A DNA stretch of 64,000 bases, from positions 71,516-135,515 of the forward strand of contig JAGSHN010000023.1 in assembly GCA_029855935.1 (NCBI GenBank). The letters are read 5' to 3'. The first letter of the stretch is position 1. Each line of letters opens with the position of its first letter. Below, one piece after another: positions 1 to 64,000 of this stretch. The stretch is from Candidatus Thorarchaeota archaeon (GTDB lineage Archaea; Asgardarchaeota; Thorarchaeia; Thorarchaeales; Thorarchaeaceae). The position numbers were made by a program, and so were the translations under genes. A model generated the notes under the pieces. That model saw only the letters and a program-made list of their open reading frames with translations. It was not told the origin of the DNA and ran no database searches.

Positions 1-37
1 AAGGGAGCTGATTCTAACACTGGACCATCTTTCACTC

Positions 38-1858
38 TCACTCACGCCTGAGAAAAATGACTCCAACCGCCACAACGACGACGACTGCTCCTACAGCAAA
101 TCCCATGGTGAGTAGGTTGACATCCATCAACGGGGTCGTGTAGTTTCCTGATGTATGATTTGTCGCTCCGGATGTCGTCGTAGTGCTGATGCTGGTGTTG
201 GGAAGATTCTCTGGCTGAAGGTAGTAGTGTGGATTCCGTACCAGTGCTATGTAGTCACCTGCAACATACTTTGAAACCATATAGGGTCCTGATGTCACGA
301 GATCACCCGAGGGCCCAGGGACCGGGTCCCAGAGGTCGATCTTGTCAGGATTGTACTTGTCAAGCGTTGCCTTCGGAAGAATGGGGGCATTACCTGCATA
401 CCAAAGATGGAAGAAGCTTCTGCTGTTGAAGACGACCTTCACGGTCTCGTTCGAGATCACCTCTGCCCTGTCCAGATCATTCAGGTGCAGATTGGTGGTG
501 AACCAACTATCAGCGATGAAATTGAAAGACGCTGCCACATCCTGTGTTGTCACGGGGCTTCCATCCGTCCACACCGAGTCATTGCGAATAGTGAAGACAA
601 TAGCCATCTCACCAGGGGAGAGTGAAGGGTCTGCACCGGGCAGCTGAAACGCCCAGCTCGTGGCAAGCCCCGCATGGACCTCCATGGCATCATCGATCAT
701 GAGGAGCCGGTCCCAGATCAGATTGTTGACAACTCCACTCTGCCCCTTTGACGACTCAATTGGGTTGAACGAGAATATGTCGTTGGCAATCGCTATGTCC
801 AAGTTGTCGGTGTCACTCGCGGTGCTCTCGAAGTATGAATGCAGAAGACTCCAGCGTGACGTGAGACCTTCTCCAGCATGAGAACTCAGCCCTCCGACAT
901 CATTACGGTATGCATGGTTGAAGTAGTTAGTGTAGAGGGGAATGATGGGGCATTGTTCAAACAGTATCTGCTGCAACTCAGCGGCATAGGTCGCAGCGTC
1001 CGTTTCAGATAGTGTTGCCTTTAGGAGCGCTGCCTTAGAGTCAAAGGTCGCGTTTGAGAACTGACCAGTCGCCAGGTTGTTCGCAAATCCATCACTCATG
1101 AACTCGCATAGAACCAATGGATCAAGCATGTCAAATGACTTTCCGAGAAAAGCAATCCCGTAGTCATGAGTCACAGATATCCGCGAGGACCAGTCCAATG
1201 CATACTCGAGTGTTGAGTGGATGCCCAGCGCATCCAGTTGTTGTTGAACGTGAGAGAGGATATTGTGGGTAAGAGAACCAGAGGTATCTGCAGAGATTAT
1301 CTCAATTGAGAAGGCAGTACCGTTCGGAGCCTCTCTGTAGCCGTCGCTGTTGGTATCGACAAACCCGGCAGAGTCAAGAAGCGATGCAGCAGCAGCCAAG
1401 TCGGCATCATAGTAAGTCCGAGCGAAGGTTCCTTCTGCAGTAAATGGATTGCCGACAGGGAGCACCGCATCGACTGGGTCCGCGCCCCAACTGAACATGT
1501 CTGCAATCATAGTCTTATTGACAGCAAGAGCAATCGCTCTTCTTAGTGCAGGATAGTTGAGCGGCCATGCCTTGCAGTTTAGAGTCAAGTATCCATATCC
1601 ATTTCTCGGAACACCCACTACACTCACTTCCGAACTGGACGTGAGCGACGGATATTGGTCGGAGAGTCTGTCATAGATCAGATCAATGCTTCCGTCAAGA
1701 ATGGCGTTGACACGATTGTTCTCGTTTGAGATCACATGGAATACAAACCCACTAACGCCATCTGAGTCAGCGGGTGTAGCATGTACCGATGCTGGTTGAA
1801 GGACAACCAAATTGAGCAGTATTAGCGTGGCTAGAAAGAATATCATTTGCCTTCCCAT
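38..1858 (-). CDS. ABC transporter substrate-binding protein, family 5 (peptide/nickel), circularly permuted, with C-terminal TM anchor
   Basis: Signal peptide; LRRAIALAVNK, GLATSW, WTDGSPVTTQDV and SGPY motifs; Ser/Thr-rich linker plus C-terminal hydrophobic helix ending LRRE. Start taken at ATG 1858. Confidence 0.85.
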   Translation of the reverse strand: MGRQMIFFLATLILLNLVVLQPASVHATPADSDGVSGFVFHVISNENNRVNAILDGSIDLIYDRLSDQYPSLTSSSEVSVVGVPRNGYGYLTLNCKAWPLNYPALRRAIALAVNKTMIADMFSWGADPVDAVLPVGNPFTAEGTFARTYYDADLAAAASLLDSAGFVDTNSDGYREAPNGTAFSIEIISADTSGSLTHNILSHVQQQLDALGIHSTLEYALDWSSRISVTHDYGIAFLGKSFDMLDPLVLCEFMSDGFANNLATGQFSNATFDSKAALLKATLSETDAATYAAELQQILFEQCPIIPLYTNYFNHAYRNDVGGLSSHAGEGLTSRWSLLHSYFESTASDTDNLDIAIANDIFSFNPIESSKGQSGVVNNLIWDRLLMIDDAMEVHAGLATSWAFQLPGADPSLSPGEMAIVFTIRNDSVWTDGSPVTTQDVAASFNFIADSWFTTNLHLNDLDRAEVISNETVKVVFNSRSFFHLWYAGNAPILPKATLDKYNPDKIDLWDPVPGPSGDLVTSGPYMVSKYVAGDYIALVRNPHYYLQPENLPNTSISTTTTSGATNHTSGNYTTPLMDVNLLTMGFAVGAVVVVVAVGVIFLRRE

Positions 1859-1983
1859 AACTACATCCTCCGACTGTAGTTTGTTACAATCCACTAAAAT
1901 ACCTTCTCAAGAGTTGGAGTAGAACAATGCCAATCCACACTGACCGGAGGAACTTAACATCAAGAACGAGTTGCGTTAGCCAA

Positions 1984-4900
1984 CTACTTACTACTTTGAA
2001 ACTTGTACCCGCTCAATCGAGCCACCAGATGAACCCAAGCGTGCCTTAGACTGTTCCCGCTCCCCAAACAAGAGTCATGTGTTGAACTAAGTGACTCCCT
2101 CGACGGGGGCAAACAGAAACAGTATCCCGAAGTGCTCAATGAGATGATATCTAGTCGAGCAGTGTCCGCGAAATCCTTCCCCGGCTCGACGCCGTTCGCG
2201 TCGCCCAAGGAAAGGGACAAGTCGAGTGCCCCGGCTACGGGACAGAAAGATCTCAAACTCATGTTTTTGCACACCGGAGTTGCGCGGTCACAATCTGTGG
2301 TCTCTTTGCTCCGCTCCAGACCCATAGTTATCACTTGGACTTGCCCTTGACTTCTCATCAGCAGACTCCATCGCTCTGCATTCCCACTTCGTAGGTGATC
2401 CTTCAGTCTGATCATGAAGTGATTCCAAGGCGAGTCCGTTGACTTATCACTTCTACCCGTCACTAGGACAACTCTTTCAACCATGGGTCCCAGTTCCAGC
2501 CTTGAGCCTTGGGATTCCCAAGCGAACTGAATCATGCTTCGCGGAATGTCCTTGTTACAGGGGGTTATCGATATGTTCAAGATGCTACGGCCGAACGATG
2601 TTTCGTAGAAGTCATCACTACTGGCCTCTCTTGAAACGCACCCTGCAAGACTATTGAGAACGTAGACAAGTGCCCCTGGTACGTCCTTTAGACAAACAGA
2701 AATGTAGGCGTAGGATTCGCCGGTGGTCACGACACTCGAGCCGGGCTTCTCAGCCCTTGCCCCTTCTGTCTCTTTCTGTTCTTGTGGCTTGTCGGGCTCT
2801 CCCCGACCGCTCAGGACGTCATGCAGCATTGCGAGTAGAGCCCCAATGTCCTGATCACAGCAACCGTACGAAACCCCGTGCGTCTTGGTCACGGAGAACG
2901 ACTCGACTACATAGTTACGTTGCACTCTGACATTGCACACATCCTTTTGTGATTCGAAGTCTCGTGCTATTGGGCAATGAAGTCGCCCTGTTAGGGCAGT
3001 GTCCTTTTTATCCTCGCTACCGGAATGCGATTCAAGCCTGAGCCGTTCTGGAAGTTCGTCATGAACCACAAGCTTGCCATGGAAAGCAAATGCAGACACA
3101 AAGGATGCCGCCATGGCTGGACGAATGAAAACGTAAGGGATGATGTTGGTCTTGGTCTTCTTCCTCCTCATGAACTCGGCAAGCAATTTGCGGCATTCGT
3201 TTGCCTCAGCTTCCTCTTCAGCCAAGATGACGAGCCGCAATGGGCTTTTCGTTTTGCGTTTGAAATGCTCAATCGCAACAATCAGCCAGTTCAATATTCC
3301 AAGAGTGTGAAACTCGTCTCCTGAAATCACTATTGCCTTTAGTTTGCTAAATATCTGTTTGTACAGGGCGATATTGGGTGTTCCCCTATACACACACATT
3401 CTCTTTTCCTTATGAGAGTACCGAGACTTCTCTGCACCAAGGGAGTCTCGGAAGTGAAAGGTAACATATCCTGATGAAATGGATGGGTCGCATATGTGAT
3501 CCCTGTTCGGCGACAGTAATCTAATATCGCGTGATCGTATCATGAAGATATTCGATTTGTTCAAGACGCAATTAAACTTCTGTGCCGCAATAGTTTCAAA
3601 GAGATAGAATGCTCGTCTGGTCGACCCGCCGATGATCAAGATTTTCATGTTTTCGGGTTTCTTGGACTCGGTCCAACCAACCAAGGCGAGCGAACCAACA
3701 AAAGAGCTCATGGTTCGTTCCAGATACAGTGGTATGGCATGATACGTACCAGTGGCAACTTCAGTTCCTGAATCGTTCATCTTTTCAAAATTGATACTGT
3801 GCACGACGCGATACACACGAGAAGAATCTGTGATGGCTATTACAACAGGCCAGGGATAGGTTCCTTTGCTCGAAGCCCTCTTCGACCATATGTTCCTTAG
3901 TTCCTTCATCATTGGAAAGACTATCGCCAGCTCCGGTGAGGTATGAACAATCACTCGTGCATATCTGACTGCTCGACGAACTACGCTACGGTTCTGAATG
4001 CTCTCGACGATAGTTGGTACAAGTAGAAGCATTCTCTCCTGATCGCTAAGGAGTATTTCGGTCACGCCATACTTCCCTAGTTGAGGGTGGGTCCCAACAA
4101 AACTCACTTCTTCTTCGTTGTCATCAATGAAGACCATTCCTTCGAGGAGATACGTGCTGATGTCTCGTCTCTGCTGCGCTGGAGGTATTCGCCGTAGGGA
4201 GATTCCCACCTGGTTGCACCCGACAATGCGATATCCGTAATCAATTGCACGCCGCCTCGCTAAGGGCAGAGCCTCATACAGACCCTCACGAATTATGTGA
4301 ATCGCGAACTGTTTTGCAATACTGCCGCCGCCCAGAACCAGATAACTATACGTTGATGAGATCAAGTTATTCAACGTGAGTTTGCCCAAGTAATTGTCCA
4401 TCTCTTCAGACATTTCAAATGCGGAATAGACGATACCATAGAACGGTATTGAAATCCCAAGGTCAATGACCAACAGGACCGATGGTTTGACCACAAGACT
4501 CCGTATCACCTCATCCTCTTGGAACAGCAATAGTAGGGCAAGAAAGAAGATCTTCGTTACAAATGCAAAGGTGAGAGTCGTTATCTCACGCAAATGATTG
4601 TGGACGAGCACTGCGACGCCAAAGACCGAATTAGTGCCCCTAAGCATGAAGTATACAGCAAGAAACGTCAAGAGAATGCTAGTAGCGGTCAGTGTCGAAG
4701 ACACTAGGAACAGAGCACGAAGATAGGTGCTTATGACATCAACTGAAAGAATCTCTTGACTCAATCTCCAGAGAATCTCAAAGCCAACTGCACCCGTGGA
4801 AACAACCACGCCTGCACTGAACAAGAATCCACTATTGAAACGATGCCGTCCAGTGAGTGAGAATAGTGAAAAGAGAGAGTCCCTGTAGCTCTTCGGCAGG

Positions 4901-5856
4901 TCCTCTTCCATCGAGAGAGTACCAAGCATGCGTGGCGAGATCTGACGCGGGAGCCCTAGGCTTGACCAGACACAGATGCATGCACACCAGTTGATTGTCA
5001 GCACAGCGGTTGCATCAAGAACCATCTTGGGATAATTGGTCAGCTGCGTGATGCCCCATTCAAAGTTAGTGATGACCTGGAATATTGCAAGATAGGTCAT
5101 CAAAGAGAATATGAAAACCACTCCGAGAAATATGTAAGGTAGACCAGCACTAGTGAGTTCCTCTTCCATACGATACTTTCGCCAGAATATGGCAAGCAAT
5201 AGTGTTGATACGAATACTGGCAATAAGTATATGAATCCGTTCTGCGCTATGAAATAGGCCTGCTCGCCGAATAGTAGGGCGACTATGTCATCAAGGAACT
5301 TGCTTCTGAGGCTACATATCGTAGTGCCCATCAAGAGGACAAAGAACACTCCGGTGACCAGTTGCCCACCGAATGAGCCTGATGTCGGTGTGAATGAATA
5401 GCTCCCATTGTCCTCCGGGATGGGAGCCTCATTGTGATCTTTAGATGATGAAACACGTGAAACCCTTCGAACGAACTTGGCAAACTTGTTACGCAGGAAT
5501 CGAACTGGTCCCGAGAATGAAATGCCGTACCTGAGAGACGAAACTACCAGTACGATAACCGTTCCAGATGCAGCAGTTAGAACAATTCCCCATGTTATAT
5601 CAAACCCCATCAAAGAGAATATGTCATCTGAAAAGGTGCGATACAGTGGGTCCCCAATCGTACTAGCCCAGTACCATTTGAGCACAGCTCCTAGCGTGAA
5701 GAAAATGACTGGGAACGTCATAAATGCCGCACGGGTATTCCAATCGCCCAACTCCACCAGCTCAAGAAGACCTGTGCAGATGAGATGTTCGGTGCGGAAT
5801 AAATGTATTTTCTGCACCAATTGATGAATGCGAGAGGCACATAACAGCGATTGCAA
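1984..5856 (-). CDS. Large polytopic membrane protein with C-terminal Rossmann/RCK-like and ACT-like segments, function unknown
   Basis: 1290-codon ORF. About 11-12 hydrophobic helices in the N-terminal ~480 aa; YLVLGGGSIA and KILIIGG glycine loops; VCLKDVPGALVYVL ACT-like motif. Start uncertain (ATG 5721 possible). Confidence 0.6.
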   Translation of the reverse strand: MQSLLCASRIHQLVQKIHLFRTEHLICTGLLELVELGDWNTRAAFMTFPVIFFTLGAVLKWYWASTIGDPLYRTFSDDIFSLMGFDITWGIVLTAASGTVIVLVVSSLRYGISFSGPVRFLRNKFAKFVRRVSRVSSSKDHNEAPIPEDNGSYSFTPTSGSFGGQLVTGVFFVLLMGTTICSLRSKFLDDIVALLFGEQAYFIAQNGFIYLLPVFVSTLLLAIFWRKYRMEEELTSAGLPYIFLGVVFIFSLMTYLAIFQVITNFEWGITQLTNYPKMVLDATAVLTINWCACICVWSSLGLPRQISPRMLGTLSMEEDLPKSYRDSLFSLFSLTGRHRFNSGFLFSAGVVVSTGAVGFEILWRLSQEILSVDVISTYLRALFLVSSTLTATSILLTFLAVYFMLRGTNSVFGVAVLVHNHLREITTLTFAFVTKIFFLALLLLFQEDEVIRSLVVKPSVLLVIDLGISIPFYGIVYSAFEMSEEMDNYLGKLTLNNLISSTYSYLVLGGGSIAKQFAIHIIREGLYEALPLARRRAIDYGYRIVGCNQVGISLRRIPPAQQRRDISTYLLEGMVFIDDNEEEVSFVGTHPQLGKYGVTEILLSDQERMLLLVPTIVESIQNRSVVRRAVRYARVIVHTSPELAIVFPMMKELRNIWSKRASSKGTYPWPVVIAITDSSRVYRVVHSINFEKMNDSGTEVATGTYHAIPLYLERTMSSFVGSLALVGWTESKKPENMKILIIGGSTRRAFYLFETIAAQKFNCVLNKSNIFMIRSRDIRLLSPNRDHICDPSISSGYVTFHFRDSLGAEKSRYSHKEKRMCVYRGTPNIALYKQIFSKLKAIVISGDEFHTLGILNWLIVAIEHFKRKTKSPLRLVILAEEEAEANECRKLLAEFMRRKKTKTNIIPYVFIRPAMAASFVSAFAFHGKLVVHDELPERLRLESHSGSEDKKDTALTGRLHCPIARDFESQKDVCNVRVQRNYVVESFSVTKTHGVSYGCCDQDIGALLAMLHDVLSGRGEPDKPQEQKETEGARAEKPGSSVVTTGESYAYISVCLKDVPGALVYVLNSLAGCVSREASSDDFYETSFGRSILNISITPCNKDIPRSMIQFAWESQGSRLELGPMVERVVLVTGRSDKSTDSPWNHFMIRLKDHLRSGNAERWSLLMRSQGQVQVITMGLERSKETTDCDRATPVCKNMSLRSFCPVAGALDLSLSLGDANGVEPGKDFADTARLDIISLSTSGYCFCLPPSRESLSSTHDSCLGSGNSLRHAWVHLVARLSGYKFQSSK

Positions 5857-6027
5857 CCCATTGAATGTTCGCGTGAGAATGTGGATTTGATCAAAGATGC
5901 GGAGCGATCAACCGCATGTCAATTGACAAAAGAGATGCATGAGTGAGGACTCAGATCAGAGATGTGAAGTGGTGTGTTGATTTGCGACAAACTAATGTTT
6001 CCTGTCCCGTGGTAGGGGCCACTCAAA

Positions 6028-6369
6028 CTACATGTCCGACTTCGTACGAAGATTCTCGGCAATCTTGTCGGAGACCGGGTCCCCGTAGCCGCGTTCCACC
6101 AACTCGGCCCGAGCCGCCTCGACGACGCCGGCTATGTCAAGCCCTGATAGGCAGGTGGTCTGGCAGTTGCGGCAGGTGGTACACTCGTACAGTCGTTCGG
6201 TCAACTCGCTCCAGTCAAGCCATCCCCGCAATAGAGCGAACAAGATGGTCATCTTGTCCTTAGCACTATTTGACTCAAGTGTGGTCTGCTTGTAGATTGG
6301 ACAGTTACTCTGACACAGTCCGCAGCTCACGCACTCCATGATGATATGACGATAGTCTTCAAGGACCAT
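6028..6369 (-). pseudogene. Truncated GlcF-like Fe-S oxidoreductase subunit (N-terminal 2x[4Fe-4S] part only)
   Basis: CVSCGLCQSNCP and CTTCRNCQTTC motifs; stops after ~113 aa, so the CCG domains are absent. Confidence 0.7.
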
Positions 6370-6460
6370 TTTCTTCTTACCTCCAAGCATCCTCGTCCGT
6401 GACGTATGCAGAGTGAATCGGTCGCGTGCCCTTGTCCCGCTCCTCCGTGTCAAGACCCAT

Positions 6461-7447
6461 CTACCTTGGGTTCAGGATTCCATGAGGGTCAAACAGTTCC
6501 TTTATCTTTCGATCAATCTCCAACTTTCTCGCGCCGATCGCTTGAGAGACGTACGGGTTCTTGACATAGCCAAACCCGTGTTCGGCGCTGACGACACCAC
6601 CAATACTCAAGACATACTCGATGATCTCTTTCTCGGCAATCTTCACTGCACGCCAGTGTTCCTCGTTATCGGGGTCAATCAGCACCGCGGGATGGATGAT
6701 ACCAATGCCAGTGTGACAGAAGACGGCGGCTATGATATTGTGGGACCGAATGATTCGGCCCATCTCTCGAATTGCCTCACTCTGTTTTGAGAGCGGAACA
6801 CAGGGGTCAGCAGCTGCAAAGCCCACCTCACGGTAGCCAGGATAGATTCGTACGACTGCCACATCAATAGCCAGACGAGGAGCCCATAGCGTGTCGATCA
6901 TCTTCGGGTCACGGGCAATGATGACATCCTTCCCGCCATGCTTTCGAAGAATATCGGCCATGAGATTCGCTCGACGCTCCAGATCAGACTCGTCGTAGGC
7001 GTGAAGGTCTCCCACAAAGTTTGCCTCACACTCGGGGAATCCGAGGTCCATCACATCATTGATTGTCTTGACCGTGTAGCCATCGGTTGCCTCCAGAGTG
7101 GCAGCCTCAACTCCTGCCATAGTTATCCCGTGAGAGGCCTTGATCAGTTCATCCAAATCATCGAAGAATGCACCAACACTCGCCTCGTACTTCGGGCGTG
7201 GTATCAGATTCAGCGTTGCCTCAGTGATGATGCCCAGAGTTCCTTCCGAGCCCGAGAAGAGCGATGCCAGATTGTAGCCCATGTTGTACCTCGGAGCCCT
7301 TGTGCCAACACGTAGAATGGACCCATCAGCCAAGACCACCTCAAGTTCACGGATCCAAGGGCTCACACGACCGTACTTGTATCCGTGGTGTCCGTTCGAG
7401 TCTGATGCGATGATGCCCCCGATGCTCGCCGCATCATGACTTCCCAC
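6461..7447 (-). pseudogene. 5'-truncated GlcD/D-lactate dehydrogenase-like FAD-linked oxidase
   Basis: SIGGIIA, GSEGTLGIITEATL, SAEHGFG and LFDPHGILNP motifs. The N-terminal FAD-binding part is missing, and a stop replaces the usual LNPGKM ending. Confidence 0.75.
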
Positions 7448-8203
7448 ATCATTGAGGAAACATCAGTCCGTGGTCGGCAAGAGCCTTATCGAGGGTCTCG
7501 TACCGCACACCCGGTTGCACTACTACGAGAAGATCTTCCACGTTTATCTCCAGTATCTTGTTCATGTGGCTTGTGTCCAGGACAATGCCACCTGAGACTG
7601 GCAACGATGATCCCTGAAAGGAGGCACCACCGCCTCGGGGTGCAGAAAGTCAAGAAGAGTGGAGTCGGAGCGTTCCGCGAGTCGGATGAGACAACGCCTC
7701 CTCTCGCACTCGCAGTGATAGTCATAACAACCCTGCTGGCATTCGTTCTGGTCTTCCTGATCTCGATTGCGTGGCTTGCTCCCGGTGTCTCGTCGGTATT
7801 GGTGCTGTTGATACCGCTCTTCGACCCGCCACTCTGGCTCTGGTCAGCGGGATTGGTAGTGCTTGAGATTGGAATCCTCCTTCATCTCTGGTCGCGCGCG
7901 ACGCGCAGAACCGACCTAGCCCTGTGGAGAGAGGGAGATGCCCGCGCCCTCGTCAGAAATGGCCCGTACGGAGTGGTCAGGCATCCGTCGTATCTATCGT
8001 ACTGGCTGTGCTTCATCGGCCTGTCACTCCTGATCCCATCCGTAGTGACGGGACTGATGCTGCTCGGAATCCCAGGCTATTATCAGATAGCCGTTGCCGA
8101 GGAACAAGACCTGATTGCACGTTTCGGCGACGAGTATCTAACGTATGTGAATGGAACTGGCAGATTTCTTCCTCGCATCCGTACCAGAGGCCAAGTCATC
8201 TAG
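7436..8203 (+). CDS. Isoprenylcysteine carboxyl methyltransferase (ICMT/PEMT) family membrane protein
   Basis: LVRNGPYGVVRHPSY, EEQDL..FGDEY..Y...TGRFLP. True start is probably downstream (~7640). Confidence 0.8.
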   Translation: MTSHIIEETSVRGRQEPYRGSRTAHPVALLREDLPRLSPVSCSCGLCPGQCHLRLATMIPERRHHRLGVQKVKKSGVGAFRESDETTPPLALAVIVITTLLAFVLVFLISIAWLAPGVSSVLVLLIPLFDPPLWLWSAGLVVLEIGILLHLWSRATRRTDLALWREGDARALVRNGPYGVVRHPSYLSYWLCFIGLSLLIPSVVTGLMLLGIPGYYQIAVAEEQDLIARFGDEYLTYVNGTGRFLPRIRTRGQVI

Positions 8204-8418
8204 ACGGCTCTGATGGAGAGGCCACTCTGAGCGCGCGCAGGCAGTGGGTACCGGCCTCGCTATCAATGGCGCAGAATGGCCGATGTCGACTTGACATCAA
8301 GAGAGTCACAGTAAGGCTGTCGTCCAAGGAGAAGAGTCCGAATCTTCGGCAAATCACATACGGTGTCTACAAGAAGGCTTTTCTCATGGTCGATACACCT
8401 AGACTGCAGGTCACCCAA

Positions 8419-9606
8419 ATGAGAGCTATCAAGAATGCGACGATAGACTGCCCCGTGCTGGGACGAATTGGGAACGGGACGATTGTGTTTGACGAGTCGG
8501 GTATCCTTGATGTTGGGAGCGACGTTGAGATTCCCAAGGATGCCGAGGTCATAGACGCTGAGGGAAGGTTTGTAGTGCCGGGGTTCATCGACGCCCACAC
8601 GCATCAGGGCCTCTTCGATGGCAGTATCGGTTGGGCCGGACAGGACGGGAACGAGTCAGTTAATCCGATCACTCCAGAACTGCGCGGGATAGACTCCTTC
8701 AATCCCTTCGAGCCATCGCTCAAGGAGGTTGTCAAGGGCGGTGTGACCTGTCTGAACACAGGTCCCGGCTCAGCAAATGTGATTGGCGGGCAGGCATTTG
8801 TGGTCAAACCCACTGGCTCGGGCATCATTGAGGACATGCTCGTGCTGGCACCGTCAGGACTGAAGGTCGCACTCGGCGAGAATCCCAAGAGGGTGCACGG
8901 AAACGAGAAGCGTTCTCCGGCCACACGGATGGCTGTGGCCGCACTGCTGAGAAAGACATTGACCGATGGGCAGAACTACCTGAACGAGTGGACGGCCTAC
9001 GGACAGAAGGCACGCGAGGCAAAGGAGAAGGGTGAGGCACCGCCCGCTCCGCCAAAGAAGGACATCGGCATGGAGGTCATTGCCAAGGTGCTCAAGGGAG
9101 AGATCCCACTGCACGCTCACGCCCACAGAGCAGATGACATCGCCACCGTGATAAGAATCGCAAGGGAGTTCAATGTCCGACTTGTGCTGATCCACTGCAC
9201 CGAGGGACACAAGATTGCCGACTTCATTGCAAGGGCGGGTGTTCCCGCGGTGGTAGGACCAACAATGTTCTGGGTGAGCAAGCCAGAGACCCGTGAGAGA
9301 TCCTTCGAGACAGTTGTCAAGCTCGTACGGGCTGGCGTGAAGGTCGCCCTGCAGACTGACTCGCTGACTCCGATGCTGCACTTTCAGCTTCTGCCTATGT
9401 ACGCGATGAAGTATGGTCTGACCCGCGAAGAGGCATTCCGATGTGTCACAATCAACCCGGCTGAGATACTGGGTATCGAACACAGGGTCGGCTCCCTTGA
9501 GAGAGGGAAGGACGCGGACATCGTGGTATGGTCAGGCGACCCCTTCGACTTCTACAGCAGGCCCGAGATAGTGTTCATCAATGGAAAGCAGGTTGAGATT
9601 GAGTAG
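8419..9606 (+). CDS. Metal-dependent amidohydrolase
   Basis: PGFIDAHTH, HAHRADDI, IHCTEG, TINPAEILG, GSLERGKDADIVVW. Start at ATG 8419 (MRAIKNA). Confidence 0.9.
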   Translation: MRAIKNATIDCPVLGRIGNGTIVFDESGILDVGSDVEIPKDAEVIDAEGRFVVPGFIDAHTHQGLFDGSIGWAGQDGNESVNPITPELRGIDSFNPFEPSLKEVVKGGVTCLNTGPGSANVIGGQAFVVKPTGSGIIEDMLVLAPSGLKVALGENPKRVHGNEKRSPATRMAVAALLRKTLTDGQNYLNEWTAYGQKAREAKEKGEAPPAPPKKDIGMEVIAKVLKGEIPLHAHAHRADDIATVIRIAREFNVRLVLIHCTEGHKIADFIARAGVPAVVGPTMFWVSKPETRERSFETVVKLVRAGVKVALQTDSLTPMLHFQLLPMYAMKYGLTREEAFRCVTINPAEILGIEHRVGSLERGKDADIVVWSGDPFDFYSRPEIVFINGKQVEIE

Positions 9607-9724
9607 AGGTGAAGTGTGTACGAACGTGGTGTCCCCGGTCAATGCTCTATGCTGATTATCCAATATCAGGAACCTTCTCGCTGCAGGCCGGCAGCCACAA
9701 TAGATGTATAGGACGGTGCGCACG

Positions 9725-10678
9725 TCACCGAACTCCAAACCAAGACCTAAGTAGGAGGCTCGAATAGATATCACACCTCTCAGCCTCTGCAGGCCCGAAC
9801 GAGGGAACGTCCTTGGCGTGTACCCTATTTCGGAGCTTTACGAGCTCCCCCGCAAGATAGTCTTCAAAGCTGTTCCGGTCCACAACGCCAAAGGCTCTCA
9901 ACGCACCCAACAGCTGGCCAGCCGTGAGCCTGTCAATACCCTTGGAGCCGAATCTCTTCCGTATGGCCTCCCATTCATCGGGTCTCTCGGCGACCACTGA
10001 CTCGAGAAGCCTCTTCATAGCAGCCTCGAAGGCCTTTGACGTCTCTACAACAACATTCGCCCACTGTTCTTGCCAGAGGCTGGTCTTTGCCTGAAAGACG
10101 TGATTCCACACAGTCTCAGGAAGGTTTGTGATGAAGAGAGCAGCTGGCGTATTCAGGGCATCCATTCCAGCAGACGTCAGGTACAACCTCACCTCGTCCC
10201 TTTCAGGCGCCAAGAGGCCGAGCAGAATCAACTTGCTGACCCTCCGGTAGAACTCGTTGCCAGGGGGGACGATACCACGCTTCCACAGTCGTTCCTCAAG
10301 ATCAAGAACGTGGCCACCGATCTCACGTAGGGCTGAGAGGACTTCGCGGTCCACGGAGTCCGCGAGAAGATACGGTGCCTGACGATGAGCGTCAACTTCG
10401 ATTGCGGGCCTCTCCCTCTCCACTCTCTCCATGATCTCGCGCCACTTGGCTCGTCTCTCACGTACAATCCAGATGAAATGCGTGAGTCCGACCACGACTC
10501 CCAGCAGGCCAATCACCAGCAGGACAACCAGCTCAATGACTCCACCCGCAGCGGTCAACAGGCCCAGGCCCGGAAAGAGCAGGTGGAGCACAATGATGAG
10601 TGCTGCCGTAGCCAAAGCGATGACACCGATCTGAGTGAAGTACGTGACAGCTAGGCGGTATAGGCGTCCGGACTCCAT
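9725..10678 (-). CDS. 2-TM membrane protein with wHTH-like middle and HEPN-like C-terminus
   Basis: Two hydrophobic helices; YLTSAG wing; KAFEAAMK...KLRNRVH HEPN-like signature. Confidence 0.55.
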   Translation of the reverse strand: MESGRLYRLAVTYFTQIGVIALATAALIIVLHLLFPGLGLLTAAGGVIELVVLLVIGLLGVVVGLTHFIWIVRERRAKWREIMERVERERPAIEVDAHRQAPYLLADSVDREVLSALREIGGHVLDLEERLWKRGIVPPGNEFYRRVSKLILLGLLAPERDEVRLYLTSAGMDALNTPAALFITNLPETVWNHVFQAKTSLWQEQWANVVVETSKAFEAAMKRLLESVVAERPDEWEAIRKRFGSKGIDRLTAGQLLGALRAFGVVDRNSFEDYLAGELVKLRNRVHAKDVPSFGPAEAERCDIYSSLLLRSWFGVR

Positions 10679-11128
10679 CTCCACAGCCCTCCGCGGCGTG
10701 GTGAAACATTCCCTGGAGACATTCCATCTAGACCTCACAGGTATGGCGAGAGAGCACCAGACAATGACCAAATCAATGTTCACACTGGTATATGTTCTAC
10801 CAAGCGGGGGAAATCTCGCCTGATGTGCGTGCCACTGCTACGACGCAGCGTTCTCCTCAACGGCAAGCAGAAATGCGGCCACAGCGCCGAACAGTCTTTC
10901 AAATCAAGAAATCACTCTCAGTGGGAAACGTGATGCGTCCGAATATCACACCGAAGTGAGTTTCAAACAGACCAGACCACGTGAGAGGGGCCCAGAAAAA
11001 CGGTGAGGCAAGGCGGAACAGGATGTGTCTGTCGCCCTGCCTCTGAGTTGGCTGCCCCTCGGATACGTCGCCAATCGCCCAAAGTCCAGAACGGGACCCT
11101 CTTATGCAAGGGCCTATTGCTAAATCTT

Positions 11129-11383
11129 CTAGTCAGGTGAGTCCAGGTGCTCCTGCACGATGCGCTTGACCCACGAGATGGGATGCTCCGGCTTCTGTCC
11201 GCTCCCGTAGATCTCTTCCATCGCCTTCTTGAACCGGCTGTAGTTCGTCTCGAAGTCGATCTCCACATCCCAGTTCTCGTTGATCCATTCCTGTAACTCT
11301 TCGTAGTAAGGCACATACCTCCAGGCAAGTCCCATAGTGAGTTTCTTCCCGTCAGGCAGTCTGAATACGTACATCCTCGTCAC
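11129..11383 (-). CDS. Small hypothetical protein
   Basis: 84-aa ORF with protein-like composition, preceded by a GGGGGA SD-like sequence. Confidence 0.55.
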   Translation of the reverse strand: MTRMYVFRLPDGKKLTMGLAWRYVPYYEELQEWINENWDVEIDFETNYSRFKKAMEEIYGSGQKPEHPISWVKRIVQEHLDSPD

Positions 11384-11996
11384 TTGCGAAGTCCCCCATT
11401 ACATGTATGGCGCGAAGACAGAAGAAATTTTCTCGTATAGACTCCCGCGTTGCCGAAGCAAGTGTCGACAACAACCGGACTTGAACCTGCTCTCACACCT
11501 TAACCGACGTGGATCGCACGCACAAAGGGGGAGTCAATGGTGCGGCCCTTGAGCCCGCAGTCTGAGACAGGTCTCACACAGGAAGAGAGCGGTTGCGGAC
11601 GGAGAAGGCCACTCAAGACTTGGCCCAGTTTCCGAAGCACCAAGAGATCAGTCAGAACTGGCACTGATACACCAGCCTCAATCCACACCTATGTCCATCT
11701 ACGAGCAGGCTGACTCATCTGTCTCCAAGCCCGAAGACTGTGACTCCGTGTTCAACGAATGCCCTCCCGCACCGGGGTCTCGCATCAGGTGTCATTGCCG
11801 CTTCCTGGTAGTCCCTCGACCAGGACGCGGAATATCGCATCAAGCCCCCAATTTGACGCTCTGGAGCCCTCCCGCAGCATACGTTTCATCTACATCCCAT
11901 GGTGGGTCGAGCAAGGGCCATGAAGAGTGAGAACTTCACCGATGCTCCAGCCAATCTGAACAAGGTTTATTCCAGCGCGGATCAAGGAACAACGGT

Positions 11997-13598
11997 ATGC
12001 GGAGCGCGGGTGTGCGAGTCCCCATAGGAGAGTTTCGAGGTCATGCCGGCCCTGTGAGTTGCGTTACATTCTCCCCCGATGGACGCTGGATTGCCTCGGG
12101 TGGTACTGACCAAGTCACCCGACTCTGGGATGTCCAGACGGGTCATCCTCTCGTTGTCCTAGAGGGCCACTCATTCTGGGTCTTCTGGGTGGCATTCTCG
12201 CCTGACGGACGGCTACTCGCCACTGCGTCGGCGGACAAGAGCATCCGTTTCTGGGATACAGTGTCTGGCGAGTACGTGGACATCATCGTAGACCACTCAG
12301 ACTGGGTGAGGACCGTCACATTCTCACCGGACGGGCAGCTCCTCGCATCCTGTTCGAGGGACGGGACAGTGCGGCTGTGGGATGCACGGACACGCGACTG
12401 TATCAGAGTCATCTCAGACAGACTAAGTGAGATCAACTCAGTGGCGTTTCAGCCCGGTGGCTCGATGATTGCAGCAGGACTATGCTATGGAGTCATACGA
12501 CTCTGGGACCACAAGACAGGCGAATGCCTCAGAACACTCAGTGCCGGTACTGGGAGGGTCAATTCGGTGGCGTTCTCGCCTGACGGAGGGCTGCTGGCAT
12601 CAGGCTCAGACTACGGCGCAGTACATCTGTGGGATGCGGAGAGCGGCGATTGCCTGTTCGTGCTCAAGGGTCATATATCCAATGTGAGATCAGTGTCATT
12701 CAGTCCTGACGGTCGGACACTTGCCTCCAGCTCCTCGGACGGGTCAATATGGCTCCACGATGTAAGGAGTGGAGAACGTCTCGCTCTATTTGAGGGCCAC
12801 ATAGGGCGTGTGGACTCAGTTGCATTCTCCCCGAATGGGCGACTGCTGGCCTCCGGTTCGGATGACCTGACCATCCGGCTGTGGGACATCGAGAGCGGTA
12901 CCTGTGAGAGGGTTCTCGGGAGAAGTCCACCGTATGCCTATTCAGCTGTGCTGTCACCTGACCAATCCATTCTGGCCGTAGGTCATTCAGACGGGTCGAT
13001 CAATCTGTGGGATGTACGAACACGTACAGTCCTCAGGACATTGAGGGGTCACTCCTGTGGTGTATTCGAGTTGGCGTTCTCTCATAGCGGCCTGCTGCTG
13101 GCATCTGGCGCCAGTGAGAGCGGCGTAAGGCTCTGGGACGTGACCTCCGGAGAGTGCATCAGAGAGATGCACACTCCCCTCACAATGCCAAGTTCTCTCT
13201 CCTTCTCCTCTGATGACTCGATCCTGCGCGTGGGACTCTCAGGACTCGAAGACGGATACTATGATGTGGAAACTGGACAGCAGCTGTTGACTGTATCGAA
13301 TCAGGTACAGGTCAAAGACGGGGACCACAAATGGGATGATTGTCTCCAGGACAACATCGACGCAATGACCAACGACACACGCGTCGAGATATTCGTTGAG
13401 ATTGCCTACCTCGAAGTGAGTATGAACGGACTGGGAATCGAGGACCCGAGCAGTCCTCTTGTGAGCCTCTTGAGGTCATACGTAACAAATCCCCAGTGGG
13501 TCTGGATTGGAAATGGCGTCTGGATAAATTACGCCTTCACAGAGGAGGGGTTGCTGAAAGAACGTGCTCGACAGATAATTTCGCAGATCAAGACCTGA
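11997..13598 (+). CDS. WD40 repeat protein
   Basis: About 9-10 GH..V..VAFSPDG..LASGS.D..IRLWD repeats, plus a non-repeat C-terminal tail. Confidence 0.95.
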   Translation: MRSAGVRVPIGEFRGHAGPVSCVTFSPDGRWIASGGTDQVTRLWDVQTGHPLVVLEGHSFWVFWVAFSPDGRLLATASADKSIRFWDTVSGEYVDIIVDHSDWVRTVTFSPDGQLLASCSRDGTVRLWDARTRDCIRVISDRLSEINSVAFQPGGSMIAAGLCYGVIRLWDHKTGECLRTLSAGTGRVNSVAFSPDGGLLASGSDYGAVHLWDAESGDCLFVLKGHISNVRSVSFSPDGRTLASSSSDGSIWLHDVRSGERLALFEGHIGRVDSVAFSPNGRLLASGSDDLTIRLWDIESGTCERVLGRSPPYAYSAVLSPDQSILAVGHSDGSINLWDVRTRTVLRTLRGHSCGVFELAFSHSGLLLASGASESGVRLWDVTSGECIREMHTPLTMPSSLSFSSDDSILRVGLSGLEDGYYDVETGQQLLTVSNQVQVKDGDHKWDDCLQDNIDAMTNDTRVEIFVEIAYLEVSMNGLGIEDPSSPLVSLLRSYVTNPQWVWIGNGVWINYAFTEEGLLKERARQIISQIKT

Positions 13599-13961
13599 CC
13601 AAGCCTGACGCAGACAGTGCTACGGTGACATGACTTCAAGACAGAGGGAGACGATAAGGCGACGCGTGGAACGTATCTCTCGCATGACCGGGTGGGCAAA
13701 GGAAAACACGATGGACGTCAAATAGCCGCGTTTCTCAACAGTTCCAAGAACTGATTCGAGGGCGATACGACCGAACCCACATTCCAGATGACCTCTAGCA
13801 AAGCCGTCGCCCCACACACGAATTGTCCTCCGTGGCGTCGTTGCTGCTCTGGGCGTTTCACGCGATTCTCCACCAGTAGTCTGTGCACGCAGCAACTATG
13901 GTTTCTATAAGGGATGACCGACACAGGTATCAAAGGATGCAGGAACGTACGTTGCAGGCGG

Positions 13962-14381
13962 ATGACCGTGGAGATTGATTCGAAAAGACTGGCCCGCTAC
14001 AGACAGAAGACTCGCCGGATCTTGTCTGCACTCGAAGAACTATTCAGCAGGCCCTCCAGACCACGGGGTCTGGTCCTGAGAGGGATATACTACAACATCA
14101 TCACGGCAATCGAGAGTGCTATGGATATTGCAGCTATGCTGGTCCGAGACTTGAGAGACGTACCAGTGGGCGACACGGAGAATGTAGGTGTCCTCACTCA
14201 GCACGGGATGCTGACCCAAGATCTGGCCCAGCGCCTGCTGCGCTGCATCGCACTGAGGAATGTCCTGATTCATAGATACAACGGGATAGACGAACAACGC
14301 GTGATGGAATCGATATCAGAGGTCGACGGAATCCTGCGGGAGTATGTTGAGGTAGTGGAGGGACTCGTTGGTGGACCTTGA
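13962..14381 (+). CDS. HepT-like (DUF86) HEPN RNase toxin
   Basis: IESAMDIA and an intact LRNVLIHRY (RX4HXY) motif; overlaps the downstream MNT gene. Confidence 0.85.
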   Translation: MTVEIDSKRLARYRQKTRRILSALEELFSRPSRPRGLVLRGIYYNIITAIESAMDIAAMLVRDLRDVPVGDTENVGVLTQHGMLTQDLAQRLLRCIALRNVLIHRYNGIDEQRVMESISEVDGILREYVEVVEGLVGGP

Positions 14382-15000
14382 GGAGGTACGGCGAGAACTG
14401 GCATTTCTTTCGGGATGGGAGGTCATAGCGTTTGGCTCTGCGGTCAGAGGTCAGGCCGGGCCTCAATCAGACATCGATATTGCAATAATCACGCGGACTC
14501 AGGACGCAGACGCACACTGGAGGCTCAGGATGGATGCCCTTAGCAAAGCGCCGGAGCGGTATGACATCCAGATTCTCGAGGACCTGCCGATAGTCGTGAT
14601 TGCTGACATCCTCGATAACTATGTGGTCGTCTTCGGAGACCCGCCAGCGATAGGAGAGTATCTGTACACGTACCGGAGGGAGTGGGAGAGATATCAGCGG
14701 CGATTCGAGCTGCCCTCTCTGGATGAGATCAAGAGGGGAGTAGGACACTCACACGGCCAAGTAGAGGATTCAGAGAGGGCGTCACCACCTAGAACAGGGA
14801 ACCTCCGGCTGGCCCCAGACCCCGCCGGTCGTGTCCTGCGCCCCTGGGCCTCTTCCCGAGGGGGGCGCACGCCCTATTTCAAGACAGTGAAGTCCTTAGT
14901 GCAGGAAAGAATGGTATCAAAGTGGGTCAAGGCAGGACAGCACCTCACGGCACTGTCGAACGATAACACTACTCGATACCAATTCGCGAGGCGACCTTGA
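14368..15000 (+). CDS. Minimal nucleotidyltransferase (MntA-like antitoxin)
   Basis: FGSAVRG..SDIDIA motif. The C-terminal ~80 aa look like a low-complexity read-through tail. Confidence 0.8.
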   Translation: MVDLEEVRRELAFLSGWEVIAFGSAVRGQAGPQSDIDIAIITRTQDADAHWRLRMDALSKAPERYDIQILEDLPIVVIADILDNYVVVFGDPPAIGEYLYTYRREWERYQRRFELPSLDEIKRGVGHSHGQVEDSERASPPRTGNLRLAPDPAGRVLRPWASSRGGRTPYFKTVKSLVQERMVSKWVKAGQHLTALSNDNTTRYQFARRP

Positions 15001-15334
15001 CAAGCAGGAACACGACGAGTGCCACAATCAGGAACGTGATCAGCTCGCCGACAAAATGCCCCACTCTGAAGGTATAGACCGATATCTCCTCCCAGGGAAT
15101 GTCCGGGATGAAGAAGTTGATCACAGGCATTATGAGGTCATCGACAAGGGCCTGAACCAGCAGACCGAGATATATGCCGAGGATGAACGCGACAGCCAGC
15201 CCGAGCACCTTGTACTTGGACAGGAATGCCACAAACTCGTCCAAGAACCCCTCCGGCGGTGGAGGAGGCGGCGGCGGTTCAAGCAGCTTTCGTATTGCTC
15301 TCAGTTCCTCAAGTATCGCTTCCTCTCTCTCCAT
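14969..15334 (-). CDS. mscL: Large-conductance mechanosensitive channel, archaeal type with N-terminal helix
   Basis: EFVAFLSKYKVLGLAVAFILG, LVDDLIMP, GHFVGELITFLIVALVVFLLVK. Confidence 0.85.
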   Translation of the reverse strand: MEREEAILEELRAIRKLLEPPPPPPPPEGFLDEFVAFLSKYKVLGLAVAFILGIYLGLLVQALVDDLIMPVINFFIPDIPWEEISVYTFRVGHFVGELITFLIVALVVFLLVKVASRIGIE

Positions 15335-15563
15335 CTTGTGCAACACCTCCAGCTCAACTGCGACAGTCAGATGAACAGTGGTCAACAGAGATGGACTGCT
15401 CCTATTTTACAGTTGTCACCCGTCGACTTTCGCGGCTTCAGTCAAGACAAGAAGGAATAGAGTGAGCCAACGAACATTCCGCTCGCGCGACCGAGTGGGC
15501 GTGGGACGACAGGGCAAACGAGTACCCGAATCGACGATCCCAGAGAACAGGGCTCATCGTTCA

Positions 15564-16067
15564 CTAGACCCATTTCACCCGCTCGCAGCCCCACTCGCGC
15601 AACATCCTCGCCAGCTCACCAGTGTGATGCATCGAATGTCGCAGCAGGTAGACAAGCTTCTCAAAGATACTCGAGAACCAGTGAAAGCCATCCTGAGGTC
15701 GAAGGTCTGCGTCAACAACAGACGAGAGGTAGGTGGTCAGACGCTCCGAGACATCATCAAGGTAGCTGATCACAATCTCCTTTGTGATCTTGGGCAAAAC
15801 CTCACGCTCGACATCAGTATCCTCGGACCACTCGAATCCCGCATGTCCGCCCCATCTCATCCCCTCGGGCGTGTCCCTTGAGTAGAAGTCCATAGTCTCG
15901 ACCACGTGGTAGGCAGTCAGTGAGAAGTACCACTCTCTGGAGCCCCTATGCCACAACCCGTCCGGAACCTTGTCGACAGCCTGTCGGAGCATATCCCAAC
16001 TGGCGCGAAACTGACTGAGCAGTGCAGGACCTAGCATTCTCTCGTCTGGCACTTGGACAGTCACCAC
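15564..16067 (-). CDS. DinB superfamily protein
   Basis: AYHVVE and LRHSMHHTGEL His motifs. Confidence 0.8.
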   Translation of the reverse strand: MVTVQVPDERMLGPALLSQFRASWDMLRQAVDKVPDGLWHRGSREWYFSLTAYHVVETMDFYSRDTPEGMRWGGHAGFEWSEDTDVEREVLPKITKEIVISYLDDVSERLTTYLSSVVDADLRPQDGFHWFSSIFEKLVYLLRHSMHHTGELARMLREWGCERVKWV

Positions 16068-16334
16068 AACGGAACAGGAACAGAAGAACCACTTGAGTTT
16101 TATGACGGTTCACGACGAACAACCCCGTACTGGTATTCCGCTGTTCTCCGTCCCGATGTGAAGATCAGTACGCGACGTTCATTCCCTTTGCAGCCTCTGG
16201 AATCTGACCTGAAGGCTACCCTGAACCCCTGCAGAAAACGCCCATTCGGCCCCCGGCTTGGCCGGAGCACGCCACCTCATTGGAATACGCTGTCTCCCCG
16301 CGGCAGATCCGTCATCTGTCGAACTGTAGCCAGA

Positions 16335-16455
16335 CCCGAGCCGGTGACATGCACGCAATGTTTTTCTTGGCCGCAACGGCCCCCCGCCGGGGTTCGGACC
16401 CCGGATGTCAAATGGCACCCGTGAACCAACATCGGCTCGGGAAACCGAGGCCATT
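16335..16455 (+). ncRNA. Candidate structured cis-regulatory RNA (riboswitch-like)
   Basis: A 12-bp stem (16335-16346/16430-16441) encloses TGACAT/ATGTCA, GGCCG-CAA-CGGCC and CCGGGGT-TCGG-ACCCCGG hairpins. An alternative CTCGG-GAAA-CCGAG hairpin competes with it. Confidence 0.4.
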
Positions 16456-16492
16456 CCCAATAGAGAAGAAAAGCGGATAGGTGTTGAACGCA

Positions 16493-16621
16493 ATGCCGAC
16501 GTGTAGGGACTGCAAGTTCTACAAGCCAATCGACGACACGAAGGGGGACTGCCTTGGCCACGAGGTCCCTGGGGACAGGGACGCAAAGCTCTGTCCTGCG
16601 AAGGCATTCACGCCCAAATGA
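16493..16621 (+). CDS. 42-aa 4-Cys protein, BssC/TutF-like small Fe-S protein (absent from the ORF track)
   Basis: Translated by hand: MPTCRDCKFYKPIDDTKGDCLGHEVPGDRDAKLCPAKAFTPK*. AGGTG SD-like sequence upstream. Confidence 0.65.
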   Translation: MPTCRDCKFYKPIDDTKGDCLGHEVPGDRDAKLCPAKAFTPK

Positions 16622-16995
16622 CTAGCGACACATAGCTGGGACTTCGATTCTGCTCTCTGAAGCTCAGCTGAGAGAGAAAAAGCAGGTCCAAGCCGAGTGC
16701 TGGTTAGTCGAGTTTCACCATATCGCTTGCAGCAGGGTCCACTCCGCAATCACAACTGCGCAGAGTCCCGAGAGGGCAAATGCTTCCTGCGACATGCTGC
16801 ACGCTTGAAGTCAGCACAGAACAGACTCATCCAGGAAACCGAAGAAACCCCCATGCGTGGACGGACTTTGTTCCTGTACGTGAGAAACCAGTACCTCCAC
16901 AAAAGAACCGACCTACCGTGTGAGTCTGACTAGGGCTTAGTTCCGTCGCTATGTTAATGACCACCCGTTGACCACCATGCCCGAAGCGAAGCCGA

Positions 16996-17418
16996 ATGAC
17001 CGAGATTGACAAGGATCTTGTCACACGCCGACTGGCCGAGATCAAGAGGTGGGTCTACGATATCAGGGCAATTGTGGAACAGGGCCTCGACAAGTTCCTG
17101 TCTGACCCCTACGTCGTAGATGCGGTAAAGTACAGATTGATTGTGATTATGGAGGCATGCATCTCAGTCTGCAGTCACATCATCACAAGGACGACGCGGA
17201 CAGTCCCCAGGACCTGCGCCGACTGCTTTGCGCTGTTGAGCCAACAGGGCATCCTGTCAAAAGAGTTGGCCGAGAGGTTGGGGGAGATGGCAAAGTTCAC
17301 GAGTACACTTGCCCACATCAATCGGAAGGTAGATGACAAGAAGGTCTACCAGATAATGAGGGATGACATAGGCGACATCGAGATGTTTGTGCAAAGGGTG
17401 AGTGAGTACATTGGCTAG
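16996..17418 (+). CDS. HepT-like (DUF86) protein with degenerate active site
   Basis: DUF86-like sequence (IMEACISVC, LAERLGEMAKF), but FTSTLAHIN in place of FRNxLxHxY. Confidence 0.8.
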   Translation: MTEIDKDLVTRRLAEIKRWVYDIRAIVEQGLDKFLSDPYVVDAVKYRLIVIMEACISVCSHIITRTTRTVPRTCADCFALLSQQGILSKELAERLGEMAKFTSTLAHINRKVDDKKVYQIMRDDIGDIEMFVQRVSEYIG

Positions 17419-17800
17419 CAGAGAAGAGATTCTCAACAGGGTCAGGCAGCTCCTGCTCCAACAGGATGAGGTCGTGTTTGCCTACGTGTTTGGTAGCTTT
17501 CTCAGGGGGCCATTCAGAGATATCGACATAGCCGTATTTGTCGACGAAAACCGCGTATCAGACTACCTCAAGTTTGGTCTGAGGCTCGCAGCGAGAATGG
17601 AGAGGGAGATCCACTTGCCCGTTGACCTCAGGGTCCTGAACGACGCCCCGCTGTGTTTCCAGTACGCCGTTATCAAGGGAGAAGTGTTGATCTCCAGGGA
17701 CGAAGAGACAAGGTGCAGCTTTGTCGAGAGAGTGATTGTTGAGTATCTTGACTTCAGAGAGTTCGAGAGACGGGCCATCCGCGATATCATCTCGGCATAG
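17402..17800 (+). CDS. Minimal nucleotidyltransferase (MntA-like)
   Basis: AYVFGSFLRGPFRDIDIAV, VDLRVLNDAP. Confidence 0.85.
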   Translation: MSTLASREEILNRVRQLLLQQDEVVFAYVFGSFLRGPFRDIDIAVFVDENRVSDYLKFGLRLAARMEREIHLPVDLRVLNDAPLCFQYAVIKGEVLISRDEETRCSFVERVIVEYLDFREFERRAIRDIISA

Positions 17801-17927
17801 TGGTTCAGTCGTTGTTGCTCGTGAAGCGAGTACTCGCAGGGATGTTTCCAGTGCTACTGAATTCCTTGGGCCTTCTGCAAGGCGCTCTGTCGACACTGAT
17901 ATTCCTCCGCACGGGGACTGATTATCC

Positions 17928-19427
17928 CTACCACACCCATAGACCAAACAGCTGAAGCAAGACGGCCTGACCGAATACGAAACCGAGCAGCATAGCCCGC
18001 TCCTTGGTGCTCATCCCCGTCCCCGTGATGTAGGTGAGAACGGGAATCAGCAGGAACGGCAGAATGAACATGCAGATTCTTGCTGTCTCGCCCTTCTTAG
18101 GCGTTCCAGCCAGGAACAGAATGGCCAGGGAAATAAGAGCCGCGACGACAAGAGCATATCTCTTGAGCCCCCTCCCATCGCGCCCTGCCTCATCCCTCAT
18201 CATCAGGAGGCCTCTGTAGGCGAGGACGGACAGAATCGGGCCAAAGAAGATCATGATGTCCATGACATCCTCTACTCTCGTCACAACGTACTCAATCGGA
18301 TTGGCAAGCAGCGTGAGGCCGTTCGGATTCTCCAGCGAGCTGGCATAGAGAAACGCGTTGATGTAGTTGAAGCCAGTTGCGAGAGACAGCAACGCGTATG
18401 CCGCAGCAATGCAGGCACTCAACAACAGAGGAAGCCGTATCGACCTCAGGACCTCAACCACACGAGAGACTATGGCACCATCTCTTGTTCCTGCCAGGGC
18501 CTTCAGCGTCTCGAAGGCAAAGAGGAAGAGCACCGCGAACGCGGACAGGAACGTGATGAAGGTGAGCAGGAACAGACAGACAAGAGATCCTGCAAACGCC
18601 ACCCTCCGGTCCGGATGAAGATAGAAGTAGGTGAGGCCCAGCACAAGTGTTGCGACAATCGCATAGATGTTCGCAAGATAGTAGGCCTGAACAGCAGGAA
18701 GAAAGAGGTAGAGAAGGGCAGCATAGCCTGCGATGTCCTCGTCGAACAGCTGACGAACCAACCCCTTGAGGAAGACGGCCGAGCCAGCAGAGGATATGAC
18801 GCAGATACCGAGAGCAATCATCCCCGGGGAGCCGAACGCAAGGCAGAGAACATAGATCACCAGTACTGCCCCGGGCGGATGAGTCTGGGCGTGCACCGTT
18901 AGCGTGGGTTGGAGTGTCTCGTAGTTGCTGATGAAGTCGATGACGCTGCGGACTCGGACCGCGTCGTTGAAGATCTCGATGGGACCGCCTATCGGCTGCA
19001 CAATACCAATCTCCCAGCCGTGAATCAGACTCGTGGCGATGATGGATATCATTCCGACAGCAGCCGCCAGCCAGGGACTCAGGGATATCCGCCCTCGCCT
19101 GTGCAGATACACAAGACCAATCACCGCCACAGCCGACACGACAAGAGCGACTACAATCTCCGGAGGGGAGGGAATCACCAGTTGACCCCACAGCGGCCAG
19201 CTGTTGAATGCCCTGCTACTGTCGCCAGCAGGAGGCGGTCTTGGAGAACCCGAGGGGGGTCGGCGACCGTCAGGCGGCCCTGCGCGGGCTGGACCCAATA
19301 GGATGTGGTAGAAGGCGACAATCAACACGATGCCGAGTGTGACCTTCACGTACGCCCAGATGTTCTCCCTGCTCAGCAGTACACCGGATTGCGAGTCGCG
19401 ATGGGCAGGTGCTTCCTCGGCCGTCAT
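17928..19427 (-). CDS. GT-C fold polytopic membrane glycosyltransferase (putative)
   Basis: About 12 TM helices; HAQTHPPG loop and GETARI motif. Confidence 0.6.
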   Translation of the reverse strand: MTAEEAPAHRDSQSGVLLSRENIWAYVKVTLGIVLIVAFYHILLGPARAGPPDGRRPPSGSPRPPPAGDSSRAFNSWPLWGQLVIPSPPEIVVALVVSAVAVIGLVYLHRRGRISLSPWLAAAVGMISIIATSLIHGWEIGIVQPIGGPIEIFNDAVRVRSVIDFISNYETLQPTLTVHAQTHPPGAVLVIYVLCLAFGSPGMIALGICVISSAGSAVFLKGLVRQLFDEDIAGYAALLYLFLPAVQAYYLANIYAIVATLVLGLTYFYLHPDRRVAFAGSLVCLFLLTFITFLSAFAVLFLFAFETLKALAGTRDGAIVSRVVEVLRSIRLPLLLSACIAAAYALLSLATGFNYINAFLYASSLENPNGLTLLANPIEYVVTRVEDVMDIMIFFGPILSVLAYRGLLMMRDEAGRDGRGLKRYALVVAALISLAILFLAGTPKKGETARICMFILPFLLIPVLTYITGTGMSTKERAMLLGFVFGQAVLLQLFGLWVW

Positions 19428-19510
19428 AGCACGACAGGAATCTCGTGATCACATATACCAGTTTGCCGAAGTCTCTACAGCTCTCACCCAAATCTCTCCC
19501 AAATCACAGT

Positions 19511-19966
19511 TCAGTCCAGACTTATGTATAGAAACACAGCAAGCGCAACACTGGTGAAGAAGTCCGGAATCAGGACAAACGGCCCGAGTCCCTGCGCCCG
19601 AAATCCGAACACCAAATGCACCAGCGGATTCGAGGCCAGAGCGTACAGAAGGAGAGACACCATCACGAGTATCAGGCCGAGAGTGAACCGAGTCTTGATC
19701 TCCCTATATATGCCCGCGTAGATTGCGGTCAGCGCCAGGACCACAACGATATTGAAGAACGAGAGCAGGGCCTTGAGATTCAGCAGAACGTTCATCGTGG
19801 CCGGATCAGCCAGCGGCGGCGGTCGAGGCTCCTCCTGAGGCGGCGGCAGAACGACACTTGCCAGTACCATACCCAACACTCCCACCAGCAGAGCGACCGC
19901 AATGATGGCAACAAACCTCATTCGTTTCGAAGACATAGTCCCGCTATCAATCTCCACTGTCATCAC
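19511..19966 (-). CDS. Conserved archaeal 4-TM membrane protein
   Basis: Four hydrophobic helices; translationally coupled to the upstream ArsR gene. Confidence 0.65.
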   Translation of the reverse strand: MMTVEIDSGTMSSKRMRFVAIIAVALLVGVLGMVLASVVLPPPQEEPRPPPLADPATMNVLLNLKALLSFFNIVVVLALTAIYAGIYREIKTRFTLGLILVMVSLLLYALASNPLVHLVFGFRAQGLGPFVLIPDFFTSVALAVFLYISLD

Positions 19967-20258
19967 CTATACCCCTTTGCCCAATTCTCTCCCAAATCTC
20001 GGTCAACTTGTCAAAGGAGGCCTCGACCTCCTCAGAGAGGAAATAGAGGGATCCGTAACCGCTCCCCTCCCGAACAACGACCTCGTGGCGTTCAAGAAAC
20101 GCCAGATGATGTCGGACTGTCTTGTAGTCCAGACCGAGCAGCTCCGCAAGCTGGTTGGCATTGTAGGGTCGACTGTGAAGAAGGAACATAATTCTCGCGC
20201 GATTCACACCGCCACGGGTGCCAGCGACAAGCCACCAGAGAAGCTGCTCTATCTTCAT
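19947..20258 (-). CDS. ArsR-family winged-helix regulator
   Basis: LLWWLVAGTRGGVNRARI..PYNANQLAELLGLDYKTVRHHL. Confidence 0.85.
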   Translation of the reverse strand: MKIEQLLWWLVAGTRGGVNRARIMFLLHSRPYNANQLAELLGLDYKTVRHHLAFLERHEVVVREGSGYGSLYFLSEEVEASFDKLTEIWERIGQRGIGDDSGD

Positions 20259-20885
20259 CAAGTTCTCTCTCTTCGGGCGGGTATTATAGATTCCCACCAA
20301 AGTGAGTTCAGACTGGATATCCGGTATCAGCGGTGTTCCTCAGGCCGACAAGCACGACCCAAGAACATAGCTCGTTGACAGTCTACGAGAAAGCCCACAA
20401 TGATAGCCGAGGGCGTCGGTACTCTCATCAATGTCATCTGGGAGCGGGTCAGGCAGGTGTCCCGTAGTTGGAACTGGTGTAGTCTGGGGTAACCAAGAAA
20501 ACTCAACGCATACACGCTCAACCACCGGGTGGCAACCAGCGTGCCCTCGGTCTTCGCTTCGAGCGGCTTGTTTCCCCGCTTGCCAGTTGTCAGTGGCCAG
20601 CAGCCTCTCGATAGCCACGAGAAACGTGCGCACATCGGCTATCAGAAGGGGCACGGCTCCCTCAAGAATGTGAGAACGGACGTCACAATGCGGGGTGGGA
20701 ACATACTCGAGCACCTGGTCGGGTGCGACTCGTGCGTACAGTATTTGTTCAGTACGTGACTAGTCGCCATCGCACATTAGGACGAAGAGATGGTGTTGCG
20801 TTCTGTATGATGAGGCGATGCTATCTTTCTTCGAAGGAAGCACAAATCTTATATCCAAAGGTATCCATAGATATCCCGATGTATA

Positions 20886-21176
20886 ATGCGCATACAAAGA
20901 TCGCGAAAAGAGAAGATCCTCATCACGGTCCCGGAAGACCACTTGCGGATAATAGACGGTCTAGTGGCGCGGGGGGCGGCTCCGAGCCGAAGCGCACTCA
21001 TTCAGCAGATCATAGGGGCATTTGTTACAGAGGTCAACAGGATGAAAAACTCCTCATCTCAACTATATGCTCAGCCTCAGACGATAGGAAACGCCGTGGA
21101 AGCTCTGATTGCGTATTTCTTGTATGTGCTTGGGAAGGCAGCAATTGACGCACTGTTTGGGAGTGACAATCAATGA
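20886..21176 (+). CDS. Ribbon-helix-helix (CopG-like) protein
   Basis: KILITVPEDHLRIIDGLV..G...SRSALIQ; CTTATAT TATA-like box upstream. Confidence 0.7.
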   Translation: MRIQRSRKEKILITVPEDHLRIIDGLVARGAAPSRSALIQQIIGAFVTEVNRMKNSSSQLYAQPQTIGNAVEALIAYFLYVLGKAAIDALFGSDNQ

Positions 21177-21640
21177 GAATGAGAAACATTCCGATGCACA
21201 GAGACATTGTGATTCCGAAGACAATGATGCCAACGGTTCCACCTGGCTTTGAAAAGACGATACTGGGGGAACCAAAAGGAGCAATCGCACAATACAGGGG
21301 CCCCGGGAACCTTCACCTACGCGAATACGATGACAGATGGACACTCCATAGAGACTATGGCGACCCACGAACTCTTGGCGGCCTAATCATCCATATATTC
21401 TTGGATGCGCCCGAGATTGGGATATCTTTGCTCATTGCCGCAGGAACCTTCAAGGAAACATACGAGGCCACAGGGTCAACAACAAAGGCGCTGACAGAAG
21501 CGCTGAAGGTTCTGCCAGTTTCGTATATCGCTCTGCGGACAATCAAGGCACTATTTGAGTATCTGGTTCAGTTGTTTTCATCCGGCAGTGTTGAATATTC
21601 ACGACTCAGCCAGAATCCGGCGGTCCGATACGAGTGGTAG
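21173..21640 (+). CDS. Hypothetical protein with C-terminal hydrophobic segments
   Basis: ATGA overlap with the RHH gene; LHLREYDD..LHRD..DP...H...DAPE motif. Confidence 0.6.
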   Translation: MRMRNIPMHRDIVIPKTMMPTVPPGFEKTILGEPKGAIAQYRGPGNLHLREYDDRWTLHRDYGDPRTLGGLIIHIFLDAPEIGISLLIAAGTFKETYEATGSTTKALTEALKVLPVSYIALRTIKALFEYLVQLFSSGSVEYSRLSQNPAVRYEW

Positions 21641-21881
21641 CTTTTCAGGATGCACTTGAATTCGCTAAGTGATAGTACAATTCCCTATCCTCCGGAGAGT
21701 CGATGGTGTTCCATAACCATACAAACTCCGACATCTAGTTCCAGTGTGCACTGGCTCTCGCCGACTGCAATGTACTTCTCCTGCGAGAACGTGAGGGATG
21801 CAGAACAGGATTCAGAGAGAGCGGCAAATGACACAGGTGAGGCGTGATGTCGAGGGAGCCAATGGGCAAATCTCTTTCCCA

Positions 21882-22088
21882 TCATTCTCTAGAACCGTTC
21901 ATCGTGCCTTCCTTCCAGTGACTCATCTCCCGATAGACAATACACTCGATTAGATCTTGGGATAGGTAGCTCAGTAGTGAATTGATTGTCAGTTTACCAC
22001 GTGTGCCACGGCTTGCCCACCTTGCCCACATCTTCTGGTAGGAAACCTTGTTGAGGCTGACGTCAAGTTCTTGTCTGTATCTTCCCAC
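21882..22088 (-). pseudogene. Remnant of an M48/YgjP-like metallopeptidase
   Basis: ARWAS..G.LTINSLL..L...IECIVYREMSH matches RWGSC..N..L..IDYVVVHELxH with the first His lost; fragment only. Confidence 0.55.
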
Positions 22089-22115
22089 AGCGGTCTTTGC
22101 TGTACAAACCGTCGA

Positions 22116-22550
22116 TCAATTGCCATCTCTAATCGACCTCATCACTTGGTCTAGAAACCGGCGCTCGAAGATTGCATAGTCGGGGTAGTGAATCATCACA
22201 TCGGCGAGAAACCTCTCCCACGCCCCCTCTCTCGCAAAAAGGACCAGGCCATCCCGTGCAATCTTGTATCTCAGTGACCAGTTTACGTCCTCGACAAGAA
22301 TGACATCGACCCGTTTTTCTGGGCCGTTCAATGCGGACACCAGCTCCATCAACAGCCTCCATCTGTCATCCACCTCGGGCAGGGTCGTCTTGATGGCAAT
22401 GTCGGTGTCGCTCAGAGAGTGAGCAGTGCCACGTGCACGGGAGCCGAAGACTGCGATGAACTCTATGCGGTCGCCGCCAATCCGGAGGATGACATCCCGT
22501 ATGTTCTTCAAGTCCGGTGGAATTGAACTGGCTGTCTGCGGCTTTGTCAA
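22116..22550 (-). CDS. Minimal nucleotidyltransferase (orphan MntA-like)
   Basis: VFGSRARGTAHSLSDTDIA, VDVIL. Confidence 0.85.
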   Translation of the reverse strand: MTKPQTASSIPPDLKNIRDVILRIGGDRIEFIAVFGSRARGTAHSLSDTDIAIKTTLPEVDDRWRLLMELVSALNGPEKRVDVILVEDVNWSLRYKIARDGLVLFAREGAWERFLADVMIHYPDYAIFERRFLDQVMRSIRDGN

Positions 22551-22969
22551 CGAACCTACCCATCTACTGTTTTGACCTCAAGCATAAAAAACTGGCTAGG
22601 CTAGAATAGGAACGAGAACACCCCAGCAACCCTCGGACCAGAATTGTCAGACAATTACATCCGGGTGCTCCGACAGAGATGTCTGAATGGAACCCGACAC
22701 TCCGGAGTGCAAGATCAGCTGTAGATGTTCTGATCGTTCGATGAAGCGTTCTAGATGCAACCTCGTCCCACTTACGATACTTGCCAGACTGGGATTCCCG
22801 ATGCCTTTGAAACGTAGGCAGACTCCGAGGATTGAACCGGCCTAACTGGGATTGATGGGGGGCAGGACAGCGTCAACGAGAGCACGTCTTGTCCGAGGGC
22901 CAACACACCGACAAGCGTGAACCAAGCCACTCTGGTAGCAACAGCGTGCAACTCGCGCAGGAAATACGT

Positions 22970-23725
22970 CTATCCAGCAAGTGCCTGTATCAGCAAGATT
23001 GCTGCAACTGTGAGGAGGACACCGCCGAACACCGCACGCACGTGCCTCGGCCTTGCGTGATGCGCCATTACTCGCGACCCGATCTGACTCCCCGCAAACA
23101 CGGCCACTGCACAGGCAATCCAGATGTCCCACTGCGGCTCGGCGGCAAAGACCATATGCGAGATGAAGCTCGACGTCCCCGAGCAGCTGACGATGAACGC
23201 CGATGTCGCTGCTGCAATCTTGGGATCCAGTCCGACGATGTACAGCAGTGGCACCACAAAGCTGCCGCCGCCCCTGCCAATCAGCCCAGCGATGAGTCCA
23301 AGCCCAGCACCACCCATCAGACCAATGGCCATTCTCTCGCGGGACTTGAACTCATCACGCGACGGTCTCCACCCGCTCAGCATCAGTAGTGCCGCCGCAG
23401 CCGTGAACAGCGCGAACACAACCAGCAGGACATCGGTGGGAGCAGCGATATTGAGCAACGTTCCGATGGGTGCAAAGATGACCATCGTCAGTCCAAACGG
23501 CAGCGCGATTCTCCAGTCGATGAGCCCCCTCCGATGGTATGTCACGGCGGCCGACGAGCTGTTGATCACGTTCAGCAGCATCCCGAGGGGAATTGCCTGG
23601 GTCTTGAAGTCCATCCCGAACCAGAAGAGAATGGGAATGTAGAGCTGGGACCCGCCCATCCCCAACATCGAGAATACAAATGCAATCAGAAAGAAGACAA
23701 TTGGTATCAGGATGGCGTAGTCCAT
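22970..23725 (-). CDS. TauE/SafE (TSUP) family transporter
   Basis: MLGMGG..IPIL and LIGRGGG..VPLL repeats, AAATS; 8 TM helices. Confidence 0.9.
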   Translation of the reverse strand: MDYAILIPIVFFLIAFVFSMLGMGGSQLYIPILFWFGMDFKTQAIPLGMLLNVINSSSAAVTYHRRGLIDWRIALPFGLTMVIFAPIGTLLNIAAPTDVLLVVFALFTAAAALLMLSGWRPSRDEFKSRERMAIGLMGGAGLGLIAGLIGRGGGSFVVPLLYIVGLDPKIAAATSAFIVSCSGTSSFISHMVFAAEPQWDIWIACAVAVFAGSQIGSRVMAHHARPRHVRAVFGGVLLTVAAILLIQALAG

Positions 23726-24074
23726 GCAATCACTGGCTCCTACAATAGCGACTCAGGTTGTCGAGCCCCGGACCGACTAGCGACCGCTGAGGCCCTGCAG
23801 TCGCATTCCGTGCACTGTTCTATTTACATATGCCGCAACTGGCACACTGCCAGATACTTCAGAATACGCGCTGCTGATCCCTGACCCAGCAGGCCTATTC
23901 GCAAATGGTTTCGCGCTGGCAACGCCCGAGACATTGGCACAGCAGAGTGGTCAGGCCCACAGAGAGTCTACCATCGCAGGGTTCGCAGTGATACCGCTCA
24001 TTCTCCATTCTCAGCCAGTCGTACGACGAATCCTTTTAGATGTGACAGACATAGTATGAGGGGAGGGAAGCACG

Positions 24075-24893
24075 TTGGCATCAAGTCGGACGGCCTTTGG
24101 TCTGATCGTGGTGTACGGCATCAGTGTGGTCCTCAGCGCGGCCTTCTCATTGACAAACCCAGAATGGAGTACGGTCGTTCCACTGCTGGGACTGGAGACG
24201 AGATACCACTTCCTTCTCGTGGTCTACGTCATCCCGCTGGTCGTGGGCATTGTCGTCACATATCTCGCGCTCCGTGGAGTGACTCCTCTCTATCTGAGAC
24301 TGAGAACGGCAATGGCTGAGGGAGACAGCCGCATCGTCTATGCGCCCCCCACCTCTGACCCAAACGACTCGGATGTCTATCTCAGGAGGAGCCTTCTCGT
24401 GGCGTTCCTTGTTCTTGGGATTCTGTCAATCATCATCCACTACGTCGACCCGCATCTCTTCATGACCGACGCGGACTACGAGATGTTCGTCCGAGACGTG
24501 GGCGACCCAAGGTACGCGCCGCCTGTATCCATCACCCTGGCTGGCCTGTTGATTCCGCTTGCGGTCGCCGTGTGGTCGATAGTCTGGATCCTGCAGGACT
24601 GCAATCTCTACGAGGAGCAGAGAGTCGGAACTGGCGTCGTTGCTGGCGCGACGTATGAGCCTCTGTGGCTTAGACCGGCCAAGTTCCTGCAGGGATACTC
24701 GGGAATCTCGTCGCTGCTCTTCGTGATCTCTATCGCGGCTCTCTTCATCGCGACTGGCGAGTCACTGATGTCCGCAGTATTCACCATACTGATACCAATC
24801 TTCGCGGTCGTTCAGTGCATTCCTGTCTACCTCTTCTACACCCGCATCGACAGAGGGTTCCTGTTGCAGAGGGCCGAGAGACTCAGCTCATAG
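24075..24893 (+). CDS. Membrane protein, unknown function
   Basis: About 6 hydrophobic helices. Confidence 0.65.
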   Translation: MASSRTAFGLIVVYGISVVLSAAFSLTNPEWSTVVPLLGLETRYHFLLVVYVIPLVVGIVVTYLALRGVTPLYLRLRTAMAEGDSRIVYAPPTSDPNDSDVYLRRSLLVAFLVLGILSIIIHYVDPHLFMTDADYEMFVRDVGDPRYAPPVSITLAGLLIPLAVAVWSIVWILQDCNLYEEQRVGTGVVAGATYEPLWLRPAKFLQGYSGISSLLFVISIAALFIATGESLMSAVFTILIPIFAVVQCIPVYLFYTRIDRGFLLQRAERLSS

Positions 24894-25194
24894 ACCAACA
24901 GTCGTCTTGCCGGCGAGACAGTGTCCCGATGTTCCCGCAACCAGATTCCGTGTGTTGTACGGCTCTATCCGCTCATCGACGAGGACCACGGACAAGTACA
25001 GCAGGAACTCACGGATCACGACCGGGTCCGAATCACCATCGCGCTCCGTCGCCGCCAATGCCTCGCAAGAACGAGGTCCTCTGTTCATACTCAGGTCTCC
25101 AGCAAGAACCAACTCCGATGCCTGCGTGAAGTCCCAGACTACACAGGTCTGGTTGAAACGGGAAGCGGAACTCACCCAATCATAGCCGTCCGAG

Positions 25195-26139
25195 ATGAGT
25201 CCTCACAGTCGCAGGCACGACCTCATTGACGTGCCAATATTGAAATTGCCAGAAGACAATACGCTGCTGACTGGCGCGGGAGGATCAGTATTGCAAGACT
25301 CGGAGAAGCGCGAGGCCATAGGGCTCATAGTCATAGTTGTCTTCACGATGTTGGGCGGAGTCGCTACAGTATTTCTGGTAGTGCCGCACCTTGCCGACCT
25401 CCCGATGTGGGCTGCTGTTGCCATTCTGACAAGTATCGCCTTGGCAATTGTGGGTCTCGGTGCTGGAGCCCTGATTGTCCTGACACGCGGGAGCACCGAG
25501 TCGAGACGTCCGACAGGAGAGGACGTTGCAAGAGCCATCGCTCTACTCGATAGACTCTGTAACGGGCTGTCACCGCCACTGATCTCTGACAGCGAGAGAG
25601 AGACCTCCATGGAACTGGACCCCTTCTCTGGCGCGGCTGCAGAGGCGACTGTGCGCGTTCTTCTTGCCGCAGACGCCCCTTTATCGAAATGGTGGGCAGA
25701 GGCTGTGCAACGCGAGGTCCCTCACTGGAGGGATGTCATACAGGTACCTGCTGTGGTGACCGATTCGGCGCTTGACGTAAACGAGGGGTGTGTGATGCTC
25801 GTGCTGATTGTTCTCTACGCTGTCTACTCTGCCGTGCAGTTCTTGGTCGGTCCCGCTCTTGCACCAGTCGTTTCTGTAGTCATAATTGTTCTCCCTGTCG
25901 TTGTCATAGCCGTGGCATGGAGAAGACGGTCTCGGAGGCAATCCGAGATGGGTCTTGATGAACTGAGTTGCATAGGGATTCGCAAGGTGATTCGTTACGC
26001 AGAGAAGCGGATGGAAGAGGAACTGACTGTGTACGTGATTGGAAGATACGACGGCCTGCAGTACACGGAAGAGTTCATCGAGACCGAGGACAATATGCGA
26101 CTCACAAGGGCGCTGCTGATCCCGCGGGCGAGGCGGTGA
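25195..26139 (+). CDS. Membrane protein (2+2 TM), unknown function
   Basis: Two pairs of TM helices; start uncertain. Confidence 0.6.
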   Translation: MSPHSRRHDLIDVPILKLPEDNTLLTGAGGSVLQDSEKREAIGLIVIVVFTMLGGVATVFLVVPHLADLPMWAAVAILTSIALAIVGLGAGALIVLTRGSTESRRPTGEDVARAIALLDRLCNGLSPPLISDSERETSMELDPFSGAAAEATVRVLLAADAPLSKWWAEAVQREVPHWRDVIQVPAVVTDSALDVNEGCVMLVLIVLYAVYSAVQFLVGPALAPVVSVVIIVLPVVVIAVAWRRRSRRQSEMGLDELSCIGIRKVIRYAEKRMEEELTVYVIGRYDGLQYTEEFIETEDNMRLTRALLIPRARR

Positions 26140-26400
26140 CTATCCGTATTCACCGGGGTCTCAGGACATCTCGATTGCGACCCCCATAGGGCATTCTCAT
26201 AGTGTCTCCCAACCCGGAGGAGAGTCATTCAGAGATGGGCGTACGCCATCCGTCAGTCTTGCAAACGAATGAGTGCTCAGACGCTTGTGCAAGAGTTATC
26301 TTGCCGTTCACATAGACTGCCAGATGTGTTCAGCCGTGAGCTGCGCTTCGCTATCGACAACAGCAGCTGCTCAACACGCCGCGCACTGGAGTGAGAAGAG

Positions 26401-27540
26401 ATGAGGCTTGCATTTGTTTCCACGTTCCTGCCACAGCAATGCGGAATAGCGACGTACACGGACTACCTTGTCAGGGGACTGAGGAAGGCCGACCCAGATC
26501 TTGAGATCACGGTTCTCGCAGAGGACGGTGCCGAGGCCCTGCGCGATGGCAACCTCACGGTAGTACCGTGCTGGAACAGGAGGGAGGACTACGTGAAGCA
26601 GATTCTCAGCAGGACCGACGACATCGACATCCTCCATATCCAGCACGAATACGGCATCTACTCCTTCGACGAGAGGCTGCCGACCCTCCTCGACAGCCTG
26701 CCGGACACCATCGGCAAGGTCGTCACAATCCATTGTGTCAGGCCGGCACAGGTGAGCGAGAGAGGCCCCGTGGACGAGGAGTACGCAAGGGAGATAGCCG
26801 AGCGCGCTGATCACGTCATTCTTCATCTCCCCTCTCAGAGGGCAATCCTTGAGCGGCTCGGCATTCCGCGAGAGAAGATATCTGTGATAGCCCACGGTAC
26901 TGAGCTGAGCGATGAGGACCCTATCGAGTCGAGAAGACGACTTGACATCCCCGAGGATGCGAGGATAATGCTGATGTTCGGCTTCGTCAAGCCCCACAAG
27001 TGTCTGCACGTGGCTGTGGAGGCGCTGCGCAAGATCATCGATGAGGGTGTTGACGCGCGACTGTTCGTGGCGGGTGGACTCGCCTCAAACGCAAACGAGG
27101 AGGCAAGACGATATGTGGACACCGTCAGGGAGAGGATAGCCGAGCTCCGACTACAGGAGAGTGTCATCTTCCCGAACCGATTCTATCCCAACGAGGATGT
27201 CCCGTACCTCTTCAGGGCCTGCGATGTCGTCCTGTTTCCGTACTACGAGGGCGACCGCTCGGCGTCGGGCTCGCTTCATCTCGCCATCGGCGCGGCACGG
27301 CCCGTCATCGCCTCGCGCATCCCCAAGTTCGTGGAGCTTGCGAACATCAGCGACGAACTGCTGATCCTCCCTCACAACTCCGACGAGCTCGCCCAGCTTG
27401 CACTGCGCCTGTTCACTGACAGTGAGTTCAACAAGTACATCACGCGTAGGACTGAAGAGTACCGCGAACAGACTTCATGGAAGAAGACTGCACAGAGGCA
27501 CCTCGAGGTATACGAAAAAGTGAAGGAGGAGAGTCACTGA
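26401..27540 (+). CDS. GT4 family glycosyltransferase
   Basis: CGIATYT, HIQHEYG, FGFVKPHK, SASGSLHLA...PVIAS. Confidence 0.9.
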   Translation: MRLAFVSTFLPQQCGIATYTDYLVRGLRKADPDLEITVLAEDGAEALRDGNLTVVPCWNRREDYVKQILSRTDDIDILHIQHEYGIYSFDERLPTLLDSLPDTIGKVVTIHCVRPAQVSERGPVDEEYAREIAERADHVILHLPSQRAILERLGIPREKISVIAHGTELSDEDPIESRRRLDIPEDARIMLMFGFVKPHKCLHVAVEALRKIIDEGVDARLFVAGGLASNANEEARRYVDTVRERIAELRLQESVIFPNRFYPNEDVPYLFRACDVVLFPYYEGDRSASGSLHLAIGAARPVIASRIPKFVELANISDELLILPHNSDELAQLALRLFTDSEFNKYITRRTEEYREQTSWKKTAQRHLEVYEKVKEESH

Positions 27541-27569
27541 ACGGAATCGGAGCGCACTCATAGACAGAG

Positions 27570-28763
27570 GTGATTCACAGAATGAAAGGAGGATTCGACG
27601 AGACGATCAGGAGAACGGGTCCCGGAGAGACCGTCACTCTCGATAATGGGGAGAATGTCTTCCGGCTCTCTTCTTTCGAGGGGAACCCAGTAGTTCATCC
27701 GCGCGACATAGGTCTGACCTCAACAGAGGAGGACGGAAACGAGCAGCTTGGCGCCGTCTTCAATGGCGGTGCCGTTCTGCACGGGAATCAAGCCATCCTG
27801 ACCCCACGCTGTCACAGAGACTACCGAAGAATCACGTTCTATGACGAGAGGTTGGGCAGGGAGAGAACCGGTTTTGACAACTATGTTTCCGAAGTGTGGG
27901 TACTGTCCAGTGACGACGGGGTCGACTTCGCGCCGACGGGAACGATCATCCGTGGCGACGGGACCGAACACAGCGACTTCACCTATGGCATCGAGGACAT
28001 CCGCATCGTGCCGTTTGAGGACAGGTACCTGCTGATAGGGTGCGGCAAGGTCAAGCCGCCATTCAAGGGCTCAAATGCAGACCGTGTGGCCATCTACTCG
28101 ACAGAGGACTTTGAGAGCATCACCTATCACGGAATGATCAGGGCGTTCGACAGCAGAAACGCCGTGCCCATCTTTGATGACAACGGAGGGGCTCACATCC
28201 TCCTCCGGTTTCATCCGAACATCTACATCGCCCGACTTGAGAACGGTGGTCAGGAACTCCTGCAGCCAAAGAAGTACGAGGACTGGTGGGAGCGCGTCTA
28301 CACGCACAGGGAGGACCATCTCCTGCTGAGGGCGGGAGCGCACGCGCACGAGACTGAGAAGATCGGTCCCGGGCCTCCGCCCATCAAGACGGACGAGGGA
28401 TGGCTTCTCATATACCACGCAGTTGGCGAGATTGATGGCCATATCTGTCGGGTCTACGGACTGGACAGGCCGATTGAGCGAGGATACTCTGTCTGCGCGG
28501 CGCTGCTCGACCCAGACGAACCCCGGAGGGTACTCTATCGGACGAACAGACCGCTCTACATCCCGCATAGGCCGTACGAGCTGTATGGAGATGACCAGTA
28601 TCCCGTCGACATTCCTGCTGTGGTCTTTCCGACAGGAGCCATAGAGCACAGAGGCAGACTGTTGCTCTACTGCGGTGCCGGTGACAAGTATATGGTCCTC
28701 TTGAGCTGCGAGACGAAGCGTCTACTTGAGTACCTAGAGGACCATCCTGCTCAACGAGAATGA
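27570..28763 (+). CDS. GH130-like glycosidase/phosphorylase
   Basis: VFNGGA, GIEDIRI, KIGPGPPPIKTDEGWLLIYH, VVFPTG, YCGAGD. Confidence 0.85.
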   Translation: MIHRMKGGFDETIRRTGPGETVTLDNGENVFRLSSFEGNPVVHPRDIGLTSTEEDGNEQLGAVFNGGAVLHGNQAILTPRCHRDYRRITFYDERLGRERTGFDNYVSEVWVLSSDDGVDFAPTGTIIRGDGTEHSDFTYGIEDIRIVPFEDRYLLIGCGKVKPPFKGSNADRVAIYSTEDFESITYHGMIRAFDSRNAVPIFDDNGGAHILLRFHPNIYIARLENGGQELLQPKKYEDWWERVYTHREDHLLLRAGAHAHETEKIGPGPPPIKTDEGWLLIYHAVGEIDGHICRVYGLDRPIERGYSVCAALLDPDEPRRVLYRTNRPLYIPHRPYELYGDDQYPVDIPAVVFPTGAIEHRGRLLLYCGAGDKYMVLLSCETKRLLEYLEDHPAQRE

Positions 28764-28817
28764 CTACGCGCGAGGGCGAACAGCATCGTGAGGTGGACTG
28801 TTGGAGGGCGGGGCTGT

Positions 28818-31040
28818 CTACGTGCCGGATTGTCCAGCATCCCTGCCCAGCAGCCGCCCGCCGAAGGAGTTGAACAGAATTGTCGTCACACTTGCCGCCA
28901 TTGCGACCATCGCCCAGACAGGATGCACAAGGCCCAGCACGGCCGCCGGCACACCGATTCCGTTGAACAGGAAGGCGAGCGTCAGGTTCTGGACGGTCTT
29001 GGAATAGCTGGACCTCCCAATCTCCAGCGTGTCTATCACACCGCCAATCCTGTCACCCACAAGGACCACGTCCGCCGACTCAATTGATACATCAGTACCA
29101 GAGCTCACGGCCACACCGACATCAGCCTGCATCAACGCAGGGGCGTCATTTATGCCATCTCCGACCATCATCACCCTGTGGCCCTCGGACTGGATCTCTC
29201 GGACCTTCTGAGCCTTGTCGCCCGGGAGTACCTCGGCATACACACAGTGAATCCGAACTTCCTCCGCCACACCCCTTGCTGTCCTTGCGTTGTCTCCGGT
29301 GATCATCACCGACGTGATACCCATCTCGTGCAATCTCTGGACGGTCTCTGCACCGTCCTCCTTCAGCAGGTCCCCGATTGCTATCAGACCCGAGATCGAC
29401 CTCTCCACAGCAACGATGACTACGGTCAGACCACGTTCCTGTAGCTCGACAAGCCGCTGATGCACGGGCGCGATGTCAATCCCCATCTGCTCTATGAACC
29501 GTGAGTTACCCACACATACGGAACGACCGCCGACAGACGCGCTCACGCCAGCACCTCTTGTGGAGACAAAGTCGGTAGCGTCATGAAAGGAGAGTCCGTT
29601 GTCGATGGCGTAGTCGACTATGGCCCTCGCCAGAGGATGCTCTGACAGTCGCTCGACACTGGCTGCCAGTGACACAAGATCTTCGCCGCTGAACGAGCCT
29701 GTTGTCACCACCCCGACCACATACGGCCTGCCACGTGTCAGAGTCCCCGTCTTGTCAAAGACAACCGTATCGATGTCCTTCAGCACCTCGAACGCCTGCC
29801 CTGATCTTATGAGGACGCCTCTTCGTGCGGCTCGGCCGCCGCCACGCACGATTGCCAAGGGCGTCGCCATTCCGAGGGCACAGGGGTAGCCCATCACAAG
29901 CACAGCGAGCGTCGAATAGATCGCCCTCAGTAGGTCGTAGGTGCCGGAGACCATCCGCAGACCAACAGTCCACAGCAGAAAGGCGAGGAGGGCCGCCCCG
30001 AGAACCACTCTGACGTAGTGCTTCAGGACTCTATCCACAAGAAGCAGGATGTTCGGCTTCAGGGCACGTGCCTCACGGATGTGCGTCGCCACCTGTTGGA
30101 GGAACGACTCCGAGGCCTCCTTCGAGACATTGATCACAAGCGAGCCGTCCTGATTCAGCGCGCCACCTATGACCTCATCCCCGACCTCAACGTGAACCGG
30201 GATGAACTCGCCCGTGACAAGGCTGTTGTCAACAGTGGAGTGCCCCTCCTCGACCACGCCGTCAGTCGGTATACGTTCACCCGGCCGGACACGCACTCTG
30301 TCGCCCACGGTCAGATGCTCCACAGGCACCTCGTCCTCAGAACCGTCATCTCTCAGGACACGTGCCGTCGCAGGCTGAAGGTCCATCAGTCTCTTGATGG
30401 CCTGAGAAGAGCGTGTCCGGACCACGAGCGCGACATACCCCGACAGGATGTGGTAGGACGTGACAAATACCGCGACGCCGAAGAAGTCGGCAGCGGGCCA
30501 CGGGGTGATGACATAGCCGACAGCACCTCCCAGCAGACCACCAAACGCCGCGCACTCAAGGAGAACATGCTGGTTCAGAATCCCCCTCCTCAGCGAGGAC
30601 GCAGCCATTTGGAGGATATACCAGCCGGGGCCAAAGATGTTGAGCGCGGCCAGAATGAACATCAGGACAGGCCCGCCAGGCACTGGCCGTCCCAGCCACA
30701 TAGCGACCATCAGACCAAGCGCGACCAACGTCAGCGACCCTGACACAGCCATCCGGGCCCTCTCCCTTCTGAGTTCGGCCTCCTCCTCCTCGAAAGTCCT
30801 CAGCCGATCGGGGTCGTAGAGAGTGAACCCGACACTCCTGATGGCATCCCTCACGTCCAGCGGCCTGACCCGGCCTGGATCATACTCGACAAGGACCTCC
30901 TCGTGACCCAGGTTCACTGCAACGCGTGTCACTCCGTTCAGACGCTTGAGGGAGGCCTCAATTGTGCTGGTGCAGAAGGAGCACTGCATACCACCAATCT
31001 TCAGGAACAACCTCTCGCGGCTCGGCTCGGTTTCGCTCAT
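28818..31040 (-). CDS. copA: Heavy-metal (Cu+) P1B-type ATPase
   Basis: HMA motif GMQCSFC; TGE, YPCALG, DKTGTLT, HP, GDGINDAP. Confidence 0.9.
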   Translation of the reverse strand: MSETEPSRERLFLKIGGMQCSFCTSTIEASLKRLNGVTRVAVNLGHEEVLVEYDPGRVRPLDVRDAIRSVGFTLYDPDRLRTFEEEEAELRRERARMAVSGSLTLVALGLMVAMWLGRPVPGGPVLMFILAALNIFGPGWYILQMAASSLRRGILNQHVLLECAAFGGLLGGAVGYVITPWPAADFFGVAVFVTSYHILSGYVALVVRTRSSQAIKRLMDLQPATARVLRDDGSEDEVPVEHLTVGDRVRVRPGERIPTDGVVEEGHSTVDNSLVTGEFIPVHVEVGDEVIGGALNQDGSLVINVSKEASESFLQQVATHIREARALKPNILLLVDRVLKHYVRVVLGAALLAFLLWTVGLRMVSGTYDLLRAIYSTLAVLVMGYPCALGMATPLAIVRGGGRAARRGVLIRSGQAFEVLKDIDTVVFDKTGTLTRGRPYVVGVVTTGSFSGEDLVSLAASVERLSEHPLARAIVDYAIDNGLSFHDATDFVSTRGAGVSASVGGRSVCVGNSRFIEQMGIDIAPVHQRLVELQERGLTVVIVAVERSISGLIAIGDLLKEDGAETVQRLHEMGITSVMITGDNARTARGVAEEVRIHCVYAEVLPGDKAQKVREIQSEGHRVMMVGDGINDAPALMQADVGVAVSSGTDVSIESADVVLVGDRIGGVIDTLEIGRSSYSKTVQNLTLAFLFNGIGVPAAVLGLVHPVWAMVAMAASVTTILFNSFGGRLLGRDAGQSGT

Positions 31041-31070
31041 CGACTGACACCGTCTCCTGACTCAGCGCTC

Positions 31071-31307
31071 TCACTCATCGCTCATCGAGACGACAGGAAA
31101 GCCCATCTGGTCGAGAATCCGTGCAATCTCATCCCGGCTGACTCTCTCTGGCTCGAAGACCACCCGGACAGTGCTGTTCTCGATGTCGGCAGCGACACGC
31201 AGTACACCCGACGTGGCTGACAGCACCCTCTCAATTCGTGCAACACAGCCGCCGCAATGAATCGAACCGCTCTTGACGGTGATGGACAACCGGGCAGGGA
31301 CAGTCAC
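31071..31307 (-). CDS. copZ: Heavy-metal-associated chaperone
   Basis: IHCGGC HMA motif, 78 aa, directly upstream of copA. Confidence 0.85.
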   Translation of the reverse strand: MTVPARLSITVKSGSIHCGGCVARIERVLSATSGVLRVAADIENSTVRVVFEPERVSRDEIARILDQMGFPVVSMSDE

Positions 31308-31913
31308 TGTGCGGACACCTCTCCAGAGACTCTTCCGATTGTCATTATGTGGCTTCCCGTTGTGGCACCACCAACGTGTGAACGCGGGTCATGCAGCGCA
31401 ACTCAGCCACCCTTGGGGCCGGGCGAGATCCGACAGTGGTGTCGTTGAACGGCGACAGGGCAAATGAGCCGCGGCTATCTCATCACGCCGTAGTCGAAGG
31501 CACCAACGTGTGGGGGGTCGAAGTGCGCTCGTCAAGCGGATGAGTTGCCTAGATGCAGTGCTATTGTAACTGCCGCAATGTCAATGCTTGCAGCGGCAAA
31601 GGCGGCAACGGACGCGCCCCACCACGTGCCCTGAGCAAGCCTGCGAGGGAAGGACAGAACAGGGTCTTCGTCAGCGGCAGAACTCCGGCCCAGAGATGTG
31701 GACAGATCACTGAACACATTGCAGAAATGAGGCACGGAACGAACTACGAGCCGTGAGCAGGGGCAGCTGGGAGTGAGGATGCTGATGCGACAACGAGATG
31801 CTCTGTCCGGTTCCACAGGCTGTACAGATCCGTCTCCCAGTGGGAGATTCACTCGGATTCGCATCCGGCAGGAGTCTCAGCCCGGGAGGCAAGACCGGCC
31901 GGCTGGTGCCAAG

Positions 31914-31926
31914 AAACCCTTATATC
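31914..31926 (+). promoter_or_regulatory. Archaeal BRE/TATA-like promoter
   Basis: AAACCCTTATATC, repeated at 32900-32912 in the duplicate copy. Confidence 0.55.
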
Positions 31927-31986
31927 ACAGGCGCGCGAATCAGTATCAAGCTCTTCTTTTGAATGAGCGAGAGGAGACTATGAAGA

Positions 31987-32688
31987 GTGAGTGACACAGC
32001 TGGTTTTCTCGACAAGTGGCTGTTCCGCATTGTGGCAGTCGCATATCTGGCCGTTGGAGCAGTCGGTACCACCTTTGTCAATCCTGAGACTCATGTCGGC
32101 TCAGCAGTGATTGTGGGAGGACTCGGGCTCATCATAGGCGGTCTCATGTTGTTGTCTTTGGCGATAGCTCCACTTGCCACTCAGTCCAGACTGGCACGCG
32201 CCTACGCCCTGTTCGCAGTCATCGGACTGGTTGTCCTGTTCCTAGTCATATTGGTGGTCAATGGAGTGTTTGGCATCTACTGGGATGAGTACTGGGGTGC
32301 CTACTATCCCGACGCCACTGGCATCTTGGTTGCAAACGCAGCCATCACACTTCTACCGCTGACCCTCATTCTCTGGCCCTGCATATGCCTGACGGCCAGG
32401 AGCCAGACAAAGAAGAAAATCATCGGACTCGCCATGTCCCGCCATGAGATATCGATGAAGGAGATTGCAGAGGAGACGGGCATACCCTCGCAGGCCGCCA
32501 AGGACGTGGTCATTGATGCGATCGCTGCGGGACGGCTGTCTGGAAACATCCGCGGGGACAAGTTTGTGAGAGCCACTGGAGCAGCTGCAGCCGCTGGCAG
32601 CGCCGTTGTGCTGGTCGTCTGTCCGTACTGTGGAGCAAAGACAGAACAGGGTCTCACCCACTGCCAGAACTGTGGTGCAAAGCTGTAG
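31987..32688 (+). CDS. 4-TM membrane protein with PCI-like winged helix and C-terminal zinc ribbon (copy 1)
   Basis: EISMKEIAEETGI...DAIAAGRLSGNI (PCI-like); CPYCG..CQNCG. Confidence 0.75.
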   Translation: MSDTAGFLDKWLFRIVAVAYLAVGAVGTTFVNPETHVGSAVIVGGLGLIIGGLMLLSLAIAPLATQSRLARAYALFAVIGLVVLFLVILVVNGVFGIYWDEYWGAYYPDATGILVANAAITLLPLTLILWPCICLTARSQTKKKIIGLAMSRHEISMKEIAEETGIPSQAAKDVVIDAIAAGRLSGNIRGDKFVRATGAAAAAGSAVVLVVCPYCGAKTEQGLTHCQNCGAKL

Positions 32689-32972
32689 ACTAGACCTGTA
32701 TGTCGTGCAGTAGTGAGGCACGAGACGACCTTCAGGTCGTGAGCAGGGGCAGGTCGGAGTGAGAATGGCGATACGACAACGGGATGCTCTGTCCGGTTCC
32801 TCAGGCTGTATGAAGCCGTCAGTCGGTGGGAGATCCGCTCGGATTCGCATTCGGCGGGAGTCTCGGTCATGCAGGCTGAACGACCCAGCGTATGCCAACA
32901 AACCCTTATATCGCGAACGCGCCAACCGCTGCCTAGCTCTTGTCTTGAGTGAGTGAGAGGAGATTCTGAAGA

Positions 32973-33674
32973 GTGAGTAGTACGTCAGGTTCTCTTGGCA
33001 GGTGGCCCTTCCGCATTGTGGCGATCGCATATCTGGTCCTTGGAGCAGTCGGGATTACGGTCTACAATCCTGAGGTCGTTGAGGCCATAGGGATAGTTGC
33101 GGGAGTGCTCGGAATCATCATAGGTGGTCTCATGTTGCTGTCCGCGGCGATAGCTCCACTTGGCACTCAGTCCAGACTTGGACGCGCTTATGCCTTGTTC
33201 GCAGTCGTCGGACTCATTACGTTGTTCTTGGCGATTCTGGTGGGTAATGGAGTCTTTGGCGTGCGCTGGGCCAACTTCCCGGGCGTCTATCGTCTTGACG
33301 AGAGCGGCATGGTGGTGGCAAACGCCTCCACCGAACTCTTGCTGCTGACCCTCATTCTCTGGCCCTACCTGTGCGTGAGAGCCACGAACCAGACAGAGAA
33401 GAAGATCATCGGACTTGCCCTCTCCCGCTATGAGATATCGATGAAGGAGATTGCAGAGGAGACAGGCATACCCCCGCAGGCCGCGAAAGATGTGGTCATT
33501 GATGCGATTGGTGCGGGACGACTCTCCGGAAACATCCGTGGCGATACATTCGTGAGGGCCACCGGAACGGCAACGGCTGGTCGCGATGCCGTCGTGTTGG
33601 TTGTCTGTCCCTACTGCGGAGCGAAGAACGAGCAGGGTCTCACTCACTGCCAGAACTGCGGTGCAGAGCTGTAA
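32973..33674 (+). CDS. 4-TM membrane protein with PCI-like winged helix and zinc ribbon (copy 2)
   Basis: Paralog of 31987-32688. Confidence 0.75.
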   Translation: MSSTSGSLGRWPFRIVAIAYLVLGAVGITVYNPEVVEAIGIVAGVLGIIIGGLMLLSAAIAPLGTQSRLGRAYALFAVVGLITLFLAILVGNGVFGVRWANFPGVYRLDESGMVVANASTELLLLTLILWPYLCVRATNQTEKKIIGLALSRYEISMKEIAEETGIPPQAAKDVVIDAIGAGRLSGNIRGDTFVRATGTATAGRDAVVLVVCPYCGAKNEQGLTHCQNCGAEL

Positions 33675-33818
33675 GACCACAGGAAACAGAGGAGTGGAAT
33701 GACTCAAGAACCCCTCCCGTATGAGGGGTATTCTCAGCCTGGAGTGGGAGTCCTGATTGGCAGGGCCGCGAGACAATATCCGCAGTCTGGTGGCACAGAC
33801 CCGCAGAGTCGGTGGAGC

Positions 33819-34526
33819 CTATCGACGTCTCTTCTCTCGTAGTCGTTTCTGAACAGCGTCGCTTGTCAACTCTCCCAGAACGTCTGACGCGATCCACTTC
33901 GCGCTCTTCGTTCCGGTCTCTCGAATGCCCTCGGCAACCTCAATCGCACGTGCGTTCGGGTGGAGATTTCTCTTCCCAATCTGCCTGAGAGCCCAGCTGA
34001 CCGCCTTCTTCACGTTCGGCCTGTCATCCTGCGCGCCCCTCTCAATCAGCGGAAAGAACTGCTCGAAGAACTCGTCGCTCGCAGACTTGTCCTTGAAGGC
34101 CCGCCATGCAATCATCGCGAACGCCGCTCTCTTGACAAACTCCTCCTCCCGCTCACTCCACTCATGGATCTTCTTCAGCGCCAGCTCGCTCGGCGCGAAC
34201 AGGTTCTGACACACCTGATCACAGATCTCCCAGTAGTCAAAGTCCCGCACCCACGCCTCCATCTGCTCCTCAGTCAGCAACGCGGGGTCGTCAATCATAC
34301 TCGCAAGAATCATTGTCTCCCGGGAGCCGGCGTTCCACAACCTCTGGGCAAGATCGTGGTCCCGTCCAATCTCCTTCGCCAGACGGCGTAGATCTGGGAT
34401 TCGCACACCGTAGGTCTTCTTGGGAGTGATGCCAAAACGGGCCATTCCAGCCGTTGCCTCAGGATTGGCAAGTTCCTCAAGCCGCCGTATCACGTCTTCG
34501 AACTGCATGGTCCTCAGACTCTCCAT
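33819..34526 (-). CDS. AlkD-like DNA alkylation repair protein
   Basis: YGVRIPDLRRLAK, DFDYWEICDQ, VKKAVSWALRQIGKRN; AACGAACCCTTATG promoter-like motif at 34543-34556 (-). Confidence 0.85.
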   Translation of the reverse strand: MESLRTMQFEDVIRRLEELANPEATAGMARFGITPKKTYGVRIPDLRRLAKEIGRDHDLAQRLWNAGSRETMILASMIDDPALLTEEQMEAWVRDFDYWEICDQVCQNLFAPSELALKKIHEWSEREEEFVKRAAFAMIAWRAFKDKSASDEFFEQFFPLIERGAQDDRPNVKKAVSWALRQIGKRNLHPNARAIEVAEGIRETGTKSAKWIASDVLGELTSDAVQKRLREKRRR

Positions 34527-35030
34527 GGTGTGACTTCAGCCTCATAAGGGTTCGTTCTCGGTCTGGCCGGGGGTCCCTTTGGTAGCGAATACTGAGCGAT
34601 ATCTTTCGTTCGAACACGTTGAAGACTACTCCAAACAGTGGATGTGTCAGTGAATGAGCAGAGTACCTAGTCGGTGAAATGGCCACAGTTGTCTATAGAG
34701 ATAGCACGACGGTCTGCTCTTCAGAGAGGGTCTCTTGCAGCGCGTAGTTCTGGTACGAGAGTGCCAACCAAGAAAGAGGTGGCCTCGGGTCAGGCTGGTG
34801 TTCAATGTGATCCCCAGCCCGTGCTTGTGCCTAGTCGCTAGACGGTGTTGTAGAATTGTCTTGCTTGTAGCAAATTGGCCAGGAACCCGTGAACCCGTGG
34901 ACACCTCCCGTGCGCAATGGTACATCACTGTAGGACCTGGTGGTCTGATTGAGGTGCCTGGGCTCCGGACCAGAGCAGGATCCGATAAGGCAGGTACCAG
35001 TGCGCATGGCCTGATGTCATCATTCGGTTT

Positions 35031-35140
35031 CTATGTGTACGCCGTCACACCACCGTGCACAACTGGAGGTTTCCAGGACGGGGTGCACACAGCGACCACC
35101 ATAACGCTTATTTTGGCGAAAATGGGTGAAAATACCTGCG
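35031..35140 (+). promoter_or_regulatory. CRISPR leader 1
   Basis: 110 nt, nearly identical and gap-free against 53039-53148 and 63443-63552. Confidence 0.9.
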
Positions 35141-36257
35141 GTTTGAATCGGACTACAACTAGGGTTGAAACCTCACTCTCCTCTCGGGTCCACGTCTGCC
35201 TCTCTGAGTTTGAATCGGACTACAACTAGGGTTGAAACCAGTCTCTCGGTCGGGCCGCCAACGCTGAAATATATGTTTGAATCGGACTACAACTAGGGTT
35301 GAAACCTGCTTGAGATAGCGGGGGGCCTCATCGATTTCTGCTGTTTGAATCGGACTACAACTAGGGTTGAAACATTGCATATTATATCTGCGTGAAATTG
35401 GCCGAGAATGTTTGAATCGGACTACAACTAGGGTTGAAACCAGAAAAGGAGAGTCATAGATGGGGTGGCCGCACTCGTGTTTGAATCGGACTACAACTAG
35501 GGTTGAAACACGATGCGCGTGTGGCGGTCGAACTGTGCCAGAATCCGTTTGAATCGGACTACAACTAGGGTTGAAACGAAGAAATCAGATGCACCTGTGA
35601 CCTCACCGCGTTTGTTTGAATCGGACTACAACTAGGGTTGAAACCAAAGACGCGGAATGCGTCAAGTGTCTTACCGCCATTGTTTGAATCGGACTACAAC
35701 TAGGGTTGAAACCTTGAGGCGGACGTCCTCTGGGTTCCCCCAGTAGGGGAGTTTGAATCGGACTACAACTAGGGTTGAAACACAGAATCATTGTGTTGGT
35801 GTTGTATATCCACGAGCAGGGTTTGAATCGGACTACAACTAGGGTTGAAACTCTGGAGGATGGCGTGTTCCATGTGTTCTTGGGCTGGTTTGAATCGGAC
35901 TACAACTAGGGTTGAAACCCAAGAGAGGCCTGAAAGACCTCGCCATCGAGGACCGTTTGAATCGGACTACAACTAGGGTTGAAACGTCGCTCGGCTCCTC
36001 CTCCCTCAAGAACCTCGTCACGGTTTGAATCGGACTACAACTAGGGTTGAAACTGTTCACGTGGCCAGACAGTTGCGCGGTCTGTTCGGTCGTTTGAATC
36101 GGACTACAACTAGGGTTCAAACCTGCTTCGGGATTGGGAAGGGGGTGTGGAGCAGGCGAGGCCAGGATCGGACCACAGTAGGACTTAGCCCAGAGCTAGC
36201 TTTGCCTGCATCTCCGGACGGTCAGGGTCTGAGTGGGACTAGCAATTGAGATGGAAC
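35141..36257 (+). CRISPR. CRISPR array 1: repeat GTTTGAATCGGACTACAACTAGGGTTGAAAC (31 nt); 15 repeats (35141-36122) plus 2 degenerate trailer repeats
   Basis: Spacers 36-39 nt; repeat 15 ends TTCAAAC; degenerate copies lie in phase at 36161-36190 and 36227-36257. Confidence 0.97.
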
Positions 36258-36406
36258 ATTCCATCGCAACCTTGTTCTTGTCGCTGCACATCTCGTCGAA
36301 CCGTGATTCTTTCGCGTGGATGTATGAGGACGGGACGGAATGGCAGACTAGTACAGCCAACGGAATGCGGGTCCTCGATACACCAGCACCGGAACGGATG
36401 TCGTGA

Positions 36407-37453
36407 TCATCGATTCTCTATGCGGCCGAGCAGATCGTCTCTCTGGACCTCGCGTTTGAACCGGTCAACACTGAGGCGGCGTAGTCTCTCGTATCTCTCT
36501 CCATTCCAGTGCAGGAGATCGAATGAGCGGGTATGAGACAGCAGGCTACCAACAAGGAACGCCACGACGACAGGGCTTGCGAAGACGAGATACGGCCTCT
36601 GTCTCGCGGGGAGTATCTCAAGGATGTGTTCAATCACGATAGCAATGTACTCGGAGGCGTGCGTGATGTTCGGCGGGTCGATATGAACCCCTTCGTCAAT
36701 CTCCACGACCACGTCATATCCTTCTCTGACGAGAACCGCCCTTGTCGGACGCGATACGGCAATGGAGATGGCCACTTTCCTCCCACGCAGATGCTCAGCG
36801 ACCTCTCTGACATCCACCTGTCCGAGTAACGCTGAGAGCAGTACGTCGTCACCAGCGACTGGCAGGCCCCAGAACGTGAGACGTGTCTCGTCGCTCTCAT
36901 CGCGCTCAAATGTCTTGTCAGACTGCATTGATCTGAAGCGGTCCCAGTTGATGTGCTCCATCTGTTCGTATCTCTGGCCATCCCAGTGTAGCAGGGTGTA
37001 CTGGTCACTGTGGCCCAGAAGGTTTCCGATTATGAACGCAACGACCGTCGGGCAGGCCAGTGCCAGAGCAATAGGCACTCTTGGTGCCGAAGACAGAGAC
37101 GGTGCAACGCTTCTCTCAAGTTCCGTCAATCTACGAATGGCAGCGGCAGCGGATTCGGCCCACCAAGTCATCTTGGACGTGGGAATCTGACGGTCGGGCC
37201 TCCCAATCTCTCCTATGACATTGTAGCCAATCTTTGCTACTGCCGGAGTCGCATTCCTGCTGAAGTTGACAACGATGGCGGATGGTCGAGCGTCTGGATA
37301 GTACGCACGGACAGGGACTCGCCTTCGTCCCCTCAGCCAGTTGATCCCATCTCTCAGGCGCCACAGAACGTCTGAGATTTCAGCGGCTATTCCGACTACT
37401 GCGACCGGGTCGGGCAAGTTGACAAACCTCACATCCGAATGAGTTTCAGCCAT
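36407..37453 (-). CDS. Stand-alone SAVED-like protein of two homologous halves, with an N-terminal amphipathic helix
   Basis: ALACPTVVAFIIGNLLGH..YTLLHWDGQRY and VFASPVVVAFLVGSLLSH..FDLLHWNGERY; VVNFSR / IAVSR. Confidence 0.7.
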   Translation of the reverse strand: MAETHSDVRFVNLPDPVAVVGIAAEISDVLWRLRDGINWLRGRRRVPVRAYYPDARPSAIVVNFSRNATPAVAKIGYNVIGEIGRPDRQIPTSKMTWWAESAAAAIRRLTELERSVAPSLSSAPRVPIALALACPTVVAFIIGNLLGHSDQYTLLHWDGQRYEQMEHINWDRFRSMQSDKTFERDESDETRLTFWGLPVAGDDVLLSALLGQVDVREVAEHLRGRKVAISIAVSRPTRAVLVREGYDVVVEIDEGVHIDPPNITHASEYIAIVIEHILEILPARQRPYLVFASPVVVAFLVGSLLSHTRSFDLLHWNGERYERLRRLSVDRFKREVQRDDLLGRIENR

Positions 37454-37494
37454 AGATGTCCTGTCTATAAGTGATTGGTATACGAGTGGTGATC

Positions 37495-38466
37495 CTATCC
37501 CCCTGAGGAGCGATGGAGGCTGGCTCTGGTCTCCCCTTCCGACCTATCATCATCCGTGCCAGTGCCATAGTCTCTCCGAGCAGCGTCATTCAAAGCCAAC
37601 CCTGTCGCACCAGTGAGAAACTCCTTGATTCGCGAGACGATGTGATTCAGCGGCGGGTCGAATGCCCCCGCGATCTCCGCGTCGGACACCTGGCTCAGGA
37701 GATCCGTGAGAAGCTCGGTGGCCGCTTCTGAGAGCGTTCTCCACTCCATTCTGTTCAGCCGCTCCAGATGGTCGCTGATGCCTCCGACTGAGAGACTCGT
37801 CGGTTCGGAGTATGATAGGGCCGTGCCGAGATCTCGAAACAGACGCGCGAGCCGACGGGTCGGCTGAGCATCGGCAAAGGCTGCTACAGCCACGGTCCAC
37901 TCGATGAATGTGACGAAGGGCGTGAGATCAATGAGAGCGAAGTCCCCTCTTGCGGACGACTGCTCTGCGCTCAGGACTCTCTCAATTGACATGTCCTCTT
38001 GAGTCACGATGTAGGAGAGTGCGGCGAATGTTGCCCACTGCTCGGTCTTGTCTGCTCCTGTCACATCCACAACAAGTCGACAGCGAGTCCCTCCGAGAGC
38101 TGTCTCCTTCAGGACGGTAATTACGGTATCAACAACGTCTAGTACCCCTGCTCCGCAGGCCTCCCAGCCCTTCTCCACCATCGACCACGTACCCACGTGT
38201 CCGTCCCGTCTGAGTCCCTCCAGCTCGTCTTGAAGCGCTCCATATGTAGTAGGAACTACCAGCAAAGCTACATCAAACGGCCCAAACAATTCCGCTATGG
38301 CTGCACTCGAGTAGCGAGTCCTGCAGACAGTGTCCGGACTGGCAGGCCACACATAGTCGACCGGTCGGCGCGCGACATCATCCTCAAAGCTTAAGAGAAT
38401 ACGAATCGTGCCATTCGGAGGGTCCACCCTCCTACCGAAACCAGTCTTCCGCTTCACCTCAATCAT
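37495..38466 (-). CDS. Csx1-type CARF domain protein lacking a HEPN effector
   Basis: Aligns by eye with the CARF of 41793 (LFGPFD/LLGPFD; VVDVTGADK/TLDITFGFR; IDLTPF..IEW..AV..F); no RxxxxH motif. Confidence 0.7.
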   Translation of the reverse strand: MIEVKRKTGFGRRVDPPNGTIRILLSFEDDVARRPVDYVWPASPDTVCRTRYSSAAIAELFGPFDVALLVVPTTYGALQDELEGLRRDGHVGTWSMVEKGWEACGAGVLDVVDTVITVLKETALGGTRCRLVVDVTGADKTEQWATFAALSYIVTQEDMSIERVLSAEQSSARGDFALIDLTPFVTFIEWTVAVAAFADAQPTRRLARLFRDLGTALSYSEPTSLSVGGISDHLERLNRMEWRTLSEAATELLTDLLSQVSDAEIAGAFDPPLNHIVSRIKEFLTGATGLALNDAARRDYGTGTDDDRSEGETRASLHRSSGG

Positions 38467-39065
38467 AGACTACCACGTCCCGCGTTAGATTAACCTGCCC
38501 TCTGGTGCAGGCATAATGCACCGTCCCTGTTCCGCCCCTCGGCCACAAATTCCTGCTCTCTGCGTCGAACATCTACGTGACCTGCGTCCCAGCCCTGTTA
38601 CGGGAAACGCAGCCCGACATTCGCCCGTGTTGTGGGTCTTCGTAGTTTCCACGGAGGGCCGATGCGTATGAGAGACGCAGGTGGGCCGACGATTGGGTCC
38701 CTATCACGGGCAAGTAGTGTCGTGAACCGCATCGCTGTATCATTGTGCGATTTCTTGAGATTGAGAGAGTCAGACCGTCCAGGCAAGAAACAGCCGAAAA
38801 TGACAATAGTAGGTTAGAAAAAAAGGGGTGTAGGACCAGCAACGCTGGTCCGCTACAGGCAATAGCCAGAGATGTCCGGACGAGCCTACTCAGACCACGG
38901 TGGGTCGACGGGCTCGTCCGGCCAGTAGTGACCGATTGCACCCAACATTGTTATCGGGCATAATATGACTCAAAGGAAGAAGAAACAGAACGACCGAAAT
39001 TCGGCATACGGGACGATGTTCGGACTGTATTCCGAAATACGGACATAGGTAGTAGGTGGTAAGCG

Positions 39066-39752
39066 CTGGCAAAGGAAACAATTCTGATTGCGACACTCGG
39101 TCGCAATGAACAGGGGCGAATTGACTTCGTCCTGAGAAAGCGGGCGGCTGATAGGCTCGTCATACTGTACACTGACGAGATAGAGCAAGACGCTCGTCGG
39201 ATCAAAGAGGAGATTCAGAGGTCCGGTTCACTCCCGGTCGACCTAAGACGCGTCGAGCCGTGGAGCTTTCACAACGTCCTGTGTGAGGCTGTCAAAATTG
39301 TCAATCAGTACCCGAAGGCAACGTTCACGTACAATCCCTCGCTGGGAACCCGCATTATGAGCGCGGCCCTGTACGCAGCTGCGGCCTTCACAAAGTCTGT
39401 TCTCTTCCTCGTCAAGGAGGACGGTAGAGGCCGCGCCGTCGAAGTCGTGAACGTCTTCCCTATCACTAGGCAATCGCTGAGTGCTCCTAAGAAGAGAATA
39501 CTTGCCGTTCTGGCCGAGCGCCGGCGCGCGGCGAAGAGCGAAGAAGAGCAATGGTTTCCCTCTATGGGGGCGCTGGCGAAAGCCGTGAATCTGTCCCGGT
39601 CATCCACATCTGACCACATCAAGGTTCTGAGCGATTGGGGCTACGTGGAGGTCGATGAGGGCCGTCCGACCAGAGTCCGTTCGAAAGAGCTGGGCGAGGC
39701 CGTCCTTGAGATGGCTCGCAAATGGAAACGGGACAGGGATGCAGACAGGTGA
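39066..39752 (+). CDS. csa3: Csa3-like CARF-wHTH transcriptional regulator (CTG start)
   Basis: Frame is open from TAA 39060 and encodes ILIATLG..DRLVILY..YNPSLGTRIMS (CARF) plus ALAKAVNLSRSSTSDHIKVL (HTH); AGGTGGT SD precedes CTG 39066. Confidence 0.8.
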   Translation: MAKETILIATLGRNEQGRIDFVLRKRAADRLVILYTDEIEQDARRIKEEIQRSGSLPVDLRRVEPWSFHNVLCEAVKIVNQYPKATFTYNPSLGTRIMSAALYAAAAFTKSVLFLVKEDGRGRAVEVVNVFPITRQSLSAPKKRILAVLAERRRAAKSEEEQWFPSMGALAKAVNLSRSSTSDHIKVLSDWGYVEVDEGRPTRVRSKELGEAVLEMARKWKRDRDADR

Positions 39753-41415
39753 AGCTGCCCTGACCGACCCCAGCATAGCCCGAACCGAGACGGCTCTGAG
39801 GGACCTGTGGAGAGAGACCCTGCGAAGGTGTTCGGAGCGCTTCAGTCTGGAAGAGAGTCTCGCATCACTTGAGATCGTGATCGACGATGCAACGGGATCT
39901 CTGGCCTGGCCTCAATCGTGGAATATTGAGGTGCAGCTCCGAGAGGACACTGTGATGATTCCGGATCTCACGTCGACAGCGGCCCCCCTGATACGCGGTC
40001 TTCTCGCAAGAGAGGCCCTTCGACTGATGCTCCCAGCTGGCGTCGTTGATGACAACGTTGTCTTCGACGTTGCCTGCGAATTCGGAAGGCAAAACCTGCG
40101 CGGACAGCTGGAGCAGGAGTGGACCGAGCGCTGGCGGGCCTCCAGCGAGTCAATCCGCCTGCCCACAGGGGCCGTCTATGACGCCATTCGCATATTTGAT
40201 CAGCTTGAACGAATGGAGGGGTCGCGTGCACTGGACAACCTCGTGAACGCGATTGCCAAGTTCGCACGTGCTGGTGTGACACTCTCTCTGGACGACTGGG
40301 TGCGGTACCTGATGGGCTATGTGATAGAGTTCACCATTCCTCTGAACAGAATCGAGATTGCCGTTGCAGATGCCCTTCTACGTGATGCGAGTACCACACG
40401 AGAGGAGATTGCTGCCCGTCTTGGGATGACTCCAGACTGGATTGGCAAAGTGGTACAGAGGATGACCGCCCGCGGACAGTTGAGGCTGTTCGAGCGGCTC
40501 TCGCTCCGTGCCCTCAACATTCGCGTACAGCATATTCTCATAGAGCCAGCAGTTGTGAGTCAGGCCGAGGGTCTGGACTTCTTCAGGAGCTGTCCCTTTC
40601 TGTATTCGTCGTGGAGGGTCATAGGCGGTCGAGGCGGGATTCTCATCACTCTTGCAGTTCCTGACAATGACCACAATCTGCGCGCGGTCAGAACAGCTGT
40701 CAGACGTGTCGCACGGTCAGGATTCACTCTACAGACCTTCGACCGCGTCCGCGCTGCGCGACAGTACTGTTTTGACTACTACGACACAGAGACGGCTCGG
40801 TGGAGAATCGACTGGTTCTCGCTGTGGCTCGCGGCCAGACATATCAGCAGCGGCGGCAATCAGCGCCTACCCACACTGGAACTGCCAGCCCCTCCCGAGC
40901 CGCTACGCTACATCGACAACACCGACGCGCTCCTGCTCTCAGAGTTCCAAGCAGGCACCACGACCATCCGCGGCCTCAGAGACAAGATACGCTGCCGGAC
41001 ATCTGCCGTCGTCGAGAAGATGACAAAGTTTCGAGATACACGAGTCCTCGTCCAGATGTACGAGCTCAGGCACGCCGGGCTCACCGCTGACTCACTCGTC
41101 ATAGTCGAGGCTGACCGCGGTAAGGAGATAATGGGCCATCTGGCACTTCGCCTCCCGCAGACATACGTCGAGTCCACCGAGAAGGGGCCAATGCTGTTCA
41201 GGGTCACCCTCCCGGCTGACGGCGTGACCAGACTTGCCAAGATAGTCGGAGACATTGTCCCCGAACCGCAGCAGATCCACCTACTCGACAGTCCGTTGTA
41301 CGGGGGATGGAAGCTCGGGGCCTTCATCGAGGACTGGAATTTCTACCACGGCACGTGGGCGCCCCACCCCAACATTGACACGTGGCTCGAGGACATCGAG
41401 AGAAGACTGTTCTGA
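39739..41415 (+). CDS. Large regulator with an N-terminal helical domain and two Lrp/AsnC-like HTH modules
   Basis: EIAVADALLRDASTTREEIAARLGMT..IGKVVQRM and DALLLSEFQ..TIRGLRDKI..VVEKMTKF; ATG 39739 overlaps the end of csa3. Confidence 0.6.
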   Translation: MQTGEAALTDPSIARTETALRDLWRETLRRCSERFSLEESLASLEIVIDDATGSLAWPQSWNIEVQLREDTVMIPDLTSTAAPLIRGLLAREALRLMLPAGVVDDNVVFDVACEFGRQNLRGQLEQEWTERWRASSESIRLPTGAVYDAIRIFDQLERMEGSRALDNLVNAIAKFARAGVTLSLDDWVRYLMGYVIEFTIPLNRIEIAVADALLRDASTTREEIAARLGMTPDWIGKVVQRMTARGQLRLFERLSLRALNIRVQHILIEPAVVSQAEGLDFFRSCPFLYSSWRVIGGRGGILITLAVPDNDHNLRAVRTAVRRVARSGFTLQTFDRVRAARQYCFDYYDTETARWRIDWFSLWLAARHISSGGNQRLPTLELPAPPEPLRYIDNTDALLLSEFQAGTTTIRGLRDKIRCRTSAVVEKMTKFRDTRVLVQMYELRHAGLTADSLVIVEADRGKEIMGHLALRLPQTYVESTEKGPMLFRVTLPADGVTRLAKIVGDIVPEPQQIHLLDSPLYGGWKLGAFIEDWNFYHGTWAPHPNIDTWLEDIERRLF

Positions 41416-41686
41416 GAACTATGGCGCGGTTCGTGGCTCTTCACAACAAGGCCTGCTAGGCGGGCCTGCGTATGCGAAACCCGCGCCCGTGGCGATTCTC
41501 CTAGTCAAGGAATCTCTTCACGTACAGCGGCCGAGCCGCGCGTGAGTACCAGCGGTAACGGAAGCTTCGTGCAGCAACCCTGAAGTTCGAGCGTGTTTCC
41601 CATTCCGATGGACGAGTGGCATCCCCGCAAGCAACTCCCCAGTCTGAACCGTTCGCGATGGGATTACGTACCTCATACGAACACCT

Positions 41687-41697
41687 AACCTTTATAC
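41687..41697 (+). promoter_or_regulatory. TATA-like promoter of the csx1/type III operon
   Basis: AACCTTTATAC, ~95 nt upstream of csx1. Confidence 0.45.
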
Positions 41698-41792
41698 TGT
41701 ACCGTGTAGCCATTTCGTGATATGCGAAGGGGAGCGGAGAAGGCAGCCGTTTGTCACAGCGTGAACATACCACGGCCTAGGGTGTCCGTATT

Positions 41793-43493
41793 ATGACTAG
41801 GGTATTGGTTACTTCACTCGGCGCGCCGTCACGCGGCTACTCGTTGAGCACCTACCGCCTTCACAACTCGGACACTGCTCCTTGGCAAGGTAAGTTCGCG
41901 GGACTGGCTGTTCGGGACCTATTGGGACCCTTCGACAACTTGATTGTCCTTGTCACCGAGAGATCAGAGAAACACCTTGCTGAGTTCAAGAAAGCAGCGG
42001 GAGTCAGACAAGCAAGGCGTGTTCCGGTTCCCGAGCCCCTGACAGAGGGTGATCAGTACAGTGCCATTGACAAGATTGTCGGTGCTGTGGAAGAGATTGC
42101 AACTTCTGATCTCCCGGATATTCGCATAACCCTCGACATAACCTTCGGGTTCAGATCTCAGCCGCTCCTATACTTTGCCGCGCTCGCCTTCTTGAAGGAA
42201 CTTCAAGGGGCTGAAGTGGAACACGTTGTTTATGCTCACCGGAAAGACCCCGCCAGGGACGAGTACGAGATTGTCGAGCTCACGCCGGCCTACGAGATGA
42301 TTGACTGGGCATATGCCGTCAGAACCTTTGTAGATTCCGGTGATACGGGGTACTTGGCAAGAATCTTGGACCGGAGGGTGCAGATGCTACGTGCTAGAGG
42401 AGAACCTTTCAAGACGGTAGATGACATTCGCAAGTGTCTGAGCGGCTTCTCGAACCTCGTTGGTGCGGCATTGCCGATAGAGCTTGGTAACGCAGCCAAG
42501 TCACTTCTGGACAAACTCGATCGGCGCAGGGAAGAACTGCGAGAGGCCAAGATCTTCTGGCGACTCATTGACTCGTTGACTGAGGTGGGAGAGCAACTCT
42601 CGTGCTCCCTGCTTGCTAGGAACAAGGCCACGATTCCTCTGACACGTGAGGTGATTGAACACCAGATTCGCGTCACCGAGTGGGCGCTCTCGCACAACCA
42701 GATTGCGAACGTCGTGGCCATACTCCGAGAGGCGGCAATCAATCTGATACTGCTCAGGCGCTCGTCTGAGAGATGGCTTGACAGGAGCGAGAGAGAAGAG
42801 GCCGCCTATCTTCTATCGTCAATGGAGCGAATGATGAAGAGAGGGGACCTCAGAGACAGGCTGACCGACTTTCAACAGGAGTTCCTGGCTGCATTCGTAA
42901 GAATCAGAGATCACAGAAACAGGATGGCCCACTGTGGCTTCACTGAGAACAGGGTCAGTCTTACAGGTCTGGACGATGACATCAGGAACTTTGTTGAAGT
43001 GCTGCGCAGGGGCCTTGACGAGCTACAGCTGCCGCAGCAGGGGACTGCACACATACTGGTGAGCCCGCTGGGGCTCTCGATTGGCAGCCTCTACACCGCT
43101 CTGTTGGCAACCCAGCCCGACCATCTCATCGCCCTTGTGACAAAGAAGTCGCGGGGTTCATTGAAGTCGGTCCTAGAGGCCGCCAGTTTCCCTGAGTCCG
43201 AAACCACAGTCCTTGACGTCAAAGACCCTCACGCAGGCTTCGAGGAGATACCGTCGCTCGTCAGCAGGGCGGAGGACACGATCATCTCCGCGCGGGTGGT
43301 CATCGGGAACATCACGGGCGGGACCACAATGATGAGTGAGGCTGTCCGCGCGATTCTCGAGATGGCCAGATCGTACGCGGTACAGACCAAGACCTATGCT
43401 ATGGTCGACAGAAGACCGTTGGAGGAACAGAAACGTAATCCCTTCGTCAAGGGCGAGGCGTTTCAGATCAATGGATGTGTGAATGATGACTGA
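41793..43493 (+). CDS. csx1: Csx1 (CARF-HEPN RNase) with an extra C-terminal Crn1-like CARF domain
   Basis: LDITFGFRSQP (CARF); HRNRMAHCG (HEPN); C-terminal SPLGLSIG..NITGGTTMM. Confidence 0.85.
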   Translation: MTRVLVTSLGAPSRGYSLSTYRLHNSDTAPWQGKFAGLAVRDLLGPFDNLIVLVTERSEKHLAEFKKAAGVRQARRVPVPEPLTEGDQYSAIDKIVGAVEEIATSDLPDIRITLDITFGFRSQPLLYFAALAFLKELQGAEVEHVVYAHRKDPARDEYEIVELTPAYEMIDWAYAVRTFVDSGDTGYLARILDRRVQMLRARGEPFKTVDDIRKCLSGFSNLVGAALPIELGNAAKSLLDKLDRRREELREAKIFWRLIDSLTEVGEQLSCSLLARNKATIPLTREVIEHQIRVTEWALSHNQIANVVAILREAAINLILLRRSSERWLDRSEREEAAYLLSSMERMMKRGDLRDRLTDFQQEFLAAFVRIRDHRNRMAHCGFTENRVSLTGLDDDIRNFVEVLRRGLDELQLPQQGTAHILVSPLGLSIGSLYTALLATQPDHLIALVTKKSRGSLKSVLEAASFPESETTVLDVKDPHAGFEEIPSLVSRAEDTIISARVVIGNITGGTTMMSEAVRAILEMARSYAVQTKTYAMVDRRPLEEQKRNPFVKGEAFQINGCVNDD

Positions 43494-44523
43494 GAATGAA
43501 ACTAATGTTTCCGAACTGATCCAGCTCGTGGGTTCCAACCCCCTCCCGCTGTACATAAGCGCTTCCACGCTCCGGCCGAATATCGTCTATCTCCTGTGTA
43601 CTGACGAAACAAGGCCTGTGGCGGAACGGCTTCAACGAGAGTACAAGAAGTATAACATCGGCGCGGAACTACTGTTCATCAGAGATGCGACCAGCCCTCT
43701 GAGCTGCGAAACGGTGGTCACCGACAGACTGTCGAATGCCTTTCTCGACTACACTGGTGGCACCAAGGTCATGGCCGTCAACGTCTACCGTGCCTGGTCT
43801 CAGCACAGAGGCACTCTCAGCCGAGCGTGCTATGTGGACTCTGAGAAGGACGTACTCCGATTCGGTGATGGCAAGAATGTCCCGATCACTACGGAGCTGT
43901 CACTCGACCTGCTTGTCAGACTGCACGGTTTCCGGCTGTTGGAAACGAGGTCTTCCCTACCAGATGCCGATAGAATGCGTGAACTTGACAAAGAGGTCGA
44001 GAAGTATCTCGAAGCGATTGAACGCGGGGAGAAGACAGATCGAACTGCTGATGGGTTTTGGTTCGAGGAATGGGTCGCAGGCCTTTTGAAGCACAGACTT
44101 GATACACCTCTGAAGGTATATTGGGGAGCAAGAATTGCGCCACCTCACGCGCCCGGGATGGAACTCGATGTTGTGGCCATAAGGGGCCACAAGACCTTCG
44201 TGCTATCCTGCACAATCGGACCCAAATATGATCCCGCAAAGAGAAAAGCCTTCGAGGTCATTCTGCGATCTCATCAGATTGGGGGCAATCACGCAAGGGC
44301 GGCTCTCGTTAGTCCCATAGACATAGTTATGAACCCAAGTCCGAGTCGGTGGAGCTCTGACGAACTCATTGACCAAGCCTACAATCTTGAGAGTAGTGTC
44401 AAGTCACACTGGAATGATCCTATCGCCTTCAAGGTGTTCTCCCGGTCAGACATTGAGGAGTGGGTGGGTTTCGCTGGGGCCAAGAAGAAGGTCGATTCTC
44501 TGAGGAGATGGATTGAGTCATAG
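43483..44523 (+). CDS. can2: Can2/Card1-like CARF-PD(D/E)xK nuclease
   Basis: LVGSNPLP, DYTGGTKVM; GFWFEEWV..ELDVV..LSCT. Confidence 0.8.
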   Translation: MMTENETNVSELIQLVGSNPLPLYISASTLRPNIVYLLCTDETRPVAERLQREYKKYNIGAELLFIRDATSPLSCETVVTDRLSNAFLDYTGGTKVMAVNVYRAWSQHRGTLSRACYVDSEKDVLRFGDGKNVPITTELSLDLLVRLHGFRLLETRSSLPDADRMRELDKEVEKYLEAIERGEKTDRTADGFWFEEWVAGLLKHRLDTPLKVYWGARIAPPHAPGMELDVVAIRGHKTFVLSCTIGPKYDPAKRKAFEVILRSHQIGGNHARAALVSPIDIVMNPSPSRWSSDELIDQAYNLESSVKSHWNDPIAFKVFSRSDIEEWVGFAGAKKKVDSLRRWIES

Positions 44524-44538
44524 GAGTGATGATGGTAA

Positions 44539-46161
44539 ATGGGTATTCTAACGCTTGTGGACCTGCTTGGAATTCAGAGGTTCATCTTTGAGTCAAACCG
44601 GCTGAGGGATATTCTTGCCGGGTCTATGCTCGTACGCAAAGCGAGTACTGAAATTCTCTCTGACTTTGCGCAACGTTCAGGCCAGGTTGTCTACAGTGCA
44701 GGAGGCACGGGACTGATCCGATTCGAGGCAATGGAGGACGCACGGGAGTTTGCGGGAAGATATACTCGCTGGCTATTCGACAAAGCACCGGGTCTGGATG
44801 CTGCTATTCTCCACAAGAACTATGACGGCAATGGCGACTTCATCGGAACCATAGAGGACCTGGGCGAGCAGATGAGTCTGCTAAAGCTTCGCCGCAGGCG
44901 ACAACTCCCTCTCGGCGGTCTTGGCGTGACCGAGTCCTGCTATGAGACCGGCCAGCCAGCTGTCGCCTTCGACCGGGAGAGTACCAACTCCGTGCCCGTC
45001 GAGCCTCCACTTCCAGACGATTCTCACCAGACAAGACCCATCTCTGCATCTGTCAAGGCTCGACGCGCTGCTGACCTTGAGCGCCAGTCTGATGAGAGGT
45101 GGGTGAGGTTCCTTCCTAGCACTGAGGTTGAGATACGTGGTGAGGAGGTTCAACTTGAATTCCCGAAGGACCTAGACCACCTTGGGCGAAGCCGCACCGA
45201 GAAGAGCCTGATGGCAGTTGTCCACATAGATATGAACGATACAGGTGAGAAACTGCGAAAGATGCAGGAAACCCTCAGGGGGGAGAAAGAGGAAACAGCA
45301 AGGGCGCGCATCAAAAGCACATCTGAGCAGATCAAGAACATAGCTGCAAAAGCATTCAGGGTATGCGTCCAGAGAGTTGTGAAGTCAATAGTCGCTGAGA
45401 AGAAGGACGACGGTCGCCACTACTACATCCAGCACGCAAAGGCGACAAGCAAATTCGAGCTACTCTATCACGACGGCACTCTCTCATTGCCTCTACGCCC
45501 AATAGTCCTTGGAGGCGATGACCTGACCATAGTCTGTGATGCTCGTATAGCATTTGATCTTGCGGCAGCAGCTCTGGAGGAGTTTGAGAGAGGAAACATA
45601 GAGGGCGTCGGTCAGATCACTGGTTGCGCGGGCATAGCGATAGGACGGACTCATACGCCTTTCTTCAGACTCTATCAGCGTTCCGAGGAGCTCTGCAGAA
45701 ACGCCAAGCGGTGGCGCCACGCCGCAGACTATGCTGGTTCAGCCCTTGATTGGCATATCGAATATGGGCAGTCAATCGGACCAATCGAGGAGCTGCGTGC
45801 GCGGTACCTGAAACCCATTTCATCGGCATCACAGGAGTTCACAACATACCGGTTCACATGTCGTCCATATCCGCTTGACTATGATGACGAGTATCTGTCT
45901 TGGAGATGGCTATCGGACACATTCCTGTGTGGTCCCAACGGCCTTCAGACCGGGTCCTGGGCCGAGCGTCGCAACAAGGTCTACAGGCTGAGAGAGGCAG
46001 CACTTGAGGGCGAGGATGTTGTCAAAGGACTGCTCGAACGATGGAAGCGACTCGGCGACAATCTGAGGCTGCCAGCCGAGATAGGCAATGGGTACTTCAA
46101 GAATCAGACTCCGGTCCTTGACGCGGTGGAGCTGGTGAGTCTGTACTTCAAGTTGAGGTGA
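44539..46161 (+). CDS. cas10: Type III-D Cas10, HD-less, intact cyclase motif
   Basis: DLLGIQRFIF..NRLRDI.GS, VHIDMN, PIVLGGDDL; 540 aa with no N-terminal HD domain. Confidence 0.93.
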   Translation: MGILTLVDLLGIQRFIFESNRLRDILAGSMLVRKASTEILSDFAQRSGQVVYSAGGTGLIRFEAMEDAREFAGRYTRWLFDKAPGLDAAILHKNYDGNGDFIGTIEDLGEQMSLLKLRRRRQLPLGGLGVTESCYETGQPAVAFDRESTNSVPVEPPLPDDSHQTRPISASVKARRAADLERQSDERWVRFLPSTEVEIRGEEVQLEFPKDLDHLGRSRTEKSLMAVVHIDMNDTGEKLRKMQETLRGEKEETARARIKSTSEQIKNIAAKAFRVCVQRVVKSIVAEKKDDGRHYYIQHAKATSKFELLYHDGTLSLPLRPIVLGGDDLTIVCDARIAFDLAAAALEEFERGNIEGVGQITGCAGIAIGRTHTPFFRLYQRSEELCRNAKRWRHAADYAGSALDWHIEYGQSIGPIEELRARYLKPISSASQEFTTYRFTCRPYPLDYDDEYLSWRWLSDTFLCGPNGLQTGSWAERRNKVYRLREAALEGEDVVKGLLERWKRLGDNLRLPAEIGNGYFKNQTPVLDAVELVSLYFKLR

Positions 46162-46168
46162 TGATGAC

Positions 46169-46795
46169 TTGATTCCCCGTGAGTTGACGATTGAGCTCCT
46201 TTCTGACAGTGCATTCGGCGGCGACACTGGTGTCACTGTCGATAGAGAGGTCACACACGATGAAACTGGTCTACCGTTCATTCCCGGCAAGAGTATTCGC
46301 GGGCTACTGAGAGATACCTGGCTATCAATGCATCACTGCTTCCCCTCATTGTGGGAGGCTGCTGCACGGGTGCTCGGACGACCCAAACGCCTTGACGAGC
46401 ACTGTATCCTCCGCATAGGTGACGCTCTGCTCGAACCTGCTGTGAGGGAGTGGGTCCTATACGGCCTATCGAAGGGCACACGCCTCACATCCGACCTCGT
46501 TCTTGAGGCTCTCACCGACATTCGGACTCAGACGGCTGTTGACCGTGTCAGAGGGGCACCGAAGAAGGGGACACTCCGTAGCACTCGTGTCATATTGAGA
46601 GGTGTGAAGCTGCGAAGCCATCTGGAATGGCTCGGAGAACCGACAAAGGACGACCTGCGCGTTCTTGCCCTCTGCGCTCTGGGTACCCGACAGGCCGGGT
46701 TGTCTTCCAACCGGGGACTGGGCCACATCAGAATGCTTCTCGACAACAGTTTGCACCAGACAAGGAAACTGGCCAGACTGGAGGGGGGACAATGA
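46169..46795 (+). CDS. csm3: Type III-D Cas7-family RAMP
   Basis: VDREV..GLPFIPGKSIRGLLR, GLSSNRGLG. Confidence 0.88.
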   Translation: MIPRELTIELLSDSAFGGDTGVTVDREVTHDETGLPFIPGKSIRGLLRDTWLSMHHCFPSLWEAAARVLGRPKRLDEHCILRIGDALLEPAVREWVLYGLSKGTRLTSDLVLEALTDIRTQTAVDRVRGAPKKGTLRSTRVILRGVKLRSHLEWLGEPTKDDLRVLALCALGTRQAGLSSNRGLGHIRMLLDNSLHQTRKLARLEGGQ

Positions 46796-48414
46796 GTAAC
46801 TACTATCCGTTTGTTCTGCATCTTACCGCCCCAGCAATCATTCGTGATATTGGTCAGGACCCGTCCTGCGCGACGTCTATGGCATACATTCCGGGCTCAA
46901 CGATACGCGGTGCCCTTGCCTTCCGGGTGAAGAAGACCGCTCCGGACCTATTCGATAGGATTGTGTTGTCAGATGAGGTTAGGTTCCTCAATGCGTACCC
47001 GTATGTCGATCAGAAGAGGTTCCTACCAACGCCAGTTTCCTACGCACGAGAGAAATACAGTCACCCGGAGGTCATCTGGGACCGCGCAGCCCTCAATACA
47101 CAGATCGCTGGTCTTGTTCCGATCAGTAGACCTTTCTGCTCCTTGGTAGAACCGTCGGTACTGCTGTACACGCCAGCGATGGGACGACGGCTACATCACT
47201 TGCGCGACCGAAAGGCGGGTCTTGCCCACGGCAAGAACGAGAATCAGGTAGGCACAGTCTACTGGAACGAATATCTGGAGAGCGACCAAGACTTCTGCGG
47301 GGCAATCTATGTTCGCGATGGAGCGGAGACCGAGAGAATTGTGGACACCCTCAGGGAGTGTACATCGCAGCCTCTGTTGCTCGGACGCGCGAAGCGCAGC
47401 GGCTACGGAGGCCTGGCCACTGTAGAGTGGCAGCAGCCTGTGCGGCGCGAAGTCCTTCTGACCGGGAGACGGGATGTTGCAAGGAGCATTGATACCGGAG
47501 CGTACTTCAGAGTCGTACTGCTATCTGACTGTGTTTCAGTCAATCACGAGACCGGCGAGATCGACCCGTACAGTTCCATCACCGAACTCCTAAGGCAACT
47601 CAAAGGACGTGCCGATCTGCAGGCGATATTCTCAGGTACACGGCTCATCGGAGGATTCAACAGGACGTGGAGGCTTCAGACACCTCAGGAATGGGCTCTT
47701 GCTGCAGGCTCGGTTCTTGTTCTCCGGGCGACTGATACAATTGATGAGCAGACAATCCTCGACATAGAAGATCGTGGTCTAGGACTGCGCAGAAATGAGG
47801 GGTTTGGCCGGATAGTGTTCCTAGCCCACGCCCGAAATCGATTGTCACTCCAGACCGCCCCGACCGAGAAACCAGTAGCACCCGAAGGCAGCCCGCCAAA
47901 ACTGGTACTTCAAATTGAGAAAAGAATCATCTGGAATCAGCTCGTCCGCCAGTGCCAGATTCGCGCGTCGATGATTGCCGACGGAGTGCAGAGGCTTCCC
48001 AGTCCGAGCCTGCTCTCAAGGCTCTTGAGCGCTCTCTATAGCAAGGACAATGCGCTTGCGACGCTCAGCGAATGGCTGGGAGATAACGAGGAAAAGCAGT
48101 TGAAGAGTGACGCGATGAAGCAGCTGAAGGTAGCAAAGTTCAGACCTCCCGCGTGCTCAAGCGGCACAAGGACGAATCTGCGAGAATTCATTCGAAAGAT
48201 CATCAGGGCTGCCGAAGGGCGCAGAGAGAGGCCGAAACATCCTGAGGACCGCGAGTACTTCGAAACTATCATTGAAACCGAGAGAATCTCAAGGGAGTTC
48301 GGCATAAGGGACGAAGCAAGGACTCCAGAGACACGCGACCTTGTCCTGAAGTTCTTGGAGGCCTTTCTCGGAGCACTGGTGTACAAGGCCAACATCAGGA
48401 GGCGTGACAAGTAA
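46792..48414 (+). CDS. csx10: Csx10 (Cas5-family RAMP) with a probable fused Cas11-like C-terminal helical domain
   Basis: YIPGSTIRGALA, LGRAKRSGYG, GLGLRRNEGFG; C-terminal LPSPSLLSRL helical region; ATGA overlap with the upstream gene. Confidence 0.85.
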   Translation: MSNYYPFVLHLTAPAIIRDIGQDPSCATSMAYIPGSTIRGALAFRVKKTAPDLFDRIVLSDEVRFLNAYPYVDQKRFLPTPVSYAREKYSHPEVIWDRAALNTQIAGLVPISRPFCSLVEPSVLLYTPAMGRRLHHLRDRKAGLAHGKNENQVGTVYWNEYLESDQDFCGAIYVRDGAETERIVDTLRECTSQPLLLGRAKRSGYGGLATVEWQQPVRREVLLTGRRDVARSIDTGAYFRVVLLSDCVSVNHETGEIDPYSSITELLRQLKGRADLQAIFSGTRLIGGFNRTWRLQTPQEWALAAGSVLVLRATDTIDEQTILDIEDRGLGLRRNEGFGRIVFLAHARNRLSLQTAPTEKPVAPEGSPPKLVLQIEKRIIWNQLVRQCQIRASMIADGVQRLPSPSLLSRLLSALYSKDNALATLSEWLGDNEEKQLKSDAMKQLKVAKFRPPACSSGTRTNLREFIRKIIRAAEGRRERPKHPEDREYFETIIETERISREFGIRDEARTPETRDLVLKFLEAFLGALVYKANIRRRDK

Positions 48415-49873
48415 GATGAATCCAGCTGGGCAACTAGAGATCGACAAGACTATGACAGATGATGGCGGCGTTCGTTCCATTGTGGCACGTTGGGTGATCA
48501 CCGGAACACTAACGACGAGATCCCCTGTCCTGATTGGCGGTGCACTAGAGTCCGAGATTCTCGACAATGAGATTCTGCGGAGAAAGTACTCAGGCGAACC
48601 ATTCATTCCCGGTGCTACGCTGGCTGGTGCTCTCAGAAACTATCTTATGGATGTTCTTGCAGGATATGGCCAGTCGGACTCGGACATCGATATCTCGGAC
48701 CTGTTTGGTTCCCCTCACGAGAGCGAGGACCCGTGGCAGAGTTCGCTCATAGCATTTGACGCAGTGGCCGAGAAATGCCATCTCACAGAGATTCGGCACG
48801 GTGTCGCGATTGACAGCCGAACTGGTACCGCAGAGGAACACAAGAAGTTCACATACGAGGTTCTTCCGGCGGGGGTTGAATTCCCAATCCGATTTGACCT
48901 CGTCGTTGAAGCGTCCGATGACGAGATTGTTCTGTTGGAGAAGCTGGTCAAGGCACTGGAGGGCTTGGAGAATGGCGACATCCGATTCGGGATGAAAAAG
49001 AGTAGAGGTCTTGGTGAATGCGTCTGCAGCGACTGGCGGGTGAAGAGATTTGACCTCAGGTCAAAACAAGGGTGGCTTGACTGGGTTTCAACAGACCATC
49101 GAAGACCACTGGACGGTGATGCAAGGAAAAGCATTCGAGATGCGGTTTCCAGCGAGCTGGACAAAACAGTAGAGGACCTCCCAGACAGGCGGCAACGAGC
49201 AGTCTTTCGTCTGGAGCTGGACGCTAGAGGTCCACTGATAATTCGTTCACCGGGAACCAGCGCCGACGACCCCGACGCCTCACACCTACTCTCAGGGACT
49301 CAGCCCGTGGTCAGTGGAACGGCTCTGGCCGGGGTGTTGAGGACAAGAGCACTCCAGATTGCCCAGACAGTGAAGGGAGAGGATGGTCGCAGGCTCGTAG
49401 ACAGTCTGTTCGGGCCGCAACTTGGTAGTGACACAGAGAAGGCACGCAGATCTCGTGTTCAGGTGACAGAGGCCAGCATAGAATCAGCAAAGAGCCTTCA
49501 GCCCACCCGTGTACGGATAGATAGGTTCACTGGTGGATCGATGCACGGACTCCTGTTCACCGAGAGACTGGTCTATGGCGGAGAATTCTCTCTCACTATC
49601 GAGGTGAGGAATCCCACTGCGGCCGATATCGGACTGCTTCTGCTTGTGTTCAGAGACCTTGTGACAGGTCAATTGCAGATTGGGGGTGAGAGTTCCGTGG
49701 GACGGGGCATCACAACTGGGAGACTCACAATAGAAGAGATTCGACTCGATGATGAAACTTTGACCGGTATCACCGTGGCTCCGGGGGAAGTCTGCAAGGA
49801 GGCAGCACGGCTTGAAGAGTTCGTGGCAGAATTCCTCGGTGGGGCTGGCAAGAACGTTGGGGGTGAACGCTAG
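48404..49873 (+). CDS. csm3: Double-RAMP Cas7-Cas7 fusion (type III-D)
   Basis: Two RAMP units: IPGATLAGALR..FGMKKSRGLG and VSGTALAGVLR..IGGESSVGRG. Confidence 0.88.
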   Translation: MTSKMNPAGQLEIDKTMTDDGGVRSIVARWVITGTLTTRSPVLIGGALESEILDNEILRRKYSGEPFIPGATLAGALRNYLMDVLAGYGQSDSDIDISDLFGSPHESEDPWQSSLIAFDAVAEKCHLTEIRHGVAIDSRTGTAEEHKKFTYEVLPAGVEFPIRFDLVVEASDDEIVLLEKLVKALEGLENGDIRFGMKKSRGLGECVCSDWRVKRFDLRSKQGWLDWVSTDHRRPLDGDARKSIRDAVSSELDKTVEDLPDRRQRAVFRLELDARGPLIIRSPGTSADDPDASHLLSGTQPVVSGTALAGVLRTRALQIAQTVKGEDGRRLVDSLFGPQLGSDTEKARRSRVQVTEASIESAKSLQPTRVRIDRFTGGSMHGLLFTERLVYGGEFSLTIEVRNPTAADIGLLLLVFRDLVTGQLQIGGESSVGRGITTGRLTIEEIRLDDETLTGITVAPGEVCKEAARLEEFVAEFLGGAGKNVGGER

Positions 49874-50479
49874 ATGATAGCAAATGTGGACTGTATGGGA
49901 CTCGAGATTCGGGAACTTGAGAATCCAGACGACCTTCTCGACTGGTTGCTAGGTGGGGATGAACCTGCAGATCAGTCACACCACGACCTTGTCAATGGAC
50001 TGAGATGGGCACTGGTCTACACAACGGAGAGCATCGTGTGGGGAAAGATTCAGGATGGGAGATGGACGCTCGCGTCAAGCGTGTTCCCCGACACGCTCGT
50101 TTCACCGACCCACGACAATTTCCTTCGCGTCAGAATGTTTGGACCCCGTCTCGAGGTCAGAATATGGCGCCACGAGGAACAACTAATTGGTCGTGTCCTG
50201 GCTGATCAGCCCTCATTCCAAGGACCGGAGTGGCTTGAGCCGTGCGAACAGGAGTTCCTCCTTGTAGGCGACACCCTCGAAAGGTCCTCTGACAGGTTCT
50301 CGCTGGTCATCGGGAGGTCGGGCAGTCAGCAGGTTCTTCCCGTCAGTGTTGAGCCTGATACGTCCGGTAGACTCTCTCGTAGGCCACGCCTTGTCGTCAA
50401 ACACTATTTTGGGTCCGACCCTGAAACAGGAGAAACAAAACGGGTGGTTTCCCGGCTTGTTGATCTAATAGGAGGTTGA
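49874..50479 (+). CDS. csx19: Type III-D Csx19
   Basis: IVWG, VRMFG..EVRIWR, VKHY..SRLV; canonical position before the large RAMP. Confidence 0.85.
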   Translation: MIANVDCMGLEIRELENPDDLLDWLLGGDEPADQSHHDLVNGLRWALVYTTESIVWGKIQDGRWTLASSVFPDTLVSPTHDNFLRVRMFGPRLEVRIWRHEEQLIGRVLADQPSFQGPEWLEPCEQEFLLVGDTLERSSDRFSLVIGRSGSQQVLPVSVEPDTSGRLSRRPRLVVKHYFGSDPETGETKRVVSRLVDLIGG

Positions 50480-52659
50480 TGATAGTGCCAGTGAAACATG
50501 GATGGCCTAGTGATTCGATGCGCCACAGGAAGCAAGCCAGCTCGCGCGGCGACAGAAGAGGCGGAAAGGAAAGACCCCCAAGGGGGAAGAAGAGTCAGGC
50601 CAAGCAAGGGCGTGGTCCGAATGGACACTCCAAGAGCAAGGACCAACTCAAATCATCCACGGCGCCGTATAATTTCGTTCCGTTGCCGAATGAACCTATA
50701 CTGGTGGACAATGACGAAAAGTTCTATGTCGACCTCAATGGCGAGAGACGCCCAGTGTGGCAAATTGGAGACCACTTTCACGCGGACCTGTGCCACGGCT
50801 GGATAGACGTTGAGATAGAGGCCGAAACTCCCATCTACATTCGCTGTGCACCGCCCCCTGACAAGACATTGCCGTCGGACGTTCTCAGGAATCCGGAACT
50901 TCAGCATTTCTATCATCACGGTGATCCGGACAGACCCGTGATTCCCGGTAGCAGCATTAGAGGACCGATTCGCACGCTGTTTGAGATAGTGTCCTTCAGC
51001 AAGTTCATGCCGGGACAGCAGTTCCACGACAAGCAGTTCGTCTTCAGGGCAGTCGCCGACAGGTTCCCACTTGGGGACCATTATAGGGAGCTGATGACCA
51101 AGGGAGAGGTCCATGGGGGGTTCCTTGAGCGGAAGGGCAAGGACTGGTACATCCGTCCCGCAAAGGAGCCTCACGGGATAGCCATTGTGAAGATACCTGT
51201 GGATTGTGTTGCGCAGACGATGCCCAAAGGTGAGCACTGTGAGGTGCCAAGAGAGAAGTTGAAGAGTAAAGGCGCAGAGAATCTGAGGAGCATAGTGAGA
51301 TACATTGATCTTGATTCGTACTTGGATGAGGACAAGAACAGCAACGAGATAGAGTTACCTGCGTCAACTAAACTGTTCGAATCGCCAGAAGAGGGTCTTG
51401 AAGAGATTCACATCCTGCAGTGTGGCGAGGCTCCGAAACGAGAATTCTGCTACGCTATCTTCGGGCCTGAGGAGAACGATGACAGGCTCATTCCGATACC
51501 GGATGACCTGTGGATGCTGTATGATGAAGACGCAAAGATGAAGCGTGGCCTTCCCACCCGAGTGCTCCGCGAGAAGCACGCGCTACTCTATCTGACACGC
51601 AAGGACTACCGTTCTGAAGAGAATCCGCATAGTCTGGTATTCTTCGGCCCCTGCCGGATGTTTCGGATACCCTATGACTCAAGGGTGTCAGACCACGTAC
51701 CGGAGGCACTGAAGAAGCCCGGGGGGCTTGATCTGACCGAGGTGGTATTTGGTACCGCACGAAGGATCAATGACACAGACGGATCTGAGAGCAGCATTGC
51801 AATACGAAGTCGGCTGGTCTTTGAGGATGCATACTGGGTGGAGGGTGAAGACGGAAAGTCACCCTTCTATAAGAACAATGACGGAAGACGGGTCCCGCTA
51901 GTCCTGTCCGGTCCGAAGGCAACGGCATTTCAGCACTATCTCAAGCAGACACCGGAGGCAAAGGATGATCCGGAGGAGCATCTACTTGATTGGTCCGATG
52001 ACGAGGCGGAGATACGAGGCTACAAGCTATACTGGCACAAGAAGGGAGTGACGGACCGCGAGATCTTCCTGCACGACAAGGCAGGAAGGCCTCTCCGAAG
52101 ACCCCTGAAGAAACCCAAGCAACACACGGTGATTCGTCCTGTCAGGAGAGGGACGCGGTTCAGAGGAAGAATTCGTTTCAACAACCTGACGGATATCGAA
52201 CTGGGAGCGCTGCTCACCGTTCTTGACCTCGGACCCACAAAACGGCACAAGATTGGAATGGTCAAGCCCTACGGTATGGGGAGCGTGAGGATCACTCCCA
52301 CGGTCTATCGCATCGACCCGGTTGAGTGCTACTCGTGCCTGTTTGACGAGGCGGGTCGTCTTGCGCGACCAGCAGCACGACTTGAGGACGGAGAGGTCAC
52401 GAGGCTGAAGAGAGTGTTTGAGTCGTGGGTCACCCGCCGCGTGAAGACCGGGGGTCACAAGCTCTGGGAGATCCCGCGCTTGAAGAAGTTGTCAGTGATG
52501 CTGGAGTGGGACAACGCACCCGAGAGAACTTGCACGCGCTACCTGGGACACAATCCAGTGACAAACCGGATGAACCTGCGACTCTGGCGTGACAGGCCTA
52601 TCCTCCCCGACCCTGAGGAAGTGTCTAAGTGTAGAGCAAGAGCGCCTCAACGGGGCTGA
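50476..52659 (+). CDS. Type III-D Cas7 with large insertion (TIGR03986-like)
   Basis: APYNFVPL, IPGSSIRG, RGYKLYWH, FRGRIRFNNL..ELGALL, KIGMVKPYGMGS. Confidence 0.9.
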   Translation: MMIVPVKHGWPSDSMRHRKQASSRGDRRGGKERPPRGKKSQAKQGRGPNGHSKSKDQLKSSTAPYNFVPLPNEPILVDNDEKFYVDLNGERRPVWQIGDHFHADLCHGWIDVEIEAETPIYIRCAPPPDKTLPSDVLRNPELQHFYHHGDPDRPVIPGSSIRGPIRTLFEIVSFSKFMPGQQFHDKQFVFRAVADRFPLGDHYRELMTKGEVHGGFLERKGKDWYIRPAKEPHGIAIVKIPVDCVAQTMPKGEHCEVPREKLKSKGAENLRSIVRYIDLDSYLDEDKNSNEIELPASTKLFESPEEGLEEIHILQCGEAPKREFCYAIFGPEENDDRLIPIPDDLWMLYDEDAKMKRGLPTRVLREKHALLYLTRKDYRSEENPHSLVFFGPCRMFRIPYDSRVSDHVPEALKKPGGLDLTEVVFGTARRINDTDGSESSIAIRSRLVFEDAYWVEGEDGKSPFYKNNDGRRVPLVLSGPKATAFQHYLKQTPEAKDDPEEHLLDWSDDEAEIRGYKLYWHKKGVTDREIFLHDKAGRPLRRPLKKPKQHTVIRPVRRGTRFRGRIRFNNLTDIELGALLTVLDLGPTKRHKIGMVKPYGMGSVRITPTVYRIDPVECYSCLFDEAGRLARPAARLEDGEVTRLKRVFESWVTRRVKTGGHKLWEIPRLKKLSVMLEWDNAPERTCTRYLGHNPVTNRMNLRLWRDRPILPDPEEVSKCRARAPQRG

Positions 52660-53038
52660 GTCGGCAATAATGCAGACCTCACGGGGGAAATGGTAACCCC
52701 TCGTCGGTGAGACCCAGATAGAGGACTGCAACCACTCCGTGACGACAGCCCGTGGTACACCTACGACGGTCTTTCGGCCGGTGATTTAGTCGCCATCACC
52801 GAGCCGCTACAGCATTTGAGACGGTAGTCGCTGTTCACTGGCTACCAGCACCCGCAGGCCAAACACGGGCGCACGGCAATCCGGTACACTTGAGCCCTGT
52901 TGACTCGCAGGCGCCTCTGTGGACGGTCGTTCTACGAAGACCCGCTGACCTGACCGAGGTGGACAGACGGAGGGCCACACCGGGTCAAGATCTCTGAGCT
53001 GGCGCTTGCACGCAGAGTCCTATGCGGTCATTGAACCT

Positions 53039-53148
53039 CTATGTGTATCTTGTCACACCACCGTGCACAACTAGAGGTTTCCAGGACGGGGTGCACACAG
53101 CGACCACCATAACGCTTATTTTGGCGAAAATAGGTAAAAATACCTGCG
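53039..53148 (+). promoter_or_regulatory. CRISPR leader 2
   Basis: 110-nt homolog of leaders 1 and 3. Confidence 0.9.
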
Positions 53149-54200
53149 GTTTGAATCGGACTAGAAGTAGGGTTGAAACCGTAGTCCAGCGACAGGTCCC
53201 AGTCCAGCCCGTTGCAGGTTTGAATCGGACTAGAAGTAGGGTTGAAACGCGGACTTCGAGAAGATCGCTGCGGAGTGCTATCTGGCGTTTGAATCGGACT
53301 AGAAGTAGGGTTGAAACGCGCTCCAGTTCGTGTCTAGCACGCTGATTATAGCATGTTTGAATCGGACTAGAAGTAGGGTTGAAACCTCTTTATTCAATGG
53401 AATCTTATCTATTAGAAAATAGTTTGAATCGGACTAGAAGTAGGGTTGAAACGACGCAACATACGCGGAGAAAGTGCTGAAGATCATGCGTTTGAATCGG
53501 ACTAGAAGTAGGGTTGAAACCTGATGGATGCCCGCGACAGATAGTTCCGTTCCTTGAGTTTGAATCGGACTAGAAGTAGGGTTGAAACACTCTGGCCCTG
53601 ACATTCGCATACTCCTCGTATGCACTGTTTGAATCGGACTAGAAGTAGGGTTGAAACTCAACCCTGTCACTGCTGTCACACTGTCTACCCCCTGTTTGAA
53701 TCGGACTAGAAGTAGGGTTGAAACCTTGATGTTGCGCTCGATGTCTGGAAGGGCCGTGCTGGTTTGAATCGGACTAGAAGTAGGGTTGAAACGCATGACG
53801 AGAAGCGGGCTCACCCGTTCACCGCTCTTGTTTGAATCGGACTAGAAGTAGGGTTGAAACACTCCTCCTCCTTCATCAGAGCCTTCATCATCTCGTGTTT
53901 GAATCGGACTAGAAGTAGGGTTGAAACATGATACGGGTGGCTTATAAGTCAAATCTCCGTAAAAGTTTGAATCGGACTAGAAGTAGGGTTGAAACCGTTC
54001 TGCGAGGATGTTGCCCGAAGGGCGGTCGAGAGGTTTGAATCGGACTAGAAGTAGGGTTGAAACGGCAGAAGGCCAGAGGTGACATTCTCGATGCGCTGCG
54101 GAGTTTGAATCGGACTAGAAGTAGGGTTGAAACAGCTCATCCAAAATATCATCTGCTAAGACAAATATTGTTTGAATGGGACTAGAAGTAGCGCCGGTAG
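53149..54200 (+). CRISPR. CRISPR array 2: repeat GTTTGAATCGGACTAGAAGTAGGGTTGAAAC; 15 intact repeats plus 1 degenerate, 15 spacers
   Basis: Spacers 36-39 nt; terminal repeat at 54170 reads GTTTGAATGGGACTAGAAGTAGCGCC... Confidence 0.97.
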
Positions 54201-54398
54201 GAGAGGGATGGCATAAGGTCGTACGTGAGTCGGACGGAGGATGAATCTGGAACGGCTGTTCACCTGTGGGAGGACTGGTATCGCGAGGGAGTGAACTGGA
54301 GGGGTAGTGCCACCGTGGAATAGAGATTGCGAGGGCAGATGAACAATCGGCCGCACGGCTCAGCCGGGCACGGGGTCAGATTGCAGGAGAGATGATCG

Positions 54399-54662
54399 TC
54401 ACACTATGAAGTCGCGGACGGTCGCGTCAATCCCCATCACGTCGCGTCTGATGACGGACTCTGATTTCGCGATGTAGAAGATTATGGAGTCGTAATCGTC
54501 CTTGATGACGCCCTTGAGCTCGACCTTGAGCGCCTTGAGTGCAGCCTCGGATATCTCGCCCTCGAAGACCGAGTTCTGTACTCTGAAGAGGTGGCGCCTG
54601 AGGATGGCGCGGACCTTGTCTATCCGTTCGACCTCGATGTCATAGACGACGATGGCGTACGT
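54399..54662 (-). CDS. cas2: Cas2 (expected start codon is ACG; alternative ATG at 54716 inside cas1)
   Basis: YAIVVYDI..VQNSVFEGE..DSIIFY. Confidence 0.92.
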   Translation of the reverse strand, partial: TYAIVVYDIEVERIDKVRAILRRHLFRVQNSVFEGEISEAALKALKVELKGVIKDDYDSIIFYIAKSESVIRRDVMGIDATVRDFIV

Positions 54663-54663
54663 G

Positions 54664-55656
54664 TCACCACCCCCTCCTGGCCAGATAGGGGGAGTACTCG
54701 CTGCCCTCGCAGACATGCTTGAGGAGCTTGTACGCGTCCAGTCTGAGCAGGTACTCTCTGGAGACCTTTCTCTTCAGTCTTGGATGTCTCGCTGTCTCGC
54801 GTAGCCGGTCCTCGAACTTGCGGATGAAGGTCCTCCGGCCAGTGTCCGCGAGCAGGCAGGAGTTGAGTTCCTGGTTGAAGTCCTCCGCAGTGATCAGCTT
54901 CAGGTTCAGGACATAGAAGATGACAGAGTCGACGAGGACGGGTTTGAAGACCTCAGCGAGGTCGAGGGCGAGCGAGTACCGTCGCTCCAGCGGCTCGTGC
55001 AGATAGCTTATCGACGGGTCCAGTTGCGTGTGGTACAGCTGCGTCAGGACTGCTGAGTAGAGGAGCGAGTTACCGAAGCTGATGAGGGCATTCACAGGAT
55101 TGTTTGGTGGGCGCCGCACGCGTGGCCCCATCTCAAAGTCCTTGATGATGTGGTCGAATGTCTCATAGTAGATACCCCAGGCGCGGCCCTCGACGCTCAT
55201 CAGCTCCGGGACGGATCTGCAGTCATCTATCTCCTCAGCACACTCCTCCAGGCTGTCCACAGCGGGGCTGAGCGGCTCGCCTTTCGTCTTGTGTTGACGG
55301 CACGTGTGGACCATGTTCTGGATAGACGCGTGCACGATCTCTCCAGCAATGAGAAGCCGTCTGTCAGCATCGAGATATGCCTCTGCCTGATTGACAACGG
55401 CATATCCAGAGATCAGTCTCCTGCGCGGATAGAACGACCCCTCGAAGTTCCCGTAGTGGCCGAAGAAGTGAATGGGAATGCCGAGCGACGAGAGAAATGA
55501 GATGACCCCCGATGTGAGCGTGATGTGACCGACAGCATATATCGCCTTCACCTGCTCAACAGGGATGATTGTACGACCCTCACGATTGACAAAGTGCAGT
55601 GTCGACTCTTTCCTCAGGAGCCTACCGTTGGCGGTCAGATACAGGTTTCTCTTCAT
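54664..55656 (-). CDS. cas1: Type I-B Cas1
   Basis: LMSVEG, RRPPNNPVNALISFGN, SYLHEP..RYSLALDLAEVFKP. Confidence 0.95.
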   Translation of the reverse strand: MKRNLYLTANGRLLRKESTLHFVNREGRTIIPVEQVKAIYAVGHITLTSGVISFLSSLGIPIHFFGHYGNFEGSFYPRRRLISGYAVVNQAEAYLDADRRLLIAGEIVHASIQNMVHTCRQHKTKGEPLSPAVDSLEECAEEIDDCRSVPELMSVEGRAWGIYYETFDHIIKDFEMGPRVRRPPNNPVNALISFGNSLLYSAVLTQLYHTQLDPSISYLHEPLERRYSLALDLAEVFKPVLVDSVIFYVLNLKLITAEDFNQELNSCLLADTGRRTFIRKFEDRLRETARHPRLKRKVSREYLLRLDAYKLLKHVCEGSEYSPYLARRGW

Positions 55657-55660
55657 CTCA

Positions 55661-56230
55661 TCACACCCTGCAATAGTCCCGATATGCACAGTGACGACAG
55701 GGAGCGTTCTCCGGGACTGGTGGTGGGGTGCGGGCCTGCATCATCTCCCTTATCCTCCCAACCGCCTCACGTACCTCTCTGCGCCCGTCGTCATCTAGGG
55801 CCACCTCCTGTGTGCGCCGGTTCGAGTAGATGTGGATGACTCCCGAACAGCGCACGCCGAGGGCCTCGAGATAAGACATATAGAATAGGAGCTGGAGGCG
55901 GGCAGCCCTTAGATACGCACCGGACTTCTTCACCTCGTGAACCAGAACGAGCTCTCCCATTGCCGTATGGTCGAGTCGGATCTGACCGAAGATGAGTTGT
56001 TCCTTCTCGGCCCGCGAGAAGGATGACTGATGTATCAGGTTCCCGATACGTACCAGCTCGGAGTCCTGCTCCCGACCGAGCCTGTGAAGGAAGAGCCACA
56101 GCTTTCGCTCGCAGACGACCAAGTAGTTTATCATCGTGCCGTTGATGCCTGACCACCCGCGCACAACAGGGTTTCCCGCCATCGTAAGTTCGTCAAAGAA
56201 TGAACTCATCGGACGGTCTGTACTCATCAC
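55661..56230 (-). CDS. cas4: Cas4
   Basis: VCERKLWL, RLD..HEVKKS, QLLFY, CRHCAYRDYC. Confidence 0.93.
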   Translation of the reverse strand: MMSTDRPMSSFFDELTMAGNPVVRGWSGINGTMINYLVVCERKLWLFLHRLGREQDSELVRIGNLIHQSSFSRAEKEQLIFGQIRLDHTAMGELVLVHEVKKSGAYLRAARLQLLFYMSYLEALGVRCSGVIHIYSNRRTQEVALDDDGRREVREAVGRIREMMQARTPPPVPENAPCRHCAYRDYCRV

Positions 56231-58445
56231 GCATCAACTCCTTCACAAGGAGACCCCTCCTCGGGTCATATGGCACGTCGCACACCGGCATGCCCCTGAG
56301 CGTATAACGCACGAGATTCTCGGACACAATTGTGCCAAACACGTACCTCCTGACGCTCAGGATGTATTGCGGGAGGTCGAACCATCTCTGTCCGCTGACC
56401 TCCTGTGCCTCCTCCTCGTAGTAGGACGGGATTATCTCGACAGAGTCGAATAGACGCATATACTCGTCACGGCGGGGCTTTGCCATTGGCACAACGGTCT
56501 CCCAGGTACTCCTGAGGGCGTCGTATGCGCCCTCAAAGCGGCTCTGCTCCTCCTCTGTATAGCCCTCGCGATAGACGGCCTCCACTATGGCCCGTGAACC
56601 AGCCTCTGAGAGGAGCAGGCCATCACCGGCATCACGTTCTCTCAGTTCTCTCAGAGTTGCACTGACCCTCTCTGTTGCTGTGTACACCCTGTCGTCGTAG
56701 GGACCTCCCTCAGAGAAGACGAACACGTCAGCAGCAGGTCTGATCCGGCCCTGACGGTTCACTCTCCCGAACCTCTGAAGCAGGGCATCGACTGGCGCTG
56801 GCTCAGTGAATAGCACGTCAAAGTCAAGATCGAGAGACACCTCGACGGCCTGGGTTGCAACGAGGACCCCTGAGCTTTCAATCTCGCCCTCTCGCTCTAT
56901 CCTGTCCCTGAGGGCAAACCTGCCATGTAGGAGCGTCACGTCGGCCGAGTGAAGTCTCTCGACGAGATCATCGTAGACCTGGAGCGCCCGGTTGACCGTG
57001 TTGCACACGATGAGGACTCGATTCTCATGAACACGTTCAGTGATGTCGTCGACGTGCTGCATCACATCGCCGTTCATCAGACGGACCCTGTGTCTGACCC
57101 TCTCATCGAGAGAAGAGTCAATGAGTACCTTGTCGGCCGGAATCCGCAGATGACGTGCGAACTCACGTCGGAGGAATGATGGAAACGTCGCAGACATCAG
57201 CAGTATGTCAGACCCTTGTTCCCGGGCCACCTCAAGGAGAAACAGGATCAGTGCTATCGTGTGCGGATCATATGTGTGGACCTCGTCTACCACAATGAGA
57301 GCGCCGGTGACCTCAGCAAGGCCCATCTCAAACCCACGCACTCCGAAGAGCGTCTTGAGGGGTTGGTACGGTGTCGTCACCTTGACGGCAGAGTAGATCT
57401 TCCGGGCGACAGATGCCAAGTAGGCCGGGTCGACACCAGCCCGCTGGTAGTCCTCCTCAGCATAGTAAGAATAGAGGAACTGTGCCGAACGATGGTGGAG
57501 CATGGAGACAACGTCGAACCGGTTCGTGTCGCCCTGAGAGAGCATATCACGGAGCCGCTCATACATCTTGTTGATGCTCGCCGTGGTGGGCAGCAGGTAC
57601 AGGACTCTTCGCTTTGCAGCACCGTTGTTCGCAGACCAGAGAAGCGCAGCCTCGGTCTTGCCTACACCCGTTGGCGCGACTATGATGCCCGGGCCGGTGA
57701 GTCCTGCTGCCAGACGCTGTATCGGCCGTGGGTTGAACCCACTGAAGACTTCGGTCCAGCTGACGCGGGGTAGTGACGAAGCGTGTGCTGAGGCAAGGTG
57801 GTCGCACGTGAGCATCAGGCCCCGTAGGCCCATGAGCCGTGTCCGTTCTGGCCCTGTGATCTGCGGTCGGCGCTGGCGGTAGTCGCCGACGTATCTCACA
57901 AACGGGTCGGGCTCGCTCATCTCTGCCAGAGCGGACTCCCAGTCTCTCGGTATGGTCCTCAGCGCGTCCGCAGCAGTCCGACTGACGCGGCTGCACTTGT
58001 CGGCGAGCTCTGGGATAAGACCCACGAGTTCGTTCCACGTGGAATGAAGTTCTCCAAGGTACCTGAGATATCTCTCGTAGCCTCCCGCTCCACGGGGCAA
58101 CGTGGAGTAGCCGTTCCACAGTGTGTCAAGATCCTTGTGATGGGAGAGGACGGTGAGGGCGACCTCGCGGCCGAAGTCCTCTGACGGCCACTTCAGCAGG
58201 GAGAGTATAGCGGCGGAGAGGATCTCATGACGGTAGCCCCAGTGTCCGCCGCCCTTCAGAGTCTTCTGAAAGCCCGCAGCAGCCTTTCCTAGGTCGTGTG
58301 TGACGACCGCCGAGGTGAGTACGTCGTATAGGCCCTGGCCGAAGATTCGCTCGTGACATCCGATATCCACGAGATTCTCGGCAATGCCCAGTGCTCTCAC
58401 TGTGTGGTCCCTGAGGGTCTCGTCAGGCTTTGCAAGGAGCACCAT
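56193..58445 (-). CDS. cas3: Cas3 (HD nuclease plus SF2 helicase)
   Basis: HDLGK, HH, DHLAS; APTGVGKT, DEVH, MSAT, QRFGRVNR. Confidence 0.95.
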   Translation of the reverse strand: MVLLAKPDETLRDHTVRALGIAENLVDIGCHERIFGQGLYDVLTSAVVTHDLGKAAAGFQKTLKGGGHWGYRHEILSAAILSLLKWPSEDFGREVALTVLSHHKDLDTLWNGYSTLPRGAGGYERYLRYLGELHSTWNELVGLIPELADKCSRVSRTAADALRTIPRDWESALAEMSEPDPFVRYVGDYRQRRPQITGPERTRLMGLRGLMLTCDHLASAHASSLPRVSWTEVFSGFNPRPIQRLAAGLTGPGIIVAPTGVGKTEAALLWSANNGAAKRRVLYLLPTTASINKMYERLRDMLSQGDTNRFDVVSMLHHRSAQFLYSYYAEEDYQRAGVDPAYLASVARKIYSAVKVTTPYQPLKTLFGVRGFEMGLAEVTGALIVVDEVHTYDPHTIALILFLLEVAREQGSDILLMSATFPSFLRREFARHLRIPADKVLIDSSLDERVRHRVRLMNGDVMQHVDDITERVHENRVLIVCNTVNRALQVYDDLVERLHSADVTLLHGRFALRDRIEREGEIESSGVLVATQAVEVSLDLDFDVLFTEPAPVDALLQRFGRVNRQGRIRPAADVFVFSEGGPYDDRVYTATERVSATLRELRERDAGDGLLLSEAGSRAIVEAVYREGYTEEEQSRFEGAYDALRSTWETVVPMAKPRRDEYMRLFDSVEIIPSYYEEEAQEVSGQRWFDLPQYILSVRRYVFGTIVSENLVRYTLRGMPVCDVPYDPRRGLLVKELMRDEYRPSDEFIL

Positions 58446-58449
58446 CGGT

Positions 58450-59100
58450 CTATGTCAGCCCCATTGTCTGTGGGTCAAACATCTGCATCACAATGCCCCT
58501 ATCGGGGTCTACTACTCCCTCTCCTCGTGCCCGATAAGTGTCCGTGATCAGATAGAACGGCCTAGTACCTACTGCCCTCCGCGGGATCTCCTCCGTGAAG
58601 TAGAGTGGGAGAGCGTACATAAACGCCCAGCGGTATCCTGTCGGAGGACTCACGTACAGTCCTCGCCCGAAGAGGTTCTCCTCCTTGTCAGTCACCTGCT
58701 CAAGGTCCACCCTCTCCACCGAGTCCACAGTCGCAAGGTCAGTAGAGCGGCCCAACAGCAGCGGGAAGTGCGGCCTCCTCAGATGCTGCTCCATCTCCGT
58801 GTCCACGTAGAGTGTCAGGTGACAGTCGAACAGCATCTCCCTCCTGATGACGTTCCACTTTCCACCCTTTCCCGGCTCCACCTCCAGTATCCTCTCAAGG
58901 TCGGTCGCGCGTCCGCGAGAGGTGAAGGTGTAGGCCAGAAAGGTGTCGTGTGGAGTGATGATGCGGCCGGCCGTTGCTGAGAGCAGGCCGTACACGGTCG
59001 ACGGCGGCGGGAGAGGAAGGGTGGGCTGTCTGCCGATCATAAAACCGGCATATCTGAACGAGGCGGTCCACGAGCTTATCTCTGCACGTACAGCCTCCAC
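58450..59100 (-). CDS. cas5: Cas5 (Cas5t, type I-B)
   Basis: WTASFRY..PPPSTVYGLL, LLLGRSTDLA; GTG start at 59100 after a GGGTGG SD. Confidence 0.9.
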   Translation of the reverse strand: MEAVRAEISSWTASFRYAGFMIGRQPTLPLPPPSTVYGLLSATAGRIITPHDTFLAYTFTSRGRATDLERILEVEPGKGGKWNVIRREMLFDCHLTLYVDTEMEQHLRRPHFPLLLGRSTDLATVDSVERVDLEQVTDKEENLFGRGLYVSPPTGYRWAFMYALPLYFTEEIPRRAVGTRPFYLITDTYRARGEGVVDPDRGIVMQMFDPQTMGLT

Positions 59101-59122
59101 CGTGACCACCCTCTTCACAGCC

Positions 59123-60127
59123 CTAGTCGATGAGGTCAGGTATGCGTTCCGACAGTGCCTTGACAACGCTGACAACCGAGCCCAAGACTACCTTCTCGCC
59201 AAACTCGGCCTGGAGCTTCTCCAGTGGCTCGGCCTGACTGTCCAGAAAGCCCGCCTCTCGGCCTATGAACAGCGGAGAGAGGACCTCATCGCCGTAGTCC
59301 TGCAGCACCTGACGCAGAGAGGCGATGTTTATCTCGGGAGCACCGTCTCTGGTAGTGACCGCGTGTGAGAGCAGATGGCTCCCCGTCCTGAATGCCCCAA
59401 GGATGACAAGACTGGGCGCGACCCGAGTCAGGTGTCGGGCCTGCATTGCGCCGCCCTCCAGGAACGGCAGGACCTCTATGACGTCCCGCACACGTTTCAC
59501 ACGAATCTCCTTGACCAGCTCGAAGTAGCCGTCGCTGCGCTTTGTGCAGACCTTGGCGTACTCAGACGGGACCTCGTAGTCGCTGGGCAGGTTCTGACTC
59601 CCCGCCGTCTGGACTGCCTTGAACACTCCCGCTGACTCAAGGTCTATCGAGAAGATGCCCTTCAGGACCGTGGAGTAGAACTCGTGCTCGTATGGCACAG
59701 GGTCGCCCTCCAGGCGAGAGAAAGTCCCGAAGTCTGCGGTAGGACGATGGGGCACTACCGAAACGAGCACCGACGTCTTGAGCACCGATTGCCTCGTCAG
59801 CGCGGAGCCCGTCTTGCCAGTCTTCTTCGGAGCCCGCATGTAACCAAAGATGTCATCATCCGGGTACTTGATGGGGTCTGCTGCGGTGTACGCTATCTTC
59901 TTCTCCCGATTGATGGGGGAGAGCTCCCATCCCTTCCTTCGTGCCAGGGTGTCCCGCCACCAGTATCTCCAGGCCTGTCCCGACACGTAGGGACGGGGGC
60001 CGTCATTGGTCCAGAACACCTTCGTCCTCACGATGTTGTCTGTCCGTTCTGACACGTCGGTGCCCGCATTGTTGAGCGCAGACGCCCACGTGTCGACAAG
60101 GACAAGACCCTGTATTGTCTTTGGCAT
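59123..60127 (-). CDS. cas7: Cas7 (Cst2/DevR-type, type I-B)
   Basis: SALNNAG, YVSGQAWRYWWR, DDIFGYMRA. Confidence 0.92.
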   Translation of the reverse strand: MPKTIQGLVLVDTWASALNNAGTDVSERTDNIVRTKVFWTNDGPRPYVSGQAWRYWWRDTLARRKGWELSPINREKKIAYTAADPIKYPDDDIFGYMRAPKKTGKTGSALTRQSVLKTSVLVSVVPHRPTADFGTFSRLEGDPVPYEHEFYSTVLKGIFSIDLESAGVFKAVQTAGSQNLPSDYEVPSEYAKVCTKRSDGYFELVKEIRVKRVRDVIEVLPFLEGGAMQARHLTRVAPSLVILGAFRTGSHLLSHAVTTRDGAPEINIASLRQVLQDYGDEVLSPLFIGREAGFLDSQAEPLEKLQAEFGEKVVLGSVVSVVKALSERIPDLID

Positions 60128-60129
60128 CT

Positions 60130-60492
60130 CTATTCCACCTCCATTGTTTCAACCAGTTCCTCTATATCGCCCTCGACGTCCTCCTCTTTCTTGAGGAAAT
60201 CCGAGAGCCAACTCGCCCCAGCCTCATAGATTCTGAAGAGGAGAAGATCCCTCACCTCGCTCCACTGTCTCTCATCGGGGAGTATGGCGTCCACAAGCTC
60301 GTCAAAGGTCAGGAGCGGTTGCCCCTTCTTCGCAACAGTGAGCTTGTGCATCCTGAGCAGGACCGTACGGAACTGTCCCAGATACTTTGCACGGTCCAGT
60401 ATCTGAATCAGCTTCAGGGAGTTTTCAGCCTTGCATATCTCTAGGATTCTGTCTGCCACATCCTTGATGGTCTGAATGCGTTCCTCGTCCAT
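60130..60492 (-). CDS. cas11: Putative internally translated Cas11 small subunit
   Basis: GAGGAGGTTGAGAAAT-ATG in frame within cas8, giving a 120-aa helical product MDEERIQ... Confidence 0.6.
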   Translation of the reverse strand: MDEERIQTIKDVADRILEICKAENSLKLIQILDRAKYLGQFRTVLLRMHKLTVAKKGQPLLTFDELVDAILPDERQWSEVRDLLLFRIYEAGASWLSDFLKKEEDVEGDIEELVETMEVE

Positions 60493-61584
60493 ATTTCTCA
60501 ACCTCCTCAGATAGAGTGATACCAGTTCCCAACTACCTATCACGGTCATTCTTTGTCGATCCTCGAAGAAGTACCGAAGAATCGACCTATCTTCTACAAT
60601 CCGGCGATACACCTGATTCTCACGGATGTACGGGGCCTCATTGGGGTCCTCCTCCTTCCTCACGACGAATCCCTTTGCGACAACGCGATCCCACTGACTG
60701 GCCAGTCCACTGCGCTGAACGGCTATGAGATAGTCTACCACAGCCGACGGGATATCGTAGAACTCAAGAATGGGGTTTCGACCATCAGAGGAGAACGTGT
60801 AGAACCTCAATGGCACTATGAGCCTATCGAGGGGCATCACTTGTACATCGGGGTCCTGAACAATCTCCGTGAGAGCCGAAAATATCGCATTCAGTGTCGC
60901 GCCAGCCTTGTACCCCATATCAACAATGCCAGGTTCCTTTGCAGCGGCGATCCTCAGGGCCTCTGTGGTATTTCGTTTCGCGTATGCTAGGAGTATCTCC
61001 CAGCTCACTGTGTGCATTAGCAGCGCCCTGCGGTGCATCGGGCGCGACCTGCGGTATCCCAACTGCATCCTGCCGATCTTCTCTATCGCCAGTGGCATAA
61101 ACTGCACTGCCAAGAGACAGTTCGCGCAGAATGGCTCTCCCGTGCTCCACGCCGCAAAGAAATTGGCCATCGGCTGTGAGCCGAGAAGGGGAACCATCGT
61201 CTTGTCAACGCGCTGCCCATCTCTCCGGCCACATGCAACACAACTACCACTACTATGCGGCGGGCTGAGCGAATCGAGCAGCCCGTCAAGGAGCTTCCTG
61301 TACTCTGCCTTGCGATTCCTGATTGAGGGATTGCCCAGTTTCGAGTTCGGAAATATCATCCCTTGAAAGACCCTTGTCCAGTTCTCGTGGCAATATACGT
61401 CCACGAGCCATGGAATCTTCTTCTCAATGGCCGCTCGTGTCACCTTCCCCGGATGGTCAACATTCAGCAGACTGCACATTGCTGCGAGGCCCGAGTCGAC
61501 AAAGGGGTTTCCAGTCACCGAGAAGAGCGGGCCTGCGCCTGCCTTACCCCCAGCCTCCGACTTCTTCTCACCCCGCATCGTCAT
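60130..61584 (-). CDS. cas8b: Cas8b (Cst1/CXXC-CXXC type) large subunit
   Basis: TGNPFVDSG, FPNS, CVACG, PLLGS..NFF, FCANC, W.EVRDLLL. Confidence 0.88.
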   Translation of the reverse strand: MTMRGEKKSEAGGKAGAGPLFSVTGNPFVDSGLAAMCSLLNVDHPGKVTRAAIEKKIPWLVDVYCHENWTRVFQGMIFPNSKLGNPSIRNRKAEYRKLLDGLLDSLSPPHSSGSCVACGRRDGQRVDKTMVPLLGSQPMANFFAAWSTGEPFCANCLLAVQFMPLAIEKIGRMQLGYRRSRPMHRRALLMHTVSWEILLAYAKRNTTEALRIAAAKEPGIVDMGYKAGATLNAIFSALTEIVQDPDVQVMPLDRLIVPLRFYTFSSDGRNPILEFYDIPSAVVDYLIAVQRSGLASQWDRVVAKGFVVRKEEDPNEAPYIRENQVYRRIVEDRSILRYFFEDRQRMTVIGSWELVSLYLRRLRNMDEERIQTIKDVADRILEICKAENSLKLIQILDRAKYLGQFRTVLLRMHKLTVAKKGQPLLTFDELVDAILPDERQWSEVRDLLLFRIYEAGASWLSDFLKKEEDVEGDIEELVETMEVE

Positions 61585-61593
61585 AGCCGTGAC

Positions 61594-62349
61594 CTACCTC
61601 GTCCTCCCTCTCCTGCAGGCAATCATCCCGCAGCCCATGGCATTCTTCTCGCCGAGGCCGCAGTCGTAGGCGAACCCGAGTACGTCAGGCGAGCCCTCAA
61701 GCGTGATGTCCATCAGGTGGGCCTTGTGGAACGTGCCCTTGATCTCAATCCGTACGTTCTTGCTCCTCGGGATGTCCACCACCGAGGGTGTCCTCTTCGG
61801 GGGGTGCCCGTAGAACGCAGTGTACTTCTTCACGAGATTGAGCATCAGGCGCTCGGCGTACTCGGGGTCATCAGGCCCCATATCGATGACCCTGGGACCA
61901 GCCGGCGTCTCCTCGTGCCGCCGCAGGACAATTGGCGACAGCGTGGTGAATGTGACCTCTTCGTCCGTAAAGGTAATCCTCCCCGGTGACGACAGACCAA
62001 GCACCGAGAACCGGACACCGCCGAACTCCACGGACTCCGACATCGTGATCCCGTGGGCAAGGATGCGTGCCAGGTGGGCGTCGGGACTGCTGAACCAGAG
62101 GTACGCATCGTTGCTCAAAATCACGAGGCCCTCCGGTGTGGCCCGCCTTCGGGGTGCCTCAAGTCTTGAGAACGTGAAGAACTTGTACCCGCGCCTCGCG
62201 TGCAGCGCGTCGTACTCGGGGCCCCCGGACCTTAGCAGGTCGTAGAGCATCGCGGCTATCCCGTATTGGTACGAGTAGCTCAGCCTCGGCGGCCGCCCGT
62301 TCCTCCTCCACGGTGCAAGTGTCACTCGGAACCTCAACCGTCGCACCAC
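61594..62349 (-). CDS. cas6: Cas6 crRNA-processing endoribonuclease
   Basis: LHARRGYKFFTFS, TLSPI, CGLGEKNAMGCG Gly-rich loop. Confidence 0.93.
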   Translation of the reverse strand: MVRRLRFRVTLAPWRRNGRPPRLSYSYQYGIAAMLYDLLRSGGPEYDALHARRGYKFFTFSRLEAPRRRATPEGLVILSNDAYLWFSSPDAHLARILAHGITMSESVEFGGVRFSVLGLSSPGRITFTDEEVTFTTLSPIVLRRHEETPAGPRVIDMGPDDPEYAERLMLNLVKKYTAFYGHPPKRTPSVVDIPRSKNVRIEIKGTFHKAHLMDITLEGSPDVLGFAYDCGLGEKNAMGCGMIACRRGRTR

Positions 62350-62425
62350 TCAGCAGTGCCTTCCGATATTGGACACACCAATTCGGTGGGACATTTGCCC
62401 GAGTAGGAAAGGGTGGCGTTCTCAG

Positions 62426-62440
62426 GTATAAGGGTTCGTT
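62426..62440 (-). promoter_or_regulatory. BRE/TATA-like promoter of the type I-B operon
   Basis: AACGAACCCTTATAC on the minus strand, the same motif as upstream of alkD. Confidence 0.55.
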
Positions 62441-62592
62441 GTACGCCCTTCGAGGGATTCTTCCGCACTGAAACAACCCTGGCACAGGTTATCGCCGCGC
62501 ACGGGTAACCGACTCCGTCTGAGTAGGGCCGCTGGAGTCCACCCCGTTGCCGTGGGCCGATGACACAGGACACGGTTTGACAGGCTGGCACT

Positions 62593-62697
62593 CACAACTA
62601 CACGTCTCCGGAACTATGTGCACTGAGCAACCATCAACGCCTATTCTTGCGGAAAGGGGGAGGTGCGTGGGATCCGGACCGGCCTTGAGGCTGAGCC
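62593..62697 (+). CRISPR. Degenerate leader copy followed by a degenerate repeat (cryptic or relic mini-array)
   Basis: About 50/69 identity to the leader core by hand alignment; 62667-62697 matches the repeat at ~17/31 positions. Confidence 0.55.
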
Positions 62698-62889
62698 GAG
62701 GCCTGGAGCGCAGAATAACCTCTGGCAACACTGTGAGCGGGATGCCACCGGAACATTCCTGGGACCTTGCAGGTGGAGACAAAAAACCCCAGCACGGAGA
62801 AACGGTCCTTGCCAGTTGCACTGGGGTCACTCCCGAGAGCAGCTCCCCCTGTGACGCCCCCACGGCCGTCGAGATAGCACTCTCCTCGG

Positions 62890-63270
62890 TCAGCTACTTG
62901 ACAGACAACTCCCCCCCAGTGACTACGCTGCGCATCTGTATCCGCCGCCCAACAACACCTATCACGGACAACTCAACTATGCTGGACCGGTAATGTGCTC
63001 TGTATCGCGGCCACCCGTCCTACAGCACGGTGGTCAACGATACGTTTGTGGCCGATAGAGAGTGCAGCTATGGACTGGCGGATCCTACGCTTCGGACAAT
63101 CTCATCAACTCCAACCATTTCGGCCTGAGTGGCCTCTCAAAGAAAGACGGAACAGAGAACTACTGGAACACGATAGGTCACGGCATCTGCTGGTCTGACT
63201 GTAGTGGCATCGGCACACACCAAATCCCGAGGGACGCAGGTTCGGTTGACTGTCACTCCACGGGCTGGGC
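62890..63270 (+). pseudogene. Remnant of a NosD/right-handed beta-helix surface protein C-terminus
   Basis: DNLINSNHFG..DGTENYWNTIGHGICWSDCSGIGTHQIPRDAGSVDCH resembles DNG..N.W....GNYWSDY.G...Y.IPG.AGSVD; upstream frames are broken. Confidence 0.55.
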
Positions 63271-63442
63271 GGCACTATGTCTCATCTTGCCAACAATCGA
63301 TCATCCTGGGGGCATCAGGTGCGAGTTGGGAGCGACCGTGGACTGGCAAGCGTAAGGCCCACCAATATGATCGAGAAGCCGGGTTAGGGACTAGAACAAC
63401 TCAAGGCTAACGTCTGTGCGAGATCCGATGCCATTGGCCTAT

Positions 63443-63552
63443 CTATGTGTATCGCGTCACACCACCGTGCACAACTAGAGGTTTCCAGGACAGGGTGCAC
63501 ACAGCGACCACCATAACGCTTATTTTGGCAAAAATGGGTGAAAATACCTGCG
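63443..63552 (+). promoter_or_regulatory. CRISPR leader 3
   Basis: 110-nt homolog of leaders 1 and 2. Confidence 0.9.
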
Positions 63553-64000
63553 GTTTGAATCGGACTAGAAGTAGGGTTGAAACGCGCCCCACAGAACGGA
63601 CAGTACGACACGTTCGGAGTGTTTGAATCGGACTAGAAGTAGGGTTGAAACGTAGGTCGTCACCACGGGGGGGCCTATGACCTTTCTCAGTTTGAATCGG
63701 ACTAGAAGTAGGGTTGAAACCAGGACAAAGGTGCTACTACGCGAGGCGCTGGACCTGTTTGAATCGGACTAGAAGTAGGGTTGAAACCAGCTCGCGCTCA
63801 ATCACGAGCACGGGCTCTTGAGCACGTTTGAATCGGACTAGAAGTAGGGTTGAAACGACAGTAGGGCAGATGTTCGAGAGAGCAGTGTCTGCAGTTTGAA
63901 TCGGACTAGAAGTAGGGTTGAAACGAATCAAGGAGCCAAGCATAGAAGCAGAGAAGCAGAGTTTGAATCGGACTAGAAGTAGGGTTGAAACGTGATAGTC
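63553..64000 (+). CRISPR. CRISPR array 3 (same repeat as array 2), at least 7 repeats, runs off the window end
   Basis: Repeats at 63553, 63621, 63690, 63757, 63826, 63894 and 63961. Confidence 0.97.

Follow-up and report, generated by a model that had tools for sequence, protein, structure and literature searches.

The window, the whole 64,000-nucleotide stretch of DNA analysed here, comes from a Thorarchaeota-like Asgard archaeon. Within it, positions 36407-44523 probably serve an HD-less type III-D CRISPR system as its module for cyclic-oligoadenylate (cOA) signalling and control. The host is a Promethearchaeota genome of Thorarchaeota-like affiliation, which supports the Asgard origin proposed in an earlier, sequence-only reading of this DNA. 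Among public sequencing runs, the DNA turned up only in a hydrothermal vent metagenome, its probable source, and in no listed RNA run. Five proteins of the CARF/SAVED type, which together contain six sensor domains, are encoded in the interval, and all six of its genes are open frames at the positions given below. Their surroundings comprise a type III-D system, whose Cas10d has GGDD but is HD-less, three CRISPR arrays and a type I-B module. This sensor set is unusually full for one CRISPR island, yet mostly conventional. CARF class names throughout are PADLOC profile names, and an Rfam scan of the window returned no matches. The features are as follows.

35141-36122, plus strand: CRISPR array 1, with 15 exact 31-nt repeats and a conserved 170-nt leader at 35003-35172
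36407-37453, minus strand: SAVED-only protein, 348 aa, assigned by SAVED profile and fold matches, with no other domain
37495-38466, minus strand: HEPN-less Csx1-type CARF2 protein, 323 aa, a partial PADLOC CARF-HEPN match; the SAVED gene follows 41 nt downstream
38994-39042, no strand assigned: candidate operator directly upstream of csa3, two CCGAA-N-T(T/A)CGG palindromic boxes 38 nt apart
39066-39752, plus strand: Csa3 (CARF3 and wHTH), assigned by PADLOC CARF3 profiles and a wHTH match
39739-41415, plus strand: Csa3 partner (P4), 558 aa, zincin-like domain and tandem Lrp/AsnC modules, assigned by structure model and fold matches; overlaps csa3 by 14 nt
41793-43493, plus strand: Csx1, CARF-HEPN-CARF (PADLOC CARF_HEPN_CARF, E 2.7e-84)
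43483-44523, plus strand: Can2, CARF4 and PD-(D/E)xK nuclease (PADLOC CARF4--CARF_PDDEXK; PDB 8q3y, 8bao, 7bdv)
44539-46161, plus strand: Cas10d, 540 aa (PADLOC Cas10d, E 1.7e-99), with GGDD and no HD domain
46169-52659, plus strand: rest of the type III-D effector, comprising Cas7/Csm3-like, Cas5/Csx10, a fused Cas7, Csx19 (Cas11) and a large Cas7 (PADLOC, NCBIfam)
53149-54133, plus strand: CRISPR array 2, 15 exact repeats, with a leader copy from 53011
54399-62349, minus strand: type I-B module of cas6, cas8b, cas7, cas5, cas3, cas4, cas1 and cas2
63553-63991, plus strand: CRISPR array 3, running to the end of the window, which is the end of the contig, with a leader copy from 63415

Profile searches bore out the earlier assignment of a Cas10 with GGDD but no HD domain, together with the III-D and I-B subtype calls. 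The Cmr2_N palm lies right at the start of Cas10d, GGDD is visible in the translation and no HD family match was found in the protein. Downstream, PADLOC profiles matched Cas5_IIId (E 4.2e-76), Csx19 (E 2.8e-17) and Cas7_IIId (E 3e-124), and NCBIfam identified Csx10, giving the type III-D complement of Cas10d, Csx10 (Cas5), Csx19 (Cas11) and several Cas7 subunits, some of them fused. An HD domain is present in just 3% of III-D Cas10s, and multi-effector loci are common (PMC11229360). In the mechanism we propose, target RNA would activate the GGDD-bearing Cas10d, leading to cOA synthesis, and Csx1 and Can2, predicted to be co-transcribed with cas10, would serve as two nucleases that read the signal, as judged from their domains.

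The gene order is compact, with an 11-nt overlap between csx1 and can2 and 15 nt between can2 and cas10. Csx1 combines a CARF with a HEPN motif, RNRMAH, at residues 375-380, and in its CARF-HEPN organization with an R-x4-H motif it resembles known Csx1 proteins. It differs from them in an extra C-terminal CARF, overlooked in the earlier reading, although this architecture is already among the PADLOC/CARF census profiles; a sequence search with this C-terminal CARF found no solved relative. The locus also departs from known Csx1 loci in carrying a second Csx1 paralogue without a HEPN domain. Can2 resembles the solved Can2-like 8q3y, sharing the Can2 CARF and PD-(D/E)xK nuclease: its E-L-D and K-x-K-x-F-E residues align with the E-x-D and K-x-K...E residues of that structure, including the Glu that differs in the variant entry 8q41. 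Loss of the nuclease motif through S-C-T in place of E-x-K was considered and rejected, because active-type 8q3y reads S-L-T on the matching strand and E-x-D and K-x-K are conserved. Recognisable toxic domains are confined to Csx1 (HEPN) and Can2 (PD-(D/E)xK), as had been claimed; the remaining three proteins comprise sensors lacking an effector and a transcription factor. Profiles, structure models and intact frames likewise upheld the original calls of the sensor genes and of SAVED, Csa3, tandem Lrp, Csx1-CARF and Can2.

Csa3 has an N-terminal CARF and a C-terminal winged HTH within the expected 200-230 aa or so. The PADLOC CARF3 profile is covered from position 4 to 204 of 207 (E 2.2e-17). 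At 26.7 bits, Pfam Csa3_N falls marginally short of its 27-bit cut-off; HTH_IclR/MarR are also matched, and a profile match to the Csa3 structure 6w11 spans the full length (E 0.003). The frame holds no ATG, GTG or TTG start, and the probable start codon is CTG at 39066, 6 nt past a GGTGG box. With its CARF3 and wHTH architecture and full-length matches, the protein is like Csa3, Csa3a and Csa3b of Sulfolobales and Thermus, and here too the locus joins type III and type I systems and the csa3 promoter itself contains palindromic sites. Unlike those proteins, the Thorarchaeota-like Csa3 is highly diverged, as the modest 6w11 E value reflects, and is obligately paired with a 540-570-aa pseudo-zincin and tandem-Lrp protein, the two genes often overlapping. 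On domain-level evidence, Csa3 would be a third cOA reader, in a two-gene operon with its 558-aa lineage-specific partner. The two would form a joint transcriptional unit that may autoregulate through the conserved CCGAA-N-TTCGG palindromes in its own promoter, and the partner would bring in a second input, a ligand or a protein. The palindromes and the GGAAACAG box upstream of csa3 are kept in eight genomes across genera, whose proteins share only 25-41% identity. The paired site occurs once in the 2.97-Mb genome, at csa3; strict operator sites number 4 genome-wide against 3.3 expected.

Csa3 binds cA4, and cross talk from type III to type I systems is published (PMC8844856, PMC8699464, PMC7480081). 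The sequence-only reading had gone further, envisaging an undescribed layer that might link I-B expression to type III sensing. That the five sensors work together as a single integrated layer, new to the literature, which passes type III sensing on to I-B expression seems unlikely to us. The five genes do cluster between array 1 and cas10, cA4-responsive Csa3 proteins elsewhere control arrays as well as type I cas genes (PMC8844856, PMC7480081), and at one related locus (L014) the csa3 pair lies immediately upstream of a I-B operon. Against this, the whole block was found at no other locus, and roles have already been described for each component class (PMC12751052, PMC12669027, PMC11229360). 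A search of this genome did not find the conserved csa3 operator motif at cas or array-leader promoters, and yielded no operator evidence tying Csa3 to I-B promoters or array leaders. Nor does 'undescribed' hold for the layer, with HD-less III-D systems as the norm, multi-effector loci, Csa3 cross talk and SAVED ring nucleases all published (PMC11229360, PMC8844856, PMC8699464, PMC7480081, PMC12751052, PMC12669027).

What is new here is the tight coupling of csa3, in this archaeal family, with a 558-aa protein that joins a dead zincin to a double Lrp. Also new are the cross-genus conservation of the csa3 operator, the SAVED-only protein as a fused relative of AcrIII-2, and the HEPN-less Csx1 paralogue found where related loci carry the full-length gene. 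To our knowledge, control of CRISPR-Cas expression is little understood beyond a few model organisms, and in Asgard archaea not at all. The earlier description of P4 as a tandem-Lrp regulator stands on structural grounds but had missed the N-terminal zincin-like domain. In an AF2 model with a pLDDT of 94.1, residues 1-198 adopt a zincin-like fold without HExxH, and residues 204-555 form two Lrp/AsnC modules, each with the wHTH followed by RAM (beta-alpha-beta-beta-alpha-beta) that typifies Lrp/AsnC (FFRP) proteins. For the N-terminal domain, leads from the Atlas feature search to MA peptidases were all below 0.9, and VIA later agreed, with Z scores of 8.3-9.3 for residues 1-198 against thermolysin (8.3) and M1 peptidases (LTA4 hydrolase, 9.3). 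Despite this likeness of fold, P4 was rejected as a zincin (MA clan) metallopeptidase: HExxH is absent from all 57 family members (0/57), and the corresponding helix reads (A)RE(A/C)(F/L)x. The N-terminal domain is a pseudo-enzyme.

The C-terminal portion of P4 (residues 204-555) superposes both on the fused tandem NirDL of the NirDL/AhbAB group (VIA Z 16.7 over 283 residues; Foldseek 1e-8) and on single Lrp/AsnC regulators. P4 departs from canonical Lrp/AsnC proteins, single units of ~150 aa, in its size and extra domain, and from NirDL/AhbAB in its added zincin-like domain and its linkage to csa3 and CRISPR loci. Among the 57 family members, 38 match HTH_24 and 18 an HTH_AsnC-type profile. 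Both recognition helices are basic as a family average (+2.35 and +2.5), pointing to DNA binding by P4 rather than the enzymatic role of NirDL.

Linkage to csa3 is widespread. In 16 of the 19 related loci that could be assessed, the gene just upstream of P4, in the same orientation, encodes a Csa3 homologue. Among 20 loci from more distant relatives, seven have the two genes side by side, arranged in three different ways and representing two Asgard families. The pairs adjoin I-B, I-D-like, III-B and III-D systems, Csx1/Can2 genes or arrays. Our proposal for this pairing is tentative and somewhat short of probable: Csa3 of Thorarchaeota-like Asgard archaea and its pseudo-zincin/tandem-Lrp partner would be a two-protein cOA-responsive regulator, in which the partner adds a second input for several CRISPR types through its RAM pockets or dead-protease cleft. 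As part of the same proposal, SAVED-only and half-size homologues would capture both states of the CARF-to-SAVED transition, one fused gene and two separate ones. If true, the obligate and conserved partner of Csa3 would represent a new accessory family and a tangible entry point to how the cell integrates cOA with a second signal. No paper we found on Csa3 and Asgard archaea mentions a partner of this type, and a literature search on CARF, SAVED, Lrp and CRISPR returned only off-topic papers.

Ring nucleases are an important part of type III loci with active Cas10 (PMC12669027). The HEPN-less Csx1 paralogue and the SAVED-only protein, encoded divergently from csa3, would most likely damp the signal, either by cleaving cOA as a ring nuclease or by binding it as a sponge. 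The screened proteins of the region matched no other recognised ring nuclease family. Candidates for cOA turnover, in a system with no recognised ring nuclease, are both of these proteins and, as a third, the C-terminal CARF of Csx1. The first two had been described as a divergent pair; they do diverge jointly from csa3, but the two genes run in the same direction as each other.

The SAVED-only protein scores 24.6 bits with Pfam SAVED and 30.2 with NCBIfam SAVED, each just under the respective cut-off (26.2 and 33), and matches PADLOC SAVED4 profiles at E 1.9e-12. All top 50 Foldseek matches of its AF2 model are SAVED proteins; overall pLDDT is 69, with modest confidence in the second half, and each half matches SAVED folds at VIA Z 8-9.3. 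A profile of the family matches the SAVED ring nuclease 9r8s (AcrIII-2) in both halves (E 3.6e-14) and CalpL as well, making the protein a relative, by sequence, of AcrIII-2 and the CalpL SAVED domain. It contains the internal repeat of two CARF-like halves in one chain, each half aligning with half-size homologues, and is a fusion of A-type and B-type half units that relatives encode as separate, divergent gene pairs. Homologues were found in 6 of 86 family genomes by whole-genome searches; the half-SAVED pairs of relatives lie near CRISPR only sometimes, and no SAVED homologue sits beside csa3 in them.

AcrIII-2 is a viral stand-alone SAVED cA4 ring nuclease with the catalytic residues R96, K99, H128 and S194, and cellular SAVED proteins of this stand-alone kind have been put forward as 'Crn5' (PMC12751052). 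Like AcrIII-2, CalpL and Crn5, the protein in the window is a stand-alone SAVED4-class protein within a type III locus, and like AcrIII-2 it has a basic pair after the last strand of each half. It is longer than AcrIII-2 (348 against about 235 aa), and its relatives, unlike AcrIII-2, encode the halves as divergent ~160-aa genes. In the profile alignment the basic pair lies near R96/K99 but is offset by one residue, H128 falls beyond the aligned stretch and the S194-equivalent position is Ala in both halves. The protein was accordingly not assigned to Crn5. The Ala in both halves makes cOA binding more likely than cleavage, or else points to a different chemistry. The same replacement would fit an effector rather than an attenuator: on cOA binding, the SAVED-only protein would form filaments or attach to the membrane, either by itself or jointly with the HEPN-less CARF, as TM-SAVED proteins such as Cap14 do. 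The top PADLOC match is SAVED4--SAVED_TM, Cap14 and 3TM-SAVED are among the best fold matches, and the A-type half units of relatives begin with a hydrophobic helix (19-residue Kyte-Doolittle mean 1.7-1.8 in three of five). We nevertheless regard an effector role as improbable: the N-terminal segment of the window protein is weakly hydrophobic (1.23) and contains acidic residues, by sequence the protein is closest to a soluble ring nuclease, and no effector domain was found with Pfam, NCBIfam or PADLOC profiles. Split and fused SAVED genes offer a natural test case for the origin of SAVED from dimeric CARF units.

The 323-aa CARF protein matches just positions 11-248 of a 376-position CARF-HEPN profile, covering the CARF and the helical part, and carries no R-x4-6-H motif. 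It was accordingly rejected as a Csx1 nuclease, and its sequence marks it as a Csx1-derived CARF, an HEPN-less Csx1 paralogue. It occupies the position where relatives have full-length Csx1. Of the 86 family genomes, the query matched seven; two carry the HEPN-less form and the remainder full-length Csx1.

Given that rarity, the presence of a full-length Csx1 nearby and a word-based search of 5.8 billion proteins that found no cluster for the CARF-only or SAVED-only protein beyond each one's own, both genes might lack any function today, as remnants that are decaying or specific to the strain. This is the explanation we find least likely: both frames are intact, and the SAVED half units are conserved in five further genomes (24-38% identity, with invariant C/P/A/F/H/Y positions). 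The HEPN-less form also retains its length in another genus, where an intact 295-aa orthologue with 29% identity sits in the same divergent position. A damping role remains our preferred reading of the two genes. As for co-occurrence of the neighbourhood, the full four-gene block of CARF-only, SAVED, csa3 and Lrp-like genes was found nowhere else and SAVED never beside csa3, but csa3 with an Lrp-like gene is widespread, and CARF-only, csa3 and Lrp-like genes occur together in one genome.

A cyclic oligoadenylate (cOA) sensor cluster and a type III-D effector operon lie between arrays 1 and 2 of a CRISPR island that fills the right half of the window, itself the final 64 kb of contig C29 in a 2.97-Mb genome that is 97% complete. 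Most of the nearest ESM Atlas clusters belong to Candidatus Thorarchaeota. On the minus strand, a complete type I-B module (cas6 through cas2) occupies the interval between arrays 2 and 3. The 31-nt repeat shared by all three arrays comes in two versions, with ACTACAACTAGG and ACTAGAAGTAGG cores, and the 170-nt leader copies ahead of them are 82–87% identical. Because the window has a single cas6 and a single adaptation module, crRNA processing and spacers are presumably common to the III-D and I-B systems.

Features of the CRISPR island (window positions, strand in brackets)
35003–35172: leader copy ahead of array 1
35141–36122: array 1, 31-nt repeat
36407–37453 (−): SAVED-only protein, 348 aa
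37495–38466 (−): HEPN-less CARF protein, 323 aa
39063–39752: stop-to-stop frame filled by Csa3
39739–41415 (+): partner of Csa3, 558 aa in its database form
41793–43493 (+): Csx1
43483–44523 (+): Can2
53011–53180: leader copy ahead of array 2
53149–54133: array 2, 31-nt repeat
63415–63584: leader copy ahead of array 3
63553 to window end: array 3, 31-nt repeat

The sequence-only reading had placed five sensor proteins beside a Cas10 without an HD domain, and the domain assignments of these proteins and of Cas10d (540 aa, GGDD present, HD absent) agree with it; the cluster exists as read and is a rich one, with six sensor domains in five proteins. Its Csx1–CARF and Can2 calls were equally sound. 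Csx1 is full, with RNRMAH at residues 375–380 and a second CARF domain at about 415–560; it matches PADLOC CARF_HEPN_CARF at E 2.7e-84, an architecture that PADLOC profiles already represent. The nuclease residues of Can2 align with those of the solved Can2-like structure 8q3y. Csa3 matches CARF3/Csa3 profiles along their whole length. Its frame opens after a TAA at 39060–39062 and has no ATG, GTG or TTG near the N-terminus, the first one lying deep within the CARF domain; a CTG at 39066, 6 nt past a GGTGG box, is the likely start, and a gene caller relying on the usual start codons would shorten the CARF domain.

The general control logic, which had been proposed as undescribed, is established: an HD domain is found in only 3% of III-D Cas10s, and loci often carry several cA4 effectors (PMC11229360); cA4 is bound by Csa3, through which type III and type I systems engage in cross talk (PMC8844856, PMC8699464, PMC7480081). 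Three elements are new, namely a family of obligate Csa3 partners with its candidate operator, split and fused SAVED forms, and a HEPN-less Csx1. The most interesting lead is the Csa3 partner, rather than the number of sensors.

The partner gene most likely starts at 39739, overlapping csa3 by 14 nt, and its product has no family match in Pfam, NCBIfam, PADLOC or PDB sequences. Searched exhaustively with HMMER, 1.84 billion representatives yielded 105 homologous clusters, almost all of them about 540 aa long; matches occur in 113 of 400 Asgard genomes, among them 55 of the 85 further members of the window's family, often as several paralogues. In a confident AF2 model (pLDDT 94.1, pTM 0.89; 57 homologues), residues 204–555 form two wHTH+RAM modules; many Lrp/AsnC regulators superpose on them, as does NirDL, a fused tandem Lrp-like protein (Foldseek 1e-8; VIA Z 16.7 over 283 residues). 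Together with HTH_24 matches in 38 of 57 family members and HTH_AsnC-type matches in 18, these folds show that the protein had been rightly taken for a tandem-Lrp regulator, and both recognition helices are on average basic in the family. Residues 1–198, overlooked at that stage, resemble the catalytic domains found in M1 aminopeptidases, thermolysin and the inactive TAF2 (Z 8.3–9.3), and the weak leads from the Atlas likewise point to MA peptidases. HExxH is present in none of the 57 members, the would-be HExxH helix carrying (A)RE(A/C)(F/L)x, and D110, W128 and W132 are nearly invariant; residues 1–198 are a pseudo-protease domain.

The csa3–partner pair is conserved and CRISPR-linked. A Csa3 homologue (27–56% identical) lies directly upstream of the partner gene in the best nine loci with upstream DNA, and among 20 larger loci Csa3 is immediately upstream on the same strand in 16 of the 19 that were assessable, the two genes overlapping or separated by no more than about 30 nt. 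Adjacency is kept in 7 of 20 loci of a more distant sample, in three arrangements and also in a second Asgard family; remoter members of the partner family stand without a Csa3 neighbour. Literature on Csa3 together with Asgard yielded no description of such a partner, and a search combining CARF, SAVED, Lrp and CRISPR returned nothing on topic.

Neighbours of the csa3–partner pair in related loci
L014, L030: I-B operons
L032: I-D-like operon with Csc2, Cas3, Cas6 and Csa1, Pfam-checked
L024, L027, L028, L031: gene-size layout like that of L032, the Pfam check covering L032 only
L021: III-B Cmr operon
L016, L022, L023: full-length Csx1, divergently transcribed
L023: Can2
L013, L015: arrays

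The pairs of L024, L027, L028, L031 and L032 form a paralogous subgroup at the 3′ end of an I-D-like operon; in L032 another partner paralogue, lacking a Csa3 of its own, follows 2.4 kb downstream. Partner paralogues in L025, L026 and L029 also lack an upstream Csa3; in L026 a 96-aa ORF overlapping the partner gene start takes its place.

The regions upstream of csa3 can be aligned across eight genomes of different genera, whose proteins are only 25–41% identical; in all of them two or three (T/C)CGAA-N-TTCG(G/A) boxes come after a GGAAACAG box. Two palindromes, CCGAAATTCGG and CCGAAATACGG, lie 72 and 34 nt ahead of the window's csa3 start, and we read them as suggesting autoregulation. The strict motif occurs 4 times genome-wide against 3.3 expected, and the sole paired site of the whole genome is at csa3, leaving the proposed coupling of type III sensing to I-B expression unsupported as far as direct control of the I-B promoters or leaders by way of this motif is concerned. 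A consistently long gap of about 500–700 nt separates csa3 from the divergent Csx1 or CARF-only gene (38467–39065 in the window; L016, L022, L023); in the window it contains neither a convincing ORF nor an Rfam match.

The SAVED-only protein falls just short of the SAVED cut-offs curated by Pfam and NCBIfam and matches several PADLOC SAVED4 profiles (CalpL/CRISPR-Lon class). Its AF2 model (pLDDT 69) is good in the first half and modest in the second; the top 50 Foldseek matches are all SAVED proteins, led by the viral cA4 ring nuclease AcrIII-2 (PDB 9r8s), and its halves (45–166 and 195–331) each align to SAVED halves (VIA Z 8–9.3, ~3 Å rmsd). Because the family profile matches both 9r8s halves at E 3.6e-14 and CalpL at 4.8e-4, the relationship also holds at the sequence level. 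Homologues in five other family genomes (L044–L048, in G384, G323, G318, G324 and G322) are divergent pairs of half-size genes, A type and B type, of about 155–166 aa each. Each type equals one half of the window protein, which is an A–B fusion, and each product matches the entire 104-position PADLOC 'SAVED4--SAVED' profile; the pairs may act as heterodimeric 'split SAVED' sensors. The pair in L044 adjoins a type III operon and an array, that in L047 lies between restriction-modification genes, two pairs have unremarkable surroundings, and none adjoins csa3.

In the HEPN-less CARF protein, the Csx1-type CARF2 match is confined to the CARF and helical part (positions 11–248 of 376), and the R-x4-6-H motif is absent. 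Its single orthologue (295 aa, 29% identical; locus L001 of genome G322) has the same divergent position beside csa3 and the partner gene and adjoins an array. The short form occurs in only 2 of 86 family genomes, and since the other matches are Csx1 frames of 569–622 aa, it is a derivative, rare but maintained, of the Csx1 found at that position in relatives. The gene neighbourhood recurs in part: the csa3–partner pair does, the CARF-only gene accompanies it once, and SAVED homologues are never beside csa3.

The most likely role of these two effector-less sensors would be signal attenuation, because AcrIII-2 and the SAVED domain of CalpL degrade cA4 (PMC12751052), the recent CRISPR–Cas classification describes ring nucleases as an important part of those type III loci whose Cas10 is active (PMC12669027), and no other recognised ring nuclease family had a match among the proteins screened in the region. 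The C-terminal CARF of Csx1 would perhaps attenuate too. Stand-alone cellular SAVED proteins of type III loci have been tentatively named Crn5 (PMC12751052); we did not file the window protein there, as both of its halves have Ala where AcrIII-2 has S194. This substitution speaks against simple ring-nuclease activity, and the protein may instead have a sponge-like role or an altered chemistry. An N-terminal hydrophobic helix, weak in the window protein and stronger in relatives, would fit a membrane effector, to which we assign a low probability.

Left of array 1 lie unrelated genes for a DNA alkylation repair enzyme, a P-type ATPase and two PCI/zinc-ribbon paralogues. The latter are tandem 233-aa proteins (31987–32688 and 32973–33674; ~75% DNA identity) that match the PCI domain weakly and carry a zinc ribbon (DUF7577) at the C-terminus. 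A 533-aa ORF at 11997–13598 contains 126-nt periodic repeats and is probably WD40-like.

Follow-up and report, generated by a model that had tools for sequence, protein, structure and literature searches.

A candidate stand-alone SAVED4-type sensor, apparently fused from two single-lobe genes, at an archaeal type III-D CRISPR locus

The 64,000-nucleotide stretch of DNA analysed here (the window) encodes a 348-residue protein that, as judged from profile matches and structural modelling, is a SAVED-type sensor with two lobes that stands alone and belongs to the SAVED4 clade, which, going by PADLOC profile names, is the clade of CalpL and AcrIII-2. The sequences of its two halves indicate that it arose by fusion of an A-type and a B-type single-lobe gene, here named after the two clades into which its homologues fall. 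With a probability of about 0.4, we posit that the protein binds cA4, stacks, and works as a sponge or a slow ring nuclease.

Two homologous lobes of the SAVED type

The reading frame of the target is open over 348 codons on the minus strand without defects (Table 1), and its two halves (residues 1–180 and 181–348) are homologous, with 34% identity over ~126 aa in BLASTP (E 6e-19) and an E-value of 1e-19 when the cut points are shifted. Taken at the level of sequence, this similarity far exceeds chance, bearing out the original prediction of two duplicated halves that are unusually alike. Each of the shared motifs recognised at the outset (SR; P.VVAF..G.LL.H; LLHW.G.RY) is present in each half, namely S65-R66 and S234-R235, ACPTVVAF..G.LLGH at 133–147 and ASPVVVAF..G.LLSH at 292–306, and LLHWDGQRY at 154–162 and LLHWNGERY at 313–321. 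Comparison with Pfam, NCBIfam and PADLOC models gave no matches beyond SAVED-type profiles and no enzymatic domain, consistent with the earlier description of a stand-alone protein without an effector domain.

Table 1. Features of the target gene and its surroundings, in window coordinates
Feature	Position	Strand	Basis and details
Target, whole ORF; fused A-B two-lobe SAVED4-type protein (candidate)	36407..37453	-	348 aa from ATG; coordinates include the stop codon
Alternative TTG start, codon 13	37415..37417	-	Public gene call P0003 (336 aa); family alignment; DNA
N-terminal helix, residues 16-43	37325..37408	-	AF2 helix, pLDDT ~60
A-type lobe core, residues 45-178	36920..37321	-	AF2 pLDDT >90; VIA Z 12.3-9 to SAVED lobes; clade A at 100/100; S65-R66 (top face), ACP 133-135, H156-W157 (pocket), D171-R-F-R174 (bottom face)
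Acidic junction/linker, residues 179-191	36881..36919	-	Halves aligned to split A and B proteins
B-type lobe, residues 192-340	36434..36880	-	B homologues align to 192-338; clade B at 100/100
P0002, Csx1-like CARF and helical region	37495..38466	-	PADLOC CARF2 matches; 24% identity to local Csx1
Type III-D signalling context	41793..52659	+	Csx1, Can2-like protein, Cas10d, Cas7/Cas5 III-D subunits, Csx19

Two general profiles fell just under their cut-offs for the target, Pfam PF18145 (24.6 bits vs 26.2, E 2.3e-5) and NCBIfam NF033611 (30.2 vs 33), and the PADLOC profiles SAVED4--SAVED_TM (E 1.9e-12, the best profile) and SAVED4--SAVED (E 1.5e-10) matched it; the PADLOC SAVED4 profiles also matched all 20 family units. 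Searching phmmer with the target straight against PDB sequences gave nothing relevant, and the solved relatives surfaced via family profiles only: AcrIII-2 (9r8s), matched over both lobes and the best sequence-profile match (E 2.8e-14), and CalpL (7qda; E 1.8e-6). In hhalign, a CalpL-type C-lobe matched the family with a probability of 97.6% (E 2.8e-12).

Structural modelling supports the proposed SAVED-type fold. The AF2 model covers the N-half only, since MAFFT put all single-lobe homologues on the first half, and was built from a 20-row alignment; it reached a pLDDT of 83.8, compared with 33 for the full-length protein modelled from its single sequence. The top 12 matches to the N-lobe model among 48,161 PDB representatives were all SAVED (Z 12.2–8.3), with CARF at 6.3 or below, and across fold comparisons the model scored Z 8.3–12.3 to SAVED lobes versus 5.8–7.1 to the CARF chains of Csm6, Cam1, Cad1 and Can2. 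On these Z-scores a CARF rather than a SAVED identity of the lobe was rejected. The homologous lobes, the SAVED-like N-lobe model and an A/B interface predicted on the helix of SAVED and CARF dimers (see below) together identify the target, by alignment and modelling, as a two-lobe SAVED in one chain, a predicted pseudo-dimer of CARF-like lobes.

Single-lobe relatives and the fusion

An exhaustive HMMER search of 1.84 billion protein representatives returned 13 matches, of which the target was one; the others were all single lobes of 128–223 aa (~155 aa typically), while a word-indexed homologue search with the whole target returned the target alone. A related-locus search with an alignment found three genome loci and two metagenome loci and no member of the family in viral contigs; the family is so far known only from Asgard-type archaeal genomes and metagenomes. 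The single-lobe homologues divide into clades A and B with 100/100 support; the N-half of the target belongs to the A clade and the C-half to the B clade, again at 100/100, the latter half on a long branch (1.84). Mean identity is 37% between A units and the target N-half and 27% between B units and the C-half. Within the A-type lobe, a 10-aa insertion at 113–122 is specific to the target, and the B-type lobe has an extra N-terminal strand (RLTFWGLPVAG) followed by S234-R235-P, ASP 292–294, H315-W316 and D330-R-F-K333.

In all nine checkable loci one A gene adjoins one B gene, the two being divergent in eight and in tandem with a 14 nt gap in the ninth (L011). The split pairs are direct homologues of the target, with which they share both the motifs and the type III surroundings, but consist of two genes of ~155 aa each, mostly divergent, whereas the target is the only single chain found and the only A-B fusion among 400 genomes of the phylum. 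A recent tandem duplication in place was rejected because each half of the target is closer to a different single-lobe clade than to the other half. The protein had been described as a near-symmetric intermediate between CARF dimers and SAVED. While it does bear on the origin of SAVED, its halves are old paralogues that remain separate adjacent genes in relatives, and on the CARF side the lobe is nearer to SAVED lobes (Z 9–12) than to CARF (Z 6–7).

For one natural A/B pair (P0017 and P0007), complex prediction gave a score of 0.89, against 0.18 for the best control; in calibration, the mark was reached by 58 of 80 complexes of solved structure, as against 2 of 110 mismatched pairs. Contacts agreed between runs to at least 91%, with a partner pLDDT of at least 83. 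A and B are thus predicted to heterodimerise through the CP-x-x-x-AF helix, and the fused target would, on these models, be the single-chain equivalent of the A/B heterodimer. Part of the score may be due to the likeness of the pair to solved SAVED and CARF dimers. Compared with the SAVED4 lobes of CalpL and AcrIII-2, the A profile scored 19.8 bits for the C-lobe and 12.8 for the N-lobe and the B profile 28.2 and 24.2, respectively; both thus favour the C-lobe, and the scores do not pair A with the N-lobe and B with the C-lobe.

SAVED domains are thought to derive from fusion of two single-lobe sensor subunits. In the literature searched we found no description of a split or half SAVED. The locus would represent a second, independent series toward SAVED, within the CalpL/AcrIII-2 clade, including a stage not described in that literature: two diverged paralogues, A and B, persist as a module of two genes whose products are predicted to pair. 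Both sensor states, split and fused, are seen, since a related genome holds the fusion of the same two paralogues, placed at the matching end of its orthologous III-D locus; the order of duplication, sub-specialisation into top and bottom faces, and fusion is thus testable with natural proteins.

Type III-D locus and genomic context

The assignment of the target to a type III-D locus was supported by Cas10d, the Cas7/Cas5 III-D subunits and Csx19. The local Csx1 is a CARF-HEPN-CARF protein with RNRMAH, the second effector is a Can2-like CARF-PD-(D/E)xK protein, and Cas10d has GGDD at residue 325 and is without HD, so that the gene content points to a signalling-only type III-D locus with the cA4-type effectors Csx1 and Can2. 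The co-oriented P0002 lies 41 nt upstream of the target; neither a HEPN RxxxxH motif nor an effector domain is present in it, and the two genes may form one operon.

Association with type III systems extends to the split pairs. Cas10 occurs in five of six module-bearing genomes and in 7 of 80 others of the same taxonomic family (Fisher p 1.3e-4, in related genomes that are not independent), and in L006 the A/B module is found at the corresponding end of an orthologous III-D locus, whose Cas10d is 45% identical. Another pair co-occurs with the ring nuclease Csx20 (L011), a third lies near a small CARF-only protein (L013), and a fourth (L010) lies in an R-M island, Cas10 being absent from the 10 kb around it.

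Functional residues

Residues were placed by hhalign comparison with both lobes of P0022, a CalpL-type protein, and by HMM alignments to 9r8s and 7qda, with their roles taken from work on CalpL and AcrIII-2 (PMC11417357; 10.1101/2025.07.01.662501). The histidine conserved in both halves, which had been read as a sign of a ring nuclease, belongs to the H-W motif of the family (H156/H315) and aligns with the pocket residues H345/H474 of SsCalpL, mutation of which does not abolish cleavage (PMC11417357). The position of the essential histidine, after strand 1 of the C-lobe (SsCalpL H392, CcaCalpL H396, AcrIII-2 H128), is occupied in the target by R66 and R235 and in B units by an invariant Arg; likewise, the NFS-H of P0022 falls on NFS-R of the family. 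Since the conserved histidine is a non-essential pocket residue and the essential one is replaced by Arg, ring-nuclease activity cannot be deduced from it, and the alignments indicate that canonical SAVED ring-nuclease catalysis is not conserved in the target.

Other sites of the SAVED4 clade are retained. D171-R-F-R174 and D330-R-F-K333 align with the bottom face of SsCalpL (R361/K364/K366) and AcrIII-2 (R96/K99), where a basic helix makes up the rest of the composite site and promotes stacking, and the Ser after strand 1 (S391 in SsCalpL) corresponds to S65/S234. Conservation is asymmetric, the bottom motif being nearly invariant in A units and S-R-P invariant in B units, which mirrors CalpL, where the N-lobe gives the bottom face and the C-lobe the top face.

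Start codon and N-terminal helix

The TTG at codon 13 is probably the true start of the target: it is preceded by GAGG ~10 nt upstream and yields the M-P-D-hydrophobic N-terminus typical of A units. With this start the protein would begin with the helix, as every clade-A relative does. The amphipathic helix followed by basic residues that had been noticed in the sequence was recovered in the AF2 model; it comprises a 16-aa hydrophobic stretch, with E25 and D28 in it, and then an amphipathic basic part whose last residues are RGRRR (41–45). All ten A units keep the helix, with a hydrophobic run of ~16 aa and KD19 values spanning 0.90–1.94. A true transmembrane helix, although conceivable, finds no support in the hydropathy of the target (KD19 1.23, Eisenberg <H> 0.60, muH 0.21), the segment being rather short and polar for that label.

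Inferred function and alternative readings

A sponge or slow ring nuclease would bind the product of Cas10, most likely cA4, at a predicted top-face site comprising the S-R after strand 1, the H-W pocket and the (A/S)-(C/S)-P turn. With ligand in place, protomers would then stack head-to-tail, the bottom Arg-Phe-Arg/Lys helix of the next protomer closing over the ligand as in CalpL, AcrIII-2 and Csx15, and free cA4 would be removed by sequestration or slow cleavage, thereby damping and resetting Csx1 and Can2. We expect a sponge or slow enzyme and not a fast ring nuclease because Arg replaces the catalytic His. Removal of the signal also fits the finding that the target genome, which is 97% complete, gave no match to models of Crn2, Csx15, Csx20, Csx3 and TIGR02619 and so has no other recognisable ring nuclease by model searches. 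To our knowledge, every stand-alone CARF/SAVED-like protein of a type III locus that has been studied is either a ring nuclease or a sponge, PfCsx15 being an example of a sponge without enzymatic activity (PMC13148439). Several observations argue against signal removal, namely that the essential His aligns with Arg in both target lobes and every B unit, that neither a sponge nor a nuclease model gives a role to the conserved hydrophobic/basic helix of A units, that Csx20 and the small CARF-only protein accompany pairs at L011 and L013, that the extra C-terminal CARF of the local Csx1 could itself be an off-switch, and that the L010 pair stands in an R-M island with no Cas10 nearby. Loci seldom have a second ring nuclease (PMC12409355).

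The helix is the starting point for a different and somewhat less probable reading, modelled on Cam1 and the TM-SAVED effectors of CBASS, in which the target is a minimal cOA-triggered membrane effector: ligand-driven head-to-tail stacking would cluster N-terminal helices, one per protomer (in split systems, that of the A subunit), at the membrane and cause perturbation or depolarisation. Consistent with this, all A units, and likewise a distant relative of 202 aa (L024), begin with M-x-D/E and ~16 hydrophobic residues, followed by a conserved amphipathic basic T-R-x-K/R stretch that fits the positive-inside pattern; KD19 is at least 1.74 in four A units; the best PADLOC profile is a SAVED_TM one; and fold matches include the solved 3TM-SAVED filaments and Cap14 and, at Z 6.3, the CARF of Cam1. 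The absent catalytic His would suit an effector meant to stay on, as would the company of Csx20 and of the CARF-only protein suit an effector. However, the hydrophobic stretch is only ~16 aa long and carries charges in the target, in P0004 (K, D) and in the A unit of L011 (E), KD19 is 0.9–1.35 for the target and five of the other nine A units, Eisenberg values point neither way, the helix is modelled at low pLDDT, there is a single helix per heterodimer, and the target genome is otherwise devoid of a recognisable ring nuclease. Were it nevertheless correct, which we consider doubtful, no smaller cyclic-oligoadenylate effector than the A/B family would be known: a split (in the target fused) SAVED sensor with one short helix per protomer as its sole output device, these helices being clustered by cA4-driven filaments to damage or depolarise the membrane. 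The target would then be a single-chain SAVED effector re-created recently and independently in Asgard archaea out of a heterodimeric precursor. The conserved yet unexplained helix could also recruit a protein, and the target could be a pure sensor or adaptor, neither sink nor effector, that binds cOA and passes the signal to a partner such as P0002, its close upstream neighbour on the same strand that likewise lacks an effector domain. SAVED4 relatives such as CalpL do work via partner proteins (PMC11417357), but no third gene is kept beside A/B pairs, the neighbours differing among L002, L006, L010, L011 and L013, and P0002-like genes were not seen beside split pairs, which leaves this reading improbable.

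It is very unlikely that the fused ORF is not functional at all, being either an assembly or sequencing artefact or a decaying tandem A-B pair that lost a stop codon by chance. Such an origin would fit the occurrence of the fusion in a single genome, the long branch of the C-half and its loss of the family Cys (ASP instead of SCP/ACP) and of the EIG-x-P motif, as well as the in-frame ATG (M176) at the junction, just upstream of the linker, where a B-type gene would begin. Against this, the frame is open throughout, the C-half keeps all face motifs (S-R, H-W, R-F-K), the gene lies on a 135 kb contig with intact cas genes around it, and a tandem A-B operon exists as a possible forerunner (L011).

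Given the Arg at the catalytic-His position and the unexplained conserved helix, the output could be sequestration, slow cleavage or membrane action, any of which would widen the view of how type III CRISPR signalling is controlled in Asgard archaea.

Comparison with known systems

AcrIII-2, or vSAVED (10.1101/2025.07.01.662501), is like the target a stand-alone two-lobe SAVED of the CalpL clade without an effector domain, and the two have in common the bottom-face basic helix and the S/A-C-P turn (fold Z 11.4, rmsd 2.6 Å over 119 residues). AcrIII-2 stacks head-to-tail around cA4 (10.1101/2025.07.01.662501). It differs in being a viral anti-CRISPR, whereas the A/B family was absent from the viral contigs of our related-locus search, in having the catalytic His128 where the target has Arg, and in being without the N-terminal helix; furthermore, its lobes are not detectably alike as the halves of the target are, and split-gene relatives are not described for it. 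The SAVED of CalpL (PDB 7QDA, 8B0R, 9EYJ; PMC11417357; Z 10.3) shares the SAVED4 clade and the pocket His, bottom R361 and S391 equivalents, but is part of a Lon protease fusion, has CalpT and CalpS as partners, retains His392 and has strongly diverged lobes.

Cam1 and the TM-SAVED effectors (PDB 8T64, 9WQ2/9WQ3, 9OM7) resemble the target in that a hydrophobic helix at the N-terminus precedes a cytoplasmic sensor of cyclic nucleotides, and the ligand drives them to oligomerise. Their transmembrane helices are clear, in contrast to the short, partly charged segment of the target, and the CARF of Cam1 is a weak fold match (Z 6.3).

The A/B units are comparable to Csx15 (PMC13148439), which is also single-lobe, effector-less, type III-associated and dimerising, and which forms head-to-tail stacks with ligand between the layers and comprises ring nucleases or sponges (PMC13148439; 10.64898/2026.10.26.761840). 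Some members have N-terminal TM helices (PMC13148439; 10.64898/2026.10.26.761840), and a 2026 preprint reported rare Csx15-Csx15 fusions and proposed Csx15-like homodimers as the SAVED precursor, with such fusions leading to SAVED (10.64898/2026.10.26.761840). An identity with Csx15 was rejected, as neither the target in NCBIfam (E 0.01) nor the 20 units in PADLOC (E 1) gave a match. The Csx15 model NF040560 found nothing in the target genome, in a search whose control genomes were also without a match, and Csx15 structures were absent from the fold-match lists of the target, drawn from a library that may not contain them. Csx15 proteins are one-gene homodimers, whereas the A/B family consists of two old paralogues always found together; the target is a two-lobe single chain and not a single-lobe homodimer, and its relatives are obligate-looking A+B pairs.

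Sequence and fold of the SAVED4-type protein

The ORF under study is intact and, in line with the original prediction of two duplicated halves, residues 55–179 align with residues 224–339 at 34% identity (E 1e-19 to 6e-19), each half containing the S-R, P-x-VVAF..G.LL.H helix and LLHW-x-G-x-RY motifs named at the time. The supposed absence of an enzymatic domain also holds, because only SAVED-type profiles matched in Pfam, NCBIfam and PADLOC, with the Pfam and NCBIfam SAVED models scoring slightly below their cut-offs. The true start is probably a TTG at codon 13 rather than the ATG, given the 336 aa public gene call and the N-terminal plan of all clade-A relatives (one of two clades of single-lobe homologues, A and B), which start with M-x-D/E directly followed by a helix. 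This TTG is preceded by a GAGG about 10 nt upstream.

Coordinates of the features discussed (positions in the window unless a relative's locus is named)
Feature	Position	Strand	Description
Target ORF	36407-37453	-	348 aa, fused A-B
Probable start	37415-37417	-	TTG, codon 13
Codon M176	36926-36928	-	In-frame ATG at the A/B junction, close to the expected start of a separate B-type gene
P0002	37495-38466	-	323 aa, local Csx1 paralogue, 24% identity over CARF and helical part
Type III-D locus			Csa3
Type III-D locus			586-aa protein, function not assigned
Type III-D locus			Csx1, CARF-HEPN-CARF, HEPN motif RNRMAH
Type III-D locus			Can2-like CARF-PD-(D/E)xK nuclease
Type III-D locus			Cas10d, GGDD at residue 325, no HD domain
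Type III-D locus			Cas7/Cas5 III-D subunits and Csx19
Very short CRISPR arrays	35141-35306, 35547-35713, 53558-53724		2.5 repeat copies each
Adjoining paralogous genes	31987-32688, 32973-33674	+	233 aa each
A-type gene	L006:985-1494	-	Missing from public call
Spurious ORF	L006:877-1539	+	220 aa
Single-lobe relative	L024:1507-2115	-	202 aa
Type III-B locus genes	L011:244-2008, 3060-4767		Cas10 called as two ORFs, 289 and 300 aa
P0022	L031:1973-3481		CalpL-type Lon-SAVED (PADLOC E 1e-131), metagenome contig, adjoins Cas10 gene

Structure prediction covered the N-terminal half, using an alignment of 20 rows (family units). The model (pLDDT 83.8, core >90) comprises a long N-terminal helix (residues 16–43, pLDDT ~60) and a compact alpha/beta lobe. 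All significant Foldseek matches in the PDB are SAVED domains, and when 48,161 PDB representatives were compared exhaustively, all 12 chains with Z of at least 8 were SAVED proteins, among them Cap5 (12.2), AcrIII-2 (11.4), CalpL (10.3), TIR-SAVED, Cap4 and Cap14, whereas CARF domains reached only ~6 (Csm6 7.1 in another comparison). The alignments fall on the C-terminal SAVED lobe, and the fold originally proposed was thus recovered for the modelled half. The family profile matched both lobes of the viral ring nuclease AcrIII-2 (9r8s; E 2.8e-14) as well as CalpL (E 1.8e-6), and all 20 family units matched PADLOC SAVED4 profiles while none matched its Csx15 profiles. Combined, the fold matches of the N-terminal half and the profile matches indicate that the protein is a stand-alone two-lobe sensor of the SAVED4 clade.

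Split pairs and a fused form

Searching 1.84 billion protein representatives exhaustively with HMMER gave 13 proteins, all of which except the target are single lobes of 128–223 aa. A units have an N-terminal hydrophobic helix and end in D-x-D-R-F-R-R-x-L, while B units have a short N-terminal strand (I-x-I-G-x-L-x-V-x-G) and an invariant S-R-P after strand 1. A maximum-likelihood tree separates the two with 100/100 support, placing the N-terminal half of the target within A as sister of P0017 (from a natural split pair with P0007) and the C-terminal half within B on a long branch. One A gene adjoins one B gene in all nine loci with enough DNA, divergently in L002, L006/L007, L010, L013, L017, L019 and L020 and in tandem in L011 (A then B, 14 nt apart). 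Because A–B identity inside one genome (26–35%) resembles that of the target halves (27% over whole units), their near symmetry is a family property. The proposed near-symmetric intermediate accordingly stands as regards the unusual likeness of the halves, which a recent duplication does not account for.

In a set of 400 genomes from the phylum, the module (an A and a B gene, or their fusion) occurs in five others, all in the target's taxonomic family and each in another genus, and in all five it is split; four congeneric genomes lack it, and the fused form is known from one assembly. The split pair of L006 occupies the same end of an orthologous type III-D locus with gene order kept (Cas10d 45% and Csx1 35% identical). 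Its public record shows the pair as incomplete because the A-type gene was missed and a spurious ORF listed in its place.

Complex prediction for P0017 and P0007 predicted binding with a score of 0.89 against 0.18 for the best control, a value that may be partly owed to solved SAVED and CARF dimers and is compatible with A–A or B–B homodimers. In calibration, 58 of the 80 solved complexes reached the mark, as did 2 of the 110 mismatched pairs; contact agreement between runs was at least 91% and partner pLDDT at least 83. The predicted interface is pseudo-symmetric, formed by the CP-x-x-x-AF helix and C-terminal elements, with the N-terminal helix outside it. Together with the split pairs and the tree placement, this suggests that the target is a single-chain form of an A/B heterodimer. 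Internal initiation at M176 could in principle also yield a free B unit.

Origin of SAVED by joining single-lobe units has been published for Csx15, including rare Csx15–Csx15 fusions (bioRxiv 10.64898/2026.10.26.761840), whereas the target joins A and B paralogues; like the known ring nuclease AcrIII-2, it is a stand-alone SAVED protein. A literature search for heterodimeric split SAVED found no description. The additions here are a fused member of the A/B family, a fusion that by sequence unites two old paralogues and not duplicates of a single gene, and an Arg putatively mapped to the catalytic His position.

Association with type III signalling

The target gene is located on the margin of a type III-D CRISPR-Cas locus; the vicinity also holds a type I adaptation/Cas3 block and short CRISPR arrays. 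The three very short arrays have a common 31-nt repeat (start GTTTGAATCGGACTA, end GGGTTGAAAC); two are found a short distance downstream of the target. Upstream, P0002 lacks the HEPN RxxxxH motif and, being on the same strand at a distance of 41 nt, may form with the target an operon of effector-less sensors. Elsewhere in the window, a gene for DNA alkylation repair is preceded by the pair of 233-aa paralogues, which match PCI/winged-helix domains weakly and have a zinc ribbon (DUF7577) at the C-terminus.

Cas10 is found in five of the six genomes of the target's taxonomic family that carry the module and in 7 of the 80 that lack it (Fisher p 1.3e-4, related genomes not being independent). 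Cas10 and the module are no more than ~12 kb apart in the window, L006, L011, L013 and a further genome (G318). The L010 pair is located in a restriction-modification island, and no family member was found in the viral contigs searched. The L011 locus is type III-B, with a Csx20 ring-nuclease gene directly before Csx1. The target's genome (97% complete) had no match to Crn2/DUF1874, Csx15, Csx20, Csx3 or TIGR02619 models, which is weak evidence of absence because some of these searches were also empty in control genomes; its locus nevertheless combines a cyclase-competent Cas10 without HD domain and two cA4-type effectors.

Inferred function

Mutagenesis of CalpL and AcrIII-2 has defined a composite site of two faces, the top with Ser-His (SsCalpL S391/H392; AcrIII-2 H128, S194) and pocket histidines H345 and H474, the bottom with Arg/Lys (R361/K364/K366; R96/K99) supplied by the adjacent protomer of a head-to-tail stack (PMC11417357; bioRxiv 10.1101/2025.07.01.662501). 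P0022 served as a natural reference for both the S-H motif and the bottom-face one. It aligned with the family profile (probability 97.6%) and pairs its NFS-H with the family's NFS-R, so that both target lobes (R66, R235) and every B unit have Arg where the essential His would be; in A units the position is variable. The conserved histidines from which ring-nuclease activity had been argued (H156/H315) map by profile alignment to the pocket His, mutation of which does not abolish CalpL cleavage (PMC11417357), and that argument accordingly fails. The R-F-R/K helix (171–174, 330–333) aligns with the bottom-face residues of CalpL/AcrIII-2. The bottom motif hardly varies among A units, and S-R-P is invariant in B units, a pattern that mirrors the division of labour between the CalpL N-lobe and C-lobe. 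Because both faces are conserved, ligand sandwiching with head-to-tail stacking would be the most economical mechanism.

We tentatively favour cA4 removal as the output (probability about 0.4), since the protein lacks an effector domain and the genome shows no further recognisable ring nuclease; with the catalytic His missing, removal would be expected by sequestration or slow cleavage, both reported for variants of Csx15 (PMC13148439).

Every A unit, like a distant relative in L024, has at its N-terminus an acidic residue followed by ~16 hydrophobic residues and then a conserved basic amphipathic stretch. Hydropathy of this segment is borderline (KD19 0.90–1.94 across A units, 1.23 in the target), and in the target it contains E25 and D28. 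SAVED4 proteins fused to transmembrane segments exist, and the best PADLOC profile of the family is of this type; the pair also occurs together with Csx20 in L011 and a small CARF-only protein in L013. Combined with the missing His, this makes a Cam1-like or TM-SAVED-like membrane effector a serious rival, albeit a somewhat unlikely one. Less likely still are a pure adaptor, which we consider improbable, and a non-functional fusion, which we consider very improbable.

The L024 relative belongs to another family of the phylum, and its hydrophobic helix is followed by a lysine-rich stretch. It has no adjoining B partner; the genes around it are a VapBC-like pair and a PLD-like one.

Follow-up and report, generated by a model that had tools for sequence, protein, structure and literature searches.

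What is the degenerate leader-like and repeat-like sequence that lies between the type I-B cas6 gene and a live CRISPR array in this archaeal DNA? The sequence-only reading took it for a possible regulatory RNA of the CreR/CreA kind and gave a dead array relic as an equally possible alternative. We examined it in a window of 64,000 nucleotides (the whole stretch of DNA analysed, contig C29:71516-135515), which belongs to a 2.97-Mb genome (G000) of 32 contigs. The alternative was supported by homology, by the loss of otherwise invariant positions, by the junction with a pseudogene and by live arrays at the same spot in relatives. The segment 62593-62702 is very probably the non-functional stump of an array that once began beside cas6, was broken by a rearrangement and has since drifted neutrally; it looks like an ordinary array relic and not like a regulatory CRISPR-like RNA.

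The cas operon of the window is of type I-B, runs on the minus strand from 62349 to 54399 and has the order cas6-cas8b-cas7-cas5-cas3-cas4-cas1-cas2 according to Pfam (Table 1). Since the cas genes abut or overlap, there is room for a promoter only upstream of cas6. Besides the three arrays of the window, the genome has two further arrays, on contigs C24 and C18, and its four live leaders are ~95% identical over ~110 nt. Array 1 has two positions at which all of its repeats depart from those of the other arrays (CTACAACTAG vs CTAGAAGTAG), while its leader is ~94-95% identical; both repeat variants are present in live arrays of other genera. The array on C18 (C18:28759-30959, minus strand) has 33 copies of the array 3 repeat and ends its contig, and may continue array 3.

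Table 1. Features of the window, with positions counted from its first nucleotide
Feature	Position	Strand	Basis or remark
Decayed leader (psi-leader), pointing away from cas6	62593-62666	+	Alignment and profile homology to live leaders
Decayed repeat (psi-repeat)	62667-62702	+	Two possible registers, 62667-62697 (17/31) and 62672-62702 (16/31)
Internal pseudogene fragment, NosD/right-handed beta-helix surface protein	62703-63337	+	tblastn E=1.5e-25
Array 3 live leader	63442-63552	+	Shares ~95% identity with the genome's other live leaders (three)
Array 3, live	63553-64000, runs off contig end	+	31-nt repeat GTTTGAATCGGACTAGAAGTAGGGTTGAAAC
cas6 upstream region, presumed cas6 promoter	62350-62592		No seed-type target for the stump 'spacer'
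cas6 (first gene of operon)	61594-62349	-	Pfam Cas_Cas6_C 1.2e-26, Cas6_I-A 6.8e-15
cas8b	60130-61584	-	Pfam
cas7	59123-60127	-	Pfam
cas5	58450-59175	-	Pfam
cas3	56193-58445	-	Pfam
cas4	55661-56230	-	Pfam
cas1	54664-55689	-	Pfam
cas2	54399-54716	-	Pfam
Array 2	53149-54133	+	31-nt repeat
Array 1	35141-36122	+	31-nt repeat

The first part of the stump is homologous to the leaders of the live arrays. Both the orientation away from cas6 (plus-strand leader, minus-strand cas6) and the hand-counted match of ~50/69 with one 2-nt gap, as given in the sequence-only reading, were reproduced: in a local alignment 62593-62661 agreed with the live leaders at 49-50 of 69 columns (~72%), with one 2-nt gap. 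We also ran the comparison with shuffled sequence which that reading had proposed, and the alignment score of 157 was reached by none of 2000 dinucleotide shuffles (mean 55, sd 9, max 101; z ~11). Within the 64-kb window this was the top match outside the arrays, the runner-up scoring 104. A profile of the four live leaders only, from which the stump had been left out so that the comparison was not circular, matched 62593-62659 with a genome-wide E=6.6e-5. By this homology, and by the states that it shares with its own lineage at 33 of 49 variable columns, the stump belongs to the leader family of the genome's I-B arrays.

A repeat-like unit follows exactly where the leader alignment predicts the repeat. 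It can be read in two registers because of an internal CCGGACCGG, and the ~17/31 match to the repeat noted earlier was found again at 62667-62697; matches of at least 17/31 occur at 2.6e-4 of background positions per strand. Together with the decayed leader this unit sits 244-353 nt upstream of the cas6 start, in the intergenic part of the cas locus, with a distance of ~320 nt from repeat to cas6. At the spacing expected for a second repeat (~36-40 nt on), no match of 15/31 or better was found on the plus strand. A live array combines invariant leader motifs with at least two near-identical repeats separated by spacers, whereas the stump has 12 of 21 invariant leader columns and a single decayed repeat.

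The stretch after the repeat had been described as spacer-like, but it proved to be the start of a pseudogene fragment. The fragment is colinear with residues 711-926 of a NosD-like paralog on contig C7 (a 1403-aa stop-to-stop frame with a 1399-aa ORF; Pfam NosD 1.4e-81, PKD/Ig-like domains), and the match spans two frames, shifting from one to the other near 63068-63077, and contains a stop at 62991-62993. Further intact NosD-like paralogs are present on contigs C30, C3 and C13. Being colinear with this paralog from 62703 on, the DNA holds neither a spacer nor a second repeat, and the leader-repeat unit ends abruptly ~0-18 nt past the first repeat. About 100 nt of unique sequence separate the NosD-like fragment from the live leader of array 3, and the live leader-array begins ~740 nt beyond the stump. 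A Pfam search of the small ORFs of 62334-63611 gave nothing significant, the sole listed match being Rsm22 at E=0.16, below the cutoff. We also considered that the pseudogene had arrived together with the array 3 leader from an array flanked by a NosD gene, but rejected this as the other leaders and cas6 loci examined had no NosD-like flank. On the minus strand of the fragment, at 62770-62826, a hairpin CCCCAG...CTGGGG followed by T6 looks like a terminator; it is the only terminator-like site there, and no upstream minus-strand gene is evident.

To see which positions of the stump had been kept, we compared it in an alignment with 17 live units (leader plus first repeat) drawn from 9 genera of its family. 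The live units share a GGAGGTTT block, the motif CATAAnnCTTATYTYG, which is likely their BRE/TATA region, an A-rich block before the repeat, and a near-invariant 3' part of the repeat, GTAGGGTTGAAA. The stump keeps 12 of the 21 leader columns and 4 of the 13 repeat columns that are invariant among the 17 units, and at the variable leader columns it is identical to the leader of its own genome at 33 of 49. These proportions mark it as an own-lineage paralog with no extra retention at the positions needed for function. The 5' handle derives from an invariant block in the 3' part of the repeat, GTAGGGTTGAAAC, of which the stump keeps 6-7 of 13 positions by our own count. The overall pattern of retention would be predicted for an own-lineage copy in neutral decay; for a leader still at work, a substrate of Cas6 or a handle for Cascade, the opposite would be expected.

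The decayed leader could still retain a promoter and nothing else. It would then fire weakly and give a non-guide read-through transcript over the pseudogene, possibly adding to the transcription of array 3. The TATA-like box, rightly called eroded in the sequence-only reading, is partly kept, reading CCTATTCTT in place of the CTTATTTTG of the live leaders (5 of 7 bases by our own count from the alignment), and CTTATCTTG, CTTATCTCG and similar variants of this element are tolerated in the live leaders of other genera. Against this, the CATAA block directly before it, invariant in the live units, carries an indel, and the A-rich -10 region ahead of the repeat has been lost. We regard residual promoter activity as unlikely.

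Less probable still is a functional guide of the CreR/CreA kind, in which the degenerate leader would drive a Cas6-trimmed crRNA-like RNA and Cascade would repress cas6 or another promoter through a partial seed. The hallmarks of these RNAs are a first repeat whose 5' handle is conserved and seed pairing of at least nt 1-5 and 7-11 with a PAM-flanked promoter site, while a second repeat usually supplies the 3' handle (PMC8501985; 10.1101/2023.03.10.532045). The position of the stump is the expected one: it is intergenic, in the cas locus and near cas6, and regulatory mini-arrays are enriched upstream of cas6 in type I-B loci (PMC10120712). A repeat-like unit is present, and since the two repeats of a working CreA can agree at just 11-16/30 (PMC8501985), function cannot be dismissed on low overall identity alone. 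However, the handle is degenerate. The last 8 nt of the repeat-like unit, the would-be 5' handle, read GCTGAGCC or GCCGAGGC depending on the register, against GTTGAAAC in the live arrays, i.e. 5/8 or 4/8, in addition to the low retention at invariant repeat columns given above. Beyond the missing second repeat, no T-run terminator was found on the plus strand in 62703-62800. Rfam gave no match for the stump, and its predicted fold was no better than that of shuffles (z=0.49).

The search for a target of such a guide was likewise negative. Over 23 registers (62690-62712), the longest 5'-anchored seed run found in the region upstream of cas6 was 6; across the cas locus as a whole the longest runs were 6-9, and all of these fall inside coding sequence. 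Both lie within a null obtained from the 114 real spacers of the genome, which give runs of 5-11 by chance. In a genome-wide scan made without a PAM criterion, seed matches of 11-12 occurred in the number expected by chance and had no common flanking triplet; self-targets offered no source for a PAM, as no spacer matched the genome beyond chance (exact matches of 17 nt or less). The 10/12 match of ATAACCTCTGGC (62715-62726) to the minus strand at 62481-62492, to which the sequence-only reading had pointed, does exist, but it is not significant, with 16% of shuffled spacers giving as many matches or more. This 12-mer encodes I-T-S-G of a beta-helix repeat unit, and the 'spacer' in question is pseudogene sequence.

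A regulatory element would also be expected to be conserved, and we looked for it in related genomes. At the DNA level the 1.1-kb interval from cas6 to the live leader (62350-63440) had no match in 40 relatives except for a short pseudogene piece. Upstream of seven related cas6 genes, no leader-like match was found in six. This negative result carries little power because the relatives are distant: the closest Cas6 within the family is ~50% identical or less, and a search for a closer cas6 in genome and metagenome contig collections gave none above 38% identity. At the seventh cas6 locus (G011), a live leader and array lie 449 nt from cas6 and point away from it, and in another genome of the same family (G080) a live leader with a three-repeat array lies ~226 nt from cas6 in the same orientation. 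The stump thus occupies the place of the family's cas6-adjacent array. Two three-repeat arrays behind intact leaders were noticed among the relatives, L060:1586-1751 (G080:C106) and L055:1607-1755 (G003:C5). That of G080 directly adjoins cas6 and its third repeat has already diverged; they may be arrays that are young or shrinking, or else regulatory mini-arrays. As for the regulatory RNA proposed by the sequence-only reading, it is not supported, given the degenerate handle, the single repeat, the lack of a seed match at the cas6 promoter, the pseudogene origin of the 'spacer' and the failure to find the element in relatives. The last of these is among the outcomes which that reading had itself named as refuting the RNA.

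In Haloferax, a type I-B crRNA-like RNA represses genes other than cas. By analogy, the eroded leader might give a non-canonical guide whose captured NosD 'spacer' would let Cascade dampen the paralogous surface-protein genes on other contigs. We regard this candidate as barely credible, since the genome-wide scan gave no seed-anchored match of the 'spacer' to the NosD-like paralogs and the handle is degenerate. A purely fortuitous likeness to the leader, without common descent, is effectively refuted, for although the identity is just ~72% over 69 nt, the shuffles, the ranking in the window and the genome-wide profile match all speak against it, as does the repeat-like unit that follows the leader in register.

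Array decay recurs in this genome, as a second relic on contig C24 indicates. At C24:1176-1440 on the minus strand (L032:1176-1440) a leader-like stretch matches the live-leader profile with E=4.8e-10 and is followed, at intervals of 37-38 nt, by three progressively more degenerate repeat-like units, the first with a handle of 6/8 (GTCGAAAT) and the second with 17/22 of the 3'-handle part. It is less decayed than the stump of the window (89/120 vs 72/120 positions identical to the live leader) and lies well away from the cas genes, amid housekeeping genes (MFS transporter, EMC3-like, DUF362). No seed target for it turned up in either the cas locus or the genome at large, and the four genomes of the same genus do not conserve it. 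Of 13 co-divergent sites, the stump and this relic share their state at 9 (p=0.009, tested against 1/3). We take this as no more than a weak hint of one variant-leader lineage, given that 7 of the 9 agreements are transitions and that the mutual identity of the two (65/120) is lower than that of each to the live leader.

Two weaker sites were also recorded. A solo repeat at C30:27075-27105 on the minus strand (L033:3076-3106) is identical to the live repeat in its first 24 nt, has a divergent 3' end and no leader, and has TPR/WD40 genes on one side and a 1244-aa NosD/beta-helix gene on the other; its appearance is that of a terminal repeat left stranded. At C17:67317-67373 on the minus strand there is a third, weak leader-like match (E=0.008 against the live-leader profile), which is not followed by any repeat-like sequence and could be an older relic or chance.

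The reading of the segment beside cas6 as a decayed array stump suggests the following order of events, which we infer from the arrangement of the locus. The original cas6-proximal array would have begun here, with its leader and first repeat. A rearrangement that brought in the fragment of a surface-protein gene may then have broken it right after the first repeat, and the stump, now redundant, would have drifted neutrally, while the live leader-array ~740 nt on would serve as its replacement. Most likely the stump yields no Cas6-processed, Cascade-loaded RNA and regulates nothing.

By itself the stump matters little, although it records one rearrangement in the history of the I-B locus of this archaeon. 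It may rather serve as a worked example of how a decayed array stump can be told from a CreR/CreA-type regulator, by means of three checks: whether positions invariant across the live arrays of related genera are retained, in comparison with lineage-specific ones; whether seed matches exceed a null made from the genome's real spacers; and whether the 'spacer' is in fact something else, here a gene fragment.

In comparison with known systems, the stump shares with CreA of CreTA (PMC8501985) its derivation from a CRISPR repeat and its position beside type I-B cas genes, but it is not accompanied by a divergent small toxin gene and shows no seed pairing to a neighbouring promoter. In Haloarcula CreTA sits at the cas6-cas8 junction, and here the same junction is without intergenic space. 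As with CreR and the type I-B regulatory mini-arrays (Liu et al., bioRxiv 10.1101/2023.03.10.532045; Shmakov et al., PMC10120712), the intergenic DNA upstream of cas6 contains a repeat-like unit. Unlike them, the stump lacks a conserved 5' handle, a second repeat and a PAM-flanked seed target close to the cas promoter, is not conserved, and retains leader-like sequence, which is unusual for such elements. Partially degraded stand-alone repeats do occur in cas loci (PMC10120712). Like other relic arrays, the stump has an eroded yet recognisable leader and repeat without intact spacer-repeat units, lies in a CRISPR-cas locus and is lineage-specific. What sets it apart is, first, that the NosD-like fragment, a foreign piece that can be dated, comes next and so locates the break to within ~0-18 nt past the first repeat and, second, that a replacement live leader-array lies a short way downstream.
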